Assembly: GCA_039800105.1 (NCBI GenBank)
Contig: JBDLRI010000078.1
Span: 6,469 to 70,468 of the forward strand
Reading direction: 5' to 3'
DNA length: 64,000 nt
Source: Pseudomonadota bacterium
Lineage (GTDB): Bacteria; Myxococcota_A; UBA796; SXON01
Below are positions 1-64,000 of this stretch, one piece after another. The position numbers and the translations under genes were made by a program. How positions within the stretch are numbered: position 1 is the first letter of the stretch; every line of letters starts with the position of its first letter. The notes under the pieces were generated by a model that made no database searches, had not been told where the DNA came from, and worked only from the letters and a program-made list of their open reading frames with translations.

Positions 1-2
1 AG

Positions 3-191
3 GCCGACGTGCTCAACGCCTACAACCACCTCGTCGGCGACCCGGAATTCCTTGCGAAGGACGTGGCGCGCATGCGGGCGGTGACGGCCGAGGGCCTGCA
101 GACCGTCGTCGCCGCGCAGCTCCGCGCCGACAACCGCGTGGTCGTCCACGTCACCCCGGCCAAGAAGGCCGCGGCGGGAGGTGCCAAGTGA
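3..191 (+). CDS. M16-family peptidase, C-terminal fragment (5' end lies outside the window)
   Basis: Frame is open to the window edge with high GC3. Its TGA (189-191) overlaps the GTG (188) of the next M16 gene, the usual paired-subunit layout. Confidence 0.55.
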   Translation, partial: ADVLNAYNHLVGDPEFLAKDVARMRAVTAEGLQTVVAAQLRADNRVVVHVTPAKKAAAGGAK

Positions 192-1708
192 CGCTCCGTG
201 TCTTCACCGCGCTGGCGCTGCTCGCGCCGTCCCTGGCCCTCGCCGCGCCGAAGAAGGTCCGCGCCCCGGTCGTCCCCGCCGCCCCGGCTGCGCCCGCCGC
301 GCCGGTGACCCCGCCGCCCGATCCGGAGGCCTGGCGCGCGACCCCGCCGGGACCGGGCGCCGCCCGCGCCTGGAGCGCTCCGCGTCCGGAGACCTTCACC
401 CTCTCCAACGGCATCCCCGTCGTGTTCGTCCGCAACGAGGGCCTGCCGCTCGTGGAGGTGCAGCTGCTGCTCGCCGCGGGTCGCGAGAGCAACCCGGCCG
501 GCCGCCCGGGCCTCGCCTCGCTGACGGCCAGCCTGTTGGTGGAGGGCACCACCACCCGCACCGGTGCCGAGATCGCCGCCACGGCCTCGGGCCTCGGCGC
601 CACGCTCTCGAGCGGATCCGGGGAGGAGCTGTCCTGGGTGTCCCTCTCGGCGCTCACGCGCAACCTCGGGCCGAGCCTCGACCTGATGGCGGATTCGGTC
701 CTGAGGCCCCGCTTCGCGAAGGAGGACGTGCAGCGCGTGCGCAAGCAGGTGCTGGCGTCCATCCAGGCGTCCCGCGCGCAGCCGCGCACCGTGGCGCGCC
801 TGACGTTCGCGCGGGAACTGTTCGGCGCGAACCACCCGTACGGTCTTCCGTCGGCGGGCACCACGGAGAGCGTGGGTGGGCTCCTGCCGCGCCACGCCAA
901 GGGTTTCCACCGCGCCTGGTGGCACGCCGGCAACGCGACGTTCGTCGTGGCCGGGAACGTGCCCCGCGACACGCTGCAGTCCGCCCTGGAAGCGCGCTTC
1001 GGCGGCTGGCGGCGTGGGCGCACCGCGCGGCAGGAGGTCGTCGTCCCCGCCGCGCCGACGGGCCCGCGCGTGGTCTTCGTGGAGCAGCCCGGCGCGGTGC
1101 AGTCCGTGCTGCGCATCGGAACGCTCGGTCCTTCCCGGCCCGATCCCGCGTGGATGCCGGCGAACGTGGCGGGCACGCTCGTCGCCGGCATGTTCTCCAG
1201 CCGCGTGAACATGAACCTCCGGGAGGAGCACGGCTGGAGCTACGGCGCCTTCGGCGGCTTCTCCGAGAACCGCGACATCGGCACGTTCGCCGTGGGTGCG
1301 GAGGTGCAGGCGGACCAGACCGCGCCGGCCGTGCGGGAGGTGCTCAAGGAGCTCTCCGCCGCCGCGGGACGCGCCCCCACGCCCGAGGAGCTCGACCGCA
1401 CGCGCGATTACCTGCTCAAGTCGCTGCCCGGGAACTTCGAGACCAACGGCGGCGCCGTCGGAAGCTACCAGGCGATGCCGCAGTTCGGCTTCGGCGCGGA
1501 CGTGTGGGATCGCTACACCGCCGAGACCACCGCGGTCGACGCTGCCGCCGCCCAGGCGGCCGCGGCGCGCTGGTTCGACCCCGCGCGCCTGGTCATCGTG
1601 GTCGTGGGTCCGCGCACCGTCGAGGTCGACGACGGGACGGGCGGCAAGCGCGCGGTGGACGTCATCGGGGAGCTGAAGGCGCTCGGCATGCCCTTCGCCG
1701 AGGGCTGA
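188..1708 (+). CDS. M16-family (pitrilysin/PqqL-like) peptidase subunit, probably the non-catalytic partner
   Basis: 506-aa ORF with signal peptide MTLRVFTALALLAPSLALAAP and M16-like sequence throughout. No HxxEH zinc motif seen by eye. GTGA overlap with the upstream M16 fragment. Confidence 0.7.
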   Translation: MTLRVFTALALLAPSLALAAPKKVRAPVVPAAPAAPAAPVTPPPDPEAWRATPPGPGAARAWSAPRPETFTLSNGIPVVFVRNEGLPLVEVQLLLAAGRESNPAGRPGLASLTASLLVEGTTTRTGAEIAATASGLGATLSSGSGEELSWVSLSALTRNLGPSLDLMADSVLRPRFAKEDVQRVRKQVLASIQASRAQPRTVARLTFARELFGANHPYGLPSAGTTESVGGLLPRHAKGFHRAWWHAGNATFVVAGNVPRDTLQSALEARFGGWRRGRTARQEVVVPAAPTGPRVVFVEQPGAVQSVLRIGTLGPSRPDPAWMPANVAGTLVAGMFSSRVNMNLREEHGWSYGAFGGFSENRDIGTFAVGAEVQADQTAPAVREVLKELSAAAGRAPTPEELDRTRDYLLKSLPGNFETNGGAVGSYQAMPQFGFGADVWDRYTAETTAVDAAAAQAAAARWFDPARLVIVVVGPRTVEVDDGTGGKRAVDVIGELKALGMPFAEG

Positions 1709-1735
1709 GCCGCGCCGTGTCCGCGGGTCCGCCTC

Positions 1736-1775
1736 CTGGGGCGGAGGGGGCCGGCCCCCTCCGCAACGCCTCCCC
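1736..1775 (-). repeat. G/C hairpin repeat, short form, copy A (intergenic)
   Basis: CTGGGGCGGAGGGGGCCGGCCCCCTCCGCAACGCCTCCCC, containing the 24-nt perfect palindrome GCGGAGGGGGCCGGCCCCCTCCGC. Confidence 0.85.
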
Positions 1776-1779
1776 CGAC

Positions 1780-2553
1780 GTGACGATCGTGATCCCTTGC
1801 TCCCGAGGACGCCCCGCGGGGCTCGACGGATGGCGCGGACAGTCCGGCGCGCCGCGGGTGCTGCTGCTGTGCAACGGCGGCTACGACGGGGCGGACGTGG
1901 TCGGACTGTCCGGCGTGGACGTCCGGCGCGTGGCGTGGAAGGGGCACGGCCGGACGCGCCAGGCGGCCTTGGCGGACGTGGCCACGCCGTTCGTCCTCTT
2001 CACCGTGGACGACGCCGTTCCCGTGGGCTGCGACGGGGTCGTGCGCCTGATCGACGCGCTGGAGGCGGGCGGCTGGGATGCCGTCACCGCGCGGCAGGTC
2101 CCGCCCGTGGACGCCGATGCGGTGACCCGCGCGCGGCTGGCGGCGTGGACCCCGGAGGGGGAGGGGCCGGTCGCCACCGACCGCCTCGACCACGTCTGCG
2201 CCCTGCATCGCGTGGAGGTCCTGCGGACGCGTCCGCTGCCGGACGTGCCGATCGCGGAGGACTGGGCCTGGGCGCAGGGCTGGCAGGGGCCGGGGCGCGT
2301 GCGCGCGGGGGACCGGCCGAGACTCGGCTACGCGCCGGCGGCCCGGGTCGTCCACGGGCACGTCCGCACGTTTCGGTCGCTGCTTCGACGCACCGCCGCC
2401 GAGCACGGCGTGCGGGTGGCGTGTGGCGAGTCCCCCGCGGTGCCCGACGTGCGTCGTCTGCTCGCGGCGTTGCCGGGAGTGCTCGGTCCCGACGTGCGCG
2501 GCGCGCTCGGGGAGCTGCTCGGGCAATGGTGGGCGGGGCGGCGCGTGGGTTGA
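1780..2553 (+). CDS. glycosyltransferase family 2-like protein
   Basis: GTG start chosen inside the 181..2553 read-through ORF. N-terminus VTIVIPCSRG and FVLFTVDDAVP (DxD-like) fit a GT-A fold. Start is uncertain; hairpin repeat 1736-1775 lies immediately upstream. Confidence 0.5.
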   Translation: MTIVIPCSRGRPAGLDGWRGQSGAPRVLLLCNGGYDGADVVGLSGVDVRRVAWKGHGRTRQAALADVATPFVLFTVDDAVPVGCDGVVRLIDALEAGGWDAVTARQVPPVDADAVTRARLAAWTPEGEGPVATDRLDHVCALHRVEVLRTRPLPDVPIAEDWAWAQGWQGPGRVRAGDRPRLGYAPAARVVHGHVRTFRSLLRRTAAEHGVRVACGESPAVPDVRRLLAALPGVLGPDVRGALGELLGQWWAGRRVG

Positions 2554-2595
2554 CGGCGCGAGCGGGACTGTGAGAGGCTCGCGCGCGGAGAACCC

Positions 2596-5052
2596 ATGAT
2601 GCGCGCGAACGCCTGCCTGCTGCTCCCTCTCGGTGTCCTCGGACTCGCGCTCTCGACGCCCGCGCGTGCGGCGGAGCCGGCCCTTCCGCCGGACGTGGCG
2701 CGCCTGGCGGCTGCAGAGGCGAAGATCCAGGCCGCGGTCGGTTCCGAGGGCGTCACGCAGGGCGCGTACGTCGATCTCTTCGCCGGGTTCCTCGTGGAGA
2801 CGGCCACGAACATCGCGCGCGAGCAAGGCGTCGCCGAGAAGCTGGCGCTCGACTCCTCCGGCTTCCGGATCATGGCGGAGACCCGGGTCGCGGCGGCGGT
2901 GCGGGACGCGGTGGAGGTCGAGGGGAAGGAGCGCCAGGACGCCCTGTACAAGCTGATGGAGACCATCTCGACGCGCGCGGCGGCGCATGCGCTGCTGGCG
3001 CAGTGGCTCGGCGCGCCGGACCCCGGCACCCTCGCGAAGCGGGCGAAGGAGGCCGCGGACGCCAAGGCGGACGCCGCCTTCGCGGCCGCGCGCAAGGAGG
3101 CGGACGAGGCGCGCGGGGATCGTCCGATGACGGACAAGGAGCGCACCGAGCGCGCCCTCGAGGACGCGCTCCGCGCGGCCGCGCGCGATCCGGAGGTGCG
3201 CGGGGCGCGCGTGCAGGCGCGTTTCCGCAGCCAGGTGATCACCGAGCAGGCCGCCTCTGCGTTCCGGGTTCCCGCGGACGGTGTCGCGCTCGCATACGAC
3301 GAGGGCAACGCCGGGGACGGCAACGGTGTCGTGGACGCGGGGGAATGGGTGGCGTTCACCATTCCGCTGGAGAACGCGACCCGGGAGCCGTGGTTCAGCA
3401 GCTCCGCGTGGGTGCAGTCGGCGAGCCCCTGTGTGTGGACCCCGTCAAGTCAGGAGATCGAGCTTCCGGAGCTGGCCCCCGGCGGCAAGGGCGCCGTGAC
3501 CGTGCGCGCCTTCGTGTCCGAGACCTGCCCCGACCAGTCCCGCGCGCGGTTCACCGTCACCCTCCGCGACACGCATCGCACGCAGGCCGCGCCGGTGGTC
3601 GTGGAGGTCGGGCTGGTCGTGACGAACGTGGGGGCCGCCGCCCTGCGCCGGTACACCATGGACGTCGACGTGCCCGGGTCCAGCCGGCCCGCCAAGGCCG
3701 GGAAGTTCGCGCCGAACACCCGCGCCGAGTTGTCCGCCGGGCTGGAGATCCCCCGCGCGGGCGCGTCGCGCGCCGTGCAGGCGTGGGGCTTCTCGCGTCC
3801 GGCGGAATCGATTGTCGCCGAGCAGTCGTTCGCGATCGGGGAGCCGATGGTGGCGGTCTCGGGCGGCACCCTCAGTGCCTTCGCCCCCTTCGACGATCTC
3901 GACGTGCGCATCGGGTCGCGCGCCGCCTCACCGCTTCCTCCCGGCCGCGGGCCCGGCGACGGCGGGGCGATCGCCCTCGAGACCCGCGTGGAGTACCCCG
4001 CGCCGGAAGGGTCCTGGGCGCCTCCACGCAAGGTGGAGCTTCCCAAGCCGTCTCCGGCGTCGGTCACCGTCGTGCCCGCCCCGAGCGCGGACGAGGTGCT
4101 GGGCCTGGTGAAGAAGTTCGTGTCGGTCGAGGCCCGCGCCACGACGCCGGCCGCGGGTGCGCTGGCGGCGGCGTCGACCGACGCCTACGACGCCGTGCTC
4201 GACGCCGCGGCCTTCCGCATGGCGTGGTGCCGTGCGACCACCCCGCCCGCCAAGGCCGGCGAGCCGGACCCCTGTGACCCCAAGGCGTGCCCCGACCCGA
4301 CGCCGCAGAAGCCCGTCGCACCCGTGCAGGTGCCCGTGCCGGCGTTCGAGGAGCCGGTGGCGTACACCTTCCGTCACTACGCCTGGGCCGAGTTCGACAC
4401 CGGTTCGGCGCGCGCGGAGGTCCCGCCGCCGCCGCGTCCCGTCGCCGCGCCGAAGCCCGAGCCGGCGCCCGCACCCAAGGCCGCCCCGCCGCCCCCGCCG
4501 GCTGCCAAGGCGCGGGAGCCGCGCGCACAAACGCAGCACGCGGTGTCGGTGGGGCTGAACCGCGGGTCCACGGACCTTTCCACGGTGTCCTGGGATGGGA
4601 GCGACTTCCTCGATGTGGCCGGCCGCACGGCCTCGGGCGAGCAGTTGCTCGGGATCGGCTACGCCTTCGGCACGGTCGACCGCATGCGGCTGGGCCTGGC
4701 CACCGGCTCGTACGACGCGCCCGCCCTCGGGGTGCTCACCGTGTCGGGCGGCTACGGACGCGCCCTCTCCTACGCACGCGGCTGGGTCGAATTGGAGCCG
4801 CACGCGGACCTCGGTGTCGCCGTGGTGACGGCAAACGGCGGCGGCGAGACGACGTTGTTCCTGGATGCCGGCGCGGACCTGCGCTGGTACCCCGTGCGAC
4901 CGGTGGGCCTCTACGCCGGCGCCGCGTGGCGGGTCCAGCCGGGCACGTTGTCGGGTCCGGTCGTGACGGGCATGGCCGCGCCCGACAACGTGGGGTCCCT
5001 CCGGAACGCGAGTGGCCTCCGCTTCGACGCGGGCGTGGGCTTCCACTTCTGA
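2596..5052 (+). CDS. secreted 818-aa protein with a C-terminal outer-membrane beta-barrel-like domain
   Basis: GGAGAA RBS and signal peptide MMRANACLLLPLGVLGLALSTPARAAEP. Helical A/K/E-rich N-region, Ig/CARDB-like segment (DGNGVVDAGEWVAFTIPLENA) and Pro-rich linker. The C-terminal ~230 aa have an alternating-hydrophobic pattern and end in GVGFHF (terminal Phe). Confidence 0.6.
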   Translation: MMRANACLLLPLGVLGLALSTPARAAEPALPPDVARLAAAEAKIQAAVGSEGVTQGAYVDLFAGFLVETATNIAREQGVAEKLALDSSGFRIMAETRVAAAVRDAVEVEGKERQDALYKLMETISTRAAAHALLAQWLGAPDPGTLAKRAKEAADAKADAAFAAARKEADEARGDRPMTDKERTERALEDALRAAARDPEVRGARVQARFRSQVITEQAASAFRVPADGVALAYDEGNAGDGNGVVDAGEWVAFTIPLENATREPWFSSSAWVQSASPCVWTPSSQEIELPELAPGGKGAVTVRAFVSETCPDQSRARFTVTLRDTHRTQAAPVVVEVGLVVTNVGAAALRRYTMDVDVPGSSRPAKAGKFAPNTRAELSAGLEIPRAGASRAVQAWGFSRPAESIVAEQSFAIGEPMVAVSGGTLSAFAPFDDLDVRIGSRAASPLPPGRGPGDGGAIALETRVEYPAPEGSWAPPRKVELPKPSPASVTVVPAPSADEVLGLVKKFVSVEARATTPAAGALAAASTDAYDAVLDAAAFRMAWCRATTPPAKAGEPDPCDPKACPDPTPQKPVAPVQVPVPAFEEPVAYTFRHYAWAEFDTGSARAEVPPPPRPVAAPKPEPAPAPKAAPPPPPAAKAREPRAQTQHAVSVGLNRGSTDLSTVSWDGSDFLDVAGRTASGEQLLGIGYAFGTVDRMRLGLATGSYDAPALGVLTVSGGYGRALSYARGWVELEPHADLGVAVVTANGGGETTLFLDAGADLRWYPVRPVGLYAGAAWRVQPGTLSGPVVTGMAAPDNVGSLRNASGLRFDAGVGFHF

Positions 5053-5090
5053 CGCTCGCGGCCCACGCGCGGGCGGGCTACCTCCCGCGC

Positions 5091-7133
5091 ATGGGCGTCG
5101 CGTGGCTCGTCGGGCTGGGGTGGCTTGCGGCGTGCGGCACCCCGTCGCCGTCCGGGCCCCCGGCCCTCGACGCCTACGCGGCGCGCGGGGCGCCCGTGAC
5201 GGCGGCGCGGTGGGAGGGTCCGTGGCGCGTGCAGGTGTTGGCGCGAACCCCCGGGGAGCCCGATGTGCAGGCGTTCGCCGAGGTGCTCGGCGCGCCCGTC
5301 GTGGCGTGGGACGGCGCGCGACTGACCCCGCCGGTGGGCACGGCCGCCCTCGTATGGGTGGCTTCCGAGGCCGACGCGGAGCGGGTTTCCGCGGCTGGCG
5401 TCGCCGCCGGGGGCGGCGAGGGTGTGGCGGTGTTGTCCGCGACGTTCAGGTCTGGGGCGGGGGGCCGCAGCCCCCCGCAACGCCCCCCGCCGGACGCGGA
5501 CGCGAAGCCCGCGCGGGAGGTCTGGGCGGCGCGGCTCGCGTGGGCCGGTCTCGGGGTGGTGGATGCGGGGGCCGAGCTCGGCCTGTGGGCGGATCCGGCG
5601 TGGGCGGATTCGCACCCGGCGCGGGCGGCGCAGGCCGCGGCGTTCGCGGTCGCGTCGCACTACGCGGTGCCCGCGCGACCGGTGCCGGTGGACGACGACG
5701 TTCCGGCGGGCCTCGCGGAGCACCTGGCGGGCGCGGACGCCGAGGATGTGACCTCGGGCGATCCGCGACGCCGGGCGGCAGCTGCCGGCGATGCCGCGTC
5801 CGTGTGGGCCGCGACCGATCCGGATCCCGCGGTGCGCCTTGCGCTCGCGGCATCCGCGCGGGATCCCGCCGTGCGCGCGCGCCTCTCCCGGGACGCCGAC
5901 GCGCTGGTGCGCGCGCGTGCGCTCGACGGGTTGGACGATCCCGCGCTGCTGGCCGAGTCGCTCTCCGACGGCTCCAGCTTCGTGCGCGTCGTGGCCGTGG
6001 CGCGGTTGGCGGAGCTCTCCCGCGCGGGGAGCACCGCGCCGCAGGTGGAGGCCGCCCTCTCCGCGGCCAGCGGCTCCCCCGACGCTTACGTGCGCTGGAA
6101 GGCGGCGTCCGGTCTGCGTGACGTCGCGCGGCTCGCGGCGCTGCTGGCGGGGGATGCGGACGCGGATGTGCGCCGGGAGGCCGCGCGGCGCCTCGGCGTG
6201 CTCGGGGACCCTGCGGGGGCCGCTGCGCTCGTCGCTGCGACGCACGACCGCAACAGCTTCGTCCGCCGATGGGCGGCCGCCGCGCTCGGGCGGGTGCCGA
6301 CCCCCGACGCGGAGGCGGCCCTGCGCCGGGCCGCGGAGGACCCTACGGCGTTGGTGGCGGCCGCGGCCGCAGACGCCCTGCGGGCGCGCGGCGTGCCCAT
6401 GCCCGTGCGTCCGCCGTGGCGGCCGCCCGGCCCGCCCGAGGATGACGCGGCGCTCGATTCGCTGCTGGCCAGCCCGGATGCCACCGCGCGCAAGGACGCC
6501 GCGAAGTTTACGGTCGGTCGCCCGGGCGCGGTGGCGCGACTCGCGGCCCTGCGGTCGGACCCCGACAGCGAGGTGCGCAAGGCGGCGATGGAGGCCCTCG
6601 GGCGCGGGGCGTCGGAGGCGGACCGCCCCGCCCGCCTGGCGGCGTTGCGGCCCGGGCTGGACGATCCGGACGTGGATGTGCGTGTCACGACGCTGTCGTC
6701 CTACGCGGCGCTCGGGCGTGTCCCCGAGGACGCGCGCGCGCGGGTCGTGGCGCTCGCGGGGGATCCCGACACGGAGCTGCGTCTCCGGGCGGTGGAGGCG
6801 CTCGCCGCGGATCCGGACCTGCCGCCCGCCCTGCTTCCCGTGACGGACCCCGACGAGCGCGTACGGGCCGCCATCGTGGGACGCCTCCCCGCGCGCCTCG
6901 ACCCGGCGGAGCCGTGCGTGCTGGTCCGCCGCGCGGCGGGGCGCGGCACGGGAATCCTCGATGCCCCGGGGGACGACCCGCACCGTCGCGCCTGGTCCGC
7001 CGGGCGGCTTCACGACCTCGATCGGCTCGTCCACGCACGGTTCTCCTGGAACCTTCCGGAGGACCTGCCGCCGAGCCACCGCGCGCTGCGCCCGCCGGTC
7101 GTGCGCGCCTTCGGCCACCCCGACGAGGGGTGA
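5091..7133 (+). CDS. HEAT-repeat (PBS-lyase type) lipoprotein
   Basis: ATG 5091 inside ORF 4287..7133; lipobox MGVAWLVGLGWLAAC. Many DPxVR...AL..LGD repeats. Hairpin repeat copy 5452-5488 is read in frame. Confidence 0.65.
   Translation: MGVAWLVGLGWLAACGTPSPSGPPALDAYAARGAPVTAARWEGPWRVQVLARTPGEPDVQAFAEVLGAPVVAWDGARLTPPVGTAALVWVASEADAERVSAAGVAAGGGEGVAVLSATFRSGAGGRSPPQRPPPDADAKPAREVWAARLAWAGLGVVDAGAELGLWADPAWADSHPARAAQAAAFAVASHYAVPARPVPVDDDVPAGLAEHLAGADAEDVTSGDPRRRAAAAGDAASVWAATDPDPAVRLALAASARDPAVRARLSRDADALVRARALDGLDDPALLAESLSDGSSFVRVVAVARLAELSRAGSTAPQVEAALSAASGSPDAYVRWKAASGLRDVARLAALLAGDADADVRREAARRLGVLGDPAGAAALVAATHDRNSFVRRWAAAALGRVPTPDAEAALRRAAEDPTALVAAAAADALRARGVPMPVRPPWRPPGPPEDDAALDSLLASPDATARKDAAKFTVGRPGAVARLAALRSDPDSEVRKAAMEALGRGASEADRPARLAALRPGLDDPDVDVRVTTLSSYAALGRVPEDARARVVALAGDPDTELRLRAVEALAADPDLPPALLPVTDPDERVRAAIVGRLPARLDPAEPCVLVRRAAGRGTGILDAPGDDPHRRAWSAGRLHDLDRLVHARFSWNLPEDLPPSHRALRPPVVRAFGHPDEG
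5452..5488 (-). repeat. G/C hairpin repeat, short form, copy B (inside the HEAT lipoprotein CDS)
   Basis: CTGGGGCGGGGGGCCGCAGCCCCCCGCAACGCCCCCC, read in frame as ...GAGGRSPPQRPP. Confidence 0.85.
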
Positions 7134-7148
7134 GCACCGATCCGGCCC

Positions 7149-7188
7149 GGGGGCGTTGCGGGGGGCGGGCCAAGCCCCCCGCCCCAGG
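7149..7188 (+). repeat. G/C hairpin repeat, short form, copy C (between convergent genes)
   Basis: GGGGGCGTTGCGGGGGGCGGGCCAAGCCCCCCGCCCCAGG. 9-bp stem GCGGGGGGC/GCCCCCCGC. Lies between stops at 7133 (+) and 7197 (-). Confidence 0.85.
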
Positions 7189-7196
7189 AGCGCGCC

Positions 7197-7391
7197 TCAG
7201 AACACCATGTAGATGAACGGCGCCACGTAGTGCATCCCCTGCAGGAACAGGAGCACCCCTCCGAGCAGGACCAGCACCGCCACCAGCGGGAGCATCCACC
7301 ACCGTCCGCCGCGGACGAGCAGCAGCAGCAGCTCCCCGACGGTGCCGAGTCGCATCAGGAAGGCCTCGGTGCGGCCCAGTCCCGCGCTCAT
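7197..7391 (-). CDS. DUF5989-family small membrane protein
   Basis: 64 aa ending ...LLGGVLLFLQGMHYVAPFIYMVF, the family's characteristic APFIY..F end. ATGA overlap with the upstream carbamoyltransferase, its usual neighbour. Confidence 0.75.
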   Translation of the reverse strand: MSAGLGRTEAFLMRLGTVGELLLLLVRGGRWWMLPLVAVLVLLGGVLLFLQGMHYVAPFIYMVF

Positions 7392-9112
7392 CGCGGGCGC
7401 TCCACGCGGAAGCCCTCGATGTGGAGGGCGTCGAGCGCGGAGCGGTGCAGCGCCGCCATGGCATCCACCGGGGTGTCGACCATCGGGTCCCCCTTGAGGT
7501 TGAAGGACGTGTTGAGCAGGACGGGTACGCCGGTGGCGTCGCCGAGGTGACGCAGGATCGTCGCGAAGCGAGGATGTTCTTCGTGGTCGACCACCTGCAC
7601 GCGGGCGGAGCCGTCCACGTGCGTGACGGCAGGGAGGATCGCGCGGGCGTCGGGGCGTACCGTCGCCGTGGCGAGCATGACCCGCGACGGCTGCGCGGCG
7701 GCCGCGGGGATGTCGAACCACGCGTCGGCGTGCTCCGCGAGGACGGCGGGGGCGAACGGCCGGAATGGCTCGCGGTGCTTCACCCGCGCGTTCACCCGCT
7801 CCGCCACGTCGGGTCCCCGGGCATCGGCGAGGATGGAGCGATGCCCGAGCGCGCGCGGTCCCCATTCGCCGCGTCCGTCGAACCAGCCGACCACCCGTCC
7901 CGCGGCCAGGTCCTCCGCGACCCGCGCGAGCGCGTCGTCGCCGAGGTCCTCGACCTTCGCGCCCAGGTCCACGAGCATGTCGTGCACCTCCCCGCGCCCA
8001 TGCGAGCGCCCGAGGTCCACGCGACGCAGGGCCGGTCCCCGCGGGTTGCCGAGCACGGCGTGCCAGGCCCAGAGCGCGGCACCCATCGCGCCCCCCGCGT
8101 CCCCCGCGGCGGGGTGGATCCACAGGTGGGCGTGCGGGCCCTCCCGCGCGAGGCGGGCGTTGGCCACCGCGTTGAGCGCCACGCCGCCGGCGAGGCACAG
8201 CGCCTCGGAGTCGACGCGCGCGCGCGCGTGCCGCGCCAGGCCGAGCAGGGCGTCCTCGAGCACCGCCTGCGTGCTGGCGGCGATGTCCGCGAAGCGCCGA
8301 CCGTCGGGATCGTCGGGATCGAAGGGCGTCCCGGGAACCCTCGGCGCGCCGAGCAGGGCCTCCAGGCGCGGCGTGAAGCTCTCCGTGGGGTGCCAGTGCC
8401 AGCAGAACGCCTCGAGGTCGCAGGTGAAGCCGCCGTCGGGGTCGCGCCGGAGCAGTCGGTCGAGCGCCTCGCGGTGGCGGGGCGTTCCCCAGGCCGCCAT
8501 GCCCATGACCTTGTACTCGCCCTCGTTGACCGCGAAGCCGAGGTAGGCGGTCATCGCGGAGTAGAACAGTCCCAGCGAGTGCGGGAAGCGGATCTCGGCG
8601 AGCGGGGTGAGCGCGGTGCCCTCCCCGCGCCAGAGGGTGGTCGTGGCCACCTCTCCGACGCCGTCCACGGTCAGCACCGCGGCGTGTGCGTGCGGCGAGG
8701 TGTAGAACGCGCTGGCCGCGTGCGAGAGGTGGTGCTCGCAGAACAGGATGCGCTCCGGACGGACGGCGAAGGCCCGTGCCAGCGTGGTGCGCACCCAGAG
8801 CTTGTCACCGAGCCAGGCATGGGCCTGCCGCGGGAAGCTCCGCCAGCTGCGCGGGAACGTCGCGATGGCGTTGTGCAGCACCCGTTCGAAGGTGCGGAGC
8901 GGTTTCTCGTAGAACACGAGGTGGTCGAGGTCGCCCGCCTGGATGCCGGCGCGCCCCATGCACCACGCGGCGGCCCGGAGCGGAAGCGCGGCGTCGTGCT
9001 TGATGCGGGAGAACCGCTCTTCCTGGGCTGCCGCCACGACCTCCCCGTCCCGGAGCAACACCACGGCGGAGTCGTGGTAGAGCGCGGAGACTCCGAGGAT
9101 CCAGGTGGCCAC
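7388..9112 (-). CDS. NodU/CmcH-family carbamoyltransferase
   Basis: 574 aa. N-terminus MATWILGVSALYHDSAVVLLRDGEVVAAAQEERFSRIKHD is the conserved Kae1-like start of this family, and length fits the YrdC-like C-domain architecture. Confidence 0.9.
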   Translation of the reverse strand: MATWILGVSALYHDSAVVLLRDGEVVAAAQEERFSRIKHDAALPLRAAAWCMGRAGIQAGDLDHLVFYEKPLRTFERVLHNAIATFPRSWRSFPRQAHAWLGDKLWVRTTLARAFAVRPERILFCEHHLSHAASAFYTSPHAHAAVLTVDGVGEVATTTLWRGEGTALTPLAEIRFPHSLGLFYSAMTAYLGFAVNEGEYKVMGMAAWGTPRHREALDRLLRRDPDGGFTCDLEAFCWHWHPTESFTPRLEALLGAPRVPGTPFDPDDPDGRRFADIAASTQAVLEDALLGLARHARARVDSEALCLAGGVALNAVANARLAREGPHAHLWIHPAAGDAGGAMGAALWAWHAVLGNPRGPALRRVDLGRSHGRGEVHDMLVDLGAKVEDLGDDALARVAEDLAAGRVVGWFDGRGEWGPRALGHRSILADARGPDVAERVNARVKHREPFRPFAPAVLAEHADAWFDIPAAAAQPSRVMLATATVRPDARAILPAVTHVDGSARVQVVDHEEHPRFATILRHLGDATGVPVLLNTSFNLKGDPMVDTPVDAMAALHRSALDALHIEGFRVERPR

Positions 9113-9119
9113 CGCCGCC

Positions 9120-9869
9120 TCAGCCCTGTGCCCGGGCCGCGATCGCGACCGGGCGTGGGTCGACGGGCGGGGGCTGCCAGCCGCCGCGCTCCACCCGCGC
9201 GAAGGGACGCAACGGCCCCACGCCCGCGACGTAGACGAGGCCGAGCCACAGGTGGGCCATCGCAGCGCCCACGGCGTGGCTGGCGCGCAGCCACCCCTCC
9301 CGCATCCGGTCCAGGCGCACGCGCCGCAGGGCCGCCGTCACGTCCCGCCCGCGCCCGGACTCCCGCGCGCGGGTGAGCTCCGCGCGGCTGTAGGAGACGT
9401 GGAAGTGCTCGTCCTTGAGGATGTCGCGCAGCGCCTCGCGGGTATCGGGATCGGGCAGATCGCGTCGCAGGTACACGTTGAACTGCTCGACGGCGTCGCG
9501 CTCCGCGACGTGGACGAACGCGAGGAACGGAAGCTCCCCCATGCGCTCGAAGAGGGTGCGACCCCCGACCATGCCGTGGTGGTGGACCACGCCGGAGTCG
9601 GTCAGCGCCGCGTCGGCGCGGTCGTCCCGCGCCCCGAGGGCCTCTGCGCGCGCCTGGAACACCGCCGCGTGGCGCCGCTCGTCGAGCGCGTGCAGGAAGT
9701 ACTTGCGACGCAGATCGCGACGGGGCGTGGCCTCGGCGGCGGCCAGCATGTCCAGCGCGCTTGCGCGCTCGGTGTCACGGAAGGAGCGCAGGAATCGCAG
9801 GGGCCAGCCCGGCAGTCGCCAGGCCACCTCTCCGGAGAGGGCGATCCACGCGCGTCGCACGCTTCCCAC
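9120..9869 (-). CDS. ferritin-like (diiron-carboxylate type) protein with a hydrophobic C-terminal segment
   Basis: 249 aa with two ExxH motifs (LDERRHAAVF, KDEHFHVSY) spaced as in four-helix-bundle diiron proteins. Lies 7 nt upstream of the carbamoyltransferase on the same strand. Confidence 0.55.
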   Translation of the reverse strand: MGSVRRAWIALSGEVAWRLPGWPLRFLRSFRDTERASALDMLAAAEATPRRDLRRKYFLHALDERRHAAVFQARAEALGARDDRADAALTDSGVVHHHGMVGGRTLFERMGELPFLAFVHVAERDAVEQFNVYLRRDLPDPDTREALRDILKDEHFHVSYSRAELTRARESGRGRDVTAALRRVRLDRMREGWLRASHAVGAAMAHLWLGLVYVAGVGPLRPFARVERGGWQPPPVDPRPVAIAARAQG

Positions 9870-9918
9870 GCTGACCTCCCGGGGTGCGTTCCCCGTGGCA
9901 GGACATTATCCCGGCTCC

Positions 9919-11136
9919 ATGCCGATGACGCGCCCGGTGGCCCTGCTCCCCTCGCCCCTCCGCCTCCTGTGCCGCGTGGCCATGCTGTTCGCGTGCGTGC
10001 CCGCGGGCCCGGCCCGCGCCGAGAGCTTCGGCGTCCTGGTGCGCTACCACGCCGGGGAGGCGCTGCCGACCACGCCCGTCGAGGTGGTGCTGACCGCGGA
10101 CGGCGGCGCGCCGATCACCCTCACCCTCAAGGACGACGGCGCCCAGCCCGACGTGACCGGCGGGGACGGCATCTCGGCGGCGGCGACCTCGGTCGAGGGA
10201 GCCGTGTTCGCCGTGACGCTGCGGGTCGACGGCAACGAGACGGCGCTCGGCAACGTGTCGTGGGACTCCGTGGGCGCGCGGGATCTCGACATCCGGCGCA
10301 CGGATGCCGGTCCCGTGGCGACGGCGTCCGTGTCGAGCCCGGGCGCGGGACCGGGGGATGCCAAGGGGCCCTCCCCCGGGCCGGCGGGTGCGGCGGGTGC
10401 GGCCTCGGCCGCGGAGGGGGCGCCGGGCGGTGCGCTGCGCGCCGGGGTCGAGGCGACCGCCGGTGGCCTGGCCTCGGCACCCGCGCAGGTGGCGGCGCCG
10501 AAGCGCGACATCGAGCCGCGCCTGGTGTTCGGGATGGCCGGCGGGCTGGTGTTGCTGCTGGTGCTGCTGCGGTTGTGGGTGCGGGGCGGAACCTCGGAGC
10601 CCTCCATGCCCCGCGGGGTGACCCGCGTGGGGCCGCCGGGCCTGTTCGGGCCGGGGACCCCCGCGGTTTCGGGGACGTTCGCCCTGTGGACGGTGGATGC
10701 CGAGCCGCCCGCCCGCGCGGTGGCGGAAGCTGCCCTGATCGCCCGCGTGGCGCGCGATCATCGCGTCTTGCTGGTGGCGCCGGAGGGTCATCCGGCGCCG
10801 GTGGTGGCCGGCGGGCCGGTGCATCGCGCGGCGTCGACGGCGCCGGAAGCCGTCGCGGCGGCCGCGGTCGCGCTCGCCGCCGAGCCGGGACGCCCGCTCG
10901 CGGTGGTGGCGATGGGGCTGGAGCCCACGGCGTGGGCGCCGTTGGAGGATGCCTTGCCTGCCGACCTCGGAGGGATCGGCCTCGTCGAGGCGTCAGCCCT
11001 GCCGCCCGACGGGGACGGCGGCGCGCTGCCCCGCGTGCGCATGGTGCCCGAGGGCGACGGGTGGGGCGTGACCTGCGGCGACGCGCGCGTGCGCGTGCGT
11101 CTCGAGTCGGACGGCCGCGCCGGGGCGCTTGCGTGA
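9919..11136 (+). CDS. hypothetical single-pass membrane protein
   Basis: ATG 9919 inside ORF 9415..11136. Signal-like N-terminus ...MLFACVPAGPARAES and central TM LVFGMAGGLVLLLVLLRLWV. No recognisable domain. Confidence 0.5.
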   Translation: MPMTRPVALLPSPLRLLCRVAMLFACVPAGPARAESFGVLVRYHAGEALPTTPVEVVLTADGGAPITLTLKDDGAQPDVTGGDGISAAATSVEGAVFAVTLRVDGNETALGNVSWDSVGARDLDIRRTDAGPVATASVSSPGAGPGDAKGPSPGPAGAAGAASAAEGAPGGALRAGVEATAGGLASAPAQVAAPKRDIEPRLVFGMAGGLVLLLVLLRLWVRGGTSEPSMPRGVTRVGPPGLFGPGTPAVSGTFALWTVDAEPPARAVAEAALIARVARDHRVLLVAPEGHPAPVVAGGPVHRAASTAPEAVAAAAVALAAEPGRPLAVVAMGLEPTAWAPLEDALPADLGGIGLVEASALPPDGDGGALPRVRMVPEGDGWGVTCGDARVRVRLESDGRAGALA

Positions 11137-11175
11137 CGCGGGCCCATCCGCGGCGATAGCACCGGTTCAGGTCCG

Positions 11176-12798
11176 ATGCTCCTCGCGCTCCTCCCTGCCG
11201 CGCTCGCCCAGGCACCCGGTCCCACCGCGGGCCTGGCGGGCGGCATGCAGATCATGACGGAGACCAACCCTGTGCTGGGGGGAGGGCAGGCGACGGTGCG
11301 CGTGGGGGCCACCGTCGTCTCCGCGTTCGACCTCGAGGCGGAGGTCGGTCGGCTGGAGGGTGCCACCCGTGACCTGGGTTTCGGCTACTGGACGCTGTCG
11401 CCGCGCCTGAACGCCCTCGTGCACCTGACGCCGGATTCGCGCGCGGACCTCTTCTTCACGTTCGGCGGCGGGATGCAGTACGTCGAGGTCCGGCGTCCCA
11501 GCCGCGCGGACCAGCCCGATGACCGCGACCGCGCGCTCTACCGCAACCCGAGCTGGGACTGGGTGGCCGTGGCGGGGCCGGGCCTCACGCTGCACCTGGC
11601 CGGGCCGGTGCACCTGCGGACGGATGTGCGCTGGTACGGAACCTTCGGCGCCGACGCCACCAACGCGCGCCCCGACACCTTCTCCCAGCTGGAATGGACC
11701 GCTGGGCTCGACTTCCGGGCCGAGGCGCCCGCGGATCGCGATCAGGACGGCATTCCCAACCGGGACGACGCCTGCCGCGACGAGCCCGAGGATCGGGACG
11801 GGTTCGAGGATTCCGATGGCTGTCCCGATGGCGACAACGACGGCGACGGCGTCATGGACGGTATCGACCGCTGCCCGGACGACCGCGAGGACCGGGACGG
11901 CTTCCAGGATCGGGACGGCTGCCCCGACCCGGACAACGATCAAGACGGCATCGCGGATGTGCGCGATTCCTGTCCCGAGGACCCGGAGGACCGGGACCGC
12001 TTCCAGGACAAGGACGGCTGTCCCGAGCCGGACAACGACGACGACGGCATCCTCGACGCCCGGGACCGCTGCCCGGGGGAGGCGGAGGACCGGGATGGGT
12101 TCGCGGACCGGGACGGATGCCCGGAGCGGGACAACGACCTCGACGGCTTCGCGGACGGCGTCGACACATGTCCGGACGAGCCGGAGACGGCGAACGGGTT
12201 CCAGGACTCGGACGGCTGCCCCGACGAGGTCCCGCGCGAGGTCAAGCGCTTCACCGGGGTGATCCGCGGCATCACCTTCGAGACGCGCAGCGACACGATC
12301 CGGCCGTCCTCCGAGTTCACCCTCCAGGAGGCCCTGTCGGTGCTCGAGGAGTACCCCGACGTGCGCCTGGAGGTGGAGGGCCACACCGACGACGTGGGCG
12401 ACGACGCCTTCAACCTCGAGCTCTCGGATCGGCGCGCGCATGCGGTGGTGCGCTGGTTCGTGGAGCACGGAGTCGACCCGGTGCGTTTGCAGGCGCGTGG
12501 CTACGGCGAGACCCGCCCCCTCGCGGAGAACGATTCCGATGCCGGGCGGGCCGAGAACCGCCGCGTGGAGTTCCGGTTGCTGCAGGCGGAGCGACCGCCC
12601 GTGGAGCCCGAGTTCCCGACGCCGGAGGAGGTGCGTCCCACGCCGGTGCCCAACGCGCTCGGCATCATCGAGGTGCCGTCCACGCCGATGGACTTCGACG
12701 AGGAGCCGACGCGCTCCCCGGACGTGCCGGGCAAGGACGTCGAGCCGGGCGAGGAGGACGAGGCGCCGCCCCCTCGCCGCCGTCCGAGCTACCCGTAG
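11176..12798 (+). CDS. OmpA-family outer-membrane protein with thrombospondin type-3 repeats
   Basis: About 11 D-x-D-x-DG..D..D.CP calcium-binding repeats (nt ~11740-12235). Then the OmpA-C motif LEVEGHTDDVGDDAFNLELSDRRAHAV...NRRVEFRLL. Confidence 0.9.
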   Translation: MLLALLPAALAQAPGPTAGLAGGMQIMTETNPVLGGGQATVRVGATVVSAFDLEAEVGRLEGATRDLGFGYWTLSPRLNALVHLTPDSRADLFFTFGGGMQYVEVRRPSRADQPDDRDRALYRNPSWDWVAVAGPGLTLHLAGPVHLRTDVRWYGTFGADATNARPDTFSQLEWTAGLDFRAEAPADRDQDGIPNRDDACRDEPEDRDGFEDSDGCPDGDNDGDGVMDGIDRCPDDREDRDGFQDRDGCPDPDNDQDGIADVRDSCPEDPEDRDRFQDKDGCPEPDNDDDGILDARDRCPGEAEDRDGFADRDGCPERDNDLDGFADGVDTCPDEPETANGFQDSDGCPDEVPREVKRFTGVIRGITFETRSDTIRPSSEFTLQEALSVLEEYPDVRLEVEGHTDDVGDDAFNLELSDRRAHAVVRWFVEHGVDPVRLQARGYGETRPLAENDSDAGRAENRRVEFRLLQAERPPVEPEFPTPEEVRPTPVPNALGIIEVPSTPMDFDEEPTRSPDVPGKDVEPGEEDEAPPPRRRPSYP

Positions 12799-12836
12799 GC
12801 CCTGCCACCGAACACGGCCGCGCGCACGACGTCGTG

Positions 12837-12865
12837 TTGACGGGCCTTTCCGGATCGACTACAAC
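12837..12865 (+). promoter_or_regulatory. candidate sigma70-type promoter of the MerR-isc operon
   Basis: TTGACG (12837-12842), 17-nt spacer, TACAAC (12860-12865), 24 nt before ATG 12889. An AT-containing island in an otherwise G/C-rich intergenic region. Confidence 0.35.
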
Positions 12866-12888
12866 CTTCACGTACACGTAAGGGTCGT

Positions 12889-13395
12889 ATGGACGGGCAG
12901 GCACACATGCGGATCGGGGAGCTCTGCGAGCGCTCCGGGCGTACGGCGCGCACGCTGCACTTCTACGAGGAGTTGGGGCTTCTGGCGCCTGCGGCCCGCA
13001 CCCGCGGGGGCTTCCGTCTCTACGACGAGAACGCGCTCGTGCGGATCCACTGGATCGGGCGGCTCCAGGAGCTCGGGTTCTCCCTGCCTGAGATCAAGGG
13101 GTTCCTGGCGAACCTTCACGGTCACCCCAGCGCGCCCGCGATGATGGGGGACCTGCACCGGTTCTACGCCGGAAAGCTTCTCGAGACGCGCGCCCAGGTG
13201 GTGCGGCTGCAGGCGCTGCAGCGCGAGCTGGAGGCGAGCCTGGAGTACCTCGGCGCCTGCCTCGGGTGCGCGCCGGCCACCACGCGTCACGCGTGCCCGT
13301 CCTGCAACGTGCCGGACCACGCGGATCGCGCGATGCCGCCGCTCGTCGCGGCGGTCCACGCCCCTCCCACGGAAGGACACCCATGCCGGTCCTGA
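12889..13395 (+). CDS. MerR-family transcriptional regulator with C-terminal CX2CX8CX2C motif
   Basis: HTH signature [26 protein letters not shown]...FRLYDE, coiled dimerisation helix, then [19 protein letters not shown]. Start could instead be ATG 12907. Its 3' end overlaps iscS by 13 nt. Confidence 0.8.
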
Positions 13396-14609
13396 ACACG
13401 CCGATCTACCTCGACAACCACGCCACCACGCGATGCGACCCGCGCGTCGTGGAGGCGATGATGCCCTACCTCACGGAGGTCTTCGGCAACGCCGGGTCGC
13501 GCAACCACAGCTACGGCTGGGCCGCGCAGGAGGCGGTCGAGCGCGCGCGCGAGGAGGTCGCGGCGCTGCTCGGTGGCCAGGCGAAGGAGGTCGTGTTCAC
13601 CTCGGGCGCCACGGAGAGCGACAACCTCGCAGTGATGGGCGTCGCACGGTTCTACAAGGACAAGGGTCGGCACATCGTCACGGTGCTCACGGAGCACAAG
13701 GCCGTGCTGGACGCCTGCCACGCGCTCGAGTCCGAGGGGTACGAGGTGACCTACCTCCAGCCCGATGCGCAGGGCCTGGTGAGCGCCGCGCAGGTCAAGG
13801 CGGCGCTGCGTCCGGACACCACGCTCGTGTCCGTCATGTGGGCGAACAACGAGATCGGTGTCATCCAGCCGATCGCCGAGATCGGGGCCGCGTGCCGCGA
13901 GGCGGGCGTGGTGTTCCACACCGACGCCGTGCAGGGCCTCGGCAGGCTCCCCTTCGACGTGAAGACCATGAACGTCGACCTGGTCAGCATCTCCGGCCAC
14001 AAGATGTACGGCCCCAAGGGCATCGGGGCGCTGTGGGTGCGCCACGGCCGTCCGCGCATCCGGCTCGAGCCGCTGTTCCACGGCGGCGGCCAGGAGCGCG
14101 GGCTGCGCTCGGGCACGCACGCCGTCCACCAGATCGTGGGGCTCGGCAAGGCCGCGGCGCTCGCCGCGGAGGCCCTCACCAACGGGGAGGCCGAGCGCGT
14201 GCGCGCGCTTCGCGACCGCCTGTGGGACGGCCTGCGCGCGAACATCGACGAGCTGTACCTCAACGGCGCGTGGGAGCAGCGGCTCCCGAACAACCTCAAC
14301 GTCAGCTTCGCGTTCTGCGAGGGCGAGGCGATGATGATGGCGATCAAGGGGCTGGCGGTCAGCTCCGGTTCCGCCTGCACCTCCGCGAGCCTGGAGCCGA
14401 GCTACGTGCTTCGCGCCCTCGGCGTCGAGGCGGAGCTCGCCCACACCTCGATCCGCTTCGGCGTCGGCCGCTTCAACACCGAGGCGGAGATCGACGCGGC
14501 CATCGCGCTCATCACCGAGAAGGTGCGCTGGCTGCGCGAGATGTCGCCGCTCTACGAGCTGGTGAAGGAAGGCGTCGATCTCAAGTCCATCCAGTGGACC
14601 GCGCACTAG
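13383..14609 (+). CDS. iscS: cysteine desulfurase IscS
   Basis: [16 protein letters not shown] start, PLP-lysine motif [10 protein letters not shown], active-site loop [11 protein letters not shown] 13383 lies inside ORF 13266..14609. Confidence 0.92.
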
Positions 14610-14621
14610 GAGACCCGCATC

Positions 14622-15026
14622 ATGGCCTACAGCGACAAGGTCGTCGACCACTACGAGAACCCCCGCAACGTCGGCTCGCTCGACAAGAACGCCGAGGACG
14701 TCGGCACCGCCATGGTGGGCGCGCCCGCCTGCGGCGACGTCATGAAGCTCCAGCTGCGGATCAGCGACGACGGCATCATCGAGGATGCAAAGTTCAAGAC
14801 CTTCGGCTGCGGCTCGGCGATCGCGAGCAGCTCGCTCGTCACCGAGATGGTGAAGGGCCGCACGATCGACGATGCGCTGCAGATCCGCAACAGCGACATC
14901 GCGCAGGAGCTGAACCTCCCGCCGGTGAAGATCCACTGCTCGGTGCTCGCCGAGGACGCCGTGAAGGCGGCCATCGCCGACTACAAGGCCAAGCGCGCCG
15001 CGCGCGCGGCCGGGGCCGCGGAGTAG
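14622..15026 (+). CDS. iscU: Fe-S cluster scaffold IscU
   Basis: MAYSDKVVDHYENPRNVG, GAPACGDVMKL, FKTFGCGSAIASSS, LPPVKIHCSVLAEDA: all three cluster-ligand Cys motifs are present. Confidence 0.95.
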   Translation: MAYSDKVVDHYENPRNVGSLDKNAEDVGTAMVGAPACGDVMKLQLRISDDGIIEDAKFKTFGCGSAIASSSLVTEMVKGRTIDDALQIRNSDIAQELNLPPVKIHCSVLAEDAVKAAIADYKAKRAARAAGAAE

Positions 15027-15028
15027 CC

Positions 15029-15367
15029 ATGGCCATCGAGCTGACCGAGCCCGCCGTCGCGCGCGTGCGGGAGCTGGCGCTGAAGCGTCAGACCCCCGAC
15101 GCGTTCTTCCGCATCGGCATCCGCGGCGGAGGCTGCTCGGGGCTGTCCTACTTCGTCGATTTCACCGAGGCCGCCGACCCGAAGGACAAGGTCTTCGAGT
15201 TCGGCGCCGAGGACGCGCGCGTGCGCGTCGTCATCGACCGCAAGAGCTACCTCTTCCTCAACGGTACGCAGGTGGACTGGAAGAGCGGCCTGATGAAGAC
15301 GGGGTTCGAGTTCTACAACCCGCTGGCCGGAAAGACCTGCAGCTGCGGCGACAGCTTCTCGGTCTGA
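15029..15367 (+). CDS. iscA: A-type Fe-S carrier IscA/HesB
   Basis: 112 aa with GGGCSG and C-terminal CSCGDSF motifs. ATG lies 2 nt after the iscU stop. Confidence 0.9.
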   Translation: MAIELTEPAVARVRELALKRQTPDAFFRIGIRGGGCSGLSYFVDFTEAADPKDKVFEFGAEDARVRVVIDRKSYLFLNGTQVDWKSGLMKTGFEFYNPLAGKTCSCGDSFSV

Positions 15368-15386
15368 CGGCCGCGCGGAGGGACGG

Positions 15387-15941
15387 GTGAGCTGCTGGGC
15401 GTGCCATGAACCCGTCACCGGGCGCGCATGCGTGGGGTGCGGCGCGCTGCAGCCGCCCCCGCCGCACCCCGACCCCTTCGTCGTGTTCGGTCTCGCGCCC
15501 CGCTGGCACCTCGACCTCGCCGACCTGGATGCGCGGTGGAAGGCCCTGGCGCGACAGGTGCATCCCGACCGATTCGCGGGCCGCCCCGCCGCCGAGCGTC
15601 GCCTCGCGCTCGCGTGGACCGCGGCGATGAACGAGGCCCGCCGGCTGCTGCGCGACCCGACCCGTCGCGCGTGGTGGCTCGCCACGGGTGCCCCGGAGGC
15701 CCCGCAGACCGGCGCGCGCGTCGACCCTGCCTTCCTCGCCGAGGTGTTCGCCTGGCGGGAGGCCGACGAGGAGGAGCCCGGCGCCTTCGCCCGCCTGTCC
15801 GCCGCGCGCCGTGCCGCGCTCGAAGCCGAGCTGGACACGGTCTTCACCGCGTGGGAGGAGGGCGACGGCGCGCTCGAGGCGGTTCCCTCGCTGCTCCACC
15901 GTCTTCAGACCCTGAAGGGCCACGCGCCTGGAGTTTCCTGA
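15387..15941 (+). CDS. hscB: J-type co-chaperone HscB with N-terminal tetracysteine extension
   Basis: J-domain with an HPD motif (QVHPDRF) in isc operon context. N-terminus CWACHEPVTGRACVGC is CX2CX8CX2C. Confidence 0.85.
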   Translation: MSCWACHEPVTGRACVGCGALQPPPPHPDPFVVFGLAPRWHLDLADLDARWKALARQVHPDRFAGRPAAERRLALAWTAAMNEARRLLRDPTRRAWWLATGAPEAPQTGARVDPAFLAEVFAWREADEEEPGAFARLSAARRAALEAELDTVFTAWEEGDGALEAVPSLLHRLQTLKGHAPGVS

Positions 15942-15942
15942 C

Positions 15943-17826
15943 ATGGCAGCCAACATCGGCATCGACCTCGGGACCACCCACAGCCTCGTGGCCGTCGTGC
16001 TCGGCGGGAAGGCGCGCTGCCTGCTGGACGAGACCGGCGACGCGCTGCTCCCGTCCGCCGTGCGGGTGGAGGACGACGGCACGCTGGTGGTGGGGCGCGC
16101 CGCGCGGGACGAGGCGGCGGCGCACCCGGGCCGCACCTTCACCAGCACGAAGCGCTTCATGGGCCGCGCGCCCGCGGACTGCCGCGAGGACGCCGCGCGC
16201 CTGCGCGCCACCCTCGACGAGGCCGAGGGCCGCTTCGTGCGGTTCCGCGCGGGGTCGCGCACGATCACGCCGGTGGAGGTCGCGGCGGCGGTGCTCAAGA
16301 CGCTGCGGGCGCGTGCGGTGGAGTGCCTCTTCGGAGAGCCGGGCGGCGCGGTGATCACGGTGCCGGCCTACTTCGACGACGCCCAGCGGCAGGCCACGAA
16401 GGACGCGGCGCGCCTCGCGGGCCTCGAGGTCCTGCGGCTGCTCAACGAGCCGACCGCGGCCGCGGTGGCCTACGGGCTGGACGCGCGCGCAAGCGGCCGC
16501 TTCGCCGTCTACGACCTCGGCGGCGGCACCTTCGACGTGAGCATCCTCGAGCTGGACGACGGCATCTTCCAGGTGCTCGCGACCGCCGGCGACACCCACC
16601 TCGGTGGGGACGACTTCGATCGCCTCGTCGCGGAGCACCTCCGCAGCGCGCTCGGGCTCGGCGACCTCGACGACTCCGCGCATCGGGCGCTCCTGCAGGC
16701 CGCCGAAGCCGCCAAGCGCCGCCTTGGGGAGGCGGACGCGACCGAGGTGGCCTTCGCGGGGCGCAGCTGCACGCTCACGCGGGAGACCTTCGACGCGCTC
16801 GTGGCACCGGTTCTGGCCCGCACCGGCGACGCCGCGCGCCAGGCACTGGGCGATGCCGGCCTGACGGCCGATCAGCTCGACGCCGTGGTGCTCGTCGGCG
16901 GGTCCACCCGCGCCCCCGTGGTGCGCCGCTACGTGGAGGGGCTGTTCGGGCGTGCGCCCCGCTGCGACCTCGACCCGGATCAGGTCGTGGCGCTCGGCGC
17001 GGCCATGCAGGCGGACATGCTCAGCGGTGCGGCCTCCATGGCCGATGACATGCTGCTGCTCGACGTGATCCCGCTGTCGCTGGGGCTGGAGCTCATGGGC
17101 GGCGTGGTGGAGAAGTTCATCCCGCGCTGCTCGACCATTCCCGTCAGCGCGCACCACACCTTCACGACCCACGTGGACGACCAGACCAGCATCGACCTGC
17201 ACGTGGTCCAGGGCGACCGCGAGCTGGCGCGCGACAACCGCTCGCTCGCGCGCTTCCGCCTCGCGGGGCTTCCGCCCCTGCCGGCCGGGGTGCCGCGCGT
17301 GCGCGTGGAGTTCACCGTGGACGCCGACGGGCTGCTCACCGTGTCCGCGCGGGAGGAGTACACCGGCCTCGAGACGCGGGTGGACGTGCGCCCCAGCTAC
17401 GGCCTCTCCGAGGAGGAGATCGAGCGCATGCTCGAGGACAGCATCGACCACGCCGAGGACGATGTCGAGGCGCGCATGGCCATCGAGGCGCGCGTGGAGG
17501 CCGAGGGCATCCTGGCGGCGCTGGACAAGGCGCTGGCCACCGACCGCGCCCTGCTCGAACCCGGCGAGGAGGAACGCGTGGTGCAGGTCGCCGAGGCGCT
17601 CCGCGCCGCGCTTCCGGGCTCCGACCGCGCGCGCGTGCGGGAACTCTCGCAGGAGCTCGACGCCGTGACCGCGCCGTTCGCGCAGCGGCGCATCGAGCGG
17701 GATCTGACCCGCGCCCTGTCCGGCCGCGACGCGCTCGCGGTGGACGCCGAGCTGGCCTCCCGGGCCGCGTCGGCCGGGGGCGTTGCGGGGGGTGGCCAGC
17801 CCCCCGCCCCAGGCGCAGGAGCCTGA
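15943..17826 (+). CDS. hscA: Hsp70-type Fe-S chaperone HscA
   Basis: MAANIGIDLGTTHSLVAV, DLGGGTFDVS, and the Hsp70 ATPase and substrate-binding layout. The last ~17 codons are encoded by hairpin repeat copy 17776-17813. Confidence 0.93.
   Translation: MAANIGIDLGTTHSLVAVVLGGKARCLLDETGDALLPSAVRVEDDGTLVVGRAARDEAAAHPGRTFTSTKRFMGRAPADCREDAARLRATLDEAEGRFVRFRAGSRTITPVEVAAAVLKTLRARAVECLFGEPGGAVITVPAYFDDAQRQATKDAARLAGLEVLRLLNEPTAAAVAYGLDARASGRFAVYDLGGGTFDVSILELDDGIFQVLATAGDTHLGGDDFDRLVAEHLRSALGLGDLDDSAHRALLQAAEAAKRRLGEADATEVAFAGRSCTLTRETFDALVAPVLARTGDAARQALGDAGLTADQLDAVVLVGGSTRAPVVRRYVEGLFGRAPRCDLDPDQVVALGAAMQADMLSGAASMADDMLLLDVIPLSLGLELMGGVVEKFIPRCSTIPVSAHHTFTTHVDDQTSIDLHVVQGDRELARDNRSLARFRLAGLPPLPAGVPRVRVEFTVDADGLLTVSAREEYTGLETRVDVRPSYGLSEEEIERMLEDSIDHAEDDVEARMAIEARVEAEGILAALDKALATDRALLEPGEEERVVQVAEALRAALPGSDRARVRELSQELDAVTAPFAQRRIERDLTRALSGRDALAVDAELASRAASAGGVAGGGQPPAPGAGA
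17776..17813 (+). repeat. G/C hairpin repeat, short form, copy D (inside the hscA 3' end)
   Basis: GGGGGCGTTGCGGGGGGTGGCCAGCCCCCCGCCCCAGG, read as GGVAGGGQPPAPG, 11 nt before the hscA stop. Confidence 0.85.
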
Positions 17827-17828
17827 AC

Positions 17829-18242
17829 ATGGCCGGGCGGAACCCCTACCTGACGGCGCCGGACGCGCCGGTCGCCACGCGGCCCTTCTCCATCGTCGTG
17901 GTCGGCGACGACGGCGAGCTGCGCGTCGACGTCGATCCGTCGACCCTGCCGAACGACGAGCCGGGGCTGCCCGGGAGCGTGCTGTCCATCCTGCTCGCGG
18001 CGGGGCTGGACGTGGAGCACGCCTGCGGCGGCGTGTGCGCCTGCTCGACCTGCCACGTCTACGTCGAGGCCGGCGGCGCGCGCTGCAACGAGGCCAACGA
18101 CGACGAGGCCGACATGCTCGACACGGCCCCGGCCCTTCGCGCCACCTCCCGCCTGGCGTGCCAGTGCGTTCCGGATGGCGGCGCCGACCTGCGCGTGCGC
18201 ATCCCCCGCTGGAACCGCAACGCGGTGCGGGAGCACGGGTAG
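17829..18242 (+). CDS. fdx: ISC-type [2Fe-2S] ferredoxin
   Basis: CGGVCACSTCH...LACQC adrenodoxin-type Cys pattern. Starts 2 nt after the hscA stop. Confidence 0.88.
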   Translation: MAGRNPYLTAPDAPVATRPFSIVVVGDDGELRVDVDPSTLPNDEPGLPGSVLSILLAAGLDVEHACGGVCACSTCHVYVEAGGARCNEANDDEADMLDTAPALRATSRLACQCVPDGGADLRVRIPRWNRNAVREHG

Positions 18243-18271
18243 CGTCTCTCCCTCCGGGCGGTCGGGTCGGA

Positions 18272-19972
18272 CTACCCCGGGCGCCACCAGCGCAGGCGTC
18301 CCCGGCCGCCCTCCGTCCAGCCGCGCAGGGCGCCCTCGACGCAGGTGACGTAGGTGGGCGCGCGCGCGACGTAATGCGTGTCGAGCACCACCTCCGACAC
18401 GCCGAGCCGCGCGAGCGCGGCGGCGATCGTGGCGGGCGTCGCGTCCGGCGCGCGTCCCTGCTCGCATGCCACGAACGCCTGCAAGGCGGGATCGCCCGAC
18501 CACGCGCGCAGCTCCGCGGCCGGGGCGCGTGGATCCAGCAGCGGGCGCAGACCGGCCACCAGGGGGCGGCCGTGGTGGAGCTGGTCCACGAGGTCGCCCC
18601 GGTCGGTGCGCAGGCGGCCGCCGGGCGCGGGGAGGAGCACGAGCGGGCCGGCACGCTCGGCCAGCGCGTCGGCCAGCGGTGTGCGCACGAGCGGGATCGC
18701 CTGCACCGGAAGGCTGGGCGACAGCGCCGCGGCCTCCCCGGCGAGGCCGCCCACCGCCAGCACCGTGAGCACCGTGCGCAGGCGCGCCGGGACCAGGGCG
18801 ACGCAGGCACCGGCCAGAAGCCCGACGCCGCCCCACGCGACGAGCCAGGCGTGGTCGCTCCACCAGCATCGTGCGAGCACGGGCACGCGCAGCAGCAGGC
18901 CCGCCGGTGTGAGGACCGGGCCGGGAAGCACCGCGCCCACCCCCCACGCCGCGCCCACGCCCAGCAGGGAGGCCGGGACCAGGACGGCGCGCGGGGCGTT
19001 CCGGCGGTACGCCAGCGCGAGCGCCGCAGCCGCGAGCAGCCACGCGGTCGGGCGGAGCAGGGACGCCGCCACGACACCCCGCTTCCCCCACAGCTCGTCC
19101 GCGACGAGATCCACGGGGCGCACCGGCGCCATGTCGATGGGGAGCGGCGCGAACGGATCGGCTCCCAGCGCGGGCACGGCCGTGGCGTGGGACACCACCC
19201 AGGCCGCGAGGGGGGCCACGATCGCGGCGAATCCCGCCAGGCCGCTCCACATGGCGCCGGTCTCCCGCGGCGTACGGGGCCGCGCGAGCAGCCAGGGCAG
19301 CGCCACGGCCAGGACGGCGGGCACCGCGAGGTTCGGGTCGGTCCCCGCGGCCAGCCCGCACGTGACCCCGGCGCATGCCGCCCGGATGGGCACCCCGCGT
19401 CCGCCGGCCGGAGCGCATCGCGCCTCCCACGCGAGCCAGGCGGCCGTGATCGCCAGTCCTGCCGCGAGCAGCACGTTCGTGCGTCCCGCGGCGAGGTGGC
19501 GCAGCGTGGGCTCGCCGGCCATCCACGTGGCCGCGGCGACGAGGGCGGCGCGCGTCCGCCCGTGCCAGCGGAGCGCCCACGCGGCGATCGCGGCGCTTCC
19601 AAGCCAGCCGACGAGCACGGACAGCGCCCATTCACCGCGCGCCAGCCCGAGCGCCGCCACGAGCGGGGCGCCCAGCACGGCATCGAGCGGAAGGCCCGCG
19701 TCGACGAGGTGATCGCCGCGCGTCGGGAAGCCGTGGAAGCCGTCGGCGAGCCAGCCCTCGGCACCGCGCGCGTACCAGCCTGCACGCAACGCCAGGCCCA
19801 CGATCGCGTCGGGAAGCCGCCCATCGCCGGGCAGGGCGTCCATCCGCAGGGCACGGGGCGCGCGCAGCAGCACCTGGGCGGGGCCCAAGAGCAGCAGGAG
19901 CGCCACGCCCCCACGGGTCCAGGCGGCCGGCGCAGGGAGGCGTCCGGGCCCTCCGTCGTGTCGCGGGCTCAT
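18272..19972 (-). CDS. polytopic membrane protein with soluble C-terminal domain (possible GT-C-type glycosyltransferase)
   Basis: ATG 19972 (MSPRHDGG...) inside ORF 18272..20656. About 12 hydrophobic segments followed by a ~150-aa soluble tail. ATGA overlap with the upstream cca. Confidence 0.5.
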   Translation of the reverse strand: MSPRHDGGPGRLPAPAAWTRGGVALLLLLGPAQVLLRAPRALRMDALPGDGRLPDAIVGLALRAGWYARGAEGWLADGFHGFPTRGDHLVDAGLPLDAVLGAPLVAALGLARGEWALSVLVGWLGSAAIAAWALRWHGRTRAALVAAATWMAGEPTLRHLAAGRTNVLLAAGLAITAAWLAWEARCAPAGGRGVPIRAACAGVTCGLAAGTDPNLAVPAVLAVALPWLLARPRTPRETGAMWSGLAGFAAIVAPLAAWVVSHATAVPALGADPFAPLPIDMAPVRPVDLVADELWGKRGVVAASLLRPTAWLLAAAALALAYRRNAPRAVLVPASLLGVGAAWGVGAVLPGPVLTPAGLLLRVPVLARCWWSDHAWLVAWGGVGLLAGACVALVPARLRTVLTVLAVGGLAGEAAALSPSLPVQAIPLVRTPLADALAERAGPLVLLPAPGGRLRTDRGDLVDQLHHGRPLVAGLRPLLDPRAPAAELRAWSGDPALQAFVACEQGRAPDATPATIAAALARLGVSEVVLDTHYVARAPTYVTCVEGALRGWTEGGRGRLRWWRPG

Positions 19973-21171
19973 GGTGGGACCGCGGCGCCGTGGGCGGCCG
20001 CGAGGTCGTGAAGGAGCGCGCGCGCCTCGTCCGGCGTGTGGATGCGGCCGTCGAGCTGGGCGTCGCGGACGGCCCGCAGCGCGGCGCCCATCGCCGGGCC
20101 GGGGGCGAACCCCGCGTGGACCGCGTCGGCGCCCGTGGCGAGCGCCGGGAGCGGGCCGTCGTGCACGCCGAGGCCCTCCGCGCGCGGCAAGAGGTCCGGT
20201 CGGTCGGCCAGCACGCAGAGCAGTCGCACGTCGCAGGTGTCGGCCCAGCGGCGCAGTTGCCCGTCCGCCGGCACGTCCGGCACCGGCAGCGCCGCGACGA
20301 GCGCCTGCGCGAGGTCGCGGACCCGCACGCCGGCGACCCGGAAGACCCGCAGGCGGTCGAGGCTGTCCAGCAGGCCGGGGGGCCCGCTCGCCGCGGCAGC
20401 GTAGAGGAGCGCGAGGCGGCGTGCCTCCGGGTCGATGTCCGCTGCCGCCGCGCGCACCAGTGCGGTCGGGCACGGCCGGTCCCAGTCGGGAAGCACCTTC
20501 GCCCACGCGCCGGTGCTGCGCCCGACCTCCCAGCCATGGGGGAGATCCGTGCTTCGCAGCAGGAGCTTCTCCACCTCCCCGCGGATCCGTTCGGCGGGAA
20601 GCTCCCCGAGCGGCATGTCCGCGCACAGCGCGGCGAGCGCGGGATCGACGCGCCACCCGAACCGGCCCGCGAACTGCACCACGCGAAGCGCCCGGAGAGG
20701 ATCCTCGCCGAAGGTGGCGGGGTCCACGGCCCGAAGGACGCCGGCGCGCACGTCCGCCACGCCGCCGAACGGGTCGATCCAGGTGTCCGTGAGAGGGTCC
20801 CAGGCGATGGCGTTCACCGTCAGGTCACGACGACGTGCCGCCTCGGTCTCCCCGAGGTCCGGATCCGGCTCGGCGTGGATGCCCTTGTGGCCGGTGCCGG
20901 CCCGGGAATCGCGTCGTGGGAGGCTCACGTCGACGTCCGCGCCGTCCACGCGGACCTTGAGGACGCCGAAGCTGCGGCCCACCTCGTCGACGCGCCCGAA
21001 GCGCCGCAGGATCGCGCGGAGCGCATCGAGCGCGAGGCCGTGCACTTCCAGGTCCAGGTCCTTGGATGGCAGCCCGATCAGGTGGTCACGTACGCAGCCG
21101 CCCACGAGTCGCGCGCGTCCCCCGGCGTCCCGGACGGCGCGCGCAAGGTCCAGGAGGCGGGGCGACACCAT
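19969..21171 (-). CDS. cca: tRNA nucleotidyltransferase (CCA-adding enzyme / poly(A) polymerase family)
   Basis: RLVGGCVRDHLIGLPSKDLDLEV is the GGxVRD...DxD head-domain signature; 400 aa. Confidence 0.8.
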   Translation of the reverse strand: MVSPRLLDLARAVRDAGGRARLVGGCVRDHLIGLPSKDLDLEVHGLALDALRAILRRFGRVDEVGRSFGVLKVRVDGADVDVSLPRRDSRAGTGHKGIHAEPDPDLGETEAARRRDLTVNAIAWDPLTDTWIDPFGGVADVRAGVLRAVDPATFGEDPLRALRVVQFAGRFGWRVDPALAALCADMPLGELPAERIRGEVEKLLLRSTDLPHGWEVGRSTGAWAKVLPDWDRPCPTALVRAAAADIDPEARRLALLYAAAASGPPGLLDSLDRLRVFRVAGVRVRDLAQALVAALPVPDVPADGQLRRWADTCDVRLLCVLADRPDLLPRAEGLGVHDGPLPALATGADAVHAGFAPGPAMGAALRAVRDAQLDGRIHTPDEARALLHDLAAAHGAAVPP

Positions 21172-21238
21172 CGCGAAGGGCTAACCCGCGCGCCGTGCGT
21201 CCTCGGGGCGCGTCTCCGCGGCCCCGGCGCGACGGACC

Positions 21239-22078
21239 TCAGCCGTGCACGGACACGGTGAGCCCGAGTGCCCGGGCGCGCGCCGCGATGGCCTCGAGCG
21301 TGGCGGCGTCCAGCGGGGCCACGCGCGCGTCCGACGGCCGCCGGGCCACGGTGTAGACCTGCACCTCGGCGATCCGCCCGCCGGCCTCCAGGATCTCCGC
21401 CAGCCGGGACGCCCACGCCGCTTGCTCGTCGGCGTCGGGCCCCGCGCCGGACATCGCGCAGAACATGGTCTGGATCACGATCGGGCGCTCCTGGGCGAGC
21501 TCCCGAAGATTCCGGAGGATTCGTGCGAACGGGAACGTCGTGCCGTCCACGACGCGAAAGTAGGCTTCCGTGCCGGCGTCGAGCTTGCACCAGATGTCGT
21601 CCACGCCCGGCAGCGCCGCGCGCACGCGCGACCGGTGCAGCAGGGTGGCGTTCGTCAGAAGGCGCACCGGCACCGCCAGCCCGTAGCGGTCGCGGAGCGT
21701 GCGGACGGCCGTGACGGCCTCCGGGAACGCGATGGCCGAGGTGGGCTCGCCGTCTCCCGCGAAGGCCAGGTCCGCCACCCGGCGGAATGCGGGCGCCGCG
21801 GTGTCGAACGGCGGGTGGTCCCACAGGGTGCCGTCGGCCACCCACCCGAGCAGCCGCTCCAGCTCCTCGGACAACCGCGCCACGTCGACGGCGGCGGGAC
21901 CGCCCGGCGTGGTCCGGTCGACCTGGCAGTACGGGCAATCGAAGTTGCACACCTTGTCGGCGTTGAGGTTCAGGCCGATCGACAGGCCTCTCGCGCGTCG
22001 GGACACCACCGCGTAGACGTGACGGTTGTCGCCCAGGTCCCGACGGTGGTCGGCGAAGTCGAGGATCCGCGTGGTCAC
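21239..22078 (-). CDS. radical SAM protein (COG0731/TYW1-like small family)
   Basis: GTG 22078 inside ORF 21239..22588. CX3CX2C motif in LNLNADKVCNFDCPYCQV; GDGEPT (SAM-binding GGE-like) follows. Confidence 0.7.
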   Translation of the reverse strand: MTTRILDFADHRRDLGDNRHVYAVVSRRARGLSIGLNLNADKVCNFDCPYCQVDRTTPGGPAAVDVARLSEELERLLGWVADGTLWDHPPFDTAAPAFRRVADLAFAGDGEPTSAIAFPEAVTAVRTLRDRYGLAVPVRLLTNATLLHRSRVRAALPGVDDIWCKLDAGTEAYFRVVDGTTFPFARILRNLRELAQERPIVIQTMFCAMSGAGPDADEQAAWASRLAEILEAGGRIAEVQVYTVARRPSDARVAPLDAATLEAIAARARALGLTVSVHG

Positions 22079-22113
22079 GGCGGGATCGTAGCGCGCCCGG
22101 CCGCCCGTGCCGA

Positions 22114-24168
22114 CTAGGGTCGCGGCAGGTCGCCGAGGACCGCGCGGATGCGCGTGCCGACCGGCGGTGCGAGGCCGATGGCCGTATGACCCCAGGCCAC
22201 GCCCTCCTCCTTGGACCGGTCGCGCACCACGCGCTCGCTCCAGCCTTGCACGAGCTGGTCCCGCGCGGCGATCGACTCCTCGAACAGGACACCGTCGCCG
22301 GAGGGGTCGCAGGTCGGGCACGCCATGCCGTCGTGCTCCGCGATCGCGCCGGTCGTCGCGCGCGTGCCGTGCAACACGAGGAGGTAGTCCAGCTGCGGGG
22401 TCAGCCCGTGCGCGGCGAGTCGCTCCATGACGTTGCCCCCGAGTTCCCGCGCTGCGGCGAGGCCGATTCCGTCGAACAGGCGGTACCGCCACCCGGACCC
22501 GTCGAGCCCGAGCTCCGTGTCGCGGTCGTACCAGCCGTGGCGCGCCTCGCACGGCGTCGTCGCCGGATCGAAGGCGGACGCGCGGCACGTGGTGTGGCCG
22601 TCGTCATCGAGCAGGGTTCCCGGGGTGAACGTGCCGGTCGCGGGCACCCACGCGAGCTTCTGGACCACCCAGGGGCGCCACACGCCCTCGTCGGTATCCA
22701 CGGCGCTCCACGCCAGCGCCTCCTGTCCCCGCGCCGGGATCGGGTGCGCCTCGCGGAAGTCGCCGATGACCTGGAGCTGGCCGAGGTACGCGGTCGTCCA
22801 GACGCCGTCCTCGCCCACGGATCCCCACATGGCGAGGTTGTTCGCGTCGAAGTCGGTCTCCAGCGCCCCCTCGCCCCGGTTGAGCGACTCCAGGTTTCCC
22901 GACGACACCGGCGCGCCGTCCTCGTCCAGCCCGGTGAGGTTCGACAGGTGGATGCGCGACCAGAAGTCCGTCCACACCTCGCCGCGGCGGCGGCACAGGC
23001 CCTGCGCGTACAGCTCCGGCACCATGGCGGCGAACGTGGCGCACTGGGCCGCCATCATGCTCCCCCACGCCATGGGGCCGCGGCCGAAGGCCGTGTTCTC
23101 GGGCGTGCTGGCGATGAGGAGGTTGTTGTAGGGGTGACGCCAGTTCATGTCGATGCCGCGGTGCGGGCCCGACAGCGTCACGTAGGCCCTCACCCGCCCG
23201 TCGACGTGCGGGACGCGGCGCGCGCTCTCGGCCGCGAGCCGCTCGCCCCACTTGGGGCCCCAGTCGTCCCAGGATGCCGTGTCCGCCAGGTACAGGTCCG
23301 CCGCCACCGAGCCCTTGCTCCACGCGATCACGTCGACGCGGGGCGCGCCGGTGAGCTCTCGGATGCGCCCGATGGCGTTGTGGAGGTGCGTGGCCTGTCC
23401 GAAGTTGTCGCCGTGGGAGTTCGAGAAGGTGAGCGCGTAGCTGCACAGCCCCGCCGCCTCGAAGTCCTGCACGAACCCCGTGCGCACCGGCGTCCCCGGG
23501 TAGGTACCCCCGTCGCCGTCGGTGCCGCCGGGGAACAGCCACGCGTTCGCGTCCTGCATGGCGCCGTGCACGAACAGCACCGGCGTGCGCGCGGTGTCAC
23601 AGTCGAGCGCGGCGGAGCGCGGACCGTGGTGCAGCAGCACGAAGCGCGCCTCGGGGCGCGTCGGGCCGACGGCCGGGCAGTCCGGGGCGTCGGTGGAGTC
23701 CACCGTGCCCGCGCAGGTGCTCGCGTAGTGGAGGTTGAAGGCGTCCACGATCTGCTGGTTGAGCGCCCCCATGTAGGTCTGCACGGGGTAGAGCGCGTCC
23801 TGCCAGGTGTCCATCCAGCGTAGGTGGGCGGTGCGGCGGTTGTGCCCCTCGGTGCGGAAGACCTGCAGGCCCTCCAGCAGCTCGATGCGCCCCCACGTGC
23901 CCTGCAGCGTCGGGCCCGGCTCGGTCGCGCCCACGACGCGGTACCCGTCGGTCCAGCCCCCGTCCGGCGCCACGTCGAAGAGGTCCTCGAACTCCCGCGG
24001 CGGGGCCGAGACGTCCGTCGGCGACACGTCCACCGGCCCCGTGTCCACCGTCCCGGTGTCCGTGGAGGTCTCCGTGGCCGTCCCGGTGTCCGCCACCGGC
24101 GGCCGCACGGGCACGGTCGGTCCGCCGCCGCACGCGGCCAGGAATGAGAGGGCGATGGATGCGAGCAC
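22114..24168 (-). CDS. lipoprotein with lipase-like alpha/beta-hydrolase domain
   Basis: Lipobox MLASIALSFLAAC and a T/D-rich linker (ADTGTATETSTDTGTVDTG). VLFVHGAMQDANAW and the nucleophile-elbow-like DVIAWSKGS resemble class-2 lipase/PGAP1-like folds. Confidence 0.55.
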   Translation of the reverse strand: MLASIALSFLAACGGGPTVPVRPPVADTGTATETSTDTGTVDTGPVDVSPTDVSAPPREFEDLFDVAPDGGWTDGYRVVGATEPGPTLQGTWGRIELLEGLQVFRTEGHNRRTAHLRWMDTWQDALYPVQTYMGALNQQIVDAFNLHYASTCAGTVDSTDAPDCPAVGPTRPEARFVLLHHGPRSAALDCDTARTPVLFVHGAMQDANAWLFPGGTDGDGGTYPGTPVRTGFVQDFEAAGLCSYALTFSNSHGDNFGQATHLHNAIGRIRELTGAPRVDVIAWSKGSVAADLYLADTASWDDWGPKWGERLAAESARRVPHVDGRVRAYVTLSGPHRGIDMNWRHPYNNLLIASTPENTAFGRGPMAWGSMMAAQCATFAAMVPELYAQGLCRRRGEVWTDFWSRIHLSNLTGLDEDGAPVSSGNLESLNRGEGALETDFDANNLAMWGSVGEDGVWTTAYLGQLQVIGDFREAHPIPARGQEALAWSAVDTDEGVWRPWVVQKLAWVPATGTFTPGTLLDDDGHTTCRASAFDPATTPCEARHGWYDRDTELGLDGSGWRYRLFDGIGLAAARELGGNVMERLAAHGLTPQLDYLLVLHGTRATTGAIAEHDGMACPTCDPSGDGVLFEESIAARDQLVQGWSERVVRDRSKEEGVAWGHTAIGLAPPVGTRIRAVLGDLPRP

Positions 24169-24210
24169 AGGACCTCCGCTGCCGTCGCAGCGTATCCTGC
24201 GGCTTCTCCG

Positions 24211-24387
24211 TGGGGCGGGGGCTGAGGCCGCCCCCTCGCGGCCGCCGCCGGGCGTCGGCCTCCGGGGGCGGGGTCCGGCGCTCGCCGAGCCTGGCTCGGC
24301 GCCGCCTTCGGCGGACGCGTCCTCCCCACGCGCGCCGCTCGGGGCCCCTTCGGGGCCAACCGCGGCGGCGTGCCCGCAACGCCCCGG
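24211..24387 (-). repeat. G/C hairpin repeat, 177-bp long form, copy E (intergenic)
   Basis: Starts TGGGGCGGGGGCTGAGGCCGCCCCC and ends GTGCCCGCAACGCCCCGG, the same termini as the short form. The core has hairpins GCCGAG-CCTGG-CTCGGC, CCGC-CTTCG-GCGG and GGCCCC-TTCG-GGGGCC. Confidence 0.8.
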
Positions 24388-24391
24388 CCCG

Positions 24392-25204
24392 CTAGGCGTG
24401 CCCGAGCAGCGCCAGCACGATCTCCATCACGATGAGGATCACGACCGCCCACTCGAGCGACAGCGCGCGGCGTCCGTGCCAGAGGTCGGTGATCGTGTCG
24501 AGCGATTCCTCCACCGCCTCGAGCTTGTGGAGGATCGACTGGTGCCGCTCGCGCAGCTCCAGGTTGTCGGCCAGCGCCTCGTGCAGCTCGAAGATGCGCG
24601 GGTCGTTCCACGCCGCCTCGGGGCGGTCCAGCGTGGTGAACCACCGCGCCAGCTCGAGCCGCCGCGCCAGGATGTGCCCGATGCGCATGCTGAGCGCGCG
24701 CGCGCTGCGCGGGAGCGCGCCGGTGCGCTCGAGCTGCCGCGCGAGATCCGCCACCTCGGTGAGCAGGTCCTCCGCCTCCCGGGCGTAGCGGTCCATCGCC
24801 GCGGAGCGCGCGAGCAGGTGGGACACGGCCTCGCGGGTGGTCGGCTCCGCGTCGTGCACCACCACACGGTCCCAGCCCACGCGGGGGCGCATGCCGTTGC
24901 GGGACGGGTCCACGAGCAGGAGCGTGGTCTCGGCCGTGGCGTCCAGGCACGCGCGGCCGGTCGCCCCCTCGATGATCGTGCGCACGTCGGCGTCGAGGCT
25001 GGAGCGGTTCTCGACCACCGCGGCCCCGAAGTCGAAGAACCGGATGCGCACGGCGCCGCCGCGCCACGCGGCCAGCCCCGGGCCGCGGTGCACCCGCACC
25101 CATCCCTCCGGCATCGCCAGGGCGTCGAGGTCGCAGCGGCCATCCACCGCCACGGCGGTCATCGGCAACGAGAGGGACACGCGGACGTCGGGTGCGACGG
25201 TCAT
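24392..25204 (-). CDS. RMD1/DUF155-like protein with C-terminal TM helix (tentative)
   Basis: 270 aa. RIRFFDFGAAVVENRS resembles the DUF155 N-terminal strand motif; long helical region; terminal TM WAVVILIVMEIVLALL. ATGA overlap with the upstream cyclase gene. Confidence 0.5.
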   Translation of the reverse strand: MTVAPDVRVSLSLPMTAVAVDGRCDLDALAMPEGWVRVHRGPGLAAWRGGAVRIRFFDFGAAVVENRSSLDADVRTIIEGATGRACLDATAETTLLLVDPSRNGMRPRVGWDRVVVHDAEPTTREAVSHLLARSAAMDRYAREAEDLLTEVADLARQLERTGALPRSARALSMRIGHILARRLELARWFTTLDRPEAAWNDPRIFELHEALADNLELRERHQSILHKLEAVEESLDTITDLWHGRRALSLEWAVVILIVMEIVLALLGHA

Positions 25205-26985
25205 GCCGTCGGTGTAGACACCCCGTCCGCCTCCGGCCAGCGTACCCGCACGAGCATCGGCGTGCCCTCGACGCCCTTGAGCGCGGCGGGAAAGGGCGCC
25301 CCCACGGTGCCGCCCTGCGCGCGCACGACCTCGGCGAGGTGCGCGTCCACCACGAGCTCCCCGCTGGCGGCGAGTCCCTGCAGGCGCGCCGCGACGTTGA
25401 CGGTCTGCCCGAAGTAGTCCAGGAGCCCGTTCGCGGTGAACGCGTAGCAGGGGCCCTCGTGCACCCCGAGCTTGATGTCGGTCTGGGCGCGCACGGGGTC
25501 ACTGGCGCGGAAGGGCCCGAAGGCGGCGAGCACGTCCAGCGCGGCGGCCGTCGCGTCCACCTCCGAGGGGAAGGCCGCCATCACCGCGTCCCCGATGGTC
25601 TTCACGATGGTGCCGCCGTGGGCGCGCAGGCACGCCTCCACCAGCTCGAAGTGATCCTGGACCAGCTTGATCGCCGCGGCGTCGCCGACGCGGGCGTAGA
25701 GGCGCGTGCTGTCGGCGAGGTCCGAGAACAGCAGGGCCACGCGGCCCACCTTGAGGGTCACGCCGGGCCGCAGCGTTTCCCGGCCGTAGCGGCGCCGGAA
25801 CGCCGCCAGCGTGGAGAGGTCCGCGGCCGTGGCGGCGTCGTCCACCCCGTCGGTCCGCTCGAGCTTGGCGTGGCGCGCCTCGTCCGGGAGGTTGCGCACG
25901 ACCACGCGCCCCCCCGGTGCCACGACCGGTACCGTGCCGTCCGGCCATGGCCAGGCGAGCTCGTCCTGTCCGCCGGGTGCCACGTCCACGTCGGACGAGC
26001 CCTGTCCGCGCAGCGCCACCCGGCAGTGGCCGGGCCGCTCCGGCGCGACGAGCACCGCCACGCCGCCCGCCGGGACGATGGCCTGCGACACGACGTGCGG
26101 GGTGCGCGCCGCGCCCCCGCTGCAGAAGTAGGCACGTTCGAACGCGCGCACCTGTTCGACCGGGTGGAACACCGCCTCCACCGAGCGGTCCATGGCCAGC
26201 TCGAAGTTGACCTCGCAGGCGTGACAACCCCCGGCATCGCCCTCCAGCGCCGAGAGGCTGGGCAGGGTCGTCGTGGCGTTGCGGCAGCTCGGACAGACCA
26301 GCTCCCACGCGAGTTCCAGCAGCCCGGCCTCCGTGGCTGCCAGGCAGGTCTCGAGGGCCGCGCGGCGCGGGAGGCCCAGGTCATCGGCCCACGCGTAGGG
26401 CCGCAGTCGCTGGACGTCGAGGTCGTCCGCCTCCCGGACCCACCGCAGCAGGGCCTCGGCGTGCAGGGCCGCCGGATCCTTGCGGAGGCGCGCGGCGATC
26501 GGTGCCAGGCGCGCCTCGTCCACCGACGTGCGCGGCGGGGTCCACCCGTCCGCGAGGCGGCGCAGGGTATCCGCGAGCAGCGCCGCGATCTCCGCGGCGC
26601 TCGTGCGCACCGCGTCCGCGAGCGCCTCCGTCGCGGGCGTCAGCCCGATGTCGACGGTGACCCGGACGCCTCCCGTCTCCGGCGCGAGGTCCACGCGGCA
26701 CTGCAGCAGGCGGAACGGGCCGTTGTGAAAGACCCGCGTCACCTGCGACCAGTGGGGCGCCACGAACTCGAAGGGCTGCTCGTCGTAGGTGACGTCCATC
26801 CCCGCGAGGCGCGTCGCGGCCCGCATCCGCGACACGCCCGCCTCCTGGGGCGTGAGCGCGATGGGCGAGAGGCCCGCGGCGCGGTTGAGCGCGTTCGCGT
26901 CCGAGACGATGGCCCAGGCGGTGTCGAGGTCCGTCGGGAGCAGGGCGACGGCGCGTTCGTGGATCTGCGGCATGGACCACACCAT
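25201..26985 (-). CDS. class III adenylate/guanylate cyclase with N-terminal sensor-like region and zinc ribbon
   Basis: C-terminal VALLFSDLADSTRLY...GTIVKTIGDAVMAAF...GQTVNVAARL motifs. Central CPSC-x18-CHAC. N-terminal ~200 aa are SRPBCC/DUF5939-like (tentative). Confidence 0.85.
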   Translation of the reverse strand: MVWSMPQIHERAVALLPTDLDTAWAIVSDANALNRAAGLSPIALTPQEAGVSRMRAATRLAGMDVTYDEQPFEFVAPHWSQVTRVFHNGPFRLLQCRVDLAPETGGVRVTVDIGLTPATEALADAVRTSAAEIAALLADTLRRLADGWTPPRTSVDEARLAPIAARLRKDPAALHAEALLRWVREADDLDVQRLRPYAWADDLGLPRRAALETCLAATEAGLLELAWELVCPSCRNATTTLPSLSALEGDAGGCHACEVNFELAMDRSVEAVFHPVEQVRAFERAYFCSGGAARTPHVVSQAIVPAGGVAVLVAPERPGHCRVALRGQGSSDVDVAPGGQDELAWPWPDGTVPVVAPGGRVVVRNLPDEARHAKLERTDGVDDAATAADLSTLAAFRRRYGRETLRPGVTLKVGRVALLFSDLADSTRLYARVGDAAAIKLVQDHFELVEACLRAHGGTIVKTIGDAVMAAFPSEVDATAAALDVLAAFGPFRASDPVRAQTDIKLGVHEGPCYAFTANGLLDYFGQTVNVAARLQGLAASGELVVDAHLAEVVRAQGGTVGAPFPAALKGVEGTPMLVRVRWPEADGVSTPTA

Positions 26986-27035
26986 ACCCCGCGGGCACCG
27001 ACGTGCGACGGGCCGTCATGCTACGATGCGGGGGC

Positions 27036-28487
27036 ATGGGCATCACCCTCCTCAACCCGCCGGAGAAGCGGCGCGTGTGGGCCGGCATCGCCGAGAGCAT
27101 GAGCTACGGGGTGTACTGCTTCCCCCCCCTCGGGCTCATGTACCTCCAGGCCAGCCTGGAGCGACGCACGTCCCATCGTGCGGAGATCTACGACGCCGTC
27201 GTCGACGACCTCGATCACCCCGACTTCGAGGCCGGCCTCGCGCGCTACGACCTCGACGTGGTGGGAATCAGCGCCTACACGCACTCGCTGCCGGACGTGC
27301 AGCTCTCCATCGACGCCGTTCGGCGCCGCAACCCCCGCGCGCACATCGTGCTCGGCGGGCCACACCCCATCATGTTCCCCGAGTACGCCATCGGCCTGCG
27401 CGGGGTCGACAGCATCTGCACCGGCGACGGCGACGAGGTGATCCTCGACCTCGTGGACGCCCTCGACCGGGGACGCAGCCTCGAGGGCGTGGGCGGCCTC
27501 TGGTTCAAGGACCGCGACGGCACCGTGGTACGGAACGCCCCCCGCACCGAGTCGCGCAGTCTATCCGGCCAGGTGTGGCCCGACCGGAGCCGTACCCGCT
27601 ACCGCGACTACTGGGTGCCGGGCGCCAAGCAGCCGCTCGTGACGACGGCCATCACCTCCAAGGGCTGCCCGCACTCCTGCCCGTTCTGCTTCACCTACAA
27701 GAAGCAGTACCGCGTGCGCGACGTGGACGACATCCTCGACGAGATGGAGCACTGCGTCGGGCTCGGCATCACCGAGGTCTTCTTCGTCGACGACCTGTTC
27801 ACGCCGAACTCGCAGTGGGCCATGAAGTTCTGCGACGGCATCGAGCGTCGCGGGCTGAAGTTCCAGTGGGGCTACAAGACTACCATCGCGGGGACCACGC
27901 GCGAGCAGATCCGGCGCTGCCGCGAGGCCGGTTGCACGAAGATGCATTTCGGGGTCGAGAGCATGCACAACGACGGCCTCGAGGTGCACGACAAGCACTG
28001 CGACACCGACGACTGCCACCGCGTGTTCCGCTGGTGCCGCGAGGAGGGCGTCCGAAGCGTCGCGTACATCATGATCGGCGGGCCGCACGAACGTACGCGC
28101 CAGGACGTCGAGGCGAACCTCGGGGAGATGCTCAAGCTCGACGCGGACTACGCCGCCTTCGCCATCTACACCCCGTACCCGGGCACGGAGTCCTTCGAGC
28201 GCGGGGCCCAACTGGGGCTGTACCCGGCGGATTGCTGGGACCGGCTCATGAAGGACCCGCTCTGCGGCGCCAAGGTGCCGGTGTGCTGGGAGGAGCACCT
28301 GCGCCGGGACGAGCTGCTCGAGCTCCTCAAGCTTTGCCACCGTCGCTTCTACTTCCGGCCGCGCTTCGTCGCGCGGCAGCTCCGGCACGTCGCCAGTCCG
28401 CAGGAGCTGCGGCGCCTCGTGGACGGCGCGCTGAGCCTCGTCAAGCTCGAGCTGACGCCCAGCACGAGCGCAGACGCGCCGGTCTGA
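27036..28487 (+). CDS. B12-binding-domain radical SAM protein (class B)
   Basis: N-terminal Rossmann-like B12 domain (DVVGISAYTHS...IVLGGPHP) and CX3CX2C in TSKGCPHSCPFCF. ATG 27036 preferred over GTG 27003. Confidence 0.8.
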   Translation: MGITLLNPPEKRRVWAGIAESMSYGVYCFPPLGLMYLQASLERRTSHRAEIYDAVVDDLDHPDFEAGLARYDLDVVGISAYTHSLPDVQLSIDAVRRRNPRAHIVLGGPHPIMFPEYAIGLRGVDSICTGDGDEVILDLVDALDRGRSLEGVGGLWFKDRDGTVVRNAPRTESRSLSGQVWPDRSRTRYRDYWVPGAKQPLVTTAITSKGCPHSCPFCFTYKKQYRVRDVDDILDEMEHCVGLGITEVFFVDDLFTPNSQWAMKFCDGIERRGLKFQWGYKTTIAGTTREQIRRCREAGCTKMHFGVESMHNDGLEVHDKHCDTDDCHRVFRWCREEGVRSVAYIMIGGPHERTRQDVEANLGEMLKLDADYAAFAIYTPYPGTESFERGAQLGLYPADCWDRLMKDPLCGAKVPVCWEEHLRRDELLELLKLCHRRFYFRPRFVARQLRHVASPQELRRLVDGALSLVKLELTPSTSADAPV

Positions 28488-28488
28488 C

Positions 28489-29577
28489 GTGCGGCGGGCC
28501 GCCGCGCTGGCCGGGGGACTCGCGATCGCGCTGGCACTCATGGAGGGGGCGGCGCGGTGGGCCGGCCCACCTCCGGGGCCCGCAGCCGTGCCGCTGCTCC
28601 GGGGAGGTCTGACCGCGCCCGGGGAGCACCGCCTCCGCACGTCGGAGTTCGACGTCACCGTCCACGTGAACGCCGACGGCTTCGTGGACCGTGACTGGCA
28701 CGGGACGTCCGCATCCGACGTCGCCGGACCGCGCCGGGTCATGCTCATCGGCGACTCCTTCGTACAGGCCGCCCAGGTCCCGCTCGAAGCCGGGTGGGGG
28801 CGGCGCCTCGAGCAGGCCGCGGGAGACGCGGGGGGAGCCGCCGTGGAGGTGCGCTCGCTGGGGGTGCCCGGCGCCGGCACGGCCACCGCGCTGGAGCTGC
28901 TGTCCCGCTACGGTCCCGCGTACCGCCCCGACGTGGTCCTGCTGGCGTTTCTCGTCGCCAACGACGTGCTCAACAACCACCCGCTGCTGGAGGAGAAGGA
29001 CGACAAGCCCTTCTACACGCTGCAGGCGGGGCGGCTCGTGCGCACCGACGCGCTCACCCGCGCGAGCGTCCTGCCTCGATGGCTCGCACGCAGCGCCGCC
29101 GCCACGTGGGGATGGCGTGCCTGGAACGCGCGTCGCAGGGTCGCCGCGAAGGTGGCCCATGGCCGCGGGATGCCCATCGATCTGCGGGTGCATGACCCGG
29201 CGTCCAGCCCCGTGTGGGAGGAAGCGTGGGCGGTGTCCGAGGCGCTGGTGGCCGCGATGTCCGGGCGTGCCCGGGCGATGGGGGCACGGTTCGGTGTCCT
29301 CCTCGTGCCCGATGGTCCGATGTCGAATGACCGCGACCGTGACCGTGCCACGGCACGATGGCCCGCGGCGGCGGGATGGGACTTCGGCGCGGCCCAGCGT
29401 CGCGCGCAGGCGATGGCGGGACGACACGCGCCGACCTGCGACCTCCTGCCGGCGCTGCACGGTTCGCCCGAGAGCTACTTCGCGCTGGACGGCCACTGGA
29501 CCACGGAGGGCCACGCGCGCGCGGCGCGGGCCACCGCCGCGTGCCTGGCGGCGTGGCAGCGTGAACGGCCCGACTAG
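28489..29577 (+). CDS. SGNH/GDSL-type hydrolase or acyltransferase (AlgX/AlgJ-like)
   Basis: GTG start 1 nt after the rSAM stop. Block I VMLIGDSFV and a late DGHWT (DxxH-type) block; N-terminal TM/signal. Its TAG stop lies inside the left inverted repeat of the 29574-29775 element. Confidence 0.6.
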   Translation: MRRAAALAGGLAIALALMEGAARWAGPPPGPAAVPLLRGGLTAPGEHRLRTSEFDVTVHVNADGFVDRDWHGTSASDVAGPRRVMLIGDSFVQAAQVPLEAGWGRRLEQAAGDAGGAAVEVRSLGVPGAGTATALELLSRYGPAYRPDVVLLAFLVANDVLNNHPLLEEKDDKPFYTLQAGRLVRTDALTRASVLPRWLARSAAATWGWRAWNARRRVAAKVAHGRGMPIDLRVHDPASSPVWEEAWAVSEALVAAMSGRARAMGARFGVLLVPDGPMSNDRDRDRATARWPAAAGWDFGAAQRRAQAMAGRHAPTCDLLPALHGSPESYFALDGHWTTEGHARAARATAACLAAWQRERPD

Positions 29578-29775
29578 CAGGCTGCTGAAAAACCATCACC
29601 GGCTGCGGCGGCGCCCCGCGCTACTGCGTCCGACGTGCTCGCCTGCGACTCGCTCGACCTGGCTTCGGCCATGCCTTCGCTCGTCTCGGCTCCGCGCGCC
29701 GCCCTCGTGACGCGCCGGGCTTGCCTCGCTCGGCGCTGGCAGGGAGGGCCAGGGCCTTTTTCAGCAGCCTGCTAG
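29574..29775. mobile_element. MITE-like element with perfect 19-bp terminal inverted repeats and TA flanks
   Basis: CTAGCAGGCTGCTGAAAAA (29574-29592) is the exact reverse complement of TTTTTCAGCAGCCTGCTAG (29757-29775). The 164-bp G/C-rich core has no credible ORF. Sits between two convergent genes. Confidence 0.5.
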
Positions 29776-29945
29776 GCGGCGTCGCGGGCGGGGGTGCGCT
29801 TCGGGCCGGTCCGCGCCTGGGACGCCCAGTCCTGGATGAGGGTGGAGGTCGCCAGCGCGGCGAGCTCCGGATCGCCATGGACGGCGAGCATGCGCGCGTA
29901 GATGGCGTGGACAACGTCTCCGACCTGCAGCGTTCGACGGGTCAT
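29772..29945 (-). CDS. hypothetical small protein (57 aa)
   Basis: Strong RBS GGAGGAG 7 nt upstream of ATG 29945 and good GC3. Its stop TAG lies inside the right inverted repeat. The longer track ORF (to 30134) lacks an RBS. Confidence 0.45.
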   Translation of the reverse strand: MTRRTLQVGDVVHAIYARMLAVHGDPELAALATSTLIQDWASQARTGPKRTPARDAA

Positions 29946-30046
29946 CGAGGGCTCCTCCGGCGGGCGTGTGCCTGCCTTCTTCATCATGGACACCGTTCGC
30001 ACCGGCCGCTGTAAGGCTTCGTCACCGACGGTCGGGGCGGGTCCCG

Positions 30047-30697
30047 TCACGCCGCGAGGAGGCGGCCCCGCGCGGCCGCGACGACCAGGAGGTCCACCCG
30101 TGCGGCCCCGGCCTGCAGGAGCACCGAGGCGCACCCGTCCGCCGTGGTGCCCGTGGTGAGCACGTCATCCACGAGCAGCACCCGGCCCGAGGGTGCGGCC
30201 CGCGTCCGCCAGCGTGTCGTGGGGTCGTCGGCCCGTTCGCGGCGGGTCCGTCCCGCCTGTGCGCGCAAGCCCACGCGCCGAAGGGCGTCGACCCGCGGTG
30301 CACCGATCGTGGCGGCCGTCGCGTGCGCGAGGATCGCGGGCAGGGAGGCGCCGCGTGCCCAGGTGCGAAGCGGGTGCGACGGGACCGGGACCACCGCGTC
30401 GTACAGCCCCGCCAGCGGTGCTGCGGCGCGGGCCAGTCGCTCGGCGAGCATGTGGCCGGTGGCCTCGTCGCGTCCGTACTTTGCGGTGCGGACCAGCTGT
30501 CCGGGCAGGCCTGCGTAGTCCCCGAGGGTCCACGCGCCGCCGCAGCACGCGGGTGCCTGTGGAAGCCGTTCCAGTCGCGACGGGAGCTGAGCGTCGCACG
30601 CCTCGCACACGCGCGCGTCCGGTGCGGTCGGGGTTTCGTCCACCGCGTCGCAGGCCACGCAGCGGGTCGCGTCGAGGGCGGCCAGCCAGGAGAGCAT
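30047..30697 (-). CDS. comF: ComF-family phosphoribosyltransferase-fold protein
   Basis: N-terminal Cys pairs (CVAC...CEAC) and PRPP-binding loop VLLVDDVLTTGTT. ATG 30697 inside ORF 30047..31594. Confidence 0.75.
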   Translation of the reverse strand: MLSWLAALDATRCVACDAVDETPTAPDARVCEACDAQLPSRLERLPQAPACCGGAWTLGDYAGLPGQLVRTAKYGRDEATGHMLAERLARAAAPLAGLYDAVVPVPSHPLRTWARGASLPAILAHATAATIGAPRVDALRRVGLRAQAGRTRRERADDPTTRWRTRAAPSGRVLLVDDVLTTGTTADGCASVLLQAGAARVDLLVVAAARGRLLAA

Positions 30698-30726
30698 GCG
30701 GGAGCCTAGGCACGCGCCCGCGCGCG

Positions 30727-31554
30727 TCAACCCGTGCCGGCCACCGGGCGCGGACGCGCGGGCGGCCGCCGCAGCACGGACGGCCTGCGTACGGGGACCG
30801 CGATCCTCGCGTCGTCGCGGTCGGGATGGATCGGGGCATCCAACTGCACGTCCTGGACCATGACCGTGCGTACGAGGCGCAGCGTCCCGTCGTCCAGGCG
30901 GACGACGCGTTGACGGGTGCTCTCGACCTGGAGGCGCCCGCCGCGTGGCGGGGCCGCCCACCAGGGCAGCGTGGCACCGTCGGCACGCGCGCCGCACACC
31001 ATGCTGCCCGAGGGGCCTCGCGCGCGCACGCGCACCACGTCCACCGTGCGGGAATCCCAAGTCACCCGTGCGCCGCCGTCCGGGACGCGCACCGCACGGC
31101 TGATCGCGGGCACGGGGCCCAGACGGATCGCCCCGGTCTCCACGGCGCTGTCCCCCGCGTCGCCCTTCCGCACCAGATCCGCGACGGCCCAGGCCGGGTC
31201 CCGCAGCGTGCCGTGCGCGGACCACCCGTCGCCGGACGACACCCAGGTCGCCGTCAGCGCGCCTGTACTCGCCACGGAGGTCCACCGTCCGTGGCGGCGT
31301 TGGCGCGCCCCGGGCGTCGTGTCGGGTGCCGCGTCGGGTGCTGCGATGCAGTTGTCCGCCGGCAGGGGGTCGTGCGCCGCGAGGTCCTCGACCGTCCGGA
31401 GCGTGCGCAGGGAGGCGCGCCACGTGGCGCGTGCCCCGTTCACGCCGGGCATGACCTCCACGTCCAGCACCTCGGAAAGTCCGGCGTGGCGCGTCGTTCC
31501 GGACGCCGGTCCGGCGGGGACGCACGCCAGCAGGGCGAAGACGAGGAGGAGCAC
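30727..31554 (-). CDS. hypothetical lipoprotein
   Basis: GTG 31554 preceded by AGGAGG at 6-nt spacing; lipobox VLLLVFALLAC. The longer track ORF would run through the tRNA gene. Confidence 0.55.
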   Translation of the reverse strand: MLLLVFALLACVPAGPASGTTRHAGLSEVLDVEVMPGVNGARATWRASLRTLRTVEDLAAHDPLPADNCIAAPDAAPDTTPGARQRRHGRWTSVASTGALTATWVSSGDGWSAHGTLRDPAWAVADLVRKGDAGDSAVETGAIRLGPVPAISRAVRVPDGGARVTWDSRTVDVVRVRARGPSGSMVCGARADGATLPWWAAPPRGGRLQVESTRQRVVRLDDGTLRLVRTVMVQDVQLDAPIHPDRDDARIAVPVRRPSVLRRPPARPRPVAGTG

Positions 31555-31668
31555 GCACGACCTCCTGCATCCATCGTGCCCGGCCTTGACGCATCCGTCC
31601 AGCAAATCCGCCCGCCGGCCGGATTTCGGTTGCCTCGTCGCGGGGTACTTGTTACCCGGGCTGCGCTT

Positions 31669-31743
31669 GCGGGAATAGCTCAGCGGTAGAGCACAACCTT
31701 GCCAAGGTTGGGGTCGCGGGTTCAAATCCCGTTTCCCGCTCCA
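31669..31743 (+). tRNA. tRNA-Gly (anticodon GCC), CCA encoded
   Basis: GCGGGAA acceptor pairs with TTCCCGC. D-arm GCTC/GAGC; anticodon stem CAACC/GGTTG with loop TTGCCAA; T-arm GCGGG-TTCAAAT-CCCGT; U73 discriminator; CCA. Confidence 0.92.
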
Positions 31744-31744
31744 C

Positions 31745-31776
31745 CTTCGCGCCCTTCGGGGCGCGAAGTCGTTTTT
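31745..31776 (+). terminator. intrinsic terminator after tRNA-Gly
   Basis: 10-bp stem CTTCGCGCCC/GGGCGCGAAG closing a TTCG tetraloop, followed by TCGTTTTT. The only stem-plus-T-tract terminator I found in the window. Confidence 0.8.
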
Positions 31777-31813
31777 GGGATACGGGCGTCGCGTGGGACG
31801 GTGGTCGTACGCC

Positions 31814-32878
31814 ATGGGTCGCCTGTTCGGGGACGACCTCGCGGTGCGCGTCCGCGACGGCCGTGCCGACCCACGGCGCGCCCTTCTCCACGCGCAGGCC
31901 CACGTGCGGCGCGCGGGAGCGTGGGCCATCGGGATGCGGGGCGACCCGACCGCGCTGTCGGCGCTGTCTGACGCCCTCTCGCGCGAATGGACCGGCAACG
32001 GCACGCTCGCGCTTGCGGTCGCGGCGACCCGGTGCGGCGCCGATGCGGGGCCGCTGCGGGCGATGCTGCGCGCGCGCGAGGCCTGGCGCGTTCCCACGCC
32101 GGATGGATGGCGCATGCCGCACGCCGTGGTGCCACTGGACCTCGTCGACCGCTTTGACGCCGCGGTGGCGACGGATCTCGGCGCCCCGGGGGGCGGAGGT
32201 TCGCGTGCGGAGGTCCTGGCGCGGGCGGCACGCGGCATGCCCGGGGACCGGGACGGCCTGGTGGCCATGGCGCGCGGCGGTGCCCGGCGGGAGGGCCACC
32301 TGGGCCTGCAGGCGCTCGGGATCCACGGCGATCCACGCAGCGTCGCGGAGCTCCGGACGGCCCTCGAGGCACTCGACGTCGATCCGGGGCGCGGCTTCGC
32401 GTGGCGCCGCCTCGCGGCCGCGGGACTCGGTCGGATCGGCGATGCGCGTGCACTCCCGTGGTTGCTCGACGCCCTGCAGGCCGAGCGTCGTGATCACGAG
32501 GGCCGTCCGGGCGCCGGGCTCGGGATCCAGGCGCCCGTGCGCGCGGAGATGCTGCTCGCGATCGGGGAATTGGGAGATGTCCGGGCCGTGCCCGCGCTCC
32601 TCGGCGCGCTCGGCGACGCGACGGGTTCGGCGACGGGGGGGCTCTACCTTCCCGCGTGTGCCGGCCTTCGTGCCCTCGGCCCCGCCATCCTGCCCGCGTT
32701 GCGCGCGACGATCGACGACCCGGCCGCGCCACCCCTGCGGGCCGGGCACGCCGTCGGTCTGCTGCACGTCCTGGGTGTCGACATCGGTGCGTGGTCCACG
32801 GATCCGCGCGGGTCCGTGCGTCTCACGGTGGAGGTGGCGCGTACCCCGGACGAGGGCGGGCCATGGGCGGCGACATGA
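31814..32878 (+). CDS. HEAT-repeat protein
   Basis: ATG 31814; the TTG at 31775 lies inside the terminator T-tract. Repeats of type GDPRSV..L..AL, GDARALPWLLDAL and GDVRAVPALLGAL. Confidence 0.6.
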   Translation: MGRLFGDDLAVRVRDGRADPRRALLHAQAHVRRAGAWAIGMRGDPTALSALSDALSREWTGNGTLALAVAATRCGADAGPLRAMLRAREAWRVPTPDGWRMPHAVVPLDLVDRFDAAVATDLGAPGGGGSRAEVLARAARGMPGDRDGLVAMARGGARREGHLGLQALGIHGDPRSVAELRTALEALDVDPGRGFAWRRLAAAGLGRIGDARALPWLLDALQAERRDHEGRPGAGLGIQAPVRAEMLLAIGELGDVRAVPALLGALGDATGSATGGLYLPACAGLRALGPAILPALRATIDDPAAPPLRAGHAVGLLHVLGVDIGAWSTDPRGSVRLTVEVARTPDEGGPWAAT

Positions 32879-33297
32879 CCCGGGAATCCGATGTGGTCGC
32901 TCCCGACGATCCCGATCTGGCGGCGGGACTCGACGCCTGGGCCGATGGACGCTGGTTCGCGGCCCATGAGCACTTCGAGGTGCGGTGGCGGCGCACGCCG
33001 CACGGGCCGGATCGACACGCGCTGCAGGCGCTCGTGCAGTGCGCCGTGGCGCTCGAGCACGCGCGACGGGGGCATCCGCGCGCGGCGCTCGGCCAGTGGA
33101 CCAAGGCACTCGGCCACCTGTCGCGGGTTCCGGACCGTGCGTCGTGGGCCGGGCTGGACCTCGTGGCGCTCGAGCGGGACCTTGCCGCGTTCTGGGCGGG
33201 GGTGGATCTCGAGGGCGCGGTGCGGTCGCACGAAGCGGGGGTGCCGTGGAGATTGCCGGACGCGCCGGTGCCGCCTCGTCCCCGTGGATCGCGGTGA
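32875..33297 (+). CDS. DUF309-domain protein
   Basis: ATGA overlap with the HEAT gene stop. GRWFAAHEHFEVRW...LQALVQCAVALEHARRGHPRAA matches the DUF309 helix-pair motif. Alternative start ATG 32863. Confidence 0.65.
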   Translation: MTRESDVVAPDDPDLAAGLDAWADGRWFAAHEHFEVRWRRTPHGPDRHALQALVQCAVALEHARRGHPRAALGQWTKALGHLSRVPDRASWAGLDLVALERDLAAFWAGVDLEGAVRSHEAGVPWRLPDAPVPPRPRGSR

Positions 33298-33314
33298 CGC
33301 TCCGGGAACGGAGG

Positions 33315-34652
33315 TCATCCGCGTCGTTTGCGGCCCCCGACCCACACCTCCCGGACGAGCGCCGGGCCGCCCGCGAACACGATCGCCGGGAGCACCGCCG
33401 CATCCGCGAGGGACGGGTGCGTCAGGTCGAGGGCGATGAGGTCCGCGAGCTGCCCGGGGGCGAGGGTGCCGGCCTCCAGACCGAGCTGCTCGGCGCCGAT
33501 CCGGGTGCCCATGGCGATCAGGCGCGCCGCGAGGCCGTCGGGCTCGGGTGCGTGCCGCAGCACGTTGCGGCGGCCTGCCTGGGCCCGCGCGTGCCATTCC
33601 AGCGCGCGAAGCTCCGCGAACGGGTCGATGAGCGCGTGGCTGTCGCTGCCGATGGAGACGCGGGGCGGGCCGGACGCGGGGTCGCAATCCAGCGATTGCA
33701 GGGGCAGGAACCCGTCGCCGAGGTCCAGCTCGGTGCTCGGGCAGGCGCACACGCCCGCGCCGCTGCGCCGCAGGCGGGAGATCTCGTCCGCGTCGGGATG
33801 GGTGAGGTGCACGGCCGTGAAGCTCGGGTCCAGCAGACCTGCGTCGTCGAACACCTGCAGGGGTCGCCGGCCGTACTCCGCGAGACAGGCCGCGATCTCG
33901 CCCGGCTGCTCGTCCACGTGGGCGTGCACCGGTCCCTCGATGCCGGCGCGGGCGAAGGTCTCCAGCCACGCCTTCGGGACGGCACGGACGCTGTGCGGCG
34001 CGAGACCCGCGCGGATGCCGCGCGCGCGCAGGCGGGCGAGGGCCGCGAGCACCTCGTCCGGGTCCCGGTCGAGGAAGCGTCGCTGCAACGGGTTCTCGGC
34101 GACGCCGAAACCTGCGCGGGCGTACGCCACGCGCAGGAGCACGATGCGGATTCCGACGCGCTCGGCGGCGGCGTTCACCCGCAGCGCCAGTTCGTCGGGA
34201 TCGGCGTAGCGCGTGCCGTCGGGGGCATGATGGAGGTAGTGGAACTCGCCGACGCTCGTGTACCCGGCGGCCAGCATTTCGGAGAACGCCCGCGCGCTCG
34301 CGGCCTCCAGCGCGTCGGGATCCAGCGCGTTCGCCAGCGCGTACATGTGCGTACGCCAGGTCCAGAAGTCGTCGGTGTCCTCGCTGGCGTGCTGGACGTG
34401 GCCGCGCAGTCCGCGCTGGAAGGCGTGGCTGTGGGCGTTGACGAACCCGGGCAGCAGGGCGCGCCCGTGGAGCCGCTCGAGGGGCGCCCCGGTACGCGCG
34501 GCCTCGGCGCGCGCGACGTCGAAGGGAACCACCGCGGCGATGCGCGTGCCCTCGAGGCCGACCGCGCGATCCGCGACGAGGTGCTGGCCGTCGAACACCG
34601 AGTCCGGAAGCAGCCAGCGGGAGGCGGACGCCGCGGGGCTCGGGGATTGCAC
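33315..34652 (-). CDS. amidohydrolase-superfamily deiminase, formimidoylglutamate deiminase (HutF)-like
   Basis: LLPGFVNAHSHAFQRGLRG metal-binding HxH motif and 445-aa length fit HutF/guanine-deaminase-type enzymes. No other hut genes nearby. Confidence 0.6.
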   Translation of the reverse strand: MQSPSPAASASRWLLPDSVFDGQHLVADRAVGLEGTRIAAVVPFDVARAEAARTGAPLERLHGRALLPGFVNAHSHAFQRGLRGHVQHASEDTDDFWTWRTHMYALANALDPDALEAASARAFSEMLAAGYTSVGEFHYLHHAPDGTRYADPDELALRVNAAAERVGIRIVLLRVAYARAGFGVAENPLQRRFLDRDPDEVLAALARLRARGIRAGLAPHSVRAVPKAWLETFARAGIEGPVHAHVDEQPGEIAACLAEYGRRPLQVFDDAGLLDPSFTAVHLTHPDADEISRLRRSGAGVCACPSTELDLGDGFLPLQSLDCDPASGPPRVSIGSDSHALIDPFAELRALEWHARAQAGRRNVLRHAPEPDGLAARLIAMGTRIGAEQLGLEAGTLAPGQLADLIALDLTHPSLADAAVLPAIVFAGGPALVREVWVGGRKRRG

Positions 34653-34654
34653 GC

Positions 34655-35620
34655 TCAGAGTGCCTTCAGCAGCGCCTCGCGCACCGACGCCACGGTCGCG
34701 GTGCCGCCCATGTCCACCGTGTGCAGGCCCCCGGTGAGGCAGGTTTCGACGGCGCGACGGATACGCGCACCCGCGTCGGCGTTTCCGAGGTGCGACGCGA
34801 GCTGCCCTGCCAGGAGGACGAAGGGGTACGGGTTCGCCGCGCCTTCGGCGTCGCGCCCGCAGCCGTACGCGGTCTCGAACAGCGTCACGTCCGGGCCGAG
34901 GCTCGTGCCGATCGCCACGGTGGGGCCGCCCGCCATGCCGGCGGCACAGTCGCTGACGATGTCACCGAAGAGGTTGCCGCACACCAGGACGTCGAAGTCG
35001 CGCGGGCGACGGACGAACTTCATGCACAGCGCGTCGACGATCACGTCGTCGTGGCGGATCTCGGGGTGCTTCGCCGCCACCTCGCGCCCCACCGAGAGGA
35101 ACAGCCCATCCGCCTTCTTCATGATGTTGGCCTTGTGGACCGTCGTGACGCGACCGCGCCCGTGGGCCTTGGCGTAGGCGAACGCGAAGTTCGTGATGCG
35201 CTCGCAGGCGGCGCGCGTCGTGACCTTGACGCTCTCGAACACGCCGGCGGTGCTCTGGTGCTCGAAGCCGCTGTAGATGTCCTCGGACGCCTCGCGGATG
35301 ATGACGACGTCGGTCTCCGGCGCGCGGGCCGGAAGCCCCGGGACGTGCTTCACGTGGCGGACGATCGTGTGGACACCCAGCTCCTTGCGGAGCTGCAGGC
35401 TCGGCGGCAGCTTCCCGACGCGCACGGGGGCCGCGAGGGCGCCCTTGAGCGCCACGCCTGTCCGACGGACGGAGGCCGCGGCACCCGACACGTCGAGGTC
35501 GGTGCACGGCTGGACGTCCCACTGGACCTGCACGCCGGCGTGGGCCAGCACCTCGCGGGCGATCTCCGCGAGCGCGGGGCCCGCGCCGCTGCCGGGGATG
35601 AGCGTGACTTCGTGCGACAT
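34655..35620 (-). CDS. isocitrate/isopropylmalate dehydrogenase-family protein, NAD-IDH (IDH3)-like subunit
   Basis: VHKANIMKKADGLF and NLFGDIVSD motifs; 321 aa. Lies 9 nt downstream of a second family member. Confidence 0.75.
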   Translation of the reverse strand: MSHEVTLIPGSGAGPALAEIAREVLAHAGVQVQWDVQPCTDLDVSGAAASVRRTGVALKGALAAPVRVGKLPPSLQLRKELGVHTIVRHVKHVPGLPARAPETDVVIIREASEDIYSGFEHQSTAGVFESVKVTTRAACERITNFAFAYAKAHGRGRVTTVHKANIMKKADGLFLSVGREVAAKHPEIRHDDVIVDALCMKFVRRPRDFDVLVCGNLFGDIVSDCAAGMAGGPTVAIGTSLGPDVTLFETAYGCGRDAEGAANPYPFVLLAGQLASHLGNADAGARIRRAVETCLTGGLHTVDMGGTATVASVREALLKAL

Positions 35621-35629
35621 CGGGCGCTC

Positions 35630-36628
<999 letters not shown>

Positions 36629-36763
36629 GAAGCCTCCAGCGCGGCATCTATCGCACGCCCTGCACGCGCGCGACCCGTCGCCCGGGGCGCGTTTGACACG
36701 GCGTGACCCCCGCGTGCGGCGGCCGCGCGCTACATGTCGGCCGCTGCGTGCAGGAGTCGTTCC

Positions 36764-37666
36764 ATGCAGATGATCGAGGTCGAGGGCCTGACGAAGCGCT
36801 ACGGTGCGCTCGCGGCCATCACGAACGTTGGTTTTTCGGTCGCGGCCGGCGAGGTGGTGGGCTTCCTGGGGCCCAACGGCGCGGGCAAGAGCACGACGAT
36901 GCGCATCATCAGCGGCGCGCTCGGCGCCAGCGCGGGAAGCGCGCGCGTCGGAGGTCACGACGTGGCGGAGAATCCGCGCAAGGTCCAGCGGATCCTCGGC
37001 TATGCACCGGAGGTCCCGCCGGTGTACGGCACCATGACCGTCACCGATTTCGTGCGCTTCGCCGCCACGATCAAGGACGTCGACGATCCCGTGGCGGCCG
37101 CGTCCCGCGCCATCTCCCGGGTGGGGCTGGAGGGGGTGGCCCATCGCCTGGTGGACAACCTCTCCAAGGGCTACCGGCAGCGGGTCGGACTCGCGCAGGC
37201 GCTCGTGCACGACCCGAAGGTGCTCGTGCTGGACGAGCCGACCTCGGGCCTCGATCCCGCGCAGCGCGTGGAGATCCGGAACCTCATCGCGGAGCTGGCC
37301 GCGGGAGACCGGACGGTCATCCTCAGCACGCACGTGCTCGCCGAGATCGAGGCCATCTGCGCGCGGGTGGTGATCATCAACCGTGGCCGGATCGTGGCGC
37401 AGGACGACCTCTCGCGCCTGGGGAACCCGGGCCGGGTCGTGCGGCTCGAGTTGGCGCGCCGTGGCGACGCGGCGCTGGCCGCGCTGCGCGCCGTGCCCGG
37501 CGTCGTCTCCGTCGAGGAGGAGGGGGAGCGCTACGTCGTGCGCGGGGCCCGCGATCTGCGCGAGGACCTGGTCGCCGCCGCCGCGCCGTTCGGCCTGCTC
37601 GAGCTCAACGGGCGCGAGCGCCTCGAGGACATCTACCTGCAACTCACCGCCGGGAGTGCCGCATGA
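36764..37666 (+). CDS. ABC transporter ATP-binding protein (ABC-2/GldA-like)
   Basis: Walker A GPNGAGKST, signature LSKGYRQR, Walker B VLVLDEPTSGLD. AGGAG RBS before ATG 36764. Confidence 0.9.
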   Translation: MQMIEVEGLTKRYGALAAITNVGFSVAAGEVVGFLGPNGAGKSTTMRIISGALGASAGSARVGGHDVAENPRKVQRILGYAPEVPPVYGTMTVTDFVRFAATIKDVDDPVAAASRAISRVGLEGVAHRLVDNLSKGYRQRVGLAQALVHDPKVLVLDEPTSGLDPAQRVEIRNLIAELAAGDRTVILSTHVLAEIEAICARVVIINRGRIVAQDDLSRLGNPGRVVRLELARRGDAALAALRAVPGVVSVEEEGERYVVRGARDLREDLVAAAAPFGLLELNGRERLEDIYLQLTAGSAA

Positions 37667-38433
37667 ACGCCGTGCTCGCCATCGCGCGCCGGGAGACCGC
37701 CGCGTACTTCTCCACGCCGATCGGCTGGATCTGCCTGTGCGCGTTCGCCACGCTCACCGGCTTCTTCTTCTTCGTGATGCTGATGATGTACAGCGACTAC
37801 GCCGCCCAGGCGATGATGAGCCCGGGCCAGGCCGACCAGCTCAACGTCGATGACCTCATCGTCAGCCCCCTGTTCGACAACATGGCGGTCATCGCGCTGC
37901 TCATGTCGCCGGCGCTGACCATGCGCCTGTTCGCGGAGGACCGGAAGACCCGGGCGATGGATCTGCTGCTCACCTCTCCGGTGACGTCGTTCCAGGTGGT
38001 GATGGGCAAGTTCCTGGGCGCCATGGGTTTTGCCGGGGTGCTCGTCGCCAGCACGCTCCACTTCCCGGCGATCCTGGCCTGGCTCGGGGAGCCGGACCGC
38101 GGGATCCTCGTCGCGAACTACGTTTCCTTCCTGCTGCTGCTGGGCGCGTTCTTCGCGGTGGGCCTGCTGGCCAGCGCGCTCACCGAGAACCAGCTCGTGG
38201 CGCTCGTCGTGGCGTTCGGAGTCAACCTGCTGCTGTGGGTGCTGGGCTGGAGCGTCAGTAGCAGCGACGCGGGGCTTCTGAAGACGGTCGTCGAATCCCT
38301 CTCGATGGTCACGCACGCGCAGCGCCTCGGCAAGGGCCTCGTGCACGTGCAGGACGTCGTCTACTTCCTCTCCTTCATCGGCTTCTGCCTGTTCGCGACG
38401 ACGCAGCGGGTCGAGGCCCTCCGGTGGCGGTGA
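37663..38433 (+). CDS. ABC-2 type permease (GldF-like)
   Basis: ATGA overlap with the ATPase gene. MNAVLAIARRETAAYFSTPIGW start and six hydrophobic segments. Confidence 0.8.
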   Translation: MNAVLAIARRETAAYFSTPIGWICLCAFATLTGFFFFVMLMMYSDYAAQAMMSPGQADQLNVDDLIVSPLFDNMAVIALLMSPALTMRLFAEDRKTRAMDLLLTSPVTSFQVVMGKFLGAMGFAGVLVASTLHFPAILAWLGEPDRGILVANYVSFLLLLGAFFAVGLLASALTENQLVALVVAFGVNLLLWVLGWSVSSSDAGLLKTVVESLSMVTHAQRLGKGLVHVQDVVYFLSFIGFCLFATTQRVEALRWR

Positions 38434-38435
38434 GC

Positions 38436-40133
38436 ATGCGCGCGTATTCCTGGATCTCCGGTCTTTTCGGCCTTCTGCTGCTCGTGGTGTACGGCCTCGC
38501 GGCCTGGGCGCTCGGTGGCGACGCGTCGCTCGGGACCGCCGGCAGCGACGCGGGGGACGTGGCCATCGGCATGCCCGCGTGGGCGCACGGCGTGGGCGCC
38601 GCGGGCGCGGTCGGGGTGGGGATCTTCCTCGCCACGGGGTGGCGTCACCTGCGCGCGGCCACCGACGACCTGGGTGCGACGAAGACCACCACCGCCCTGT
38701 TCGCGGTGGTGCTCGCGCTGTCGGTCGCGGTGGTCCTCAACGTCATGGGCCAGCGCTGGGACGAACGCTGGGACCTCACCTCCACGCACCGCTACACGCT
38801 CTCCCCGCAGAGCGTGGAGATCGCGCGCAAGCTCGACCGGCAGGTGGAGATCATCGCCTTCTTCACCGCCGGCTCGCCCGAGGAGACGAACTTCCGCGAC
38901 CTCCTGGACAACTACACGCGCGAGACGACGCTCCTGAAGGTGGAGTTCCACGATCCGTACAGCGATCCGCTGCTGGCGGAGCAGTTCAAGCTCACCAGCA
39001 CGGCGGGGACGGTGATCCTCAAGGCCGGCGACCGTGAGCAGCGCCTGGAGTACACCTTCGACGAGGAAGCCGTCACCAACGCGCTCGTGAAGGCCACCTC
39101 GGACGCGCAGCACGTGCTGTGCGCCGTCGAGGGCCACGGCGAGCGCGCCGCGCGGGACGACCAGTCGCCCACGGGCCTCGGCGTGGCGGTCACCAAGCTC
39201 GAGGGGCAGAACTACACGGTGAAGACGATCTCGCTGACCACGGCGCCCCCGGCGCCCTCGGAGTGCGCGGTCGTGCTGGTGGCGGCCCCGGAGGGCGAGC
39301 TGCTCGCGCCGGAGCGTGATCGCCTGGCTGCCTACGTCGCGGCGGGCGGCAAGCTGGTGGTGCTGGTCGAGCCGCTGGTCACCCCGGAGTTCGCCGCGGA
39401 CCTGTCCCGCTACGGCGTGAAGGTGGGCGCGGACGTCGTGGTGGAGGCGGACCCCAACCGGCAGGTCGCCGGCGGGGACCCCACGTTCGTGCTCCTGACC
39501 GAGGACAGCTGGGACATCCACCCGATCACGCAGTCGATGAAGAGCGGCGTCATCTTCCGCACGGCGCGCAGCGTCGGCAAGGCCGAGGACGCGGCGTGGC
39601 GCACGGTGCAGGTCCTTGCGCACGCCAGCGAGTCGAGCTGGGCCGAGACGTCCGTGACCGACGGGCGGGTCGTGGCCAACCCCGACGAGGGCGTGGACGT
39701 GATCGGAAAGGTGCCGTTGGCCATCGCGGTCGAGGTGACCGATCCCGCGCAGCTCCGCACCACCTCTGCGCCGATGGAGCTCGCCTCGGCCGCGGGGGCG
39801 GGTCCTGCGGTCGAGCTCGCCGCGTCCGCGACCCGGGATCCGGTATCGCTGCCGGTCGCCCCGGGCGGCAAGGTGGTCGTCATCGGGGACGCGGACTTCG
39901 CCAGCAACCAGATGGTCCTCGCCGGCGTGAACCAGGACCTGCTCCTCAACAGCGTGGCCTGGATGGTCGGCGAGGGCGAGCAGATCGGCATCCGCGCGAA
40001 CGAGGCCGGCAAGGGGAAGCTCACGCTGGACCTGGTGTCGCTGTTCCTCGCCGGGGTGGTGGCGCTCGTGGCGGTGCCCGGGCTCACCATCGCCGGAGCC
40101 ATCGGCACGTGGCTGGTGCGTCGGAAGCTCTGA
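38436..40133 (+). CDS. GldG-family ABC-transporter accessory protein
   Basis: N- and C-terminal TM anchors. YTLSPQSVEIARKLDRQVEIIAFF... and VVVIGDADFASNQ motifs typical of GldG / 'ABC-type uncharacterized transport system'. Confidence 0.75.
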   Translation: MRAYSWISGLFGLLLLVVYGLAAWALGGDASLGTAGSDAGDVAIGMPAWAHGVGAAGAVGVGIFLATGWRHLRAATDDLGATKTTTALFAVVLALSVAVVLNVMGQRWDERWDLTSTHRYTLSPQSVEIARKLDRQVEIIAFFTAGSPEETNFRDLLDNYTRETTLLKVEFHDPYSDPLLAEQFKLTSTAGTVILKAGDREQRLEYTFDEEAVTNALVKATSDAQHVLCAVEGHGERAARDDQSPTGLGVAVTKLEGQNYTVKTISLTTAPPAPSECAVVLVAAPEGELLAPERDRLAAYVAAGGKLVVLVEPLVTPEFAADLSRYGVKVGADVVVEADPNRQVAGGDPTFVLLTEDSWDIHPITQSMKSGVIFRTARSVGKAEDAAWRTVQVLAHASESSWAETSVTDGRVVANPDEGVDVIGKVPLAIAVEVTDPAQLRTTSAPMELASAAGAGPAVELAASATRDPVSLPVAPGGKVVVIGDADFASNQMVLAGVNQDLLLNSVAWMVGEGEQIGIRANEAGKGKLTLDLVSLFLAGVVALVAVPGLTIAGAIGTWLVRRKL

Positions 40134-40150
40134 TGCGGTAGCGTGCCGGC

Positions 40151-40630
40151 ATGGACATCTACGAGACCGCCGTCGCCGTCGAGCTGGAATGCGCCGCCCT
40201 CTACGAGGTGTTCGGGCGGCGTTTCTCCCACGATCCCGAACTGGTCTACTTCTGGCGCCTCTACGCCGAGGCCGAGCGGTACCACGGGGCCACGCTGCGC
40301 CTGCACCGCGCGGCCTTCGTGCCGGAGCTCGACACGTCCGCGCTCCCGGCGGGACACGACGACCTGCGCGCGCTGCTCGCGGAGGTCCGCGGTCTGCGGG
40401 AGCGGTGGGAGCGCACGGCGCCCTCGCTCGGGGAGGCGCTCGATGCCGCGCAGCGCATCGAGGAGACGACGGCCGAGGTGCATGGCCGCACACAGTTCTT
40501 CCGTGGGCTCCCCGGCTACGAGGACGTCCTCGAGAAGATGGTGGAGGAGGACCGCGCGCACCGCGAGGTCCTGGCGGCCGCGCACGCGCGCTTCCTGCGT
40601 ACGGACTCGTCGGCGTCGCGATCGGTCTGA
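40151..40630 (+). CDS. ferritin/rubrerythrin-like four-helix protein (tentative)
   Basis: 159 aa, helical. AVELECAALYE and YAEAERYH (ExxH), with EETTAEVH in the second half. Good GC3. Confidence 0.45.
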   Translation: MDIYETAVAVELECAALYEVFGRRFSHDPELVYFWRLYAEAERYHGATLRLHRAAFVPELDTSALPAGHDDLRALLAEVRGLRERWERTAPSLGEALDAAQRIEETTAEVHGRTQFFRGLPGYEDVLEKMVEEDRAHREVLAAAHARFLRTDSSASRSV

Positions 40631-40690
40631 TCGTACCGGCGACGCGCGGGCGTCCGCCTGCTACAATCCGGGCCGCTTCACGAGGTCGAC

Positions 40691-42961
40691 ATGCACGTGG
40701 TCCAACTCCTCACCCTGCTGCTCGGGTGCAGCAACGACGTCGCCGGCAAGCCGGACGGTCCCACCTTCGAGCAGGACACGGGCACGGCGCCGGTCGACAG
40801 CGGCCCCGTCGTGGACGACACCTGCGACACGCCGCCGTCCGGCGGCACCACGTCGCGCGACACGAACTGCATGTACGCGCCCTCGGCGGGCGGCGCCTTC
40901 TCGCCGCGCGTGGAATGGTCCATGGCGCACGCCGTGGTGGACCCCGCCACCGGCGCGGCCATCCCGGCCTACGACTTCTCCTACGCGCCGGAGATGACCG
41001 GTGTCTTCCAGGCACCCGCGGTCGGTCAGGCGACGGATGACAACGGAAACGGCCAGATCACGTCCGGCGACATCCCGGACATCGCCGTGCTGATGGGCGT
41101 GGAGCCGGAGACCGAGATCGCCGACGTGCTCGGGGTCACCGAGGCCCGGACGTGGTCCGTGCTGCGGCTGCTCTCGGGAGACGGCCGAAAGGTCCACGCG
41201 TCGATCGACTGGCTCCCGTGGGCGGACGACGTGGTGGCGCCGTTCCTCTACGCCGGCGTGGCCATGGCGGACGTGGACGCCGACGGCCGCATGGAGATCG
41301 CGACCCTGGTCACCCGCTTCTCCGACGGCACGTGCTCCCCCGGCCTGTACGAGGTCGCCTGGAACGGGGACGTGACGCTCGAGAGCGTCGGGGACACCGC
41401 CGTGTGGTGCCAGCAGGGCACGGGATGGGACGGCTACCGCGGCGCCCACGCGCCCGCGCTCGCCGATCTCGACGGGGACGGCGTGGTCGAGGTCATCTTC
41501 GGGCGCCAGGTCTTCGAGGCGGACACGCTCGCGCTCGCCTGGGCCGGCACGGCGGGCCGCGGCAACTACAACACGCTGGAGCACGGGTCGTCCGGCTACT
41601 GGAACTCGGGCTACCACTCCTTCGCCTACGACATGGACGGGGACGGCGTGGACATGGAGGTCGTCGCCGGCCGTACCGTGTACCGCAACGACGGCACCGT
41701 CTACTGCGAGCTCGGCCGCAACGGATCGGGGGGCTGGGTCGCCGCCGAGGACGGCTACGCCGCGGTCGCCGACTTCGCGCGGTTCTCCGGAGACATGCTC
41801 GGAGAGCCGGAGATCGTCATCACCGGGAACCAGTACGTGAGCGTCTACCGCGGGAAGCCGGACGCGAACGGGCGGTGCGCGGAGTTCGGGCGGGTGGCCA
41901 ACAACCCCTACGCCACCTCGCTCGGCAACCAGCTTCCGGACCACCCCAACTGCAACACCTCGCGCAAGGCCTTCGGTGGCCAGCCGACCATCGCCGACTT
42001 CAGCGGCGACGGCACGCGGGACGTCGCGGTGTCCGGCGCGTGCTGGTACACGGTGTTCGACGTCACGGCGAGCGGTCTGACGCCGTACGCGATCGCGCCG
42101 ACGCGCGACTGGTCGAGCGCGTCGACGGGCTCGACCGTGTTCGACTTCAACGGGGACGGTGTGAACGAGATCGTCTACGCGGACGAGGAAGCGCTTCGCG
42201 TGTGGCAGATCGACACCACGGCCGGCCTGGACCCCTGGGAGCGTCTCCAGGCGGTGCTCACCGACACCAACCACGGCTCGTGGACGATCCACGAGTACCC
42301 GCTGGTGGCGGACCTCGACGGGGACGGCAAGGCGGAGATCCTCGTGGCGAACGCGCCGCGTTGGGACGCCACCACGTCCAGCGTGTACACGGAGTACGGG
42401 CTGTACGCGCTCGGCGCCGCCGATGACGATTGGGTCAGCGCGCGCCAGGCCTGGAACCAGCACGCCTACTACGTGACCAACGTCGAGGACGACGGCACCG
42501 TCGGCTACGGGCTTCCGAACTACGCGCCGTTCTCGACCTCGAACCTGAACTCGTTCCGGCTCCAGGCCCCCGGTGCCTACGGCTCCAAGGTGGCACCGGA
42601 CCTGGTGGCGACGGCCGAGACCTGCCGGGCCGACTGCGACTCGCCGCTGCAGGTGTGGGTGAGCGTGGCGAACCAGGGTGCCTACGTGACGGCGGGCTCC
42701 GGGACGAAGGTGAGCCTCTACGGCGAGCAGGGCAACACCCGGACGCTGATCGGCAGCCAGGACCTCCCGCGCGACGCCACCCCCGGGGACATCCTTCCGG
42801 CCCTGGTGTTCGAGGTGACCGACCCCGCGCGCTTCGACCGCCTCGTCGCGGTGGTGGACGACCCCGCCGCCGGCAGCGGCAGCGACGCCTGGGGCAGCGC
42901 CAAGGAGTGCGACGAGGGCAACAACGAGGTCGTCGTCAGCCTCTCCACCGACTGTCCGTAG
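40691..42961 (+). CDS. FG-GAP/VCBS-repeat lipoprotein with C-terminal CARDB-like domain (paralog 1)
   Basis: GAGG RBS and lipobox LLTLLLGCS. Repeats ADVDADGRMEIA, ADLDGDGVVEVIFG, YDMDGDGVDMEVV, ADFSGDGTRDV, FDFNGDGVNEIVY, ADLDGDGKAEILV. WNQHAYYVTNV motif; ends KECDEGNNEVVVSLSTDCP. Confidence 0.85.
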   Translation: MHVVQLLTLLLGCSNDVAGKPDGPTFEQDTGTAPVDSGPVVDDTCDTPPSGGTTSRDTNCMYAPSAGGAFSPRVEWSMAHAVVDPATGAAIPAYDFSYAPEMTGVFQAPAVGQATDDNGNGQITSGDIPDIAVLMGVEPETEIADVLGVTEARTWSVLRLLSGDGRKVHASIDWLPWADDVVAPFLYAGVAMADVDADGRMEIATLVTRFSDGTCSPGLYEVAWNGDVTLESVGDTAVWCQQGTGWDGYRGAHAPALADLDGDGVVEVIFGRQVFEADTLALAWAGTAGRGNYNTLEHGSSGYWNSGYHSFAYDMDGDGVDMEVVAGRTVYRNDGTVYCELGRNGSGGWVAAEDGYAAVADFARFSGDMLGEPEIVITGNQYVSVYRGKPDANGRCAEFGRVANNPYATSLGNQLPDHPNCNTSRKAFGGQPTIADFSGDGTRDVAVSGACWYTVFDVTASGLTPYAIAPTRDWSSASTGSTVFDFNGDGVNEIVYADEEALRVWQIDTTAGLDPWERLQAVLTDTNHGSWTIHEYPLVADLDGDGKAEILVANAPRWDATTSSVYTEYGLYALGAADDDWVSARQAWNQHAYYVTNVEDDGTVGYGLPNYAPFSTSNLNSFRLQAPGAYGSKVAPDLVATAETCRADCDSPLQVWVSVANQGAYVTAGSGTKVSLYGEQGNTRTLIGSQDLPRDATPGDILPALVFEVTDPARFDRLVAVVDDPAAGSGSDAWGSAKECDEGNNEVVVSLSTDCP

Positions 42962-42970
42962 CGGGGCGCG

Positions 42971-43016
42971 TGGGGCGGGGGGCTACCCACCCCCCTCGCG
43001 GCCGCCGCCGGGCGTC
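42971..43016 (-). repeat. G/C hairpin repeat, truncated copy I (5' module only)
   Basis: TGGGGCGGGGGGCTACCCACCCCCCTCGCGGCCGCCGCCGGGCGTC matches the first 46 nt of copy E apart from the loop. Confidence 0.75.
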
Positions 43017-43064
43017 ACCTTGACGAGCACGCGCCCGGTGTCCACGTTCCCGTCGGAGGCGAAC

Positions 43065-43505
43065 GTGTCCGACACCCACCACTACCTCTGCCCCGCGTGC
43101 GGCCAGTGGAACCGCGTGCCCGCGGCGCGGGCCGGGGAGGGGCCGCAGTGCGGCAGATGCCGTGCGTCCCTGCCGTCGGACACCGCGCCCGTGGAGCTGG
43201 ATGCGGCGCGCTTCGAGGCCGTGACGGCGCGCGCCCCGGTGCCGGTGCTGGTGGACCTTTGGGCGCCCTGGTGCGGGCCCTGCCGCGCGATGGCGCCGGT
43301 GCTGGCCGAGCTGGCGCGGCGTCGCCGTGGCGAGGTGCTGGTGACGAAGCTCAACACCGACGAACACGGGCACGTGGCCCAACGCCTGCAGGTGCAGGGC
43401 ATCCCCACGCTGCTGCTCTACCGCGGCGGGGCGCTCGTCCAGCGGGCCACCGGCGCCATGCCGCTGGCGCAGCTGGAACAGTGGCTCGCGGCGTCGGGCG
43501 TGTAG
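43065..43505 (+). CDS. trxC: thioredoxin 2 (zinc-finger thioredoxin)
   Basis: GTG 43065 with GGAGG at 5-nt spacing. N-terminal CPAC...CGRC zinc finger and active site WAPWCGPC. The TTG 43020 of the track ORF is less likely. Confidence 0.85.
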   Translation: MSDTHHYLCPACGQWNRVPAARAGEGPQCGRCRASLPSDTAPVELDAARFEAVTARAPVPVLVDLWAPWCGPCRAMAPVLAELARRRRGEVLVTKLNTDEHGHVAQRLQVQGIPTLLLYRGGALVQRATGAMPLAQLEQWLAASGV

Positions 43506-43535
43506 TCCGGACGGTGCGTGCGCGCCCGGGAGTCC

Positions 43536-44801
43536 TCAGCGACGCCTCGGGCCCTTTCCGGATGGCCGTGCGGAGGCGGTGCCTGCCCGTGTCCCCGGTC
43601 GCTTCGCCGTGGCCCCGCCCGCCGTCCCGCGCCCGGCCGAGGGCTCCGCTCCCACGCGCCCCCCGCCGCCGGCCACGGCCTTCGGCTCCACGTCCTCCGG
43701 GTAGATCTCCGCGACGCGGTTGCGGAAGCTCGCGAAGGTGCCGTCGAGGATGCTCTGGCGCATCTCTCCCATGAACCGCGCGAAGAAGGCGATGTTGTGG
43801 ATCGTGGAGAGCGTGGCGCCGAGTACCTCCCCGACCTTGAACAGGTGGTGGAGGTAGGCCCGCGAGAAGTTCGAGCAGGTGTAGCAGCGGCAGCTGGTGT
43901 CGACCGCGTACATGTCCTTGCGGTAGCGGCTGTCGGTCACCCGCATGCGCCCGACGCTCGTGTAGAGCGTGCCGCTGCGGGCGTGCCGCGTGGCGATCAC
44001 GCAGTCGAACATGTCCACGCCGCGCGCCACGCCCTCCACGAGATCGAGCGGGCGGCCGACCCCCATCAGGTAGCGCGCGTGGCTGCGGCTCATGTGGGGC
44101 GTGGTCATGTCCAGCACGTCACACATGACGCGGTGGCCCTCCCCGACGGACAGCCCGCCGATGGCGTAGCCGTCGAAGCCGATCTCCTGGATCTCCTCGG
44201 CGGAGCGCTTGCGCAGGTCGGCCCAGAAGCCGCCCTGAACGATGCCGAAGAGCGCCTGGTCCTCCCGGGTGTGGGCGGCCTTGCTGCGCCGCTCCCACCG
44301 CGTCGTTCGCGCCACGCTGCGCTCGGCGTAGGCGCGGTCCGCGCCGAACGGCAGGCACTCGTCGAACACCATGGCGATGTCGGCGCCGAGGTCCTGCTGG
44401 ATCTGCATGGAGCGCTCGGCGGTGAGGAAGGTGCCCTGCCCGTCCACCTCGTAGGTGAAGCGGACGCCCTCCTCGCTCACCTCCTTCTTGTCGAGCGAGA
44501 AGACCTGGAAGCCGCCGGAGTCCGTGAGGATCGGCAGCTCCGTGTGCATGAAGCGGTGCAGGCCGCCGGCCTTCTTCACCACGTCCTCCCCCGGGCGCTG
44601 GGAGAGGTGGTAGGTGTTCGCCAGGATCACCTGCGCGCCGGTCGCCGGCAGCATGTCGGGCGGCACCGTGCGGATGGCCGCCTGCGTGCCGACGGGCATG
44701 AACACGGGGGTTCGGATCGTCGCGCGGCGCAGCGTGAGCGTCCCGGCGCGCGCGCCGCACGGATCCTCCGCCAGCAGCTGGAACGGTGCGGGGCAGGTCA
44801 T
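43536..44801 (-). CDS. tgt: queuine tRNA-ribosyltransferase with Gly/Arg-rich C-terminal tail
   Basis: TPVFMPVGTQA, ILANTYHL, LTDSGGFQV, GIVQGG, YAIGGLSVGE and zinc motif CRCYTC...H. ATG 44801 inside ORF 43536..47474. Confidence 0.92.
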   Translation of the reverse strand: MTCPAPFQLLAEDPCGARAGTLTLRRATIRTPVFMPVGTQAAIRTVPPDMLPATGAQVILANTYHLSQRPGEDVVKKAGGLHRFMHTELPILTDSGGFQVFSLDKKEVSEEGVRFTYEVDGQGTFLTAERSMQIQQDLGADIAMVFDECLPFGADRAYAERSVARTTRWERRSKAAHTREDQALFGIVQGGFWADLRKRSAEEIQEIGFDGYAIGGLSVGEGHRVMCDVLDMTTPHMSRSHARYLMGVGRPLDLVEGVARGVDMFDCVIATRHARSGTLYTSVGRMRVTDSRYRKDMYAVDTSCRCYTCSNFSRAYLHHLFKVGEVLGATLSTIHNIAFFARFMGEMRQSILDGTFASFRNRVAEIYPEDVEPKAVAGGGGRVGAEPSAGRGTAGGATAKRPGTRAGTASARPSGKGPRRR

Positions 44802-44867
44802 GCGCTCTCCTCGCGCGGGACCTATCGCGCCGGGACCGTCATCGTCGCGGGTCTTCGGCGCACGTGC

Positions 44868-44960
44868 GGGGGGCGTTGCGGGCACGGCGCCGCGGTTGGC
44901 CCCGCCCGGAGGCCGACGCCCGGCGGCGGCCGCGAGGGGGGCGGCCGGCCCCCCGCCCCA
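44868..44960 (+). repeat. G/C hairpin repeat, 93-bp intermediate form, copy F
   Basis: Reverse complement of copy E with an ~84-bp internal deletion. Both flanks are near-identical (GGGGCGTTGCGGGCACG.CGCCGCGGTTGGCCCCG ... CCCGGAGGCCGACGCCCGGCGGCGGCCGCGAGGGGG). Confidence 0.8.
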
Positions 44961-45004
44961 AGGGCAACGGGGCGTCCAAGGAGCGTCAAGTTGCGCCCCT
45001 CGCG

Positions 45005-45034
45005 TTGCGCGACGCGGGCCCGCCGGTCTATGCT
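45005..45034 (+). promoter_or_regulatory. candidate sigma70-type promoter of the pseudokinase-PP2C gene
   Basis: TTGCGC (45005-45010), 18-nt spacer, TATGCT (45029-45034), 44 nt upstream of ATG 45078. Confidence 0.3.
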
Positions 45035-45077
45035 TTGGCGGTTCACCCACCTCCGTCCGGACGAGGACTCCCCACGC

Positions 45078-46601
45078 ATGGCCAGCGGCTCCCGTCGCCC
45101 GCCCAGCTTTCCGCCGGGTTCGAACCTCTCCGACTACTACCGGGTCGAGGGCCTGTGGCGTCTCGCCGAAGGGCGGATGTTCTACCTGGTCAACGACGGG
45201 CGTCCGGACCGTGAGCGCCGTCGTTGCTGGGAGTGCGGGGACGAGGAGAACGCACTGTCCGCCGCGACGTGCAGGACCTGCCGCGCCGCGCTGGAGACCC
45301 GCCGGTTCCTCGTGTCGACGCGCTGGGACAAGCCGGGGTTCGACCCGTACATGGCCTTCTTCAACAAGCAGGTCACGCACCCGGCGCTCGTCACGCCCTG
45401 CGACGTGTTCCCCTGGCCCGACGAGAACCCCGTCCAGCTCTGCTCCGTGGTGCCCTACAACGGTGAGCACCTCCTCCTCGACGAGGCGGCGCCGTTCCCC
45501 GTCGCGCGCCTCGTGGACTTCGCGCAGCGCGCGGTCGGCCTCCTGGCACTTCTGTCGCACCAGGGCGTGCGGCTGAACTGGCTGCACCGGTCGAACTTCC
45601 TCGTGCGGCCGGAGGGTGACTTCGTCCTCTTCGACCCGGACGTGGCCGAGGTGCAGGAGGGGCCGCTCGGCCCGCGCGACACCGCCGACGCCATCCGCCA
45701 GCTGGGCGAGCTGCTTCGGCGCTACACCCCGGTGGAGGCCACGGGGTGGCAGGACTTCTTCGCCGAGGTGGCCGAGGGCATGTTCGAGACGCCGCTCGAG
45801 CTGGGCCGCGCCCTGCAGATCGAGGCGCAGCGCCAGACGGGGCGGGATGCGCCGTCGACCCTGCACGCGGGCATGACCGACGTCGGGCTGCACCGCATGC
45901 TCAACGAGGACAACTGGGGCTGGGCCCGACTCGCCGATGGCATTGACCTGTTCGTGGTCGCCGACGGGATGGGCGGGCACGACTGCGGAGAGGTGGCGAG
46001 CATGCTCGCCGTGCAGACCCTGATCGCGAGCGCGCGCGCGCGCCTCAAGGGCGCCCGCCCCGACGTGGACGGGCTGGAGACCCTCTTCAACGACGCCTGC
46101 CAGGAGGCGAACAACACCATCAAGTCCAACGCGGAGCAGCGTGGCAACGACATGGGCACGACCCTCGTGGCCTGCATGCTCGTGGACGGGCGCGTAGCGC
46201 TGTGCGCGAACGTCGGCGACTCGCGCGGCTACCTGGTGCGCGACGGCACCCTGCACCAGGTCACCAAGGACCATTCGCTCGTGGCGCGCATGGTCGAGCA
46301 GAACCGCATCACCGCGGAGGAGGCGCGGCATCACCCGCACTCCAACATCCTGCTGCGCACGGTGGGGACGGAGCGCAACGTCGACATCGACATCTTCCGC
46401 GTGGACCTCGAGCCGGGAGACCGCATCCTGCTCTGCTCGGACGGGCTGTGGGGCGAGGTCGAGGACCCCGACATGGAGGAGATCCTCCGTTCCCACGAGG
46501 ACGGACGCGTCGCCGCGCGGGAACTGGTCCACGCCGCGCACATGGGTGGCGCCAAGGACAACGTGACGGTGATCCTGGCGCGGGTGCCGCCCGTCGCGTG
46601 A
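45078..46601 (+). CDS. PP2C-family Ser/Thr phosphatase fused to an N-terminal degenerate kinase-like domain with a zinc ribbon
   Basis: C-terminal half has VVADGMGGHDCGEVAS, GTTLV, NVGDSRGY, LLCSDGLW, GGAKDNVTVIL. N-terminal half has WLHRSNFLVRPEGDFVLFDPDVA (HRD/DFG-like but degenerate) and CWEC-x11-CRTC. Confidence 0.8.
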   Translation: MASGSRRPPSFPPGSNLSDYYRVEGLWRLAEGRMFYLVNDGRPDRERRRCWECGDEENALSAATCRTCRAALETRRFLVSTRWDKPGFDPYMAFFNKQVTHPALVTPCDVFPWPDENPVQLCSVVPYNGEHLLLDEAAPFPVARLVDFAQRAVGLLALLSHQGVRLNWLHRSNFLVRPEGDFVLFDPDVAEVQEGPLGPRDTADAIRQLGELLRRYTPVEATGWQDFFAEVAEGMFETPLELGRALQIEAQRQTGRDAPSTLHAGMTDVGLHRMLNEDNWGWARLADGIDLFVVADGMGGHDCGEVASMLAVQTLIASARARLKGARPDVDGLETLFNDACQEANNTIKSNAEQRGNDMGTTLVACMLVDGRVALCANVGDSRGYLVRDGTLHQVTKDHSLVARMVEQNRITAEEARHHPHSNILLRTVGTERNVDIDIFRVDLEPGDRILLCSDGLWGEVEDPDMEEILRSHEDGRVAARELVHAAHMGGAKDNVTVILARVPPVA

Positions 46602-46617
46602 CGCGCGCGGCAGCCTG

Positions 46618-48114
46618 CTAGAACGCCTCGCCCACGCCCGCCACAAGGCCCCAGGTGCCACGGTCGGGTCCGTCGAGCACCCACCCGGCATCGAGACGGG
46701 TCGTGGCGGCCTCCATGCCGGGGACGTACACGCGCAGCCCCGCCCCGGCGGTGGCGTGCCAGCCGTCGGACACCCGCCCGACGTCCTGGAACAGCGCGAT
46801 GCCGAGCGGACCGGCGAGCGGTCGTCGCAGCTCTGCCTGGGCGACGAGGACGTGCCGGTCGCGCCAGCGGCCCGCTGGCTGTCCGCGGAGCACCGAGGCG
46901 CCCCCGAGCGCGGGCCATCGCCACCACGGGCTCGTGTCGAGCAGCACCGCGTCGCCGGCGGCCCGGAACGCGACGGTCGTGGCCCCCGCCCGGAGGCGCA
47001 CGCGCGCGTCCGCACCCGCGCGGGCGTGCGGGAGGTCGCCGAGGGCCGCCTCGCCGTGGAGGCGCACCTGCCAGGGTCCCCGGCGCATCGCGTGGCCGCC
47101 GCGCGCGCCGTCGGCGCCCAGCACGACGGCGCCGCCCGGCCCCAGCGCCCGGACCCAGTCCTCCCCGTCGACACGCTCGGTGCGTGCGTCGACGCCCAGC
47201 TCGAGCGCCACGGGCACGGTGCCGGGGCGCACCCACGGAACCCCCCACGCCGCCATCCGGAGCGCCTCCAGCGGGCGACGGACCGGCACGTCCGTGCGCC
47301 AGTCGTCGAGCACGGTGCGCGTGACCAGCACGCTCCCTCCCGCGACCCGTCCCGCGAGGCTGGACGCGAGCGTGCCGCCGCCGCGCGTGTCGGCGCCGAC
47401 CTGCGAATCCCAGGTCCATGCCCGGCCCGCCGCGTCCGGGTCCACCCACCGTACGGTGGCCGCGATGCCGGCACCCGGCGCGCCGCCGAGACCGACCGCG
47501 AGCTGGCGGGTCCCCGGGTTGTCCGGCAGACGCTTGCGGGTCGCGAGCATCGCGCGACCCATGCCGTCCAGATCGGGGCGCGGTTCGCCCGTGGGCGTGC
47601 GCAGGAGCGCCGGATCGGCGCCCGCGGCCACCCGGCGCGCGCGGGCCGGACCGTCGTCGAGGCCCTCGAGGATCCCCGTCACCGCGGCGGGATCGCCCCC
47701 GAACCCCGCGGGGAGCAGGAGCGCCAGCTCGGCCTCCGCCAGCCGGCACGCCACGGAGTCGGGCGGGCACGAATCGAGCGCGCGGAACAGCGCGCCCTGG
47801 TGACGCAGCGGCGAGAGGTTCGTCCCCAGGACCATCGCGCGCAGGCGGGCGCGGGCCTCCAGCGCCGCGAGCGCGTCGCGGGGGTCCCCGCCGGCGCGTG
47901 CGGTCGCGGCGTCGCGCCACGCGTCGGCGAAGCGCTGGCGCGCCGTGCGGCGATCGCCGGCCCACCAGGCCTCGTCCCCGGCGTCGAGCCCCGCGGCGAT
48001 CTCCGTGGCGTCGGACGCGGGAGGGGCGTCGGCGGCCCGGACGGGTTCCACGTGGAACACCGCGCACCCCGCCAGCACGCACACCTGGAACGGACGGAGG
48101 GCTCCGTCAGGCAA
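46618..48114 (-). CDS. Omp85/surface-antigen-type outer-membrane beta-barrel protein
   Basis: C-terminal LGGASVLRGQPAGRW...GIALFQDVGRV...GAGLRVY...RLDAGW...GVGEAF (terminal Phe). Start uncertain; it overlaps the rocD stop by 8 nt. Confidence 0.55.
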   Translation of the reverse strand: MPDGALRPFQVCVLAGCAVFHVEPVRAADAPPASDATEIAAGLDAGDEAWWAGDRRTARQRFADAWRDAATARAGGDPRDALAALEARARLRAMVLGTNLSPLRHQGALFRALDSCPPDSVACRLAEAELALLLPAGFGGDPAAVTGILEGLDDGPARARRVAAGADPALLRTPTGEPRPDLDGMGRAMLATRKRLPDNPGTRQLAVGLGGAPGAGIAATVRWVDPDAAGRAWTWDSQVGADTRGGGTLASSLAGRVAGGSVLVTRTVLDDWRTDVPVRRPLEALRMAAWGVPWVRPGTVPVALELGVDARTERVDGEDWVRALGPGGAVVLGADGARGGHAMRRGPWQVRLHGEAALGDLPHARAGADARVRLRAGATTVAFRAAGDAVLLDTSPWWRWPALGGASVLRGQPAGRWRDRHVLVAQAELRRPLAGPLGIALFQDVGRVSDGWHATAGAGLRVYVPGMEAATTRLDAGWVLDGPDRGTWGLVAGVGEAF

Positions 48115-49291
48115 GGACGCGCTCCAGGCGCTCGACCGCCCAGGCCAGCTCTTCCTCGGTGATGACGAGGGGCGGTGCGAGGCGGATCACGTGGGTGTGG
48201 GTGTCCTTGCACAGCACTCCCAGCTCCGCGAGGCGCTCGCAGTACGGCCGTGCGGGTCCGGCGTCGGCGTGCAGCTCGATGCCGACGAGCAGTCCGCGGC
48301 CGCGCACCTCGCGGACGCGCGGCGTGCGGAGGCCGTCCAGCGCCTGCCGCAGCCACGTGCCCCGGGCCTCGGCGCGCGCAGCCAGCTCCTCGTCGACCAG
48401 CACGTCGAGGGCTGCGTGCCCCACGGCGGCGGCGAGCGGGTTGCCGCCGAAGGTGGAGCCGTGGCTTCCGGGCGTGAACACGTCCATGACCGCGTCGTCG
48501 GCGCAGAAGGCGCTCACGGGGATGACGCCGCCCCCGAGCGCCTTCCCGATGGTGATGCCGTCGGGCCGGATGTCCTCGTGCTCGAAGCACCACGTGCGAC
48601 CGGTCCGGCCGAGGCCCGTCTGGATCTCGTCGAGCACCATCAGCACGCCGGCGCGGTCACACGCGGCCCGCACCGCCCGCAGGTAGCCCGGCGGCGGCAC
48701 GAGGATGCCCGCCTCGCCCTGGATCGGTTCGAGGAACACCCCGGCGGTGTTCGGGCCGATCGCGGCCTCGAGCGCTGCGGCGTCCCCGTAGGGCACGACG
48801 ACGAAGCCCGGTGTGAACGGGCCGAAGCCGTCCCGGTACTCCGGCTCGGTCGAGAAGCTCACGAGCGTGGTCGTACGGCCGTGGAAGTTGCCGGCCGCCA
48901 CGAGGATCTCCGCGCGTCCCTCCGGGATTCCCCGCATGCGGTAGCCCCACCGCCGCACGGCCTTGATCGCCGTCTCGCAGGCCTCCGCGCCCGTGTTCAT
49001 CGGCAGCGCGCGCGCGAAGCCGGACACCTCGGACAGCCGCGCCAGGAAGGGGCCGAGCTGGTCGTTGTGGAAGGCCCGTGACGTGAGCGTCACGCGCTCC
49101 ATCTGGGCCCGCGCGGCCGCGAGGATGCGTGGATGGCGGTGGCCGTGGTTGAGCGCCGAGTAGCTCGACAGGAGGTCGAGATGGCGACGGCCGGACGCGT
49201 CGTGCACCCAGCACCCCTCGGCGTGGGTGATCTCGAGGGGGAGTGGGTGGTAGTTGTGGGCGCCGTGGCGCTCCGAGAGCAGGATGGACAT
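48107..49291 (-). CDS. rocD: ornithine--oxo-acid aminotransferase
   Basis: HGAHNYHPLPLEI, SSYSALNHGHRHP, class-III aminotransferase layout, LDEIQTGLGRTG. Confidence 0.85.
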   Translation of the reverse strand: MSILLSERHGAHNYHPLPLEITHAEGCWVHDASGRRHLDLLSSYSALNHGHRHPRILAAARAQMERVTLTSRAFHNDQLGPFLARLSEVSGFARALPMNTGAEACETAIKAVRRWGYRMRGIPEGRAEILVAAGNFHGRTTTLVSFSTEPEYRDGFGPFTPGFVVVPYGDAAALEAAIGPNTAGVFLEPIQGEAGILVPPPGYLRAVRAACDRAGVLMVLDEIQTGLGRTGRTWCFEHEDIRPDGITIGKALGGGVIPVSAFCADDAVMDVFTPGSHGSTFGGNPLAAAVGHAALDVLVDEELAARAEARGTWLRQALDGLRTPRVREVRGRGLLVGIELHADAGPARPYCERLAELGVLCKDTHTHVIRLAPPLVITEEELAWAVERLERVLA

Positions 49292-49340
49292 GCGATGTCC
49301 TAACCGGCGGAAAAGCAGTCCACACCGGAGTGCTGGGCGG

Positions 49341-50576
49341 CTACGCGGCGGGGGCGCCCTCCGGCGGGGTGAAGGCGCGGACCGTGGCGTCGTAGAGATC
49401 GATGACGCGCCGGACGTACTGCCGCTTCTCGTAGTAGCTTCCGGGGTAGAAGCTGCGCTTGAAGCTGTGGATGACGATGTCGCGCAGCTCGCGCGGCGTC
49501 ACCCCGCACTCCCGCACCGCGAGCGCCAGTTCGTCGGTCATGGTCGTGTGGGAGACGAGGCGGTTGTCCGTGCACAGCGACACGCTCAGGCGGTTGTCGA
49601 GCATGGCGCGGACGGTGTGCCGGGACGGGTGGGCGATGCTCGGGTTGGTCTGCAGGTTGGAGGTCAGGCAGACCTCCAGCGTCACGCGTCGGTCCGCGAT
49701 GTACTCCGCCATGCGGGTCACGTAGCGTTGCGGGTCCTTCACGCGGGGGTCGGTCACGCGCTGCGCGTCGAAGAGCAGGTAGCCGTGCCCGATGCGGTCG
49801 GCGTGCAGCTCCGTGATCGCCTGGAAGATGCTCTCGGCGCCGTAGGCCTCTCCGGCGTGGACGGTCTTGTGCAGGAAGTTCGCGTGGGCGAAGGCGTAGG
49901 CCTCGCGGTGGTCGTCCGCGGGGTAGCCGTCCTCCTGGCCGGCCAGGTCGAAGCCCACGACGGGGATCCCGGCCTCGTCGCGCGCCCACACCGCCTCCCG
50001 GGCGAGCTCCAGGCTCGCGAGTCCGTAGACCTTCTTGCGGGGAGCGGACGGCAACGCCCGCAGGAGCTGGCCGTAGTAGGTGCTGAACTGCTCCGTGAAC
50101 ATGCGCAGGGCGCACACGATGATGCCGTAGCGGAAGGGCAGCGCCACGCCCGCGGGCGTGAGGTTCATCTCCCGGGCGGCCCGTGCGAGGCCGGCATCGA
50201 CCGCCGCGAGGACCTCGCGCGTGGAGAGGCGCTCGTGCTGGTGGAGCTGCGGCGCGAAGCGCACCTCCACGTAGCGCACCCCCTCGTTCCAGTTGTCCCA
50301 GGCGAACTCGTAGGCCACGCGCTCGAGCGCCTCCGCGTCCTGCATCACCGCGCACGTCCAGGCAAACCCGGCGAGGTACTCCCCGAGGTTGGCGTAGGCC
50401 GGCTTGAACACCAGCTCCCGCATTCCGTCGACGGTGCCCGACGGCAGGGCCACCCCGCGGGCGTGGGCCAGCTCGACGAGCGTCTCCAGGCGCAGGGAGC
50501 CGTCCAGGTGGACGTGGAGGTCGGCCTTCGGGAGGGCCCGGAGAAACGCGGGCGTCAGCAAAGGTGGGGTCGCCAT
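49341..50576 (-). CDS. add: adenosine/adenine deaminase-family protein
   Basis: LPKADLHVHLDGSLR metal motif, GHGY, SLCTDNRLVS. ATG 50576 inside ORF 49341..50729. Longer than classical Add. Confidence 0.75.
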   Translation of the reverse strand: MATPPLLTPAFLRALPKADLHVHLDGSLRLETLVELAHARGVALPSGTVDGMRELVFKPAYANLGEYLAGFAWTCAVMQDAEALERVAYEFAWDNWNEGVRYVEVRFAPQLHQHERLSTREVLAAVDAGLARAAREMNLTPAGVALPFRYGIIVCALRMFTEQFSTYYGQLLRALPSAPRKKVYGLASLELAREAVWARDEAGIPVVGFDLAGQEDGYPADDHREAYAFAHANFLHKTVHAGEAYGAESIFQAITELHADRIGHGYLLFDAQRVTDPRVKDPQRYVTRMAEYIADRRVTLEVCLTSNLQTNPSIAHPSRHTVRAMLDNRLSVSLCTDNRLVSHTTMTDELALAVRECGVTPRELRDIVIHSFKRSFYPGSYYEKRQYVRRVIDLYDATVRAFTPPEGAPAA

Positions 50577-50652
50577 GCCGCGACGTATCGTGGGGCCTTG
50601 ATCGCTGCGAGCGTCCCCGCTATACGCGCGGCCGGAGTTCCGAGAGTCCCCC

Positions 50653-51042
50653 ATGATGCAGCTGCCCGTGGACATGCGCGACGCCTTGGTCGAACAGCTG
50701 GACGAGTACCTCGACGCCCAGCCGAGCACCCCCGACCCCGAGGCGGTCGCCAGCTACATCGTGGAGCTGGTCGGCAGCATCGCCGAGGAGCTGAAGATCG
50801 ACGACGCCGACGAGATCATCCTCAAGCTGGAGTCCTCCGGCGAGCTGGAGGCCGGTCTGGCCGAGGTGCTCGAGGAAGAGTTCGAGAGCAACGGCGAGTT
50901 CGAGTTCACGGGGGAGGAGGTGGTGTCCCTCCTCGAGAAGCTCTGTGACGTCGAATGGTCCTCGGAGGATGACGAGGATCTCGACGAGGACGACGATTCC
51001 GGTTTCTTCGACGACCTCGCCGCCGAAGAGGACGACGACTGA
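50653..51042 (+). CDS. hypothetical highly acidic protein (129 aa)
   Basis: Strong GC3 bias in this frame and about 40% D/E. C-terminus DEDDDSGFFDDLAAEEDDD. The antisense ORF 50620..51063 is rejected. Confidence 0.6.
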   Translation: MMQLPVDMRDALVEQLDEYLDAQPSTPDPEAVASYIVELVGSIAEELKIDDADEIILKLESSGELEAGLAEVLEEEFESNGEFEFTGEEVVSLLEKLCDVEWSSEDDEDLDEDDDSGFFDDLAAEEDDD

Positions 51043-51088
51043 GACGCCGGCCCGCGTCGGCACGCGGGGTGGGCGAACGCGCCAAATC

Positions 51089-52810
51089 GTGCGACGATCG
51101 CAGGCGGTGACCCGAACGACCCTCCTGATCCTCGTCGCGCTGGTGTTGCTGCAGGCCCCGTGGCTCTCGCGCCCGCCGCACTACGACGAGGCGAACTTTC
51201 TCGCCCTCGCGCAGGGTGCGGTCGTCGATCCGTGGCGACCCCACGACGTGCGCATCAACTGGCAGGGAACGGAGCAGCGCGCCTTCGAGGTGCTGTCCAA
51301 CCCTCCCGGAATCGCCTGGTGGCTGGCGCCGGTGGTCGATCTGCACGTGGCCGTGCAGCGCATCTGGATGTTGCCCTGGCTGGGGCTGGCGCTGTGGGGC
51401 ATGCAGCGGCTCTCGCTGCGCTTCACCGGGGACGGCGAACGAGGTGCGCTCCTGCTGCTCACCTCCCCCGTGGTGTTCCTCGCCACTCCGGCGCTGCTGC
51501 CGGACGCGCCGCTGCTGGCGCTGTCCGTGGCCGGCCTGGCGGGGTTCGTGCACGCGGTCGACCGGGAGCGCCCCACGTCCGGGTGGGCGCTGCTGCTCGG
51601 CCTCGCCGCGCTGTTCCGCTACAGCGCGATCCCGCTCCTGGGGTTGCCGGCGCTCTACGCCATGCGTCGCGGGCGCTCGCCGCTCCTCGCGCTGCCGGGG
51701 ATGGTGCCGATCGTGGCGCTGGCACTGCACGACCTCCACGCCTACGGTGCGGTGCACCTCGTGGAGATGGGGCGTTTCCAGACCGTGTCCAACGGACTGG
51801 CCGACCTTGGACACAAGGCGGTCGCGGCGGTGTGCTTCGTCGGGGGCGTGGCGTGCCTGCCGTGGTTTCGGTGGAGGCCGGGCACCGTGGTCGGCGCGGT
51901 CGCAGGTGCGCTCGCGGCATCGCCGTGGGGGCTCGTGGCCGGGTTGTTCGGCGCGGCGGGCGGGGCGATCCTGGCGGCGGGGTGGCAGGCCGAGGGGGTG
52001 CTGGACGGAAACCTGCGCGATCAGCGCTTCCTGCGCGCATGGTGGGTCGGTGGGCTGATCTTCCTGCTCACGCTGCGCTTCACCGCGGCGCGCTACTGGC
52101 TGCCCTTCCTGCCGGCGCTGGTGCTGTGCCTCCCGACACAGCGCTGGACGCGGCGGCTGCTCGCGGCGCAGCTCGCGCTGGGCGTGCTCCTGGCCGCGGA
52201 TGACGACCGCAGCGCGCGGGCGCAGGAGCAGCTCGCGACGCAGGTCGCGCGGCTGGGCAGCGGACTGTTCACCGGTCACTGGGGGTGGCAGTGGCAGATG
52301 GAGGCGCGCGGGTGGCGGGCTGCCGACGAGGGAAGCCGTCCCGACCCCCGCAGCCTCGTCGCCATTCCGCGGGAGGCGTGGCCGCAGCCGCTCCAGGCGC
52401 CGTGCGACCGCGTGCGCTGGGAGGGTGCCGCGCATCCTCCCCTTCCCTGGCTGCCGCGCGGCTACACGCGCGCAGGGCAGGCCAGCCTGCACGCCAACTG
52501 GATCGCGGCCGAGGTCCCGGGGGACCCGCCGATGCGTACGGTCATCCCCTGGACCTTCGCGCAGGACCCCTACGAGCGTGTCCGCGTCTGCCAGGCCTGC
52601 GGGGACAGCTGCGACCCGGAGGTGGCACCGGCCGCTGCCGCACCGGCGCGGATGCCCGCGACCCCTCCGGTCGAGGCATCCGCCCGGCCGGCGGGACCGT
52701 CCGGGAACCGTCCGGGTCCATCGGTCCGGGGCGCCGGCGCAGCGCGGACACCCTCGCGTCCGAACGCCCCCCGGCCGCCGTCCCGTCTTACGTCGCCCCG
52801 CACGCCGTAG
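51089..52810 (+). CDS. GT-C-fold (ArnT/PMT-like) membrane glycosyltransferase candidate
   Basis: Multi-TM N-terminal region with PPHYDEANF (DE-type first-loop motif) and a soluble C-terminal part. Start is GTG 51089 or GTG 51107. Confidence 0.5.
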   Translation: MRRSQAVTRTTLLILVALVLLQAPWLSRPPHYDEANFLALAQGAVVDPWRPHDVRINWQGTEQRAFEVLSNPPGIAWWLAPVVDLHVAVQRIWMLPWLGLALWGMQRLSLRFTGDGERGALLLLTSPVVFLATPALLPDAPLLALSVAGLAGFVHAVDRERPTSGWALLLGLAALFRYSAIPLLGLPALYAMRRGRSPLLALPGMVPIVALALHDLHAYGAVHLVEMGRFQTVSNGLADLGHKAVAAVCFVGGVACLPWFRWRPGTVVGAVAGALAASPWGLVAGLFGAAGGAILAAGWQAEGVLDGNLRDQRFLRAWWVGGLIFLLTLRFTAARYWLPFLPALVLCLPTQRWTRRLLAAQLALGVLLAADDDRSARAQEQLATQVARLGSGLFTGHWGWQWQMEARGWRAADEGSRPDPRSLVAIPREAWPQPLQAPCDRVRWEGAAHPPLPWLPRGYTRAGQASLHANWIAAEVPGDPPMRTVIPWTFAQDPYERVRVCQACGDSCDPEVAPAAAAPARMPATPPVEASARPAGPSGNRPGPSVRGAGAARTPSRPNAPRPPSRLTSPRTP

Positions 52811-52834
52811 CGGGGGCGCGGAGGGCCCTGCGCG

Positions 52835-54589
52835 TCAGCGGCGGGTGCCACGCGCGCGGACGCGGGCCATCTGTGCGTAGGTGCCCACGTGCGGGATGCG
52901 GGAGTCCATGGCGCGGGCCGCGTCGAGATCCTCGCACGCGCCGTGCCAGTCCTTCAGGTAGAACCGCGCCAGGCCGCGGCGGCACAACGCGAGCGCGTGG
53001 TCGGGGTGTTCCCGGAACGGGTCGGCCACCAGCGCGGAGTCGTAGGCGACGACGGCGGCGCCGTAGTCCTTCTGCGCGAAATAGGCCTCGGCGCGCACCA
53101 TGCGCGGCCCCGCCGCGAACGGGGCGAGGGCCTCGGCGGCGGCCGCGTCGCGGAGCGCGGACGTGCTGTCGGCAAGCTCCACGTGGACCCGTGCGCGGGC
53201 CAGGAGCGCCTCGAGGTGGGACGGGCACAGCGCGAGGACCGCGCTCCACCCCGCGAGCGCCCCGGGCAGATCGGCGACCTCCGTGCGGCGCAGGGCTTCC
53301 GCGAGGGCGGCGCGCACGTCGGGATGGTCCTCGGGCAGGACGGCGGCGGGCGGTCGCGGGTCGGTGGACTCCTCCCGAAACTCCGCGACCACGGGGGCCG
53401 CCGGGGGTTCCGGCGCGACGGGGCGGGCGACCGAGGGCGTCGCGTCCTCGTCGCTTTCCAGCTCGACATCGTCGCGGATCACGGTGGGGACATCGTCGTA
53501 GAGGCCGTCCGCCTCCGGAGGCGGCTGCAGGCCCGCGACCCGGATGGCGGTGATGACGCGGGCGAAGGCATCCCCGTCGGGTGCGGCCTCCGGAGGCTCC
53601 GGCAGGGTGAACTCCGGCACCACCGCGCGCGGCGTGGCGACGGGGTCCTCGTCGACCGGCTCGGCGCCCTCGCCGGAGATCGGGAGCGAGTCCCACCGGT
53701 AGCCGGTGACGAAGCCCGCGCCGCGCCGTACGGCCTGCACCGGCTGCGCGACCGTGGGGAAGCGGATTTCAGGGACCTGGCCGCGCAACTCCGCGGGCTC
53801 CTCGGCGCTGGACCGCCCGTCGCCGCCGAGGACGTAGTCCGCGTCGGTCCATGCGGGTCGCGGGGGCGGGAGGGCAACCTCCGTGACCAGGACGGGCGTT
53901 GCGGGCACGTCGCCGCGGTGGGCCCCGTCAGGGGCCTCGCGCGGTGCGCGTGGGGAGGACGTGTCCGCCGGAGGCGGCGCCGCGCCGGGCTCGGCGAGCG
54001 CCGGTGGCGGGGGCGTTGCGGGGGCGGCCTGAGCCCCCGCCCCAGGAGGCGGAGCGGCCCAGGCGGGATGCGGCTCCTCCGGTGTCGGTTCCGCAGGAAC
54101 CTCGTGAGGCACGGCATCATCGGGGAGCGCGACGAGCTCCAGCACCCGGTCGCGCGGGAGACCCATGCCGAGCAGGCGGACCGCGAGGGCCGCGCGTACG
54201 AGCGGCTCGGAGAAGGTGTCGTCCGGGGGGGCGTCGTCGCGACGCGCGGGGCCGGGCGTGAACGCCGCCCGGGCTTCCTGTTCGAGCGCCGCGATGCGCG
54301 TGCGCACGGCACGGGCGCGGGCCGCCTCCGCGAGGGCCTGGGGCGAGAAACGCGGCACCGCGTCCTCGGACGCCGACGATTCCGGCGCACGCCCGTCCGC
54401 CACGTCCTGCAGGCGTCGGATGCGAACCAGCACGGGGGTAGCGGGCCGGCCGGGCCGCGCCGCGGCCGCGAGGCGCCGGGCGCGCAGGGGCGGGAGGTTC
54501 GAGGCGGCGACCTCCAGCAGCGCGCCGCGCGCGTCCTCGACGGTGGCCAGCAGGCGCCGTGCGGCCTCCAGCGCGCGGGTGTCCGCCAC
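52835..54589 (-). CDS. Pro-rich protein with C-terminal TPR-like domain
   Basis: GTG 54589 with AAGGAG 9 nt upstream. Long P/A/E-rich middle; the C-terminal ~170 aa are TPR-like (AYFAQKDYGAAVVAYDSAL...). Hairpin repeat 54009-54046 is read in frame. Confidence 0.6.
   Translation of the reverse strand: MADTRALEAARRLLATVEDARGALLEVAASNLPPLRARRLAAAARPGRPATPVLVRIRRLQDVADGRAPESSASEDAVPRFSPQALAEAARARAVRTRIAALEQEARAAFTPGPARRDDAPPDDTFSEPLVRAALAVRLLGMGLPRDRVLELVALPDDAVPHEVPAEPTPEEPHPAWAAPPPGAGAQAAPATPPPPALAEPGAAPPPADTSSPRAPREAPDGAHRGDVPATPVLVTEVALPPPRPAWTDADYVLGGDGRSSAEEPAELRGQVPEIRFPTVAQPVQAVRRGAGFVTGYRWDSLPISGEGAEPVDEDPVATPRAVVPEFTLPEPPEAAPDGDAFARVITAIRVAGLQPPPEADGLYDDVPTVIRDDVELESDEDATPSVARPVAPEPPAAPVVAEFREESTDPRPPAAVLPEDHPDVRAALAEALRRTEVADLPGALAGWSAVLALCPSHLEALLARARVHVELADSTSALRDAAAAEALAPFAAGPRMVRAEAYFAQKDYGAAVVAYDSALVADPFREHPDHALALCRRGLARFYLKDWHGACEDLDAARAMDSRIPHVGTYAQMARVRARGTRR
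54009..54046 (+). repeat. G/C hairpin repeat, short form, copy G (inside the TPR-protein CDS, antisense orientation)
   Basis: GGGGGCGTTGCGGGGGCGGCCTGAGCCCCCGCCCCAGG, read on the minus strand as PGAGAQAAPATPP. Confidence 0.85.
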
Positions 54590-54595
54590 GGGCGG

Positions 54596-55126
54596 CTACT
54601 CCTTGTTGCCGAGCCGCAGGTCCGCCATCTGCTGGCTCAGGCCCGTGAGGCTCGACACCAGCTCGTTCTTCAGCACGCGCAGCCGCGAGACGTTCTCCTC
54701 CATCGTGCGCACGCGGGCGCCGAGGTCGGCGTTCTCCTTGCGGAGGCTGTCGGCCTCCGAGTCGAGGTTGGCGAGCGTGCGCCGCAGGTCCTCCACCTCG
54801 GTCGTCAGCGTGCGCACCTCGCGCTCGCGCGTGCCCACGACCTCGCGCAGGCCTCGCCGCTCCTCGAGCAGGCCGGTGTGGGCGGTGCCGGCCGCCTCCG
54901 CGCGTCCACGCAGCTCGGCCAGCTCCTTCCCGAGCGCGGCGACCTCCGCCGCCATGCTCTCCTGCACGGCGCGGGAGCGGGCGATCTCGAGCTCGGTGCT
55001 CACCACCTGGCGCGTGGTGGCCTCCGTGACGCGCATGACGTCCATCAGCTCCTGGATGCGCTGCTCGAGGATGTCCGCCAGCTCCGCGGAGAGGGCCTCG
55101 AGGCGGTCGGCGGACGGGTCGGACAT
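54596..55126 (-). CDS. coiled-coil protein (176 aa)
   Basis: ATG 55126 with a CAGGAG RBS. Heptad-rich sequence (ELADILEQRIQELMDV...LRKENADLGARVRTMEENVSRLRVLKNEL). 6 nt upstream of the TPR gene. Confidence 0.65.
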   Translation of the reverse strand: MSDPSADRLEALSAELADILEQRIQELMDVMRVTEATTRQVVSTELEIARSRAVQESMAAEVAALGKELAELRGRAEAAGTAHTGLLEERRGLREVVGTREREVRTLTTEVEDLRRTLANLDSEADSLRKENADLGARVRTMEENVSRLRVLKNELVSSLTGLSQQMADLRLGNKE

Positions 55127-55200
55127 GCGCAACTCCTGGCGGGCGGAGGTTATCCGCCGTGGGCACGGCGAGCCAATGCGGGCCGGCGTGGGAGCGTCCC

Positions 55201-55644
55201 GTGGAACGACCTCGCCTCCTGCTGCTGGAGCCGGATCTGGCGGTGCGGCTCGCGTTGCTGCCGCACCTGCACGCGCATTGGCGCGTGGACACCCCGGAAA
55301 CGGCCAGGGACGCGATGCGTCACCTGCGCGCGCATCCGCCGGTCCTCGCGGCGGTCGGCGTCTGCGGTCGACTGGACGGGCTTCGCCGCGGGGCGGGCAT
55401 GAACGCGCCGCGGGAGGCCGTCACGCTGGCCGTCCAGCTGCGGACGGACCTGCGTCCCGTCGAGGCGGTGGTGCTCTACGGGCACGCGCCGGGGGCACGC
55501 GCGCCCGACTGGCCCGCAGGGGTGGCGCCACCGGAGGCGTGGGTGCCCGACGGCCGGGATCCCGAGGTGCTGCACGCCGCGCTCCTGCGCGTGGCGACGG
55601 TCCTGCGTCGGAAAGGCACACGTCCGGGCGGGGGCGCGGTATGA
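55201..55644 (+). CDS. degenerate receiver-like (pseudo-receiver) protein, tentative
   Basis: GTG 55201 with GGGAG at 6-nt spacing (alternative GTG 55159). RLLLLEPDLAVR...TPETARDAMRHL follows a REC beta1-alpha1 pattern but lacks the acidic pocket and phospho-Asp. ATGA overlap with the next gene. Confidence 0.4.
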   Translation: MERPRLLLLEPDLAVRLALLPHLHAHWRVDTPETARDAMRHLRAHPPVLAAVGVCGRLDGLRRGAGMNAPREAVTLAVQLRTDLRPVEAVVLYGHAPGARAPDWPAGVAPPEAWVPDGRDPEVLHAALLRVATVLRRKGTRPGGGAV

Positions 55645-57788
55645 TGGGGGTGATGTGGACCCTCCTCCTTCTCGCGTGCAGCGACTACAACATCCAGAAC
55701 CGCCCTCCCGGAAAGGTCACCGAGGAGACGGACACGGGCTTCACCGTCGACACGGACGTGACCGAGGAGACCCAGGTGTGCCGCAACACCTGGACCACCA
55801 TGGCGGATGGCGTGTCCACGGACGAGGGCTGCACCCGCGAGCCGGTCGACGTGCCGCTCAGCACGCGCTTCGTCTGGGACAAGCCGTCGTGGGGGCAGTA
55901 CCCCGAGTACGGCCAGGCGCTCGTCACCCCGGTGGTCGGTCGCCTGGTGGATGAGAACGGCAACGGCACCACGGCCGATGATCCGGTCTACATCGCCGTC
56001 GTGACCGATGACGGCGTGCTGGACCGCCGGGACACGCACGGCGTCGTGCGCATGGTGCGCGGTACCGACGGGAACGAGTACCAACGGCCGGCGATCTACC
56101 GCATCGACACGCCGACCCAGCAGGTCTACCCCTACCGCTACTCCGGTCTCGCCCTCGGCGATGTCGACGGGAACGGCATTCCCGACATCGTCGGCATCGC
56201 GGAGGTGTTGGAGAACACCGGGACCGACACGGCCGGCGGCACCGACACGACCACGGACACGGGCACCGACACCGGCACCGACAGCGGTCCTCCGGACATT
56301 CCCGTGCGTCCGACGGGCATGTACGGGCGCGGCGGGTCGGGCGGCGGTTCCGGCGGAGGCTCCGGCGGGGGCACCGGCGGGGGCGATGCTCCGCCTCCGC
56401 CGTGTCGCGTCGTGGCGTGGACCAGCGAGGGAGAGCTGCTGTGGGTGGCGAACGACGCACCGCGCACCTGCGCGGGGGATGTCCCCGCGCTCGCCGATCT
56501 CGAGAGTGACGGCACCGTGGAGGTGATCGTCGGCGCGACGATCGTGGAGGGCGCCACGGGCGCCGTGCGCATCGTCGGCACGGCCGGCCAGGGGCGACAC
56601 CAGGCCTTCACCCAGATCGGCGCCATCAGCGTCCCCGCGGATCTCGAGGGCGACGGATTCATGGAGATCGTCACCGGCAACACCATCTACGAGCACAACG
56701 GTGTGGTGCGCTGCCAGACCGGCACGGACGACGGGTTCCCTGCCGTGGCTGACCTCGACGGGGACGGCACGGGGGACGTCGTGGCGGTCGGAAACGGCCA
56801 GATGCGCCTCTTCAAGCACGACTGCGCGCCGCTCGCCTCCTGGCCGCTCGGCGCTCCGGAGGCCGTGCAGAACGGCGGTCCTCCCACCGTCGCGGACTTC
56901 GACGGGGACGGCACGCCCGAGATCGGGGCGGCGTCGGCCACGATCTATGCCGTATTCGAGGTGGACGGGAGGATGCTCTGGTCCAACGACATCGTCGACG
57001 CCATCAGCTTCACCGCGGGTTCGTCGGTGTTCGACTTCGACGGCGACGGTCGCGCGGAGGTGGTCTACGCCGACGAGACGAGCCTGTGCATCTGGGACGG
57101 GGCGGACGGGCACGTCCGGTTGCAGGACCCCTACCATGCGTCGCGCACCCTGCACGAATACCCGGTGGTGGCCGACGTCGACGATGACGGGGAAGCCGAG
57201 CTGATCGTGCCCAATGGCGGCAACCACTACGGCGATCCGCGGCAGGGGCTCTACGTCCTGGAGAGCGCCACCACCCCGTGGCCGGCCGCGCGACCGGTGT
57301 GGAACCAGCATGCCTACAACATCGTCAACGTGAATGACGACCTCAGCATCCCGTCCCATCCACTCCCGAACTGGCCGAGCCACAACAGCTTCCGCTCCGC
57401 GGACATGATCCCGGTCTCGGCCGGCCGTTTCCCGGATGCCGTGGCGATCGTGGCGGTGTGCACCGAGGGCTGCGCCGAGTACGGGCAGATCGTGGTGGGC
57501 GTGAAGATCGCCAACGGAGGGACGTCGGACGTGCCCGCGGGTCTGAACGTGGCGTTCTACCTGGGGGACGAGGCGCTCGGGATCCCCCCGGTGCTCCACG
57601 AGCTGCGCACCCTTCCGAACGCCATCGCGCCGCGCGAGGCGAGCGACGTGATGGAGTTCACCGTCGACGCCATCGACGCCCTGCAGGGCATGCGCGTCGT
57701 GGTGGACGACGACGGGACCGGCGTGGGGGCGCTGTACGAGTGCCACGAGGAGAACAACCCGGCGTCCGTGTTCGGTCAGTGCCCCTGA
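55641..57788 (+). CDS. FG-GAP/VCBS-repeat lipoprotein with C-terminal CARDB-like domain (paralog 2)
   Basis: Lipobox WTLLLLACS. Repeats GDVDGNGIPDIV, ADLESDGTVEVIVG, ADLEGDGFMEIV, ADLDGDGTGDVV, ADFDGDGTPEI, FDFDGDGRAEVVY, ADVDDDGEAELIV. WNQHAYNIVNV motif; ends YECHEENNPASVFGQCP. Confidence 0.85.
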   Translation: MMGVMWTLLLLACSDYNIQNRPPGKVTEETDTGFTVDTDVTEETQVCRNTWTTMADGVSTDEGCTREPVDVPLSTRFVWDKPSWGQYPEYGQALVTPVVGRLVDENGNGTTADDPVYIAVVTDDGVLDRRDTHGVVRMVRGTDGNEYQRPAIYRIDTPTQQVYPYRYSGLALGDVDGNGIPDIVGIAEVLENTGTDTAGGTDTTTDTGTDTGTDSGPPDIPVRPTGMYGRGGSGGGSGGGSGGGTGGGDAPPPPCRVVAWTSEGELLWVANDAPRTCAGDVPALADLESDGTVEVIVGATIVEGATGAVRIVGTAGQGRHQAFTQIGAISVPADLEGDGFMEIVTGNTIYEHNGVVRCQTGTDDGFPAVADLDGDGTGDVVAVGNGQMRLFKHDCAPLASWPLGAPEAVQNGGPPTVADFDGDGTPEIGAASATIYAVFEVDGRMLWSNDIVDAISFTAGSSVFDFDGDGRAEVVYADETSLCIWDGADGHVRLQDPYHASRTLHEYPVVADVDDDGEAELIVPNGGNHYGDPRQGLYVLESATTPWPAARPVWNQHAYNIVNVNDDLSIPSHPLPNWPSHNSFRSADMIPVSAGRFPDAVAIVAVCTEGCAEYGQIVVGVKIANGGTSDVPAGLNVAFYLGDEALGIPPVLHELRTLPNAIAPREASDVMEFTVDAIDALQGMRVVVDDDGTGVGALYECHEENNPASVFGQCP

Positions 57789-57799
57789 GCACGACCGGC

Positions 57800-58399
57800 G
57801 TGCGGCGTCTCCTCCCGCTCGCGCTCCTGCTTTGCGCGATGCCCGCGCGGGCCGAGCCGACCGAGACGGACCGCCCGTACGCGGGCCACGGCGCCCTGAC
57901 CCTCGGCGCCGAGACGCTGACGCTGAACGGTCGACGGATCGTGGACGCGCGCGGCGGCGTGCTGGTGGATCGCCTGCTCGGACCCCCGGTGTCGCGGGCG
58001 GACGTCCTTTGCGCGGCGGACGAGGGTGCCGACGGCCTGGGGCAACTCCGCTGCTGGAACGCGCGGCGGGAACCCGTCACGCTCGCCGTGGGCGGTCGAC
58101 CCAGCCGCCTCGCGCTCGGAGGCACGCACCTGGCGTGGGTGGCCTCGCCGGGCGGCATTCCGCAGGTGTTCGTCGCGCCGCTGGACGGACACGCGGCCCC
58201 GCGGAGCCTCACGAACGTCGCGGTCGTGGCCGCGCGGGGGGAGGCGTTGCGGAGGGGGGCCGGCCCCCCTCCGTCCCCGACCCCCGGGAAGCCACCCCCG
58301 GGGTTCGTCCCGCCCCCGCTGCGCCAGTCACTGCGTTTTGACGGGGACATGCTGCGGTGGGAGGCCCAGGACGGCCACCACGAGGCGCGCTGGCGATGA
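57800..58399 (+). CDS. hypothetical secreted protein
   Basis: GTG 57800 (or 57779); signal peptide VRRLLPLALLLCAMPARAEP. Hairpin repeat 58236-58279 is read in frame. ATGA overlap with the M23 gene. Confidence 0.5.
   Translation: MRRLLPLALLLCAMPARAEPTETDRPYAGHGALTLGAETLTLNGRRIVDARGGVLVDRLLGPPVSRADVLCAADEGADGLGQLRCWNARREPVTLAVGGRPSRLALGGTHLAWVASPGGIPQVFVAPLDGHAAPRSLTNVAVVAARGEALRRGAGPPPSPTPGKPPPGFVPPPLRQSLRFDGDMLRWEAQDGHHEARWR
58236..58279 (+). repeat. G/C hairpin repeat, short form, copy H (inside the CDS at 57800-58399)
   Basis: GGGGGAGGCGTTGCGGAGGGGGGCCGGCCCCCCTCCGTCCCCG, nearly identical to the reverse complement of copy A; read as RGEALRRGAGPPPSP. Confidence 0.85.
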
Positions 58400-59667
58400 A
58401 TCGGGCCTCCATGGTCGTCGCGGGGCTGGTGCTCGTCGTCGTGAGGCCGGCGCGCGCGGTGGACTACCGGTTTCCGGCTGCGGACGAGCACTACGGGGCG
58501 TTCTACCCCACCGCCTACATGGACGAGGGCGGTCACGACTGGGCCTGCGGCGACCTGTACTACAGCGGCCACACGGGCAGCGACTTCGGTGCCGGATCGT
58601 GGGCCGGCATGGACGCGGGACGCAACGTCGTGGCGGCCGCGGAGGGCGTGGTGGTCGCCACCAACGACGGTGAATGGGACCGCTGCGAGACCGCCGATTG
58701 CGGCGAGGCGAACTACGTCATCCTCGAGCACGCCGACGGGCGGCGCACCTTGTACTGGCACCTGCGGCAGTGGTCCGTCGCAGTCAGCCCGGGCCAGGCG
58801 GTGACGTGCGGCCAGCACCTCGGCCAGATGGGATCCTCCGGGATGAGCTTCGGTCCCCACCTCCACTTCGGGGTGCGTGAAGCGGGCGGCGGGAACGGCG
58901 ATCCGTTCGACGGGCCCTGCAGTGCCCCGCCGTCGTACTGGATCGCGCAGGGCGACCATGGGGGGCTTCCCGGCAACACCTGCCCCAACGCGGGCACCTG
59001 CGCCCAGGTCGCGACGCTGTCCTGCGGCCAGACGATCACCGCGGCGAACGACGCGGCCGGCTCGACGGCCACGCACGGCATCTATGGCTGCGGCCCGTCG
59101 GCCTCGAGCGGTCCCGAGATCGCCTACGCGTTCTCGACCCCCGTCGGGGAGTCGGTGACGCTGGGCCTGACGGGCGTGGGCGCCGACCTCGACATGTTCC
59201 TGCTCGCCAGCGCGGCCTGCGACGGCAGCGGCGCCGTCACGTGCTCCACCAATCCCGACGCATCCGAGGAGTGGATCACCTTCGACGCGGCGCCGGGCGC
59301 CACCTACACCGTCGTGGTCGACGGATGGAGCGGTGCCGTCAGTGGCTTCAACCTGACCGCGGTGTGCACCGGGGGACCGGCACCCGAGGACACGACGGGG
59401 TCGCCGTCGTCGGACACCGCGGGTACGGCACCGGAGAACGCCGTCATCGACGGGTACGACGAACCGGCCGACCTCCACGAATGGACGCGGGGCGACGCGG
59501 AGGTGTCCTGTGGGTGCGCGCACGGCCGCGACGGGACGGACGGCCCCGGTGCGCTCCTCCGCCTGTGCGGATTCACGGGAGCCGTCGTGCTCCTGCGACG
59601 TCGCACGGCGTCGAACGGGGCCTCGGGTCGGGCGCGTCGGCACGCCGGCGCGGTGGACGCCGGTTAG
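58396..59667 (+). CDS. M23-family metallopeptidase with PPC-like domain and MYXO-CTERM-like sorting tail
   Basis: HxxxD (YSGHTGSDF) and HxH (GPHLHFG) motifs. Pre-peptidase-C-like Cys-containing domain. Tail CGCAHGRDGTDGPGALLRLCGFTGAVVLLRRR is Cys motif + hydrophobic stretch + Arg cluster. Confidence 0.75.
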   Translation: MNRASMVVAGLVLVVVRPARAVDYRFPAADEHYGAFYPTAYMDEGGHDWACGDLYYSGHTGSDFGAGSWAGMDAGRNVVAAAEGVVVATNDGEWDRCETADCGEANYVILEHADGRRTLYWHLRQWSVAVSPGQAVTCGQHLGQMGSSGMSFGPHLHFGVREAGGGNGDPFDGPCSAPPSYWIAQGDHGGLPGNTCPNAGTCAQVATLSCGQTITAANDAAGSTATHGIYGCGPSASSGPEIAYAFSTPVGESVTLGLTGVGADLDMFLLASAACDGSGAVTCSTNPDASEEWITFDAAPGATYTVVVDGWSGAVSGFNLTAVCTGGPAPEDTTGSPSSDTAGTAPENAVIDGYDEPADLHEWTRGDAEVSCGCAHGRDGTDGPGALLRLCGFTGAVVLLRRRTASNGASGRARRHAGAVDAG

Positions 59668-59676
59668 CACCCCCGG

Positions 59677-61263
59677 GTGAGCGACGACCGCACGATCGAC
59701 CCGGACCTGTTGCGCCGCGCGTGGGCGCCCCTCACCCTGCGGGTGGCCTGGGAGCTGGTGCGTGCGGGCGTCAGGGTCCGTCCATCCACGCTGCGCGTCG
59801 TGCGGACGCATGCGTGCTGGCGCATGGCGGGCGCCCGGGACGTCGCCGAGGTGGAGGCGCGTGCCGCGCGTGCCGTCGAGGAGTACCTCGCGCGCGCCGA
59901 TGGACGATGGGCGGTGCTCGAGGACGACGGCGACCTGGCCGTCCCGCTTCCCCGGGCCTGGCGCGGCGAGATCATGGAGGACGCCGCCCCGGAGCACGAG
60001 CTGGTCTTCCAGCTCTACTACGCCGATGGCTTGCCGCTGCAGGAGATCGAGTCGCGCGCCCGGGTGGACATCATCGAGCTTCGCAGCGCCCGTGAGGCCC
60101 TGCGTGCCCTCATGCGCCACATCCTGCAGGAGCACGGCATGGAGGCCGGCGCCTGGGAACCCGTCCGCATCGACAAGATCCTGACTCGCCTGGCGAACGT
60201 GGCCGACGAGCCCTGCCCCGCGCCCGCGTCGCTCATGACCGGCCCGGGGCGGACCCACGCCGAGGGCTGTCCGCGTTGCGCGCGCGCCCTGCGCCTCTTC
60301 CGCGAGGGTGTGCTGGCGCCGCAGGATCTGGAGCCGCCGGCCGACACGGCCCTCGTCCCGGCCGACACCGTGGAGCTGGTGTCCATCCAGGTGCACCCGC
60401 ACGGACGGGACCACACGCGCAAGCTCGCGCAGATCCTCGGTGGGGGCGCGCGCGTGAGCGCCGCGAACGATGAGATCGTCGTTCACGCCCCGGAATGCCC
60501 CCACCTCCAGGCCCTCCTGGACGATGCGGCCCGTCATGGCGCCCCGCTCGCCAGCCACGTGCGCGTCCATCGCGCGCGGGTGCCCGGTGCGTGGGGGCGC
60601 GCGGCACCGATCGGGCCCGGGCTCGCCGAGCTGCGCGCCGCGACCTCGCGCCTGGCGTGGGGGGAGACCCGTGGCGTGGAGACGCTGCCGCCGCCCCTTC
60701 CGGCACTGCCCTCGGCCGCGCGATGGTGGTTCATCGCTGCCGTGCTGGGCGTGGTGTCGGCCGTGAGCGTCGCCGCGGTGGTGCTGTCGCCCGGACCCGA
60801 GGGCGACGTGCCGCTGGAGACCGAGGGGCTGGCGCACGGCGTCCGCTTCGATACCGACGACCTCGCCAGCGTGTGGGTGATCGCGGCCGAGCCCACCGGC
60901 ATCCGCGTGGCGTTCGCGGGGCCCTCGGTGACCGACAAGGTCGAGCTTGCCGACGGTCATGGACGCTACGTGCTGCCGGGACGGCCCGAGGCGTGGGTGG
61001 TGGTCGCGGCGCCGGGCGATCTCCCGGACCTCGAGGCGACCGTCCGCGCCGGGGACCGCAGCGAGAGCGTGCGTGCGCTCGCGCGCCGCCTGCGCCGCGC
61101 CTGGCCGCAGGCGACGGTGCGCATCGCGACCCCGGAGGACGCGCCCGGGACCCCGGAGGACGCGCCGGTGGGTGCTGCGGCGCCGGCGGAGGGCGTGGCG
61201 GAACCCACGACGCCTGCAACGCCGCCCGCGGCGCCGGCCGAGGTTCCGGGGGTGGCGCCGTAG
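59677..61263 (+). CDS. membrane protein combining a sigma70 region-4-like HTH, zf-HC2 anti-sigma motif, TM helix and extracytoplasmic domain
   Basis: ELVFQLYYADGLPLQEIESRARVDIIELRSAREALRALMRHIL (nt ~59989-60126). HAEGCPRC is Hx3Cx2C (nt 60256-60279). TM WWFIAAVLGVVSAVSVAAVVL. No clear sigma region 2. Confidence 0.6.
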   Translation: MSDDRTIDPDLLRRAWAPLTLRVAWELVRAGVRVRPSTLRVVRTHACWRMAGARDVAEVEARAARAVEEYLARADGRWAVLEDDGDLAVPLPRAWRGEIMEDAAPEHELVFQLYYADGLPLQEIESRARVDIIELRSAREALRALMRHILQEHGMEAGAWEPVRIDKILTRLANVADEPCPAPASLMTGPGRTHAEGCPRCARALRLFREGVLAPQDLEPPADTALVPADTVELVSIQVHPHGRDHTRKLAQILGGGARVSAANDEIVVHAPECPHLQALLDDAARHGAPLASHVRVHRARVPGAWGRAAPIGPGLAELRAATSRLAWGETRGVETLPPPLPALPSAARWWFIAAVLGVVSAVSVAAVVLSPGPEGDVPLETEGLAHGVRFDTDDLASVWVIAAEPTGIRVAFAGPSVTDKVELADGHGRYVLPGRPEAWVVVAAPGDLPDLEATVRAGDRSESVRALARRLRRAWPQATVRIATPEDAPGTPEDAPVGAAAPAEGVAEPTTPATPPAAPAEVPGVAP

Positions 61264-61287
61264 CCGCGCGCGGCCTCGGCCCGAGGG

Positions 61288-61308
61288 GGGGCACGCGCCA
61301 CGTGCCCC
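61288..61308 (+). terminator. GC hairpin downstream of the 59677-61263 gene (possible terminator, no T-tract)
   Basis: GGGGCACG-CGCCA-CGTGCCCC, an 8-bp perfect stem 25 nt after the stop codon. Confidence 0.25.
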
Positions 61309-61355
61309 GTCCGACCCCTGCGCGATAGGCTGTGGGGCCAACCCGGAGACCCCGC

Positions 61356-62552
61356 ATGTACGCCGATCTGAAGGCCCGTCTGGACCACGAGTTCGAGGCC
61401 ATGCGCGCCGCCGGCACGTTCAAGCGCGAGCGGGTCATCGTCAGCCCGCAGGACGCCCGGATCCGCGTGGCGTCGGGCGCCTCCGTGCTCAACTTCTGCG
61501 CCAACAACTACCTGGGACTGGCGGACCATCCCGCGTTGCTGGACGCCGCGCGGGCGGCGCTGGACACCCACGGCTTCGGCATGGCGTCGGTGCGCTTCAT
61601 CTGCGGCACCCAGGACCTGCACAAGGAGCTCGAGGCCGCGATCGCCGCCTTCGTCGGCCAGGAGGACGCGATCCTCTACAGCTCCTGCTTCGACGCGAAC
61701 GGCGGCCTGTTCGAGACGCTGCTGCAGGAGCCGGACGCCATCGTGAGCGACGCGCTCAACCACGCGAGCATCATCGACGGGATCCGCCTGAGCAAGGCGC
61801 AGCGCTACCGCTACGCCCACCTTGACCTGGATGACCTCCGCGTCCAGCTCGCGGCCGCCCGCACGGCGGGCGCCCGCACCATCCTCGTCGTGACCGACGG
61901 GGTGTTCAGCATGGACGGTGACATCGCCCCGCTCGACGCGATCTGCGACATCGCGGAGTCCTTCGGCGCGCTCGTCATGGTCGACGAGAGCCACGCGACG
62001 GGCTTTGTGGGGCGCACGGGCCGCGGCAGCGTGGAGCACTGCGGGGTGATGGACCGCGTGCACGTCGTCACGGGCACCTTCGGGAAGGCCCTGGGCGGTG
62101 CGTCCGGCGGATTCACCGCCGCGCGGCGGGAGATCGTGGAGCTGCTCCGTCAGCGGAGCCGGCCCTACCTCTTCAGCAACACCCTCGCGCCGGCCGTCGC
62201 GGCCGCGAGCCTCGCGGCCCTGCGGATGCTCGGGGCCAGCACGGAGCGGCGGGATCGGCTCGAGGCCAACACCGCGCGCTTCCGCGCCGCGATGACCGCG
62301 GCAGGCTTCGACATCCGGCCCGGCATCCACCCCATCGTGCCGGTCATGCTCGGGGACGCCAAGCTCGCCGCCGACATGGCGGAGGCCCTCCTGGCACGCG
62401 GCATCTACGTCGTGGGGTTCAGCTACCCCGTCGTTCCGAAGGGCCAGGCCCGGATCCGCGTGCAGCTGAGCGCCGCCCACACCCACGAACAGGTCGACGA
62501 GGCCGTGGCGGCGTTCACCGAGGTGGGCCGGTCGCTCGGCGTCATCCGGTAG
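61356..62552 (+). CDS. kbl: glycine C-acetyltransferase (2-amino-3-ketobutyrate CoA ligase)
   Basis: [53 protein letters not shown] (PLP Lys). ATG 61356 preferred over GTG 61332. Confidence 0.88.
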
Positions 62553-63552
62553 CGGACGGTCCGGCGTCGGGAGCCGTCGGCTCCGCCGGGGCCTCCTCCA
62601 CGAGGCGCGCCACGCGCGGCATCACGAGCCCGCCGAGCACCACGCCGAACCACAGGGTCGCCACGCGCACGAGCAGGGCCGCGGCGACGGCCACGCCCTC
62701 CGGCACCCCCGCGAGCTGCACCGCGCCGCCCGCGAGCGCGCCGTCCGCCATCCCCAGGCCGCCGGGCATCGCGCCGCCCGCCACCGTCGCGAAGGCGTAG
62801 AGGAACGTGGAGAGCTCCAGCGACACGGCGGCATCGAAGCCCCGGAACACGAGCCAATAGCCGACGCACTCCGCCCACCATGCCACCGCGCTCACGGCCA
62901 GGGTGAGCAGCAGGGGGCCGGGAGCGAGGCAGACCCGCATCGACGCCAGCATCTCCGCCACGCGGGGCGCGATCCGTCCCACCCACGGGATCCGCGCGAG
63001 CACGGCGACGGCGCCGCGTGACAGCCCGTCGTGCGCCAACACCGCGAGGCCGACCGCCACGAGGGCGATGGGACCCCACACGTACACCGCCCGATCGCCG
63101 GCGTACCGACCGACCGACACCGCGGCGAGCGCGAGCACGGCAATGCCGTCGGTGAGCCGCTCCGCGACGAGGACCGGCACGGTCCGTGTCAGCGGCGCGC
63201 CCGTGCGCGCGCGCACCAGCCACGGCTTGAGCACCTCCGCGGCCTTGCCGGGCGACAGGACCATGGCCAGCCCCGCGACGAAGATCACCAGGTTGTCGCG
63301 GGCGGGAAGCACGACGCCCACCCGCCGCAGCAGGTAGTCCCACTTCCAGAACCGTGCGCCGTAGTTGACGAGCGTGAGCAGGAGCACCGGAACGTACAAC
63401 GGCCAGGCGAACCCCACGAGGGCCGTGCCCACCTCGCGGAAGCCGGCGAGGACCGTGCCGCCGACGTAGAGCAGGGACGCCGCGGCGATTCCCCAGCCGA
63501 CCCAACCGCGAAAGCGGCGCACCAACTCGGACGGGGGCGTCGGCGTGCTCAT
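62542..63552 (-). CDS. LPG-synthase-TM/UPF0104 flippase-like membrane protein
   Basis: ATG 63552 ([10 protein letters not shown]...). About 8 TM segments with [12 protein letters not shown] and [11 protein letters not shown] motifs typical of this family. Its 3' end overlaps kbl by 11 nt (convergent). Confidence 0.6.
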
Positions 63553-63593
63553 TTGAACGCCGGACGATAACCGACGCCACACGAGGACGCCCC

Positions 63594-64000
63594 GTGCAGC
63601 GATTCCGTATCACCGACCGCATCCGCGGATCCGTCGAGGTCGAAGCCGCCAACTGGATGTCCGCCCTGGGCGAGGGGCTCGCGCGACTCGGAATCGACCC
63701 GCAGTTGGATCGCATCTCGGCCGAGGCGCTTCCGAGTGGGCAGATGTTCGTCCGCGACGTTCGCACCGGCGCGGCGTATGCCGTGCTCCCGTTGGAGACG
63801 GTCGGCGACCACACCGAGGAGGTGGACCTCTCCGAGGAGATCGTCGTCGCCGACGTGGCGCCCGCGAGCGCCGTCGACGAGGCCGAGGAGATCCGGCACG
63901 CGCCCACCCGCGAGCACGCCCTGTACCAGGCCCTCGACGCGGCGCGCGCGCTCGTCCCCTGCGAGGGGGGCTCCATCCTGCTGGTGCAGCCCGACGGGAC
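63594..64000 (+). CDS. hypothetical protein, probable start of a GAF domain (3' end outside the window)
   Basis: Not in the ORF track because it has no stop in the window. GTG 63594 with GAGGA at 6-nt spacing and strong GC3. ...LYQALDAARALVPCEGGSILLVQPDG resembles the first GAF strand. Confidence 0.45.
   Translation, partial: MQRFRITDRIRGSVEVEAANWMSALGEGLARLGIDPQLDRISAEALPSGQMFVRDVRTGAAYAVLPLETVGDHTEEVDLSEEIVVADVAPASAVDEAEEIRHAPTREHALYQALDAARALVPCEGGSILLVQPDG

What the first reader, a model, noticed from the sequence alone, without database searches (positions are those of the whole stretch)
24211..24387. 177-bp long form of the repeat is a densely structured module with a cUUCGg tetraloop hairpin
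The 223-bp gap between the lipase-like gene and the DUF155 gene is almost entirely one element. Its two ends are the two halves of the short repeat: TGGGGCGGGGGC...GCCGCCCCC at the 5' end and ...GTGCCCGCAACGCCCCGG at the 3' end. The core contains three additional hairpins. They are GCCGAG-CCTGG-CTCGGC, CCGC-CTTCG-GCGG and a 6-bp stem closing a canonical UUCG tetraloop (GGCCCC-TTCG-GGGGCC, 24343-24358). Several stacked stable hairpins suggest a structured RNA or a recombination or transposition substrate rather than neutral spacer.
Basis: seen in the sequence. Interest (0 to 1): 0.6.

Follow-up and report, generated by a model that had tools for sequence, protein, structure and literature searches.

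The report
Structured mobile insert inside hairpin repeats
The 177-bp element is a composite: a 140-bp, hairpin-rich, non-coding mobile sequence sits at one fixed point inside a copy of a 40-bp hairpin repeat that is very abundant in this uncultured freshwater Myxococcota genome, which makes it a new variant of known repeat-targeting mobile DNA rather than a known RNA gene.

Summary
The element at 24211-24387 is real. It has 24-26 near-full copies (81-97% identical) and about 15 rearranged derivatives in this 3.6-Mb, 73% G+C genome. Its ends are the two halves of a roughly 40-bp hairpin repeat present about 470-540 times.

Removing bases 24236-24375 leaves a 40-nt short repeat that is identical to one found in a related metagenome. 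At the orthologous metK and PPIase loci, sister populations carry only the short repeat, with the same loop and flanks. The long form therefore arose by insertion of a 140-nt core into resident short repeats, always directly 3' of the stem's C-run.

A related core of about 120 nt occurs in other genera. There it lies inside short repeats in both orientations and also at other C-run sites. It shows strong structural covariation: 20 of 37 pairs have compensatory changes.

The core family co-occurs with a divergent RAYT-like Y1 transposase (Fisher p=0.007), but none is found in this incomplete genome. There is no Rfam match, no promoter or terminator consensus, and no RNA data.

The "UUCG tetraloops" are not conserved. 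With the stems fully paired they are 3-nt loops.

Verdict: a structured, non-autonomous insertion element nested in a REP-like repeat; a new variant of a known kind.

The parts
24211..24235 (+). Head of the resident short repeat: 5' arm TGGGGCGGGGG, loop CTGAGGCCG, 3' arm CCCCC
   Evidence: Matches the short-repeat family (about 470 regex hits). It is identical to the first 25 nt of the short repeat in L070. Arm A C-run length equals the 5' G-run length in most of the 24 long copies (table).
24236..24375 (+). 140-nt insert (core): TCGCGG...GGCGGCGTGCCC, a non-coding, hairpin-rich mobile module
   Evidence: Present with the same junctions in 24 copies. Absent from the orthologous short repeats in sister populations at the metK and PPIase loci. 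Core pairwise identity averages 92%.
24240..24273 (+). 5' module of the core: hairpin plus CCTCCGGGGGCGGGG, whose G-run can pair with the flanking C-run
   Evidence: The module pattern is conserved in 15 of 25 genomes of the taxonomic family. In this genome's copies, pair 57-65 has two independent compensatory changes. In the g9 alignment, helix 1 pairs the flank CCCC with the insert GGGG.
24284..24300 (+). Hairpin GCCGAG-CCTGG-CTCGGC
   Evidence: Alifold helix 5. One pair has compensatory changes and three pairs are broken in single copies.
24302..24314 (+). Hairpin CCGCC-TTC-GGCGG
   Evidence: Alifold helix 6, 100% paired, with one compensatory pair. The loop is T-TC in 11 copies and T-GC in 7.
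24334..24367 (+). Terminal extended hairpin: GCCGC ... GGCCCC-TTC-GGGGCC ... GCGGC
   Evidence: Alifold helices 8 and 9. The stems are conserved. The loop is hypervariable: TGGC in 9 copies, with seven or more other variants.
24376..24391 (+). Tail of the resident short repeat: linker GCAACG, C-run CCCC, then GGCC(CG), which is complementary to the loop's GGCC
   Evidence: The 3' arm and tail show mirror symmetry across the family. Loop-to-tail complementarity exceeds shuffles (3.06 against 2.73 +/- 0.05). The tail abuts the stop codon (CTA, 24392-24394) of the DUF155 gene.
53894..54048 (-). Derivative copy: a complete short repeat followed by the 3' 110 nt of the core with its own tail
   Evidence: blastn, nhmmer and direct reading (contig C78:60362-60516).
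44864..44963 (-). Internally deleted copy (core positions about 59-141 lost at a GGGCGGGG microhomology)
   Evidence: C78:51332-51431.
42969..43021 (+). 3'-truncated copy: head plus the first 20 nt or so of the core
   Evidence: family D16; C78:49437-49489.

Best explanation
**Shown.** The 177-bp 'long form' is a resident copy of the genome's abundant 40-bp G/C hairpin repeat (5' G-arm, loop, 3' C-arm, GCAACG, C-tail). A 140-nt non-coding sequence (24236-24375) has been inserted into it, directly 3' of the C-run of the stem. The same insert, with the same junctions and orientation, occupies at least 24 short-repeat loci in this genome. At two of them, sister populations still have the uninterrupted short repeat. 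The insert belongs to a wider family of structured elements in this taxonomic family. In another genus, these elements insert 3' of C-runs in short repeats of either orientation, and also elsewhere.

**Inferred.** The insert is a non-autonomous mobile element of the PATE, REPIN or MITE kind. Its conserved hairpins are the substrate of a trans-acting enzyme that works on single-stranded DNA. Its internal G-run (CTCCGGGGGCGGG) pairs with the target C-run to define the left junction. The most likely mobiliser is a divergent RAYT-like Y1 (HUH) transposase, which co-occurs with the family in related genomes but is missing from this 89%-complete assembly.

The element sits in the short spacers just after stop codons because that is where its target repeats lie. 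Any terminator or RNA-stabilising effect would be secondary.
For: - **Copy number and boundaries:**
- **Composite anatomy:** the long form minus 24236-24375 equals a 40-nt short repeat found verbatim in L070. The junction table covers 24 copies.
- **Orthologous loci:**
  - metK: this genome has the long form, sister L062 has the short form with the same TTCCA loop and flank, and the more distant L063 also has the short form.
  - PPIase: sisters L069 and L071 have the short form with the same loop (GCTCACGCCG) and flank.
  - sucD: both lineages carry long-form derivatives, so that insertion is older.
- **Empty site:** the same-genus genome G001 lacks the element at the C63 locus.
- **Relatives in genus g9:** of 22 copies, 10 lie in short repeats in one orientation, 7 in the other and 5 at other sites. 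The 5' flank is CCCCC in 17 of 22.
- **Structure in g9:** 20 of 37 pairs have compensatory changes; 95.6% of cells are paired against 79.9% in shuffles and 40-52% in slid controls.
- **Structure in this genome:** 5 compensatory pairs against 1.2 expected. Hairpin-loop columns vary about 5 times more than paired columns.
- **Transposase association:** 10 of 15 carrier genomes have a PF01797 hit, against 1 of 10 non-carriers (Fisher p=0.007). The protein is a distant RAYT relative.
- **Instability:** deletions at microhomologies, a tandem 64-bp duplication, and one low-depth contig (run X4) that appears to carry a shorter variant of this locus.
Against: - This assembly has no Y1, IS110 or TnpB gene.
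- The Y1 genes of relatives are not flanked by the element.
- The Y1 association is not corrected for phylogeny.
- In this genome all 24 copies have one orientation relative to the short repeat, unlike genus g9. That pattern also fits spread of the whole composite, or conversion between repeats.
- A target duplication cannot be resolved, because the site is a homopolymer.
- This genome's core and the g9 core share only the 5' module of about 45 nt and the overall layout. Homology of the remainder is inferred.
- Covariation within this genome's own copies is weak.
- At the finding's own locus the sister (L059) has only a head remnant of a different subfamily, so the direction of change there is ambiguous.
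Confidence: 0.6

Rival explanations
1. No dedicated enzyme is involved. The core is copied from one repeat into another by replication template switching or short-tract gene conversion, using the C-runs (arm A and the CCC before GCAACG) as microhomologies. Slippage between the same C-runs can remove it again.
For: - The core is bounded by C-runs on both sides.
- The family is full of microhomology-mediated deletions, chimeras (C110, C20, window 53894-54048) and a tandem duplication.
- All 24 copies in this genome share one orientation.
- The 5' arm A/G variant and the tail T/C variant agree in all 24 copies (4 of the T type, 20 of the other). In 5 of 23 copies both ends also equal an existing short repeat exactly, against 1.8 expected (18 of 2000 shuffles reach 5).
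- No transposase is found in the assembly.
- G/C triplex-type repeats are reported as hotspots of instability (PMC4666352).
Against: - In genus g9 the related core sits in short repeats of both orientations and at non-repeat sites. That leaves only 4-5 nt of shared flank.
- Compensatory changes preserve the core's hairpins across genomes. A passively copied segment has no obvious need for that, although quasi-palindrome correction could mimic it.
- The recipient's loop is retained at both informative loci, so the left crossover would have to fall within 5-6 nt.
Confidence: 0.25
2. The long form is a structured RNA module, for example a 3'-UTR stabiliser, a U-tract-independent terminator or a small RNA. 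Its copies are kept by selection on RNA function.
For: - The hairpins are stable.
- 14 of 24 copies start 4-20 nt after an upstream stop codon, and about 10 end 2-22 nt before a convergent gene's stop.
- At the sucD locus, more distant relatives have a canonical intrinsic terminator at the same position.
- Structure is conserved in g9 relatives.
Against: - Copies occur in both orientations relative to the adjacent gene.
- Some copies appear to lie inside reading frames, judged by a crude codon-position G+C rule (an earlier first-reader note, e1-2328400, reports one such case).
- There is no Rfam match even at E<=10.
- There is no promoter or terminator consensus.
- G-U intermediates are almost absent: 9 one-sided cells against 97 two-sided.
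- The hairpin loops are hypervariable.
- No RNA-seq runs are available.
Confidence: 0.1
3. The element is an artefact of metagenome assembly, or a chance G/C-rich spacer.
For: Short-read contigs break inside the repeat. The single-sequence fold is no better than shuffles.
Against: - 24 loci have unique flanks and copy-specific variants.
- Independent assemblies contain a long-form derivative (L068) and matching short forms.
- Runs X1 and X2 cover both junctions.
Confidence: 0.02

Closest known systems
REP-targeting insertion sequences and the ssr9 module of ISPpu9 (Tobes & Pareja 2006, PMC1525189; Pares-Guillen et al. 2025, PMC12288879)
   Same: A mobile sequence is found essentially only inside a short extragenic palindromic repeat and always breaks it at the same point. 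ssr9 is a non-coding module that spreads into REPs using a transposase supplied in trans.
   Different: The element here is 140 nt with no gene. No IS110, IS3 or other transposase was found in this genome. The host repeat is a G/C triplex-type hairpin, not a classical REP.
IS200/IS605-derived PATEs and REP/REPIN-RAYT systems (Ton-Hoang et al. 2012, PMC3333891; Nunvar et al. 2010, PMC2817692; Bertels & Rainey 2011, PMC3116915)
   Same: There are subterminal hairpins at both ends and no terminal inverted repeats. Insertion is directly 3' of a short conserved motif (here a C-run). No target duplication is evident. In related genomes the family co-occurs with a Y1 (HUH) transposase that is a distant RAYT relative.
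   Different: No Y1 gene is found in this assembly. The relatives' Y1 genes are not flanked by the element. There is no GTAG or CGTC tag. The element is a single multi-hairpin unit, not an inverted REP doublet.
BIMEs (bacterial interspersed mosaic elements)
   Same: A composite repeat built from a short palindromic unit plus conserved linker modules, lying between gene ends.
   Different: BIMEs alternate REPs in opposite orientations. Here a single short repeat is split by one insert, and orthologous loci show the insert arriving later.
Intrastrand triplex motifs, TMECO/BoxC (Holder et al. 2015, PMC4666352)
   Same: This comparison concerns the host short repeat. It has a purine arm, a pyrimidine arm and a mirror-image third arm, with G/C-rich sequence, variable loops, and links to deletions and rearrangement.
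   Different: In the long form the third arm lies 146 nt from the hairpin, outside the loop limits that define those motifs. The finding concerns the insert, which has no counterpart in that family.
ERIC elements with internal insertions (Wilson & Sharp 2006; recalled from my own knowledge, cited in PMC2759123 but not read here)
   Same: An intergenic imperfect palindrome that exists in short and longer forms, the longer ones carrying extra sequence at fixed internal sites.
   Different: The sequence, host and size are unrelated. For ERIC, the insert has not been shown to be a separately mobile, structure-conserved family.

Membership tests
Rfam RNA families | Match to a curated covariance model | tested here: not met
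   No match at gathering score in the window. None at E<=10 for 24150-24450. None on the g9 elements.
REP / REPIN-RAYT | RAYT (PF01797 / NF047646) gene in the same genome | tested here: not met
   No PF01797 hit in G000. tblastn with the relatives' protein finds nothing. The assembly is only 88.7% complete.
REP / REPIN-RAYT | Conserved GTAG or CGTC tetranucleotide at the 5' end of the palindrome | tested here: not met
   The 5' flank consensus is tCCT followed by GGGGCGG.
REP / REPIN-RAYT | Co-occurrence of the repeat family with the transposase across genomes | tested here: inconclusive
   The core's 5' module is found with a PF01797 hit in 10 of 15 carriers and in 1 of 10 non-carriers (Fisher p=0.007). 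This is not corrected for phylogeny.
IS200/IS605 PATE | Subterminal hairpins at both ends and no terminal inverted repeats | tested here: met
   The first hairpin starts 6 nt from the left end, and a terminal hairpin lies at the right end. Both are supported by covariation in g9 and are present in the window copy.
IS200/IS605 PATE | Insertion 3' of a short conserved target, strand-specific, without target duplication | tested here: inconclusive
   The insert always follows a C-run: 24 of 24 copies here, and CCCCC in 17 of 22 g9 copies. A 0-3 nt duplication of C cannot be excluded in a homopolymer.
MITE (DDE-type) | Terminal inverted repeats plus a fixed-length target-site duplication | tested here: not met
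   No duplication signal in 469 short copies. The insert ends, TCGCGG and GTGCCC, are not inverted repeats.
IS110-type REP-targeting elements or modules | DEDD transposase (PF01548) in the genome | tested here: not met
   No hit in G000.
IS110-type REP-targeting elements or modules | All copies inside the repeat at the same point | tested here: met
   24 of 24 full copies have the same junction.
TnpB/IscB guide-RNA (omega RNA) bearing elements | TnpB (PF07282) in the genome | tested here: not met
   No hit in G000 or in any g9 genome.
Intrastrand triplex motif (Holder et al. 2015) | Three arms with mirror symmetry, separated by loops of 1-6 nt (ITxF search; 0-10 nt in the earlier Hoyne et al. 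search) | tested here: not met
   The short repeat meets it. In the long form the second loop is 146 nt.
Intrinsic terminator | G+C-rich hairpin followed by a U-tract | tested here: not met
   No terminator-like site in 23900-24700.
BIME | REPs in alternating orientation separated by linkers | tested here: not met
   The head, the internal head-like motif and the tail all lie in one orientation.

The most novel reading that the evidence does not exclude
The insert is a minimal 'hyperparasite' that specifies its own target by base pairing. Its internal G-run, next to the first hairpin, pairs with the C-run at the foot of the host repeat's hairpin. The host repeat is itself a triplex or pseudoknot-forming mobile repeat. 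A divergent RAYT-like HUH enzyme would then cut and join single-stranded DNA at that DNA-guided junction. This would be a natural, protein-light system in which one non-coding mobile element colonises another, with target choice written in the element's own sequence.
Probability: 0.15. Interest if true: 0.75.

Novelty: new variant of a known kind. Interest (0 to 1): 0.5.

Why it matters
Nesting of one non-coding repeat inside another, at a fixed nucleotide, is rarely documented in bacteria. Here there is direct before-and-after evidence from sister populations.

The case gives a tractable example of how small structured DNA elements choose targets. It offers a candidate substrate for a divergent RAYT-like transposase in Myxococcota. 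It also explains part of why assemblies of these high-G+C genomes fragment and why spacers at gene ends change quickly.

It also bears on the earlier triplex reading of the host repeat. The agreement between head and tail variants across the 140-nt insert is explained by insertion into pre-existing variants. It should not be counted as extra evidence for long-range structural selection.

Tried and rejected
- **Gene calling.** Two home-made gene callers based on GC3 gave only 63% and 79% coding coverage and placed half of the short repeats 'inside genes'. I replaced them with a codon-position G+C phase test on the flanks.
- **In-frame insertion.** A test for in-frame insertion of short repeats gave near-random frame agreement (29 of 78 and 20 of 42). 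I did not pursue it.
- **Target-site duplication.** The test on 469 short repeats was negative. The AGCA found on both sides of the C63 copy is therefore probably coincidence.
- **Empty sites in the same-genus genome G001.** Only 1 of 11 long-form loci kept both flanks adjacent. At the finding's own locus the neighbouring gene differs.
- **Sequencing runs.** No RNA runs were found. Laying contigs of four other runs on a second locus (L002) gave too little depth. The shorter variant seen in run X4 rests on one 206-nt contig at depth 4 and is treated only as a hint.
- **Parent element.** The Y1 gene loci of relatives show no similarity to the core.
- **Candidate mobilisers.** IS110 and TnpB/omega-RNA readings were rejected for lack of the genes.
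- **Long form as a species-specific novelty.** This was rejected. A sister population has a derivative, and the core's 5' module is widespread in the taxonomic family.

Full report
**1. Observation**

The window lies on contig C78 of a 3.60-Mb assembly with 160 contigs, 73.3% G+C and 88.7% completeness. Earlier notes describe the organism as an uncultured freshwater Myxococcota. Protein hits named 'Myxococcota bacterium' agree with that.

The 223-bp spacer between the 684-aa ORF (22114-24168, minus) and the DUF155 gene (24392-25204, minus; PF02582) holds the element at 24211-24387.

Two points need correction. With the stems fully paired, the loops of the two 'TTCG' hairpins are 3-nt TTC loops. 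Those loop columns are also the most variable in the family.

The element is 86% G+C. Its minimum free energy is not exceptional against dinucleotide shuffles (z about -1.1 on either strand).

**2. It is a repeat family**

blastn and nhmmer find 24-26 near-full copies (81-97% identical) with sharp boundaries. They also find about 15 partial copies.

The partial copies are:
- internal deletions at microhomologies;
- 5' or 3' truncations;
- complete short repeats fused to the 3' part of the long form;
- a 64-bp tandem duplication.

Three derivatives lie in the window itself: 42969-43021, 44864-44963 and 53894-54048.

Of the 24 full copies, 14 begin 4-20 nt after the stop codon of an upstream gene. 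About 10 end 2-22 nt before the stop of a convergent gene. Both orientations relative to the neighbouring gene occur.

Rfam gives nothing at the gathering score, and nothing at E<=10. No sigma-70 promoter or U-tract terminator consensus is present. No RNA runs could be found.

**3. Anatomy: a short repeat with an insert**

The genome carries about 470-540 copies of a 33-44-nt repeat. Its layout is tCCT-GGGGCG-G(n)-loop-C(n)-GCAACG-C(n)-G.

The 3' arm and the tail are mirror images around GCAACG. Run lengths of 4, 5, 6 and 7 match between them. A T-bearing variant and its shifted versions keep the same symmetry. Earlier agents had already read this as a triplex-type (BoxC/TMECO-like) motif (Holder et al. 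2015, PMC4666352).

I add one point. The 3' part of the loop is complementary to the 4-5 nt that follow the tail. The mean best stem is 3.06 nt, against 2.73 +/- 0.05 in shuffles, and direct and mirror controls sit at the null. This is a pseudoknot-like closure.

The long form contains the head (5' arm, loop, C-run), then 140 nt (24236-24375), then GCAACG and the tail. Removing the 140 nt from the window copy gives TGGGGCGGGGGCTGAGGCCGCCCCCGCAACGCCCCGGCCC. That sequence occurs verbatim as a short repeat in L070.

Across the 24 copies, the C-run left of the insert nearly always has the same length as the 5' G-run. The insert ends in CCC. In the T-variant the insert lies between CCCCC and TCC.

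Long copies reproduce the loop-and-tail combinations of particular short-repeat subfamilies. Five of 23 have an exact short 'twin', against 1.8 expected.

**4. Orthologous loci show short-to-long conversion in place**

Contigs of a sister population (NCBI metagenome assembly GCA_013565555.1) are 84-96% identical in the flanks. I compared four loci.

| Locus | This genome | Sister and other relatives |
|---|---|---|
| metK | Long form plus a 64-bp duplication | Sister L062 has the short repeat with the same TTCCA loop and the same right flank; the more distant L063 also has a short repeat |
| PPIase | Long form | Sisters L069 and L071 have the short repeat with the same loop (GCTCACGCCG) and flank; L070 has a short repeat of another subfamily |
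| sucD | Long form (T-variant) | Sister L068 has a decayed long-form derivative, so this insertion predates the split; more distant relatives have a canonical hairpin-plus-T-run terminator |
| DUF155 (the finding) | Long form | Sister L059 has only a head remnant abutting the stop codon; relatives at 77% and 74% protein identity have nothing |

The same-genus reference genome G001 has no short repeats at all. It provides one clean empty site.

One low-depth contig from another lake sample appears to carry a shorter, roughly 75-nt variant of the window locus.

**5. The insert belongs to a wider, structure-conserved family**

Among 154 genomes of the order, the full core is found only in this genome, apart from one partial 77%-identity hit in G005.

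Genus g9 genomes carry a roughly 120-nt relative with the same 5' module: TC(A/G)CGG, a hairpin, then CTCCGGGGGCGGG.

I read 22 of these g9 copies:
- 10 lie in short repeats in the window-like orientation;
- 7 lie in short repeats of the opposite orientation;
- 5 lie at other sites.

All are directly 3' of a C-run, which is CCCCC in 17 of 22.

Their alignment gives 7 helices, and 20 of 37 pairs carry compensatory changes:

| Measure | Observed | Shuffled | Slid partners |
|---|---|---|---|
| Cells paired | 95.6% | 79.9% | 40-52% |
| Covariation score | 0.363 | 0.112 | 0.04-0.08 |

Helix 1 pairs the flanking C-run with the insert's G-run. One-sided (G-U type) changes are rare: 9 cells against 97 two-sided.

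Within this genome the copies are too similar for much signal. Five compensatory pairs are seen against 1.2 expected. Hairpin-loop columns vary about five times more than paired columns.

The 5' module pattern occurs in 15 of 25 genomes of the taxonomic family. These include genomes without the short repeat, such as G003 with about 12 copies.

**6. Candidate mobiliser**

This assembly has no PF01797 (Y1), PF01548 (IS110) or PF07282 (TnpB) gene.

Across the 25 family genomes, a Y1 hit is present in 10 of 15 core carriers and in 1 of 10 non-carriers. Fisher's test gives p=0.007, uncorrected for phylogeny. Four of the five carriers without the gene are assemblies only 75-89% complete; the fifth (G010, 93% complete) carries a single pattern match.

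The protein is a 353-aa distant relative of REP-associated tyrosine transposases. NF047646 scores E=5e-15, below the curated cut-off, and PF01797 scores E=4e-7. Its loci show no flanking copies of the core.

**7. Interpretation**

It is firmly shown that the element is a composite repeat. It was made by a 140-nt structured insert landing in resident short repeats at a fixed point, repeatedly and recently.

It is inferred that the insert is a non-autonomous element handled as single-stranded DNA by a trans-acting HUH enzyme, with its G-run pairing to the target C-run.

The main rival is enzyme-free copying by template switching at the C-runs. The many microhomology rearrangements favour it, as does the single orientation seen in this genome. 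The g9 data argue against it.

An RNA function cannot be excluded, but nothing specific supports it.

**8. Comparison with known systems**

The behaviour matches REP-targeting insertion sequences and the ssr9 module of ISPpu9 (PMC1525189, PMC12288879).

The architecture and target rule resemble IS200/IS605-derived PATEs and REP-RAYT systems (PMC3333891, PMC2817692).

Membership in any of these is not established. The defining transposase is missing here, and a target duplication cannot be resolved.

I rate the finding as a new variant of a known kind, of moderate interest.

Noticed in passing
Whole genome; e.g. window 5453-5496, 7162-7204, 17787-17829: In the short repeats, the 3' part of the loop is Watson-Crick complementary to the 4-5 nt after the C-tail. 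At least four different matching pairs occur: GGCC/GGCC, GCCC/GGGC, CCGGC/GCCGG and CGCC/GGCG. This suggests a pseudoknot-like closure on top of the mirror-symmetric (triplex-type) tail.
   Followed up: partly
L032 (G005:C144) 1440-1705: A core-like sequence of about 130 nt sits between two identical 68-bp direct repeats, inside what reads as an FAD-binding oxidoreductase-like frame. That is an unusually long duplication for an insertion event.
   Followed up: no
L070 1289-1328 compared with L069 1291-1333: At the same PPIase locus, two related populations carry short repeats of different subfamilies, with different loop, run length and adjacent flank. Resident repeats can apparently be replaced in place.
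   Followed up: no
L066/L067 about 1686-1760 compared with contig C79:4849-5005 and L068 1693-1815: Downstream of sucD, more distant relatives have a canonical hairpin-plus-T-run terminator where this genome and its sister have the repeat element. The element may have displaced or replaced the terminator.
   Followed up: partly
Contigs C48:7518-7697 and C95:32169-32348: Two long-form copies share core markers and the same right-hand flank (a purN-like gene end about 85% identical) but have different left flanks. This points to duplication of a gene together with its element rather than two insertions.
   Followed up: no
11 long-form loci compared with G001: Only 1 of 11 long-form loci has both flanking genes still adjacent in the same-genus genome. 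This could be ordinary loss of synteny at about 75% identity, or a link between the repeats and rearrangement breakpoints.
   Followed up: no
Alignment A2 (g9 cores): Compensatory changes are almost all G-C to C-G flips with no G-U or G-T intermediates. That fits pairing at the DNA level, or quasi-palindrome correction, better than ordinary RNA covariation.
   Followed up: no
window 11732-12226: Four tandem copies of a 99-bp unit (68-72% identical), probably a repeat within a coding region.
   Followed up: no
window 41453-42355 and 56148-57210: Two clusters of DxDGDG-type (FG-GAP/VCBS-like) coding repeats about 14 kb apart share nucleotide-level similarity.
   Followed up: no
   Followed up: partly

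Follow-up and report, generated by a model that had tools for sequence, protein, structure and literature searches.

A roughly 15-copy miniature transposon with the terminal repeats of IS5-family elements lies between the stop codons of two convergent genes

Several families of miniature transposons (MITEs) are known in bacteria, among them the Correia elements of Neisseria, RUP, and Nezha and Chunjie of the cyanobacteria. Like the element described here, they are short, non-coding and multicopy, are bounded by terminal inverted repeats (TIRs) and a target duplication, occupy intergenic DNA, can fold into long hairpins and can overlap the ends of genes. Correia and other Tc1/IS630-type MITEs duplicate the dinucleotide TA, as does IS630 itself, which prefers CTAG as its target, whereas the present element is flanked by a duplication of the full CTAG and is assigned to the IS5 family.

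For IS5, the target YTAR and a 4-bp duplication are documented (PMC5009759). Elements of this group, including E. coli IS5, ISAzs10, a copy in M. extorquens AM1 and others in many MAGs, share the 4-bp YTAR/CTAG duplication with our element and make up a clade that crosses phyla, and the terminal repeats are likewise similar (CAGGCTGCTGAAAAA here, the variant CAGGCCGCGGAAAAA in ISAzs10). In contrast to those elements, however, ours measures 194 bp, is without a transposase and has a core unlike the interior of the long elements past the TIR. It resembles the IS630/Tc1-mariner MITEs in the TA at its junctions and in a CTAG-like target preference, although its family shows a 4-bp rather than a 2-bp duplication and a cognate transposase of the DDE_Tnp_1/DUF772 type rather than DDE_3. 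Literature searches on the TIR string, on ISAzs10 and on CTAG-targeting MITEs at stop codons returned nothing specific. The MITE family is new, while its kind, an ordinary mobile element of the IS5 family with a YTAR/CTAG target, is known.

The window, by which we mean the whole stretch of 64,000 nucleotides that was analysed, comes from a MAG of 3.6 Mb (G000; 160 contigs, 88.7% complete, 73.3% GC). Its features are collected in Table 1. The arms at 29574-29592 (CTAGCAGGCTGCTGAAAAA) and 29757-29775 (TTTTTCAGCAGCCTGCTAG) are perfect inverted repeats of 19 nt that enclose a core of 164 bp, as an earlier note on this DNA had described and as both the sequence and repeat finding confirm. A 16-mer taken from the arm occurs at just these two sites in the 64-kb window, where none is expected from 100 dinucleotide-preserving shuffles. 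The repeat finder lengthened the arms to 23 nt at 96% identity; this extension was rejected as chance, since the alignment of copies (A1) shows the added 4 nt to belong to flanks that are unrelated. Without the duplicated target, the element spans 29578-29771; it is 194 bp long and has TIRs of 15 bp, and the apparent 19-nt repeat arises from the 15-nt TIR together with the palindromic CTAG of the duplicated target.

Table 1. Features of the locus and copies of the element in the source MAG (coordinates are those of the window unless a contig is named)
Feature	Position	Strand	Remarks
Window	C78:6469-70468		source MAG G000
SGNH/GDSL hydrolase gene, 362 aa	28489..29577	+	ORF; Pfam Lipase_GDSL_2 and ALGX; GC3 0.88
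Left target-site duplication copy, CTAG	29574..29577	.	duplication length inferred from related elements
Left terminal inverted repeat, CAGGCTGCTGAAAAA, 15 nt	29578..29592	+	perfect reverse complement of 29757-29771
Weak terminator-like hairpin, mirror image, into left TIR	29613-29597	-	consensus scan
Non-coding MITE core, 164 bp, GC-rich	29593..29756	.	copies 94-99% identical
Weak terminator-like hairpin, 5-bp stem, then T-run of right TIR	29736..29761	+	consensus scan
Right terminal inverted repeat, TTTTTCAGCAGCCTG on the plus strand	29757..29771	-	pairs with left TIR
Right target-site duplication copy, CTAG	29772..29775	.	holds CTA 29772-29774
Small conserved gene, 57 aa from ATG	29772..29945	-	ends in right CTAG
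Complete copies	C78, C72, C132, C7, C40, C153		
Copies truncated at a contig end	C14, C95, C156, C81, C139, C107, C121, C117, C82		
Internally deleted derivatives, both ends kept	C110:36404-36483; C65:25483-25526		about 77 bp; about 41 bp

Each end of the element abuts the stop codon of a gene. The SGNH gene terminates at TAG 29575-29577 within the left CTAG, and the 57-aa gene, whose ATG form starts at 29945, terminates on the minus strand at CTA 29772-29774 within the right one; both stops had been placed there from the letters alone, and both placements hold. The 57-aa protein (MTRRTLQVGDVVHAIYARMLAVHGDPELAAL...) has no match in Pfam or NCBIfam, and of the 33 genomes of its taxonomic family 32 have one homologue each. 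Contigs from two independent metatranscriptomes lie over the gene (29758-29954 and 29804-29946), the first of which runs from 29954 through the stop and into the right arm. With homologues across the family and with these contigs, the 57-aa ORF is a real gene for a conserved small protein.

The 202-bp block is one copy of a mobile miniature transposon that is present roughly 15 times. The MAG holds six complete copies, about 10 partial ones at contig ends and two deletion derivatives; copies are 94-99% identical, and the complete copy on C72 likewise lies at a contig end. When the six complete copies were aligned (A1), the terminal 4-mers marked the exact limits of identity, beyond which the flanks were unrelated, which bears out the reading of the block as a MITE-like mobile element. 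Summed contig depth on the element in two lake metagenomes was about 10-25 times the depth of the flanks, which fits 10 to 20 copies. The whole element is absent from 40 related genomes, in which chance-level fragments alone were found; an Rfam scan of 29000-30400 at E <= 1 gave no match, and Pfam gave no signal within the element.

The MITE is a major cause of fragmentation of the MAG assembly. Ten contig boundaries fall inside it, at the ends of C72, C14, C156, C139, C121, C117 and C82 and at the starts of C95, C81 and C107, and some of the truncated copies are probably two halves of a single insertion. Both mini-derivatives, on C110 and C65, consist of a left TIR and a right end reading ...GCCTGCTAG, and the one on C65 still provides the TAG stop of a 213-codon ORF. 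Two further places in the MAG begin like the TIR and continue into unrelated sequence, namely C45:36543-36572 (GCAGGCTGCTGGAAAACCATCCCCGGC; 160 bp from the contig end and without CTAG) and C110:13554-13596 (CTAGCAGGCTGCTGAATCGCCATC); either could be a remnant or mark the end of another element. Contigs of run X7 (one of 838 nt; depths 13-36), matched to L003 1501-1533, carry the first ~31 nt of the MITE followed by TGACTTCGCCATCCCCTGCTGCGG..., a junction that was found neither in the MAG nor in the metagenome contigs searched for it. They represent a sibling element or a longer relative from another lake population.

The earlier note had placed the element in the IS630/Tc1-mariner family, an assignment that did not survive comparison with other genomes. 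No IS630-type DDE_3 transposase (PF13358) was found in the MAG, and an element with the same TIRs encodes an IS5 transposase. A scan of about 186,000 species genomes for TAGCAGGCTGCTGAAAAA returned at least 120 loci, and those listed fall in Acidobacteriota, Alphaproteobacteria, Nitrospirota, NC10, Myxococcota, Dehalococcoidia, Planctomycetota and other groups. In many phyla the 15-mer TIR, exact or with one mismatch, terminates IS5-family elements. Pairing of the ends in the listed loci, for which a relaxed core pattern was used, gave 60 loci with +/- TIR pairs 70-390 bp apart (MITEs) and 14 with pairs 1.2-1.8 kb apart among the matches listed. One long element that was examined (L102 6065-7609) encodes a 385-aa protein that scores 260.7 bits against NF033581 (IS5-family transposase; cut-off 140) and also matches DUF772 and DDE_Tnp_1. 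The host of this 1.5-kb element is a Rhodospirillales MAG, and downstream of the transposase lies a second ORF (L102 7220-7588, 122 aa) with no Pfam or NCBIfam match.

The same ends recur closer to the source organism and, as variants, in named elements. G005, a genome of the MAG's own taxonomic family, carries a 1.34-kb element that has the same ends and encodes a transposase sharing 51% identity with the L102 enzyme. The closest named relative, found through annotated plasmids, belongs to Azospirillum sp. B510 and carries the RefSeq annotation 'IS5-like element ISAzs10 family transposase' (~60% identical); its element reads TTAG-CAGGCCGCGGAAAAA...TTTTTCCGCGTCCTG-TTAG, and a copy in Methylorubrum extorquens AM1 reads CTAG-CAGGGTGCTGCAAAA...CTGCAGCAGCCTG-CTAG. 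Past the 15-nt repeat, the ends of the window MITE, the long elements, ISAzs10 and the AM1 element diverge. A different MITE of ~185 bp with the same terminal sequence is represented by seven ends in G096, a genome of another family in the same order; the two MITE cores align with a score of 24 against 19.6 +/- 2.7 for shuffles (maximum 32), which is not significant. At one G096 locus (L030, G096:C6, ~1497-1720) CAGGCGGCTAG comes immediately after the right CTAG and resembles the stub of a second element end. We consider it very probable that 29578-29771 is a non-autonomous MITE with the TIRs of a widespread IS5-family clade and a 4-bp CTAG/YTAR duplication.

The length of the duplication bears on how the two stop codons came to be preserved. 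At a CTAG target, a TA duplication around an element that begins with G and ends with C and a CTAG duplication around an element that begins with C and ends with G yield the same sequence, so that only targets other than CTAG discriminate. Among the matches listed, the flanking 4-mers of the long elements are identical in 11 of 14 cases (CTAG seven times, CTAA three times and TTAG once) and one letter apart in the remaining three, and the MITE pairs with identical 4-mers number 23 (20 with CTAG/CTAG and three with CTAA/CTAA); the flanks of ISAzs10 are TTAG/TTAG. These matched CTAA/CTAA and TTAG/TTAG flanks argue for a 4-bp YTAR duplication, because a duplication of TA would require the terminal base of the element to vary together with its flank. 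The TA target-site duplication proposed earlier is therefore not upheld. Nor is the associated claim that a terminal G and C of the element regenerated the stops on insertion: the G and the C are themselves part of the duplicated CTAG target, and both stops are restored automatically.

Within the source MAG the picture is less uniform. CTAG flanks the window copy at either end, and four of the six complete copies have imperfect pairs (GTAG/CTAG on C132, and CGAG/CTAG, CTAG/CTCG and TTGG/CTAC), so that the MAG copies alone would leave TA and CTAG unsettled. Decay within the duplicated TAG is confined to ends at which that TAG serves no gene as its stop (C7 left, C40 right, C82 and C153 left), whereas at the stop-bearing ends of C132 left and C153 right the outer C alone is altered and the stop is intact. 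Such changes fit decay under GC pressure that is restrained by selection on real stops.

Two other accounts of the element can be set against the reading as an IS5-type MITE. An IS630/Tc1-mariner-type MITE with the sequence GCAGG...CCTGC, inserted with duplication of TA, would account for the TA that stands at the predicted place in every intact end, as the earlier note's proposed check on other copies had anticipated, and it needs slightly fewer post-insertion mutations than the CTAG model for the MAG copies, for example at C132 (GTAG/CTAG). However, the MAG is without a DDE_3 transposase, the transposases examined in L102, G005 and ISAzs10, whose TIRs are the same or close variants, are all of the IS5 family, and the CTAA/CTAA and TTAG/TTAG flanks would demand that the first and last bases of the element co-vary with its surroundings; we regard this account as very improbable. 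Still further from the evidence is the suggestion that the element is a non-mobile intergenic sequence native to the locus, such as a regulatory RNA or a protein-binding palindrome. The fact that no empty site appeared in any data set examined would agree with it, but the existence of about 15 near-identical copies with unrelated flanks refutes it, and the absence of the element from the 40 relatives, the lack of an Rfam match at E <= 1 and terminal sequences held in common with transposase-bearing elements likewise speak against it, leaving it practically no chance of being correct.

The state of the site before insertion can be reconstructed. Removal of the element together with one CTAG gives ...GGCCCGA-CTAG-GCGGCGTC..., an empty site of CCCGACTAGGCGGC. 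The earlier reconstruction (CCCGA-CTAG-GCGGC, with a single palindromic CTAG serving both genes) is correct under either duplication model. We infer both this pre-insertion state and the transposition chemistry. An IS5-clade transposase of the DDE type, supplied in trans, would have bound both CAGGCTGCTGAAAAA ends; the target would have been the single palindromic CTAG that held the overlapping stops of the SGNH and 57-aa genes, where a 4-bp staggered cut at CTAG (YTAR) followed by gap repair could have left CTAG on both sides. Such an insertion would have altered no protein and moved the gene ends 198 bp apart, and both stops would survive automatically, since the whole tetranucleotide is duplicated.

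Joined through a single CTAG, the flanks of the window locus would read ...GGCCCGACTAGGCGGCGTC..., and several data sets were searched for this state. The homologues of the SGNH and small genes lie on different contigs in G001, of the same genus, and in G006, and the SGNH proteins of these genomes are only 51-56% identical; G001 is too divergent and non-syntenic, and neither genome is usable as a comparator for the empty site. The empty-site pattern with wobble positions freed had 0 matches in the metagenome contigs. In four lake DNA runs (X1, X2, X3 and X5) all contigs lead from the flank into the element and none skips it, and for a second copy (C132) coverage in four other DNA runs was too thin to distinguish a filled from an empty site. 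The mobility of the window copy is thus argued for by evidence at the level of the family. As for a source of transposase, a search of the 88.7%-complete, repeat-broken MAG for an IS5-type enzyme (L102 query, NF033581) gave no match, and the only matches to the G005 IS in the source metagenomes were fragments of ~80% identity, at a depth below that of the MAG. The MITE family may be an orphan in the source organism; alternatively, its partner may be missing from the assembly or have diverged beyond detection.

The position of the insertion at stop codons can be considered in the light of the CTAG sites available in this genome. CTAG is 18-fold under-represented in the MAG, with 470 sites where base composition predicts 8,621, and the dinucleotide TA is likewise under-represented, by 2.5-fold. 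Gene-like ORFs were defined by at least 60 codons, GC3 of at least 0.82, GC3 above GC1, and GC2 lowest, and numbered 2,796; they end in TGA (68%), TAG (30%) or TAA (2%), and the base before a TAG stop is G in 62% and C in only 25%. The 451 CTAG sites outside MITE copies comprise 188 (42%) that are the stop of a gene-like ORF, 153 inside an ORF and 110 elsewhere. Twelve of the 188 are stops on both strands at once, where convergent genes overlap by 4 bp, which is the arrangement reconstructed for the window locus before insertion. At the MITE ends, 11 of 24 (46%) adjoin a strictly defined gene stop, and two more do so under looser criteria (that of the window 57-aa gene and that of a contig-truncated ORF on C7); at several copies neither visible side adjoins one. 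Against the per-flank background of all CTAG sites (22%) this is an enrichment (p = 0.011), whereas against CTAG sites not internal to ORFs (34%) the difference is not significant (p = 0.20). Target availability and the loss of intragenic insertions therefore suffice to explain the enrichment, and neither a stop-seeking mechanism nor a selected function is needed. In the loci listed across phyla, an ORF of 100 codons or more in the stop frame adjoins 58 of 152 ends (~38%), and the two control frames give 14 and 31. The association with stops can be put down to a YTAR target that holds a stop triplet on both strands, to the scarcity of CTAG and to selection against intragenic insertions.

A further possibility is that the element, a MITE by origin, has been retained at gene ends for a function, as a bidirectional terminator or insulator that separates convergent genes or as a structured, mRNA-stabilising 3' UTR. 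On both strands it forms a long hairpin closed by the TIRs, with a folding z of -3.7, and a consensus scan for terminators detected three sites where 0.2 were expected, with a small hairpin and a T5 run just inside the TIR on each strand and reading outward. The metatranscriptome contig that passes the small gene's stop into the right TIR (29758-29954) and the presence of the insertion in every population sampled could also be taken in favour of such a role. The hairpins are weak, however, with 5-bp stems; the frequency of stops is not above that at non-intragenic CTAG sites; MITEs of another genome that have the same TIRs have an unrelated core, so that no core function is conserved; and several copies adjoin no gene stop on either visible side. 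Retention for a function is accordingly an unlikely explanation. At its centre the family consensus also contains the hairpin CGTGGC-TTCG-GCCACG (29658-29673), whose loop is of the UUCG type. Two private changes of the window copy, 29659 G>C and 29672 C>T, fall in the same base pair of this hairpin and break it, and a contig of run X5 that spans the window locus has the consensus letters at both positions.

In summary, the analysis names the repeat family at which at least 10 contigs of the MAG end and corrects its assignment from IS630 to IS5. The occurrence of two convergent stops in the ends of one element is an automatic outcome of the duplication of a palindromic 4-bp target, and the location of ~38% of the clade's listed ends at gene stops illustrates that insertions are guided to neutral sites by the target sequence together with the composition of the genome. 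It is conceivable, though we think it rather doubtful, that the YTAR/CTAG specificity of the IS5 clade amounts to a 'safe-harbour' strategy and that some copies have then been taken over as spacers or terminators that separate convergent genes. Since the target is a stop triplet on both strands and is duplicated whole, an insertion exactly at a single stop, or at one shared by convergent genes, would alter no protein, and in GC-rich genomes nearly half of the available targets are stop codons.
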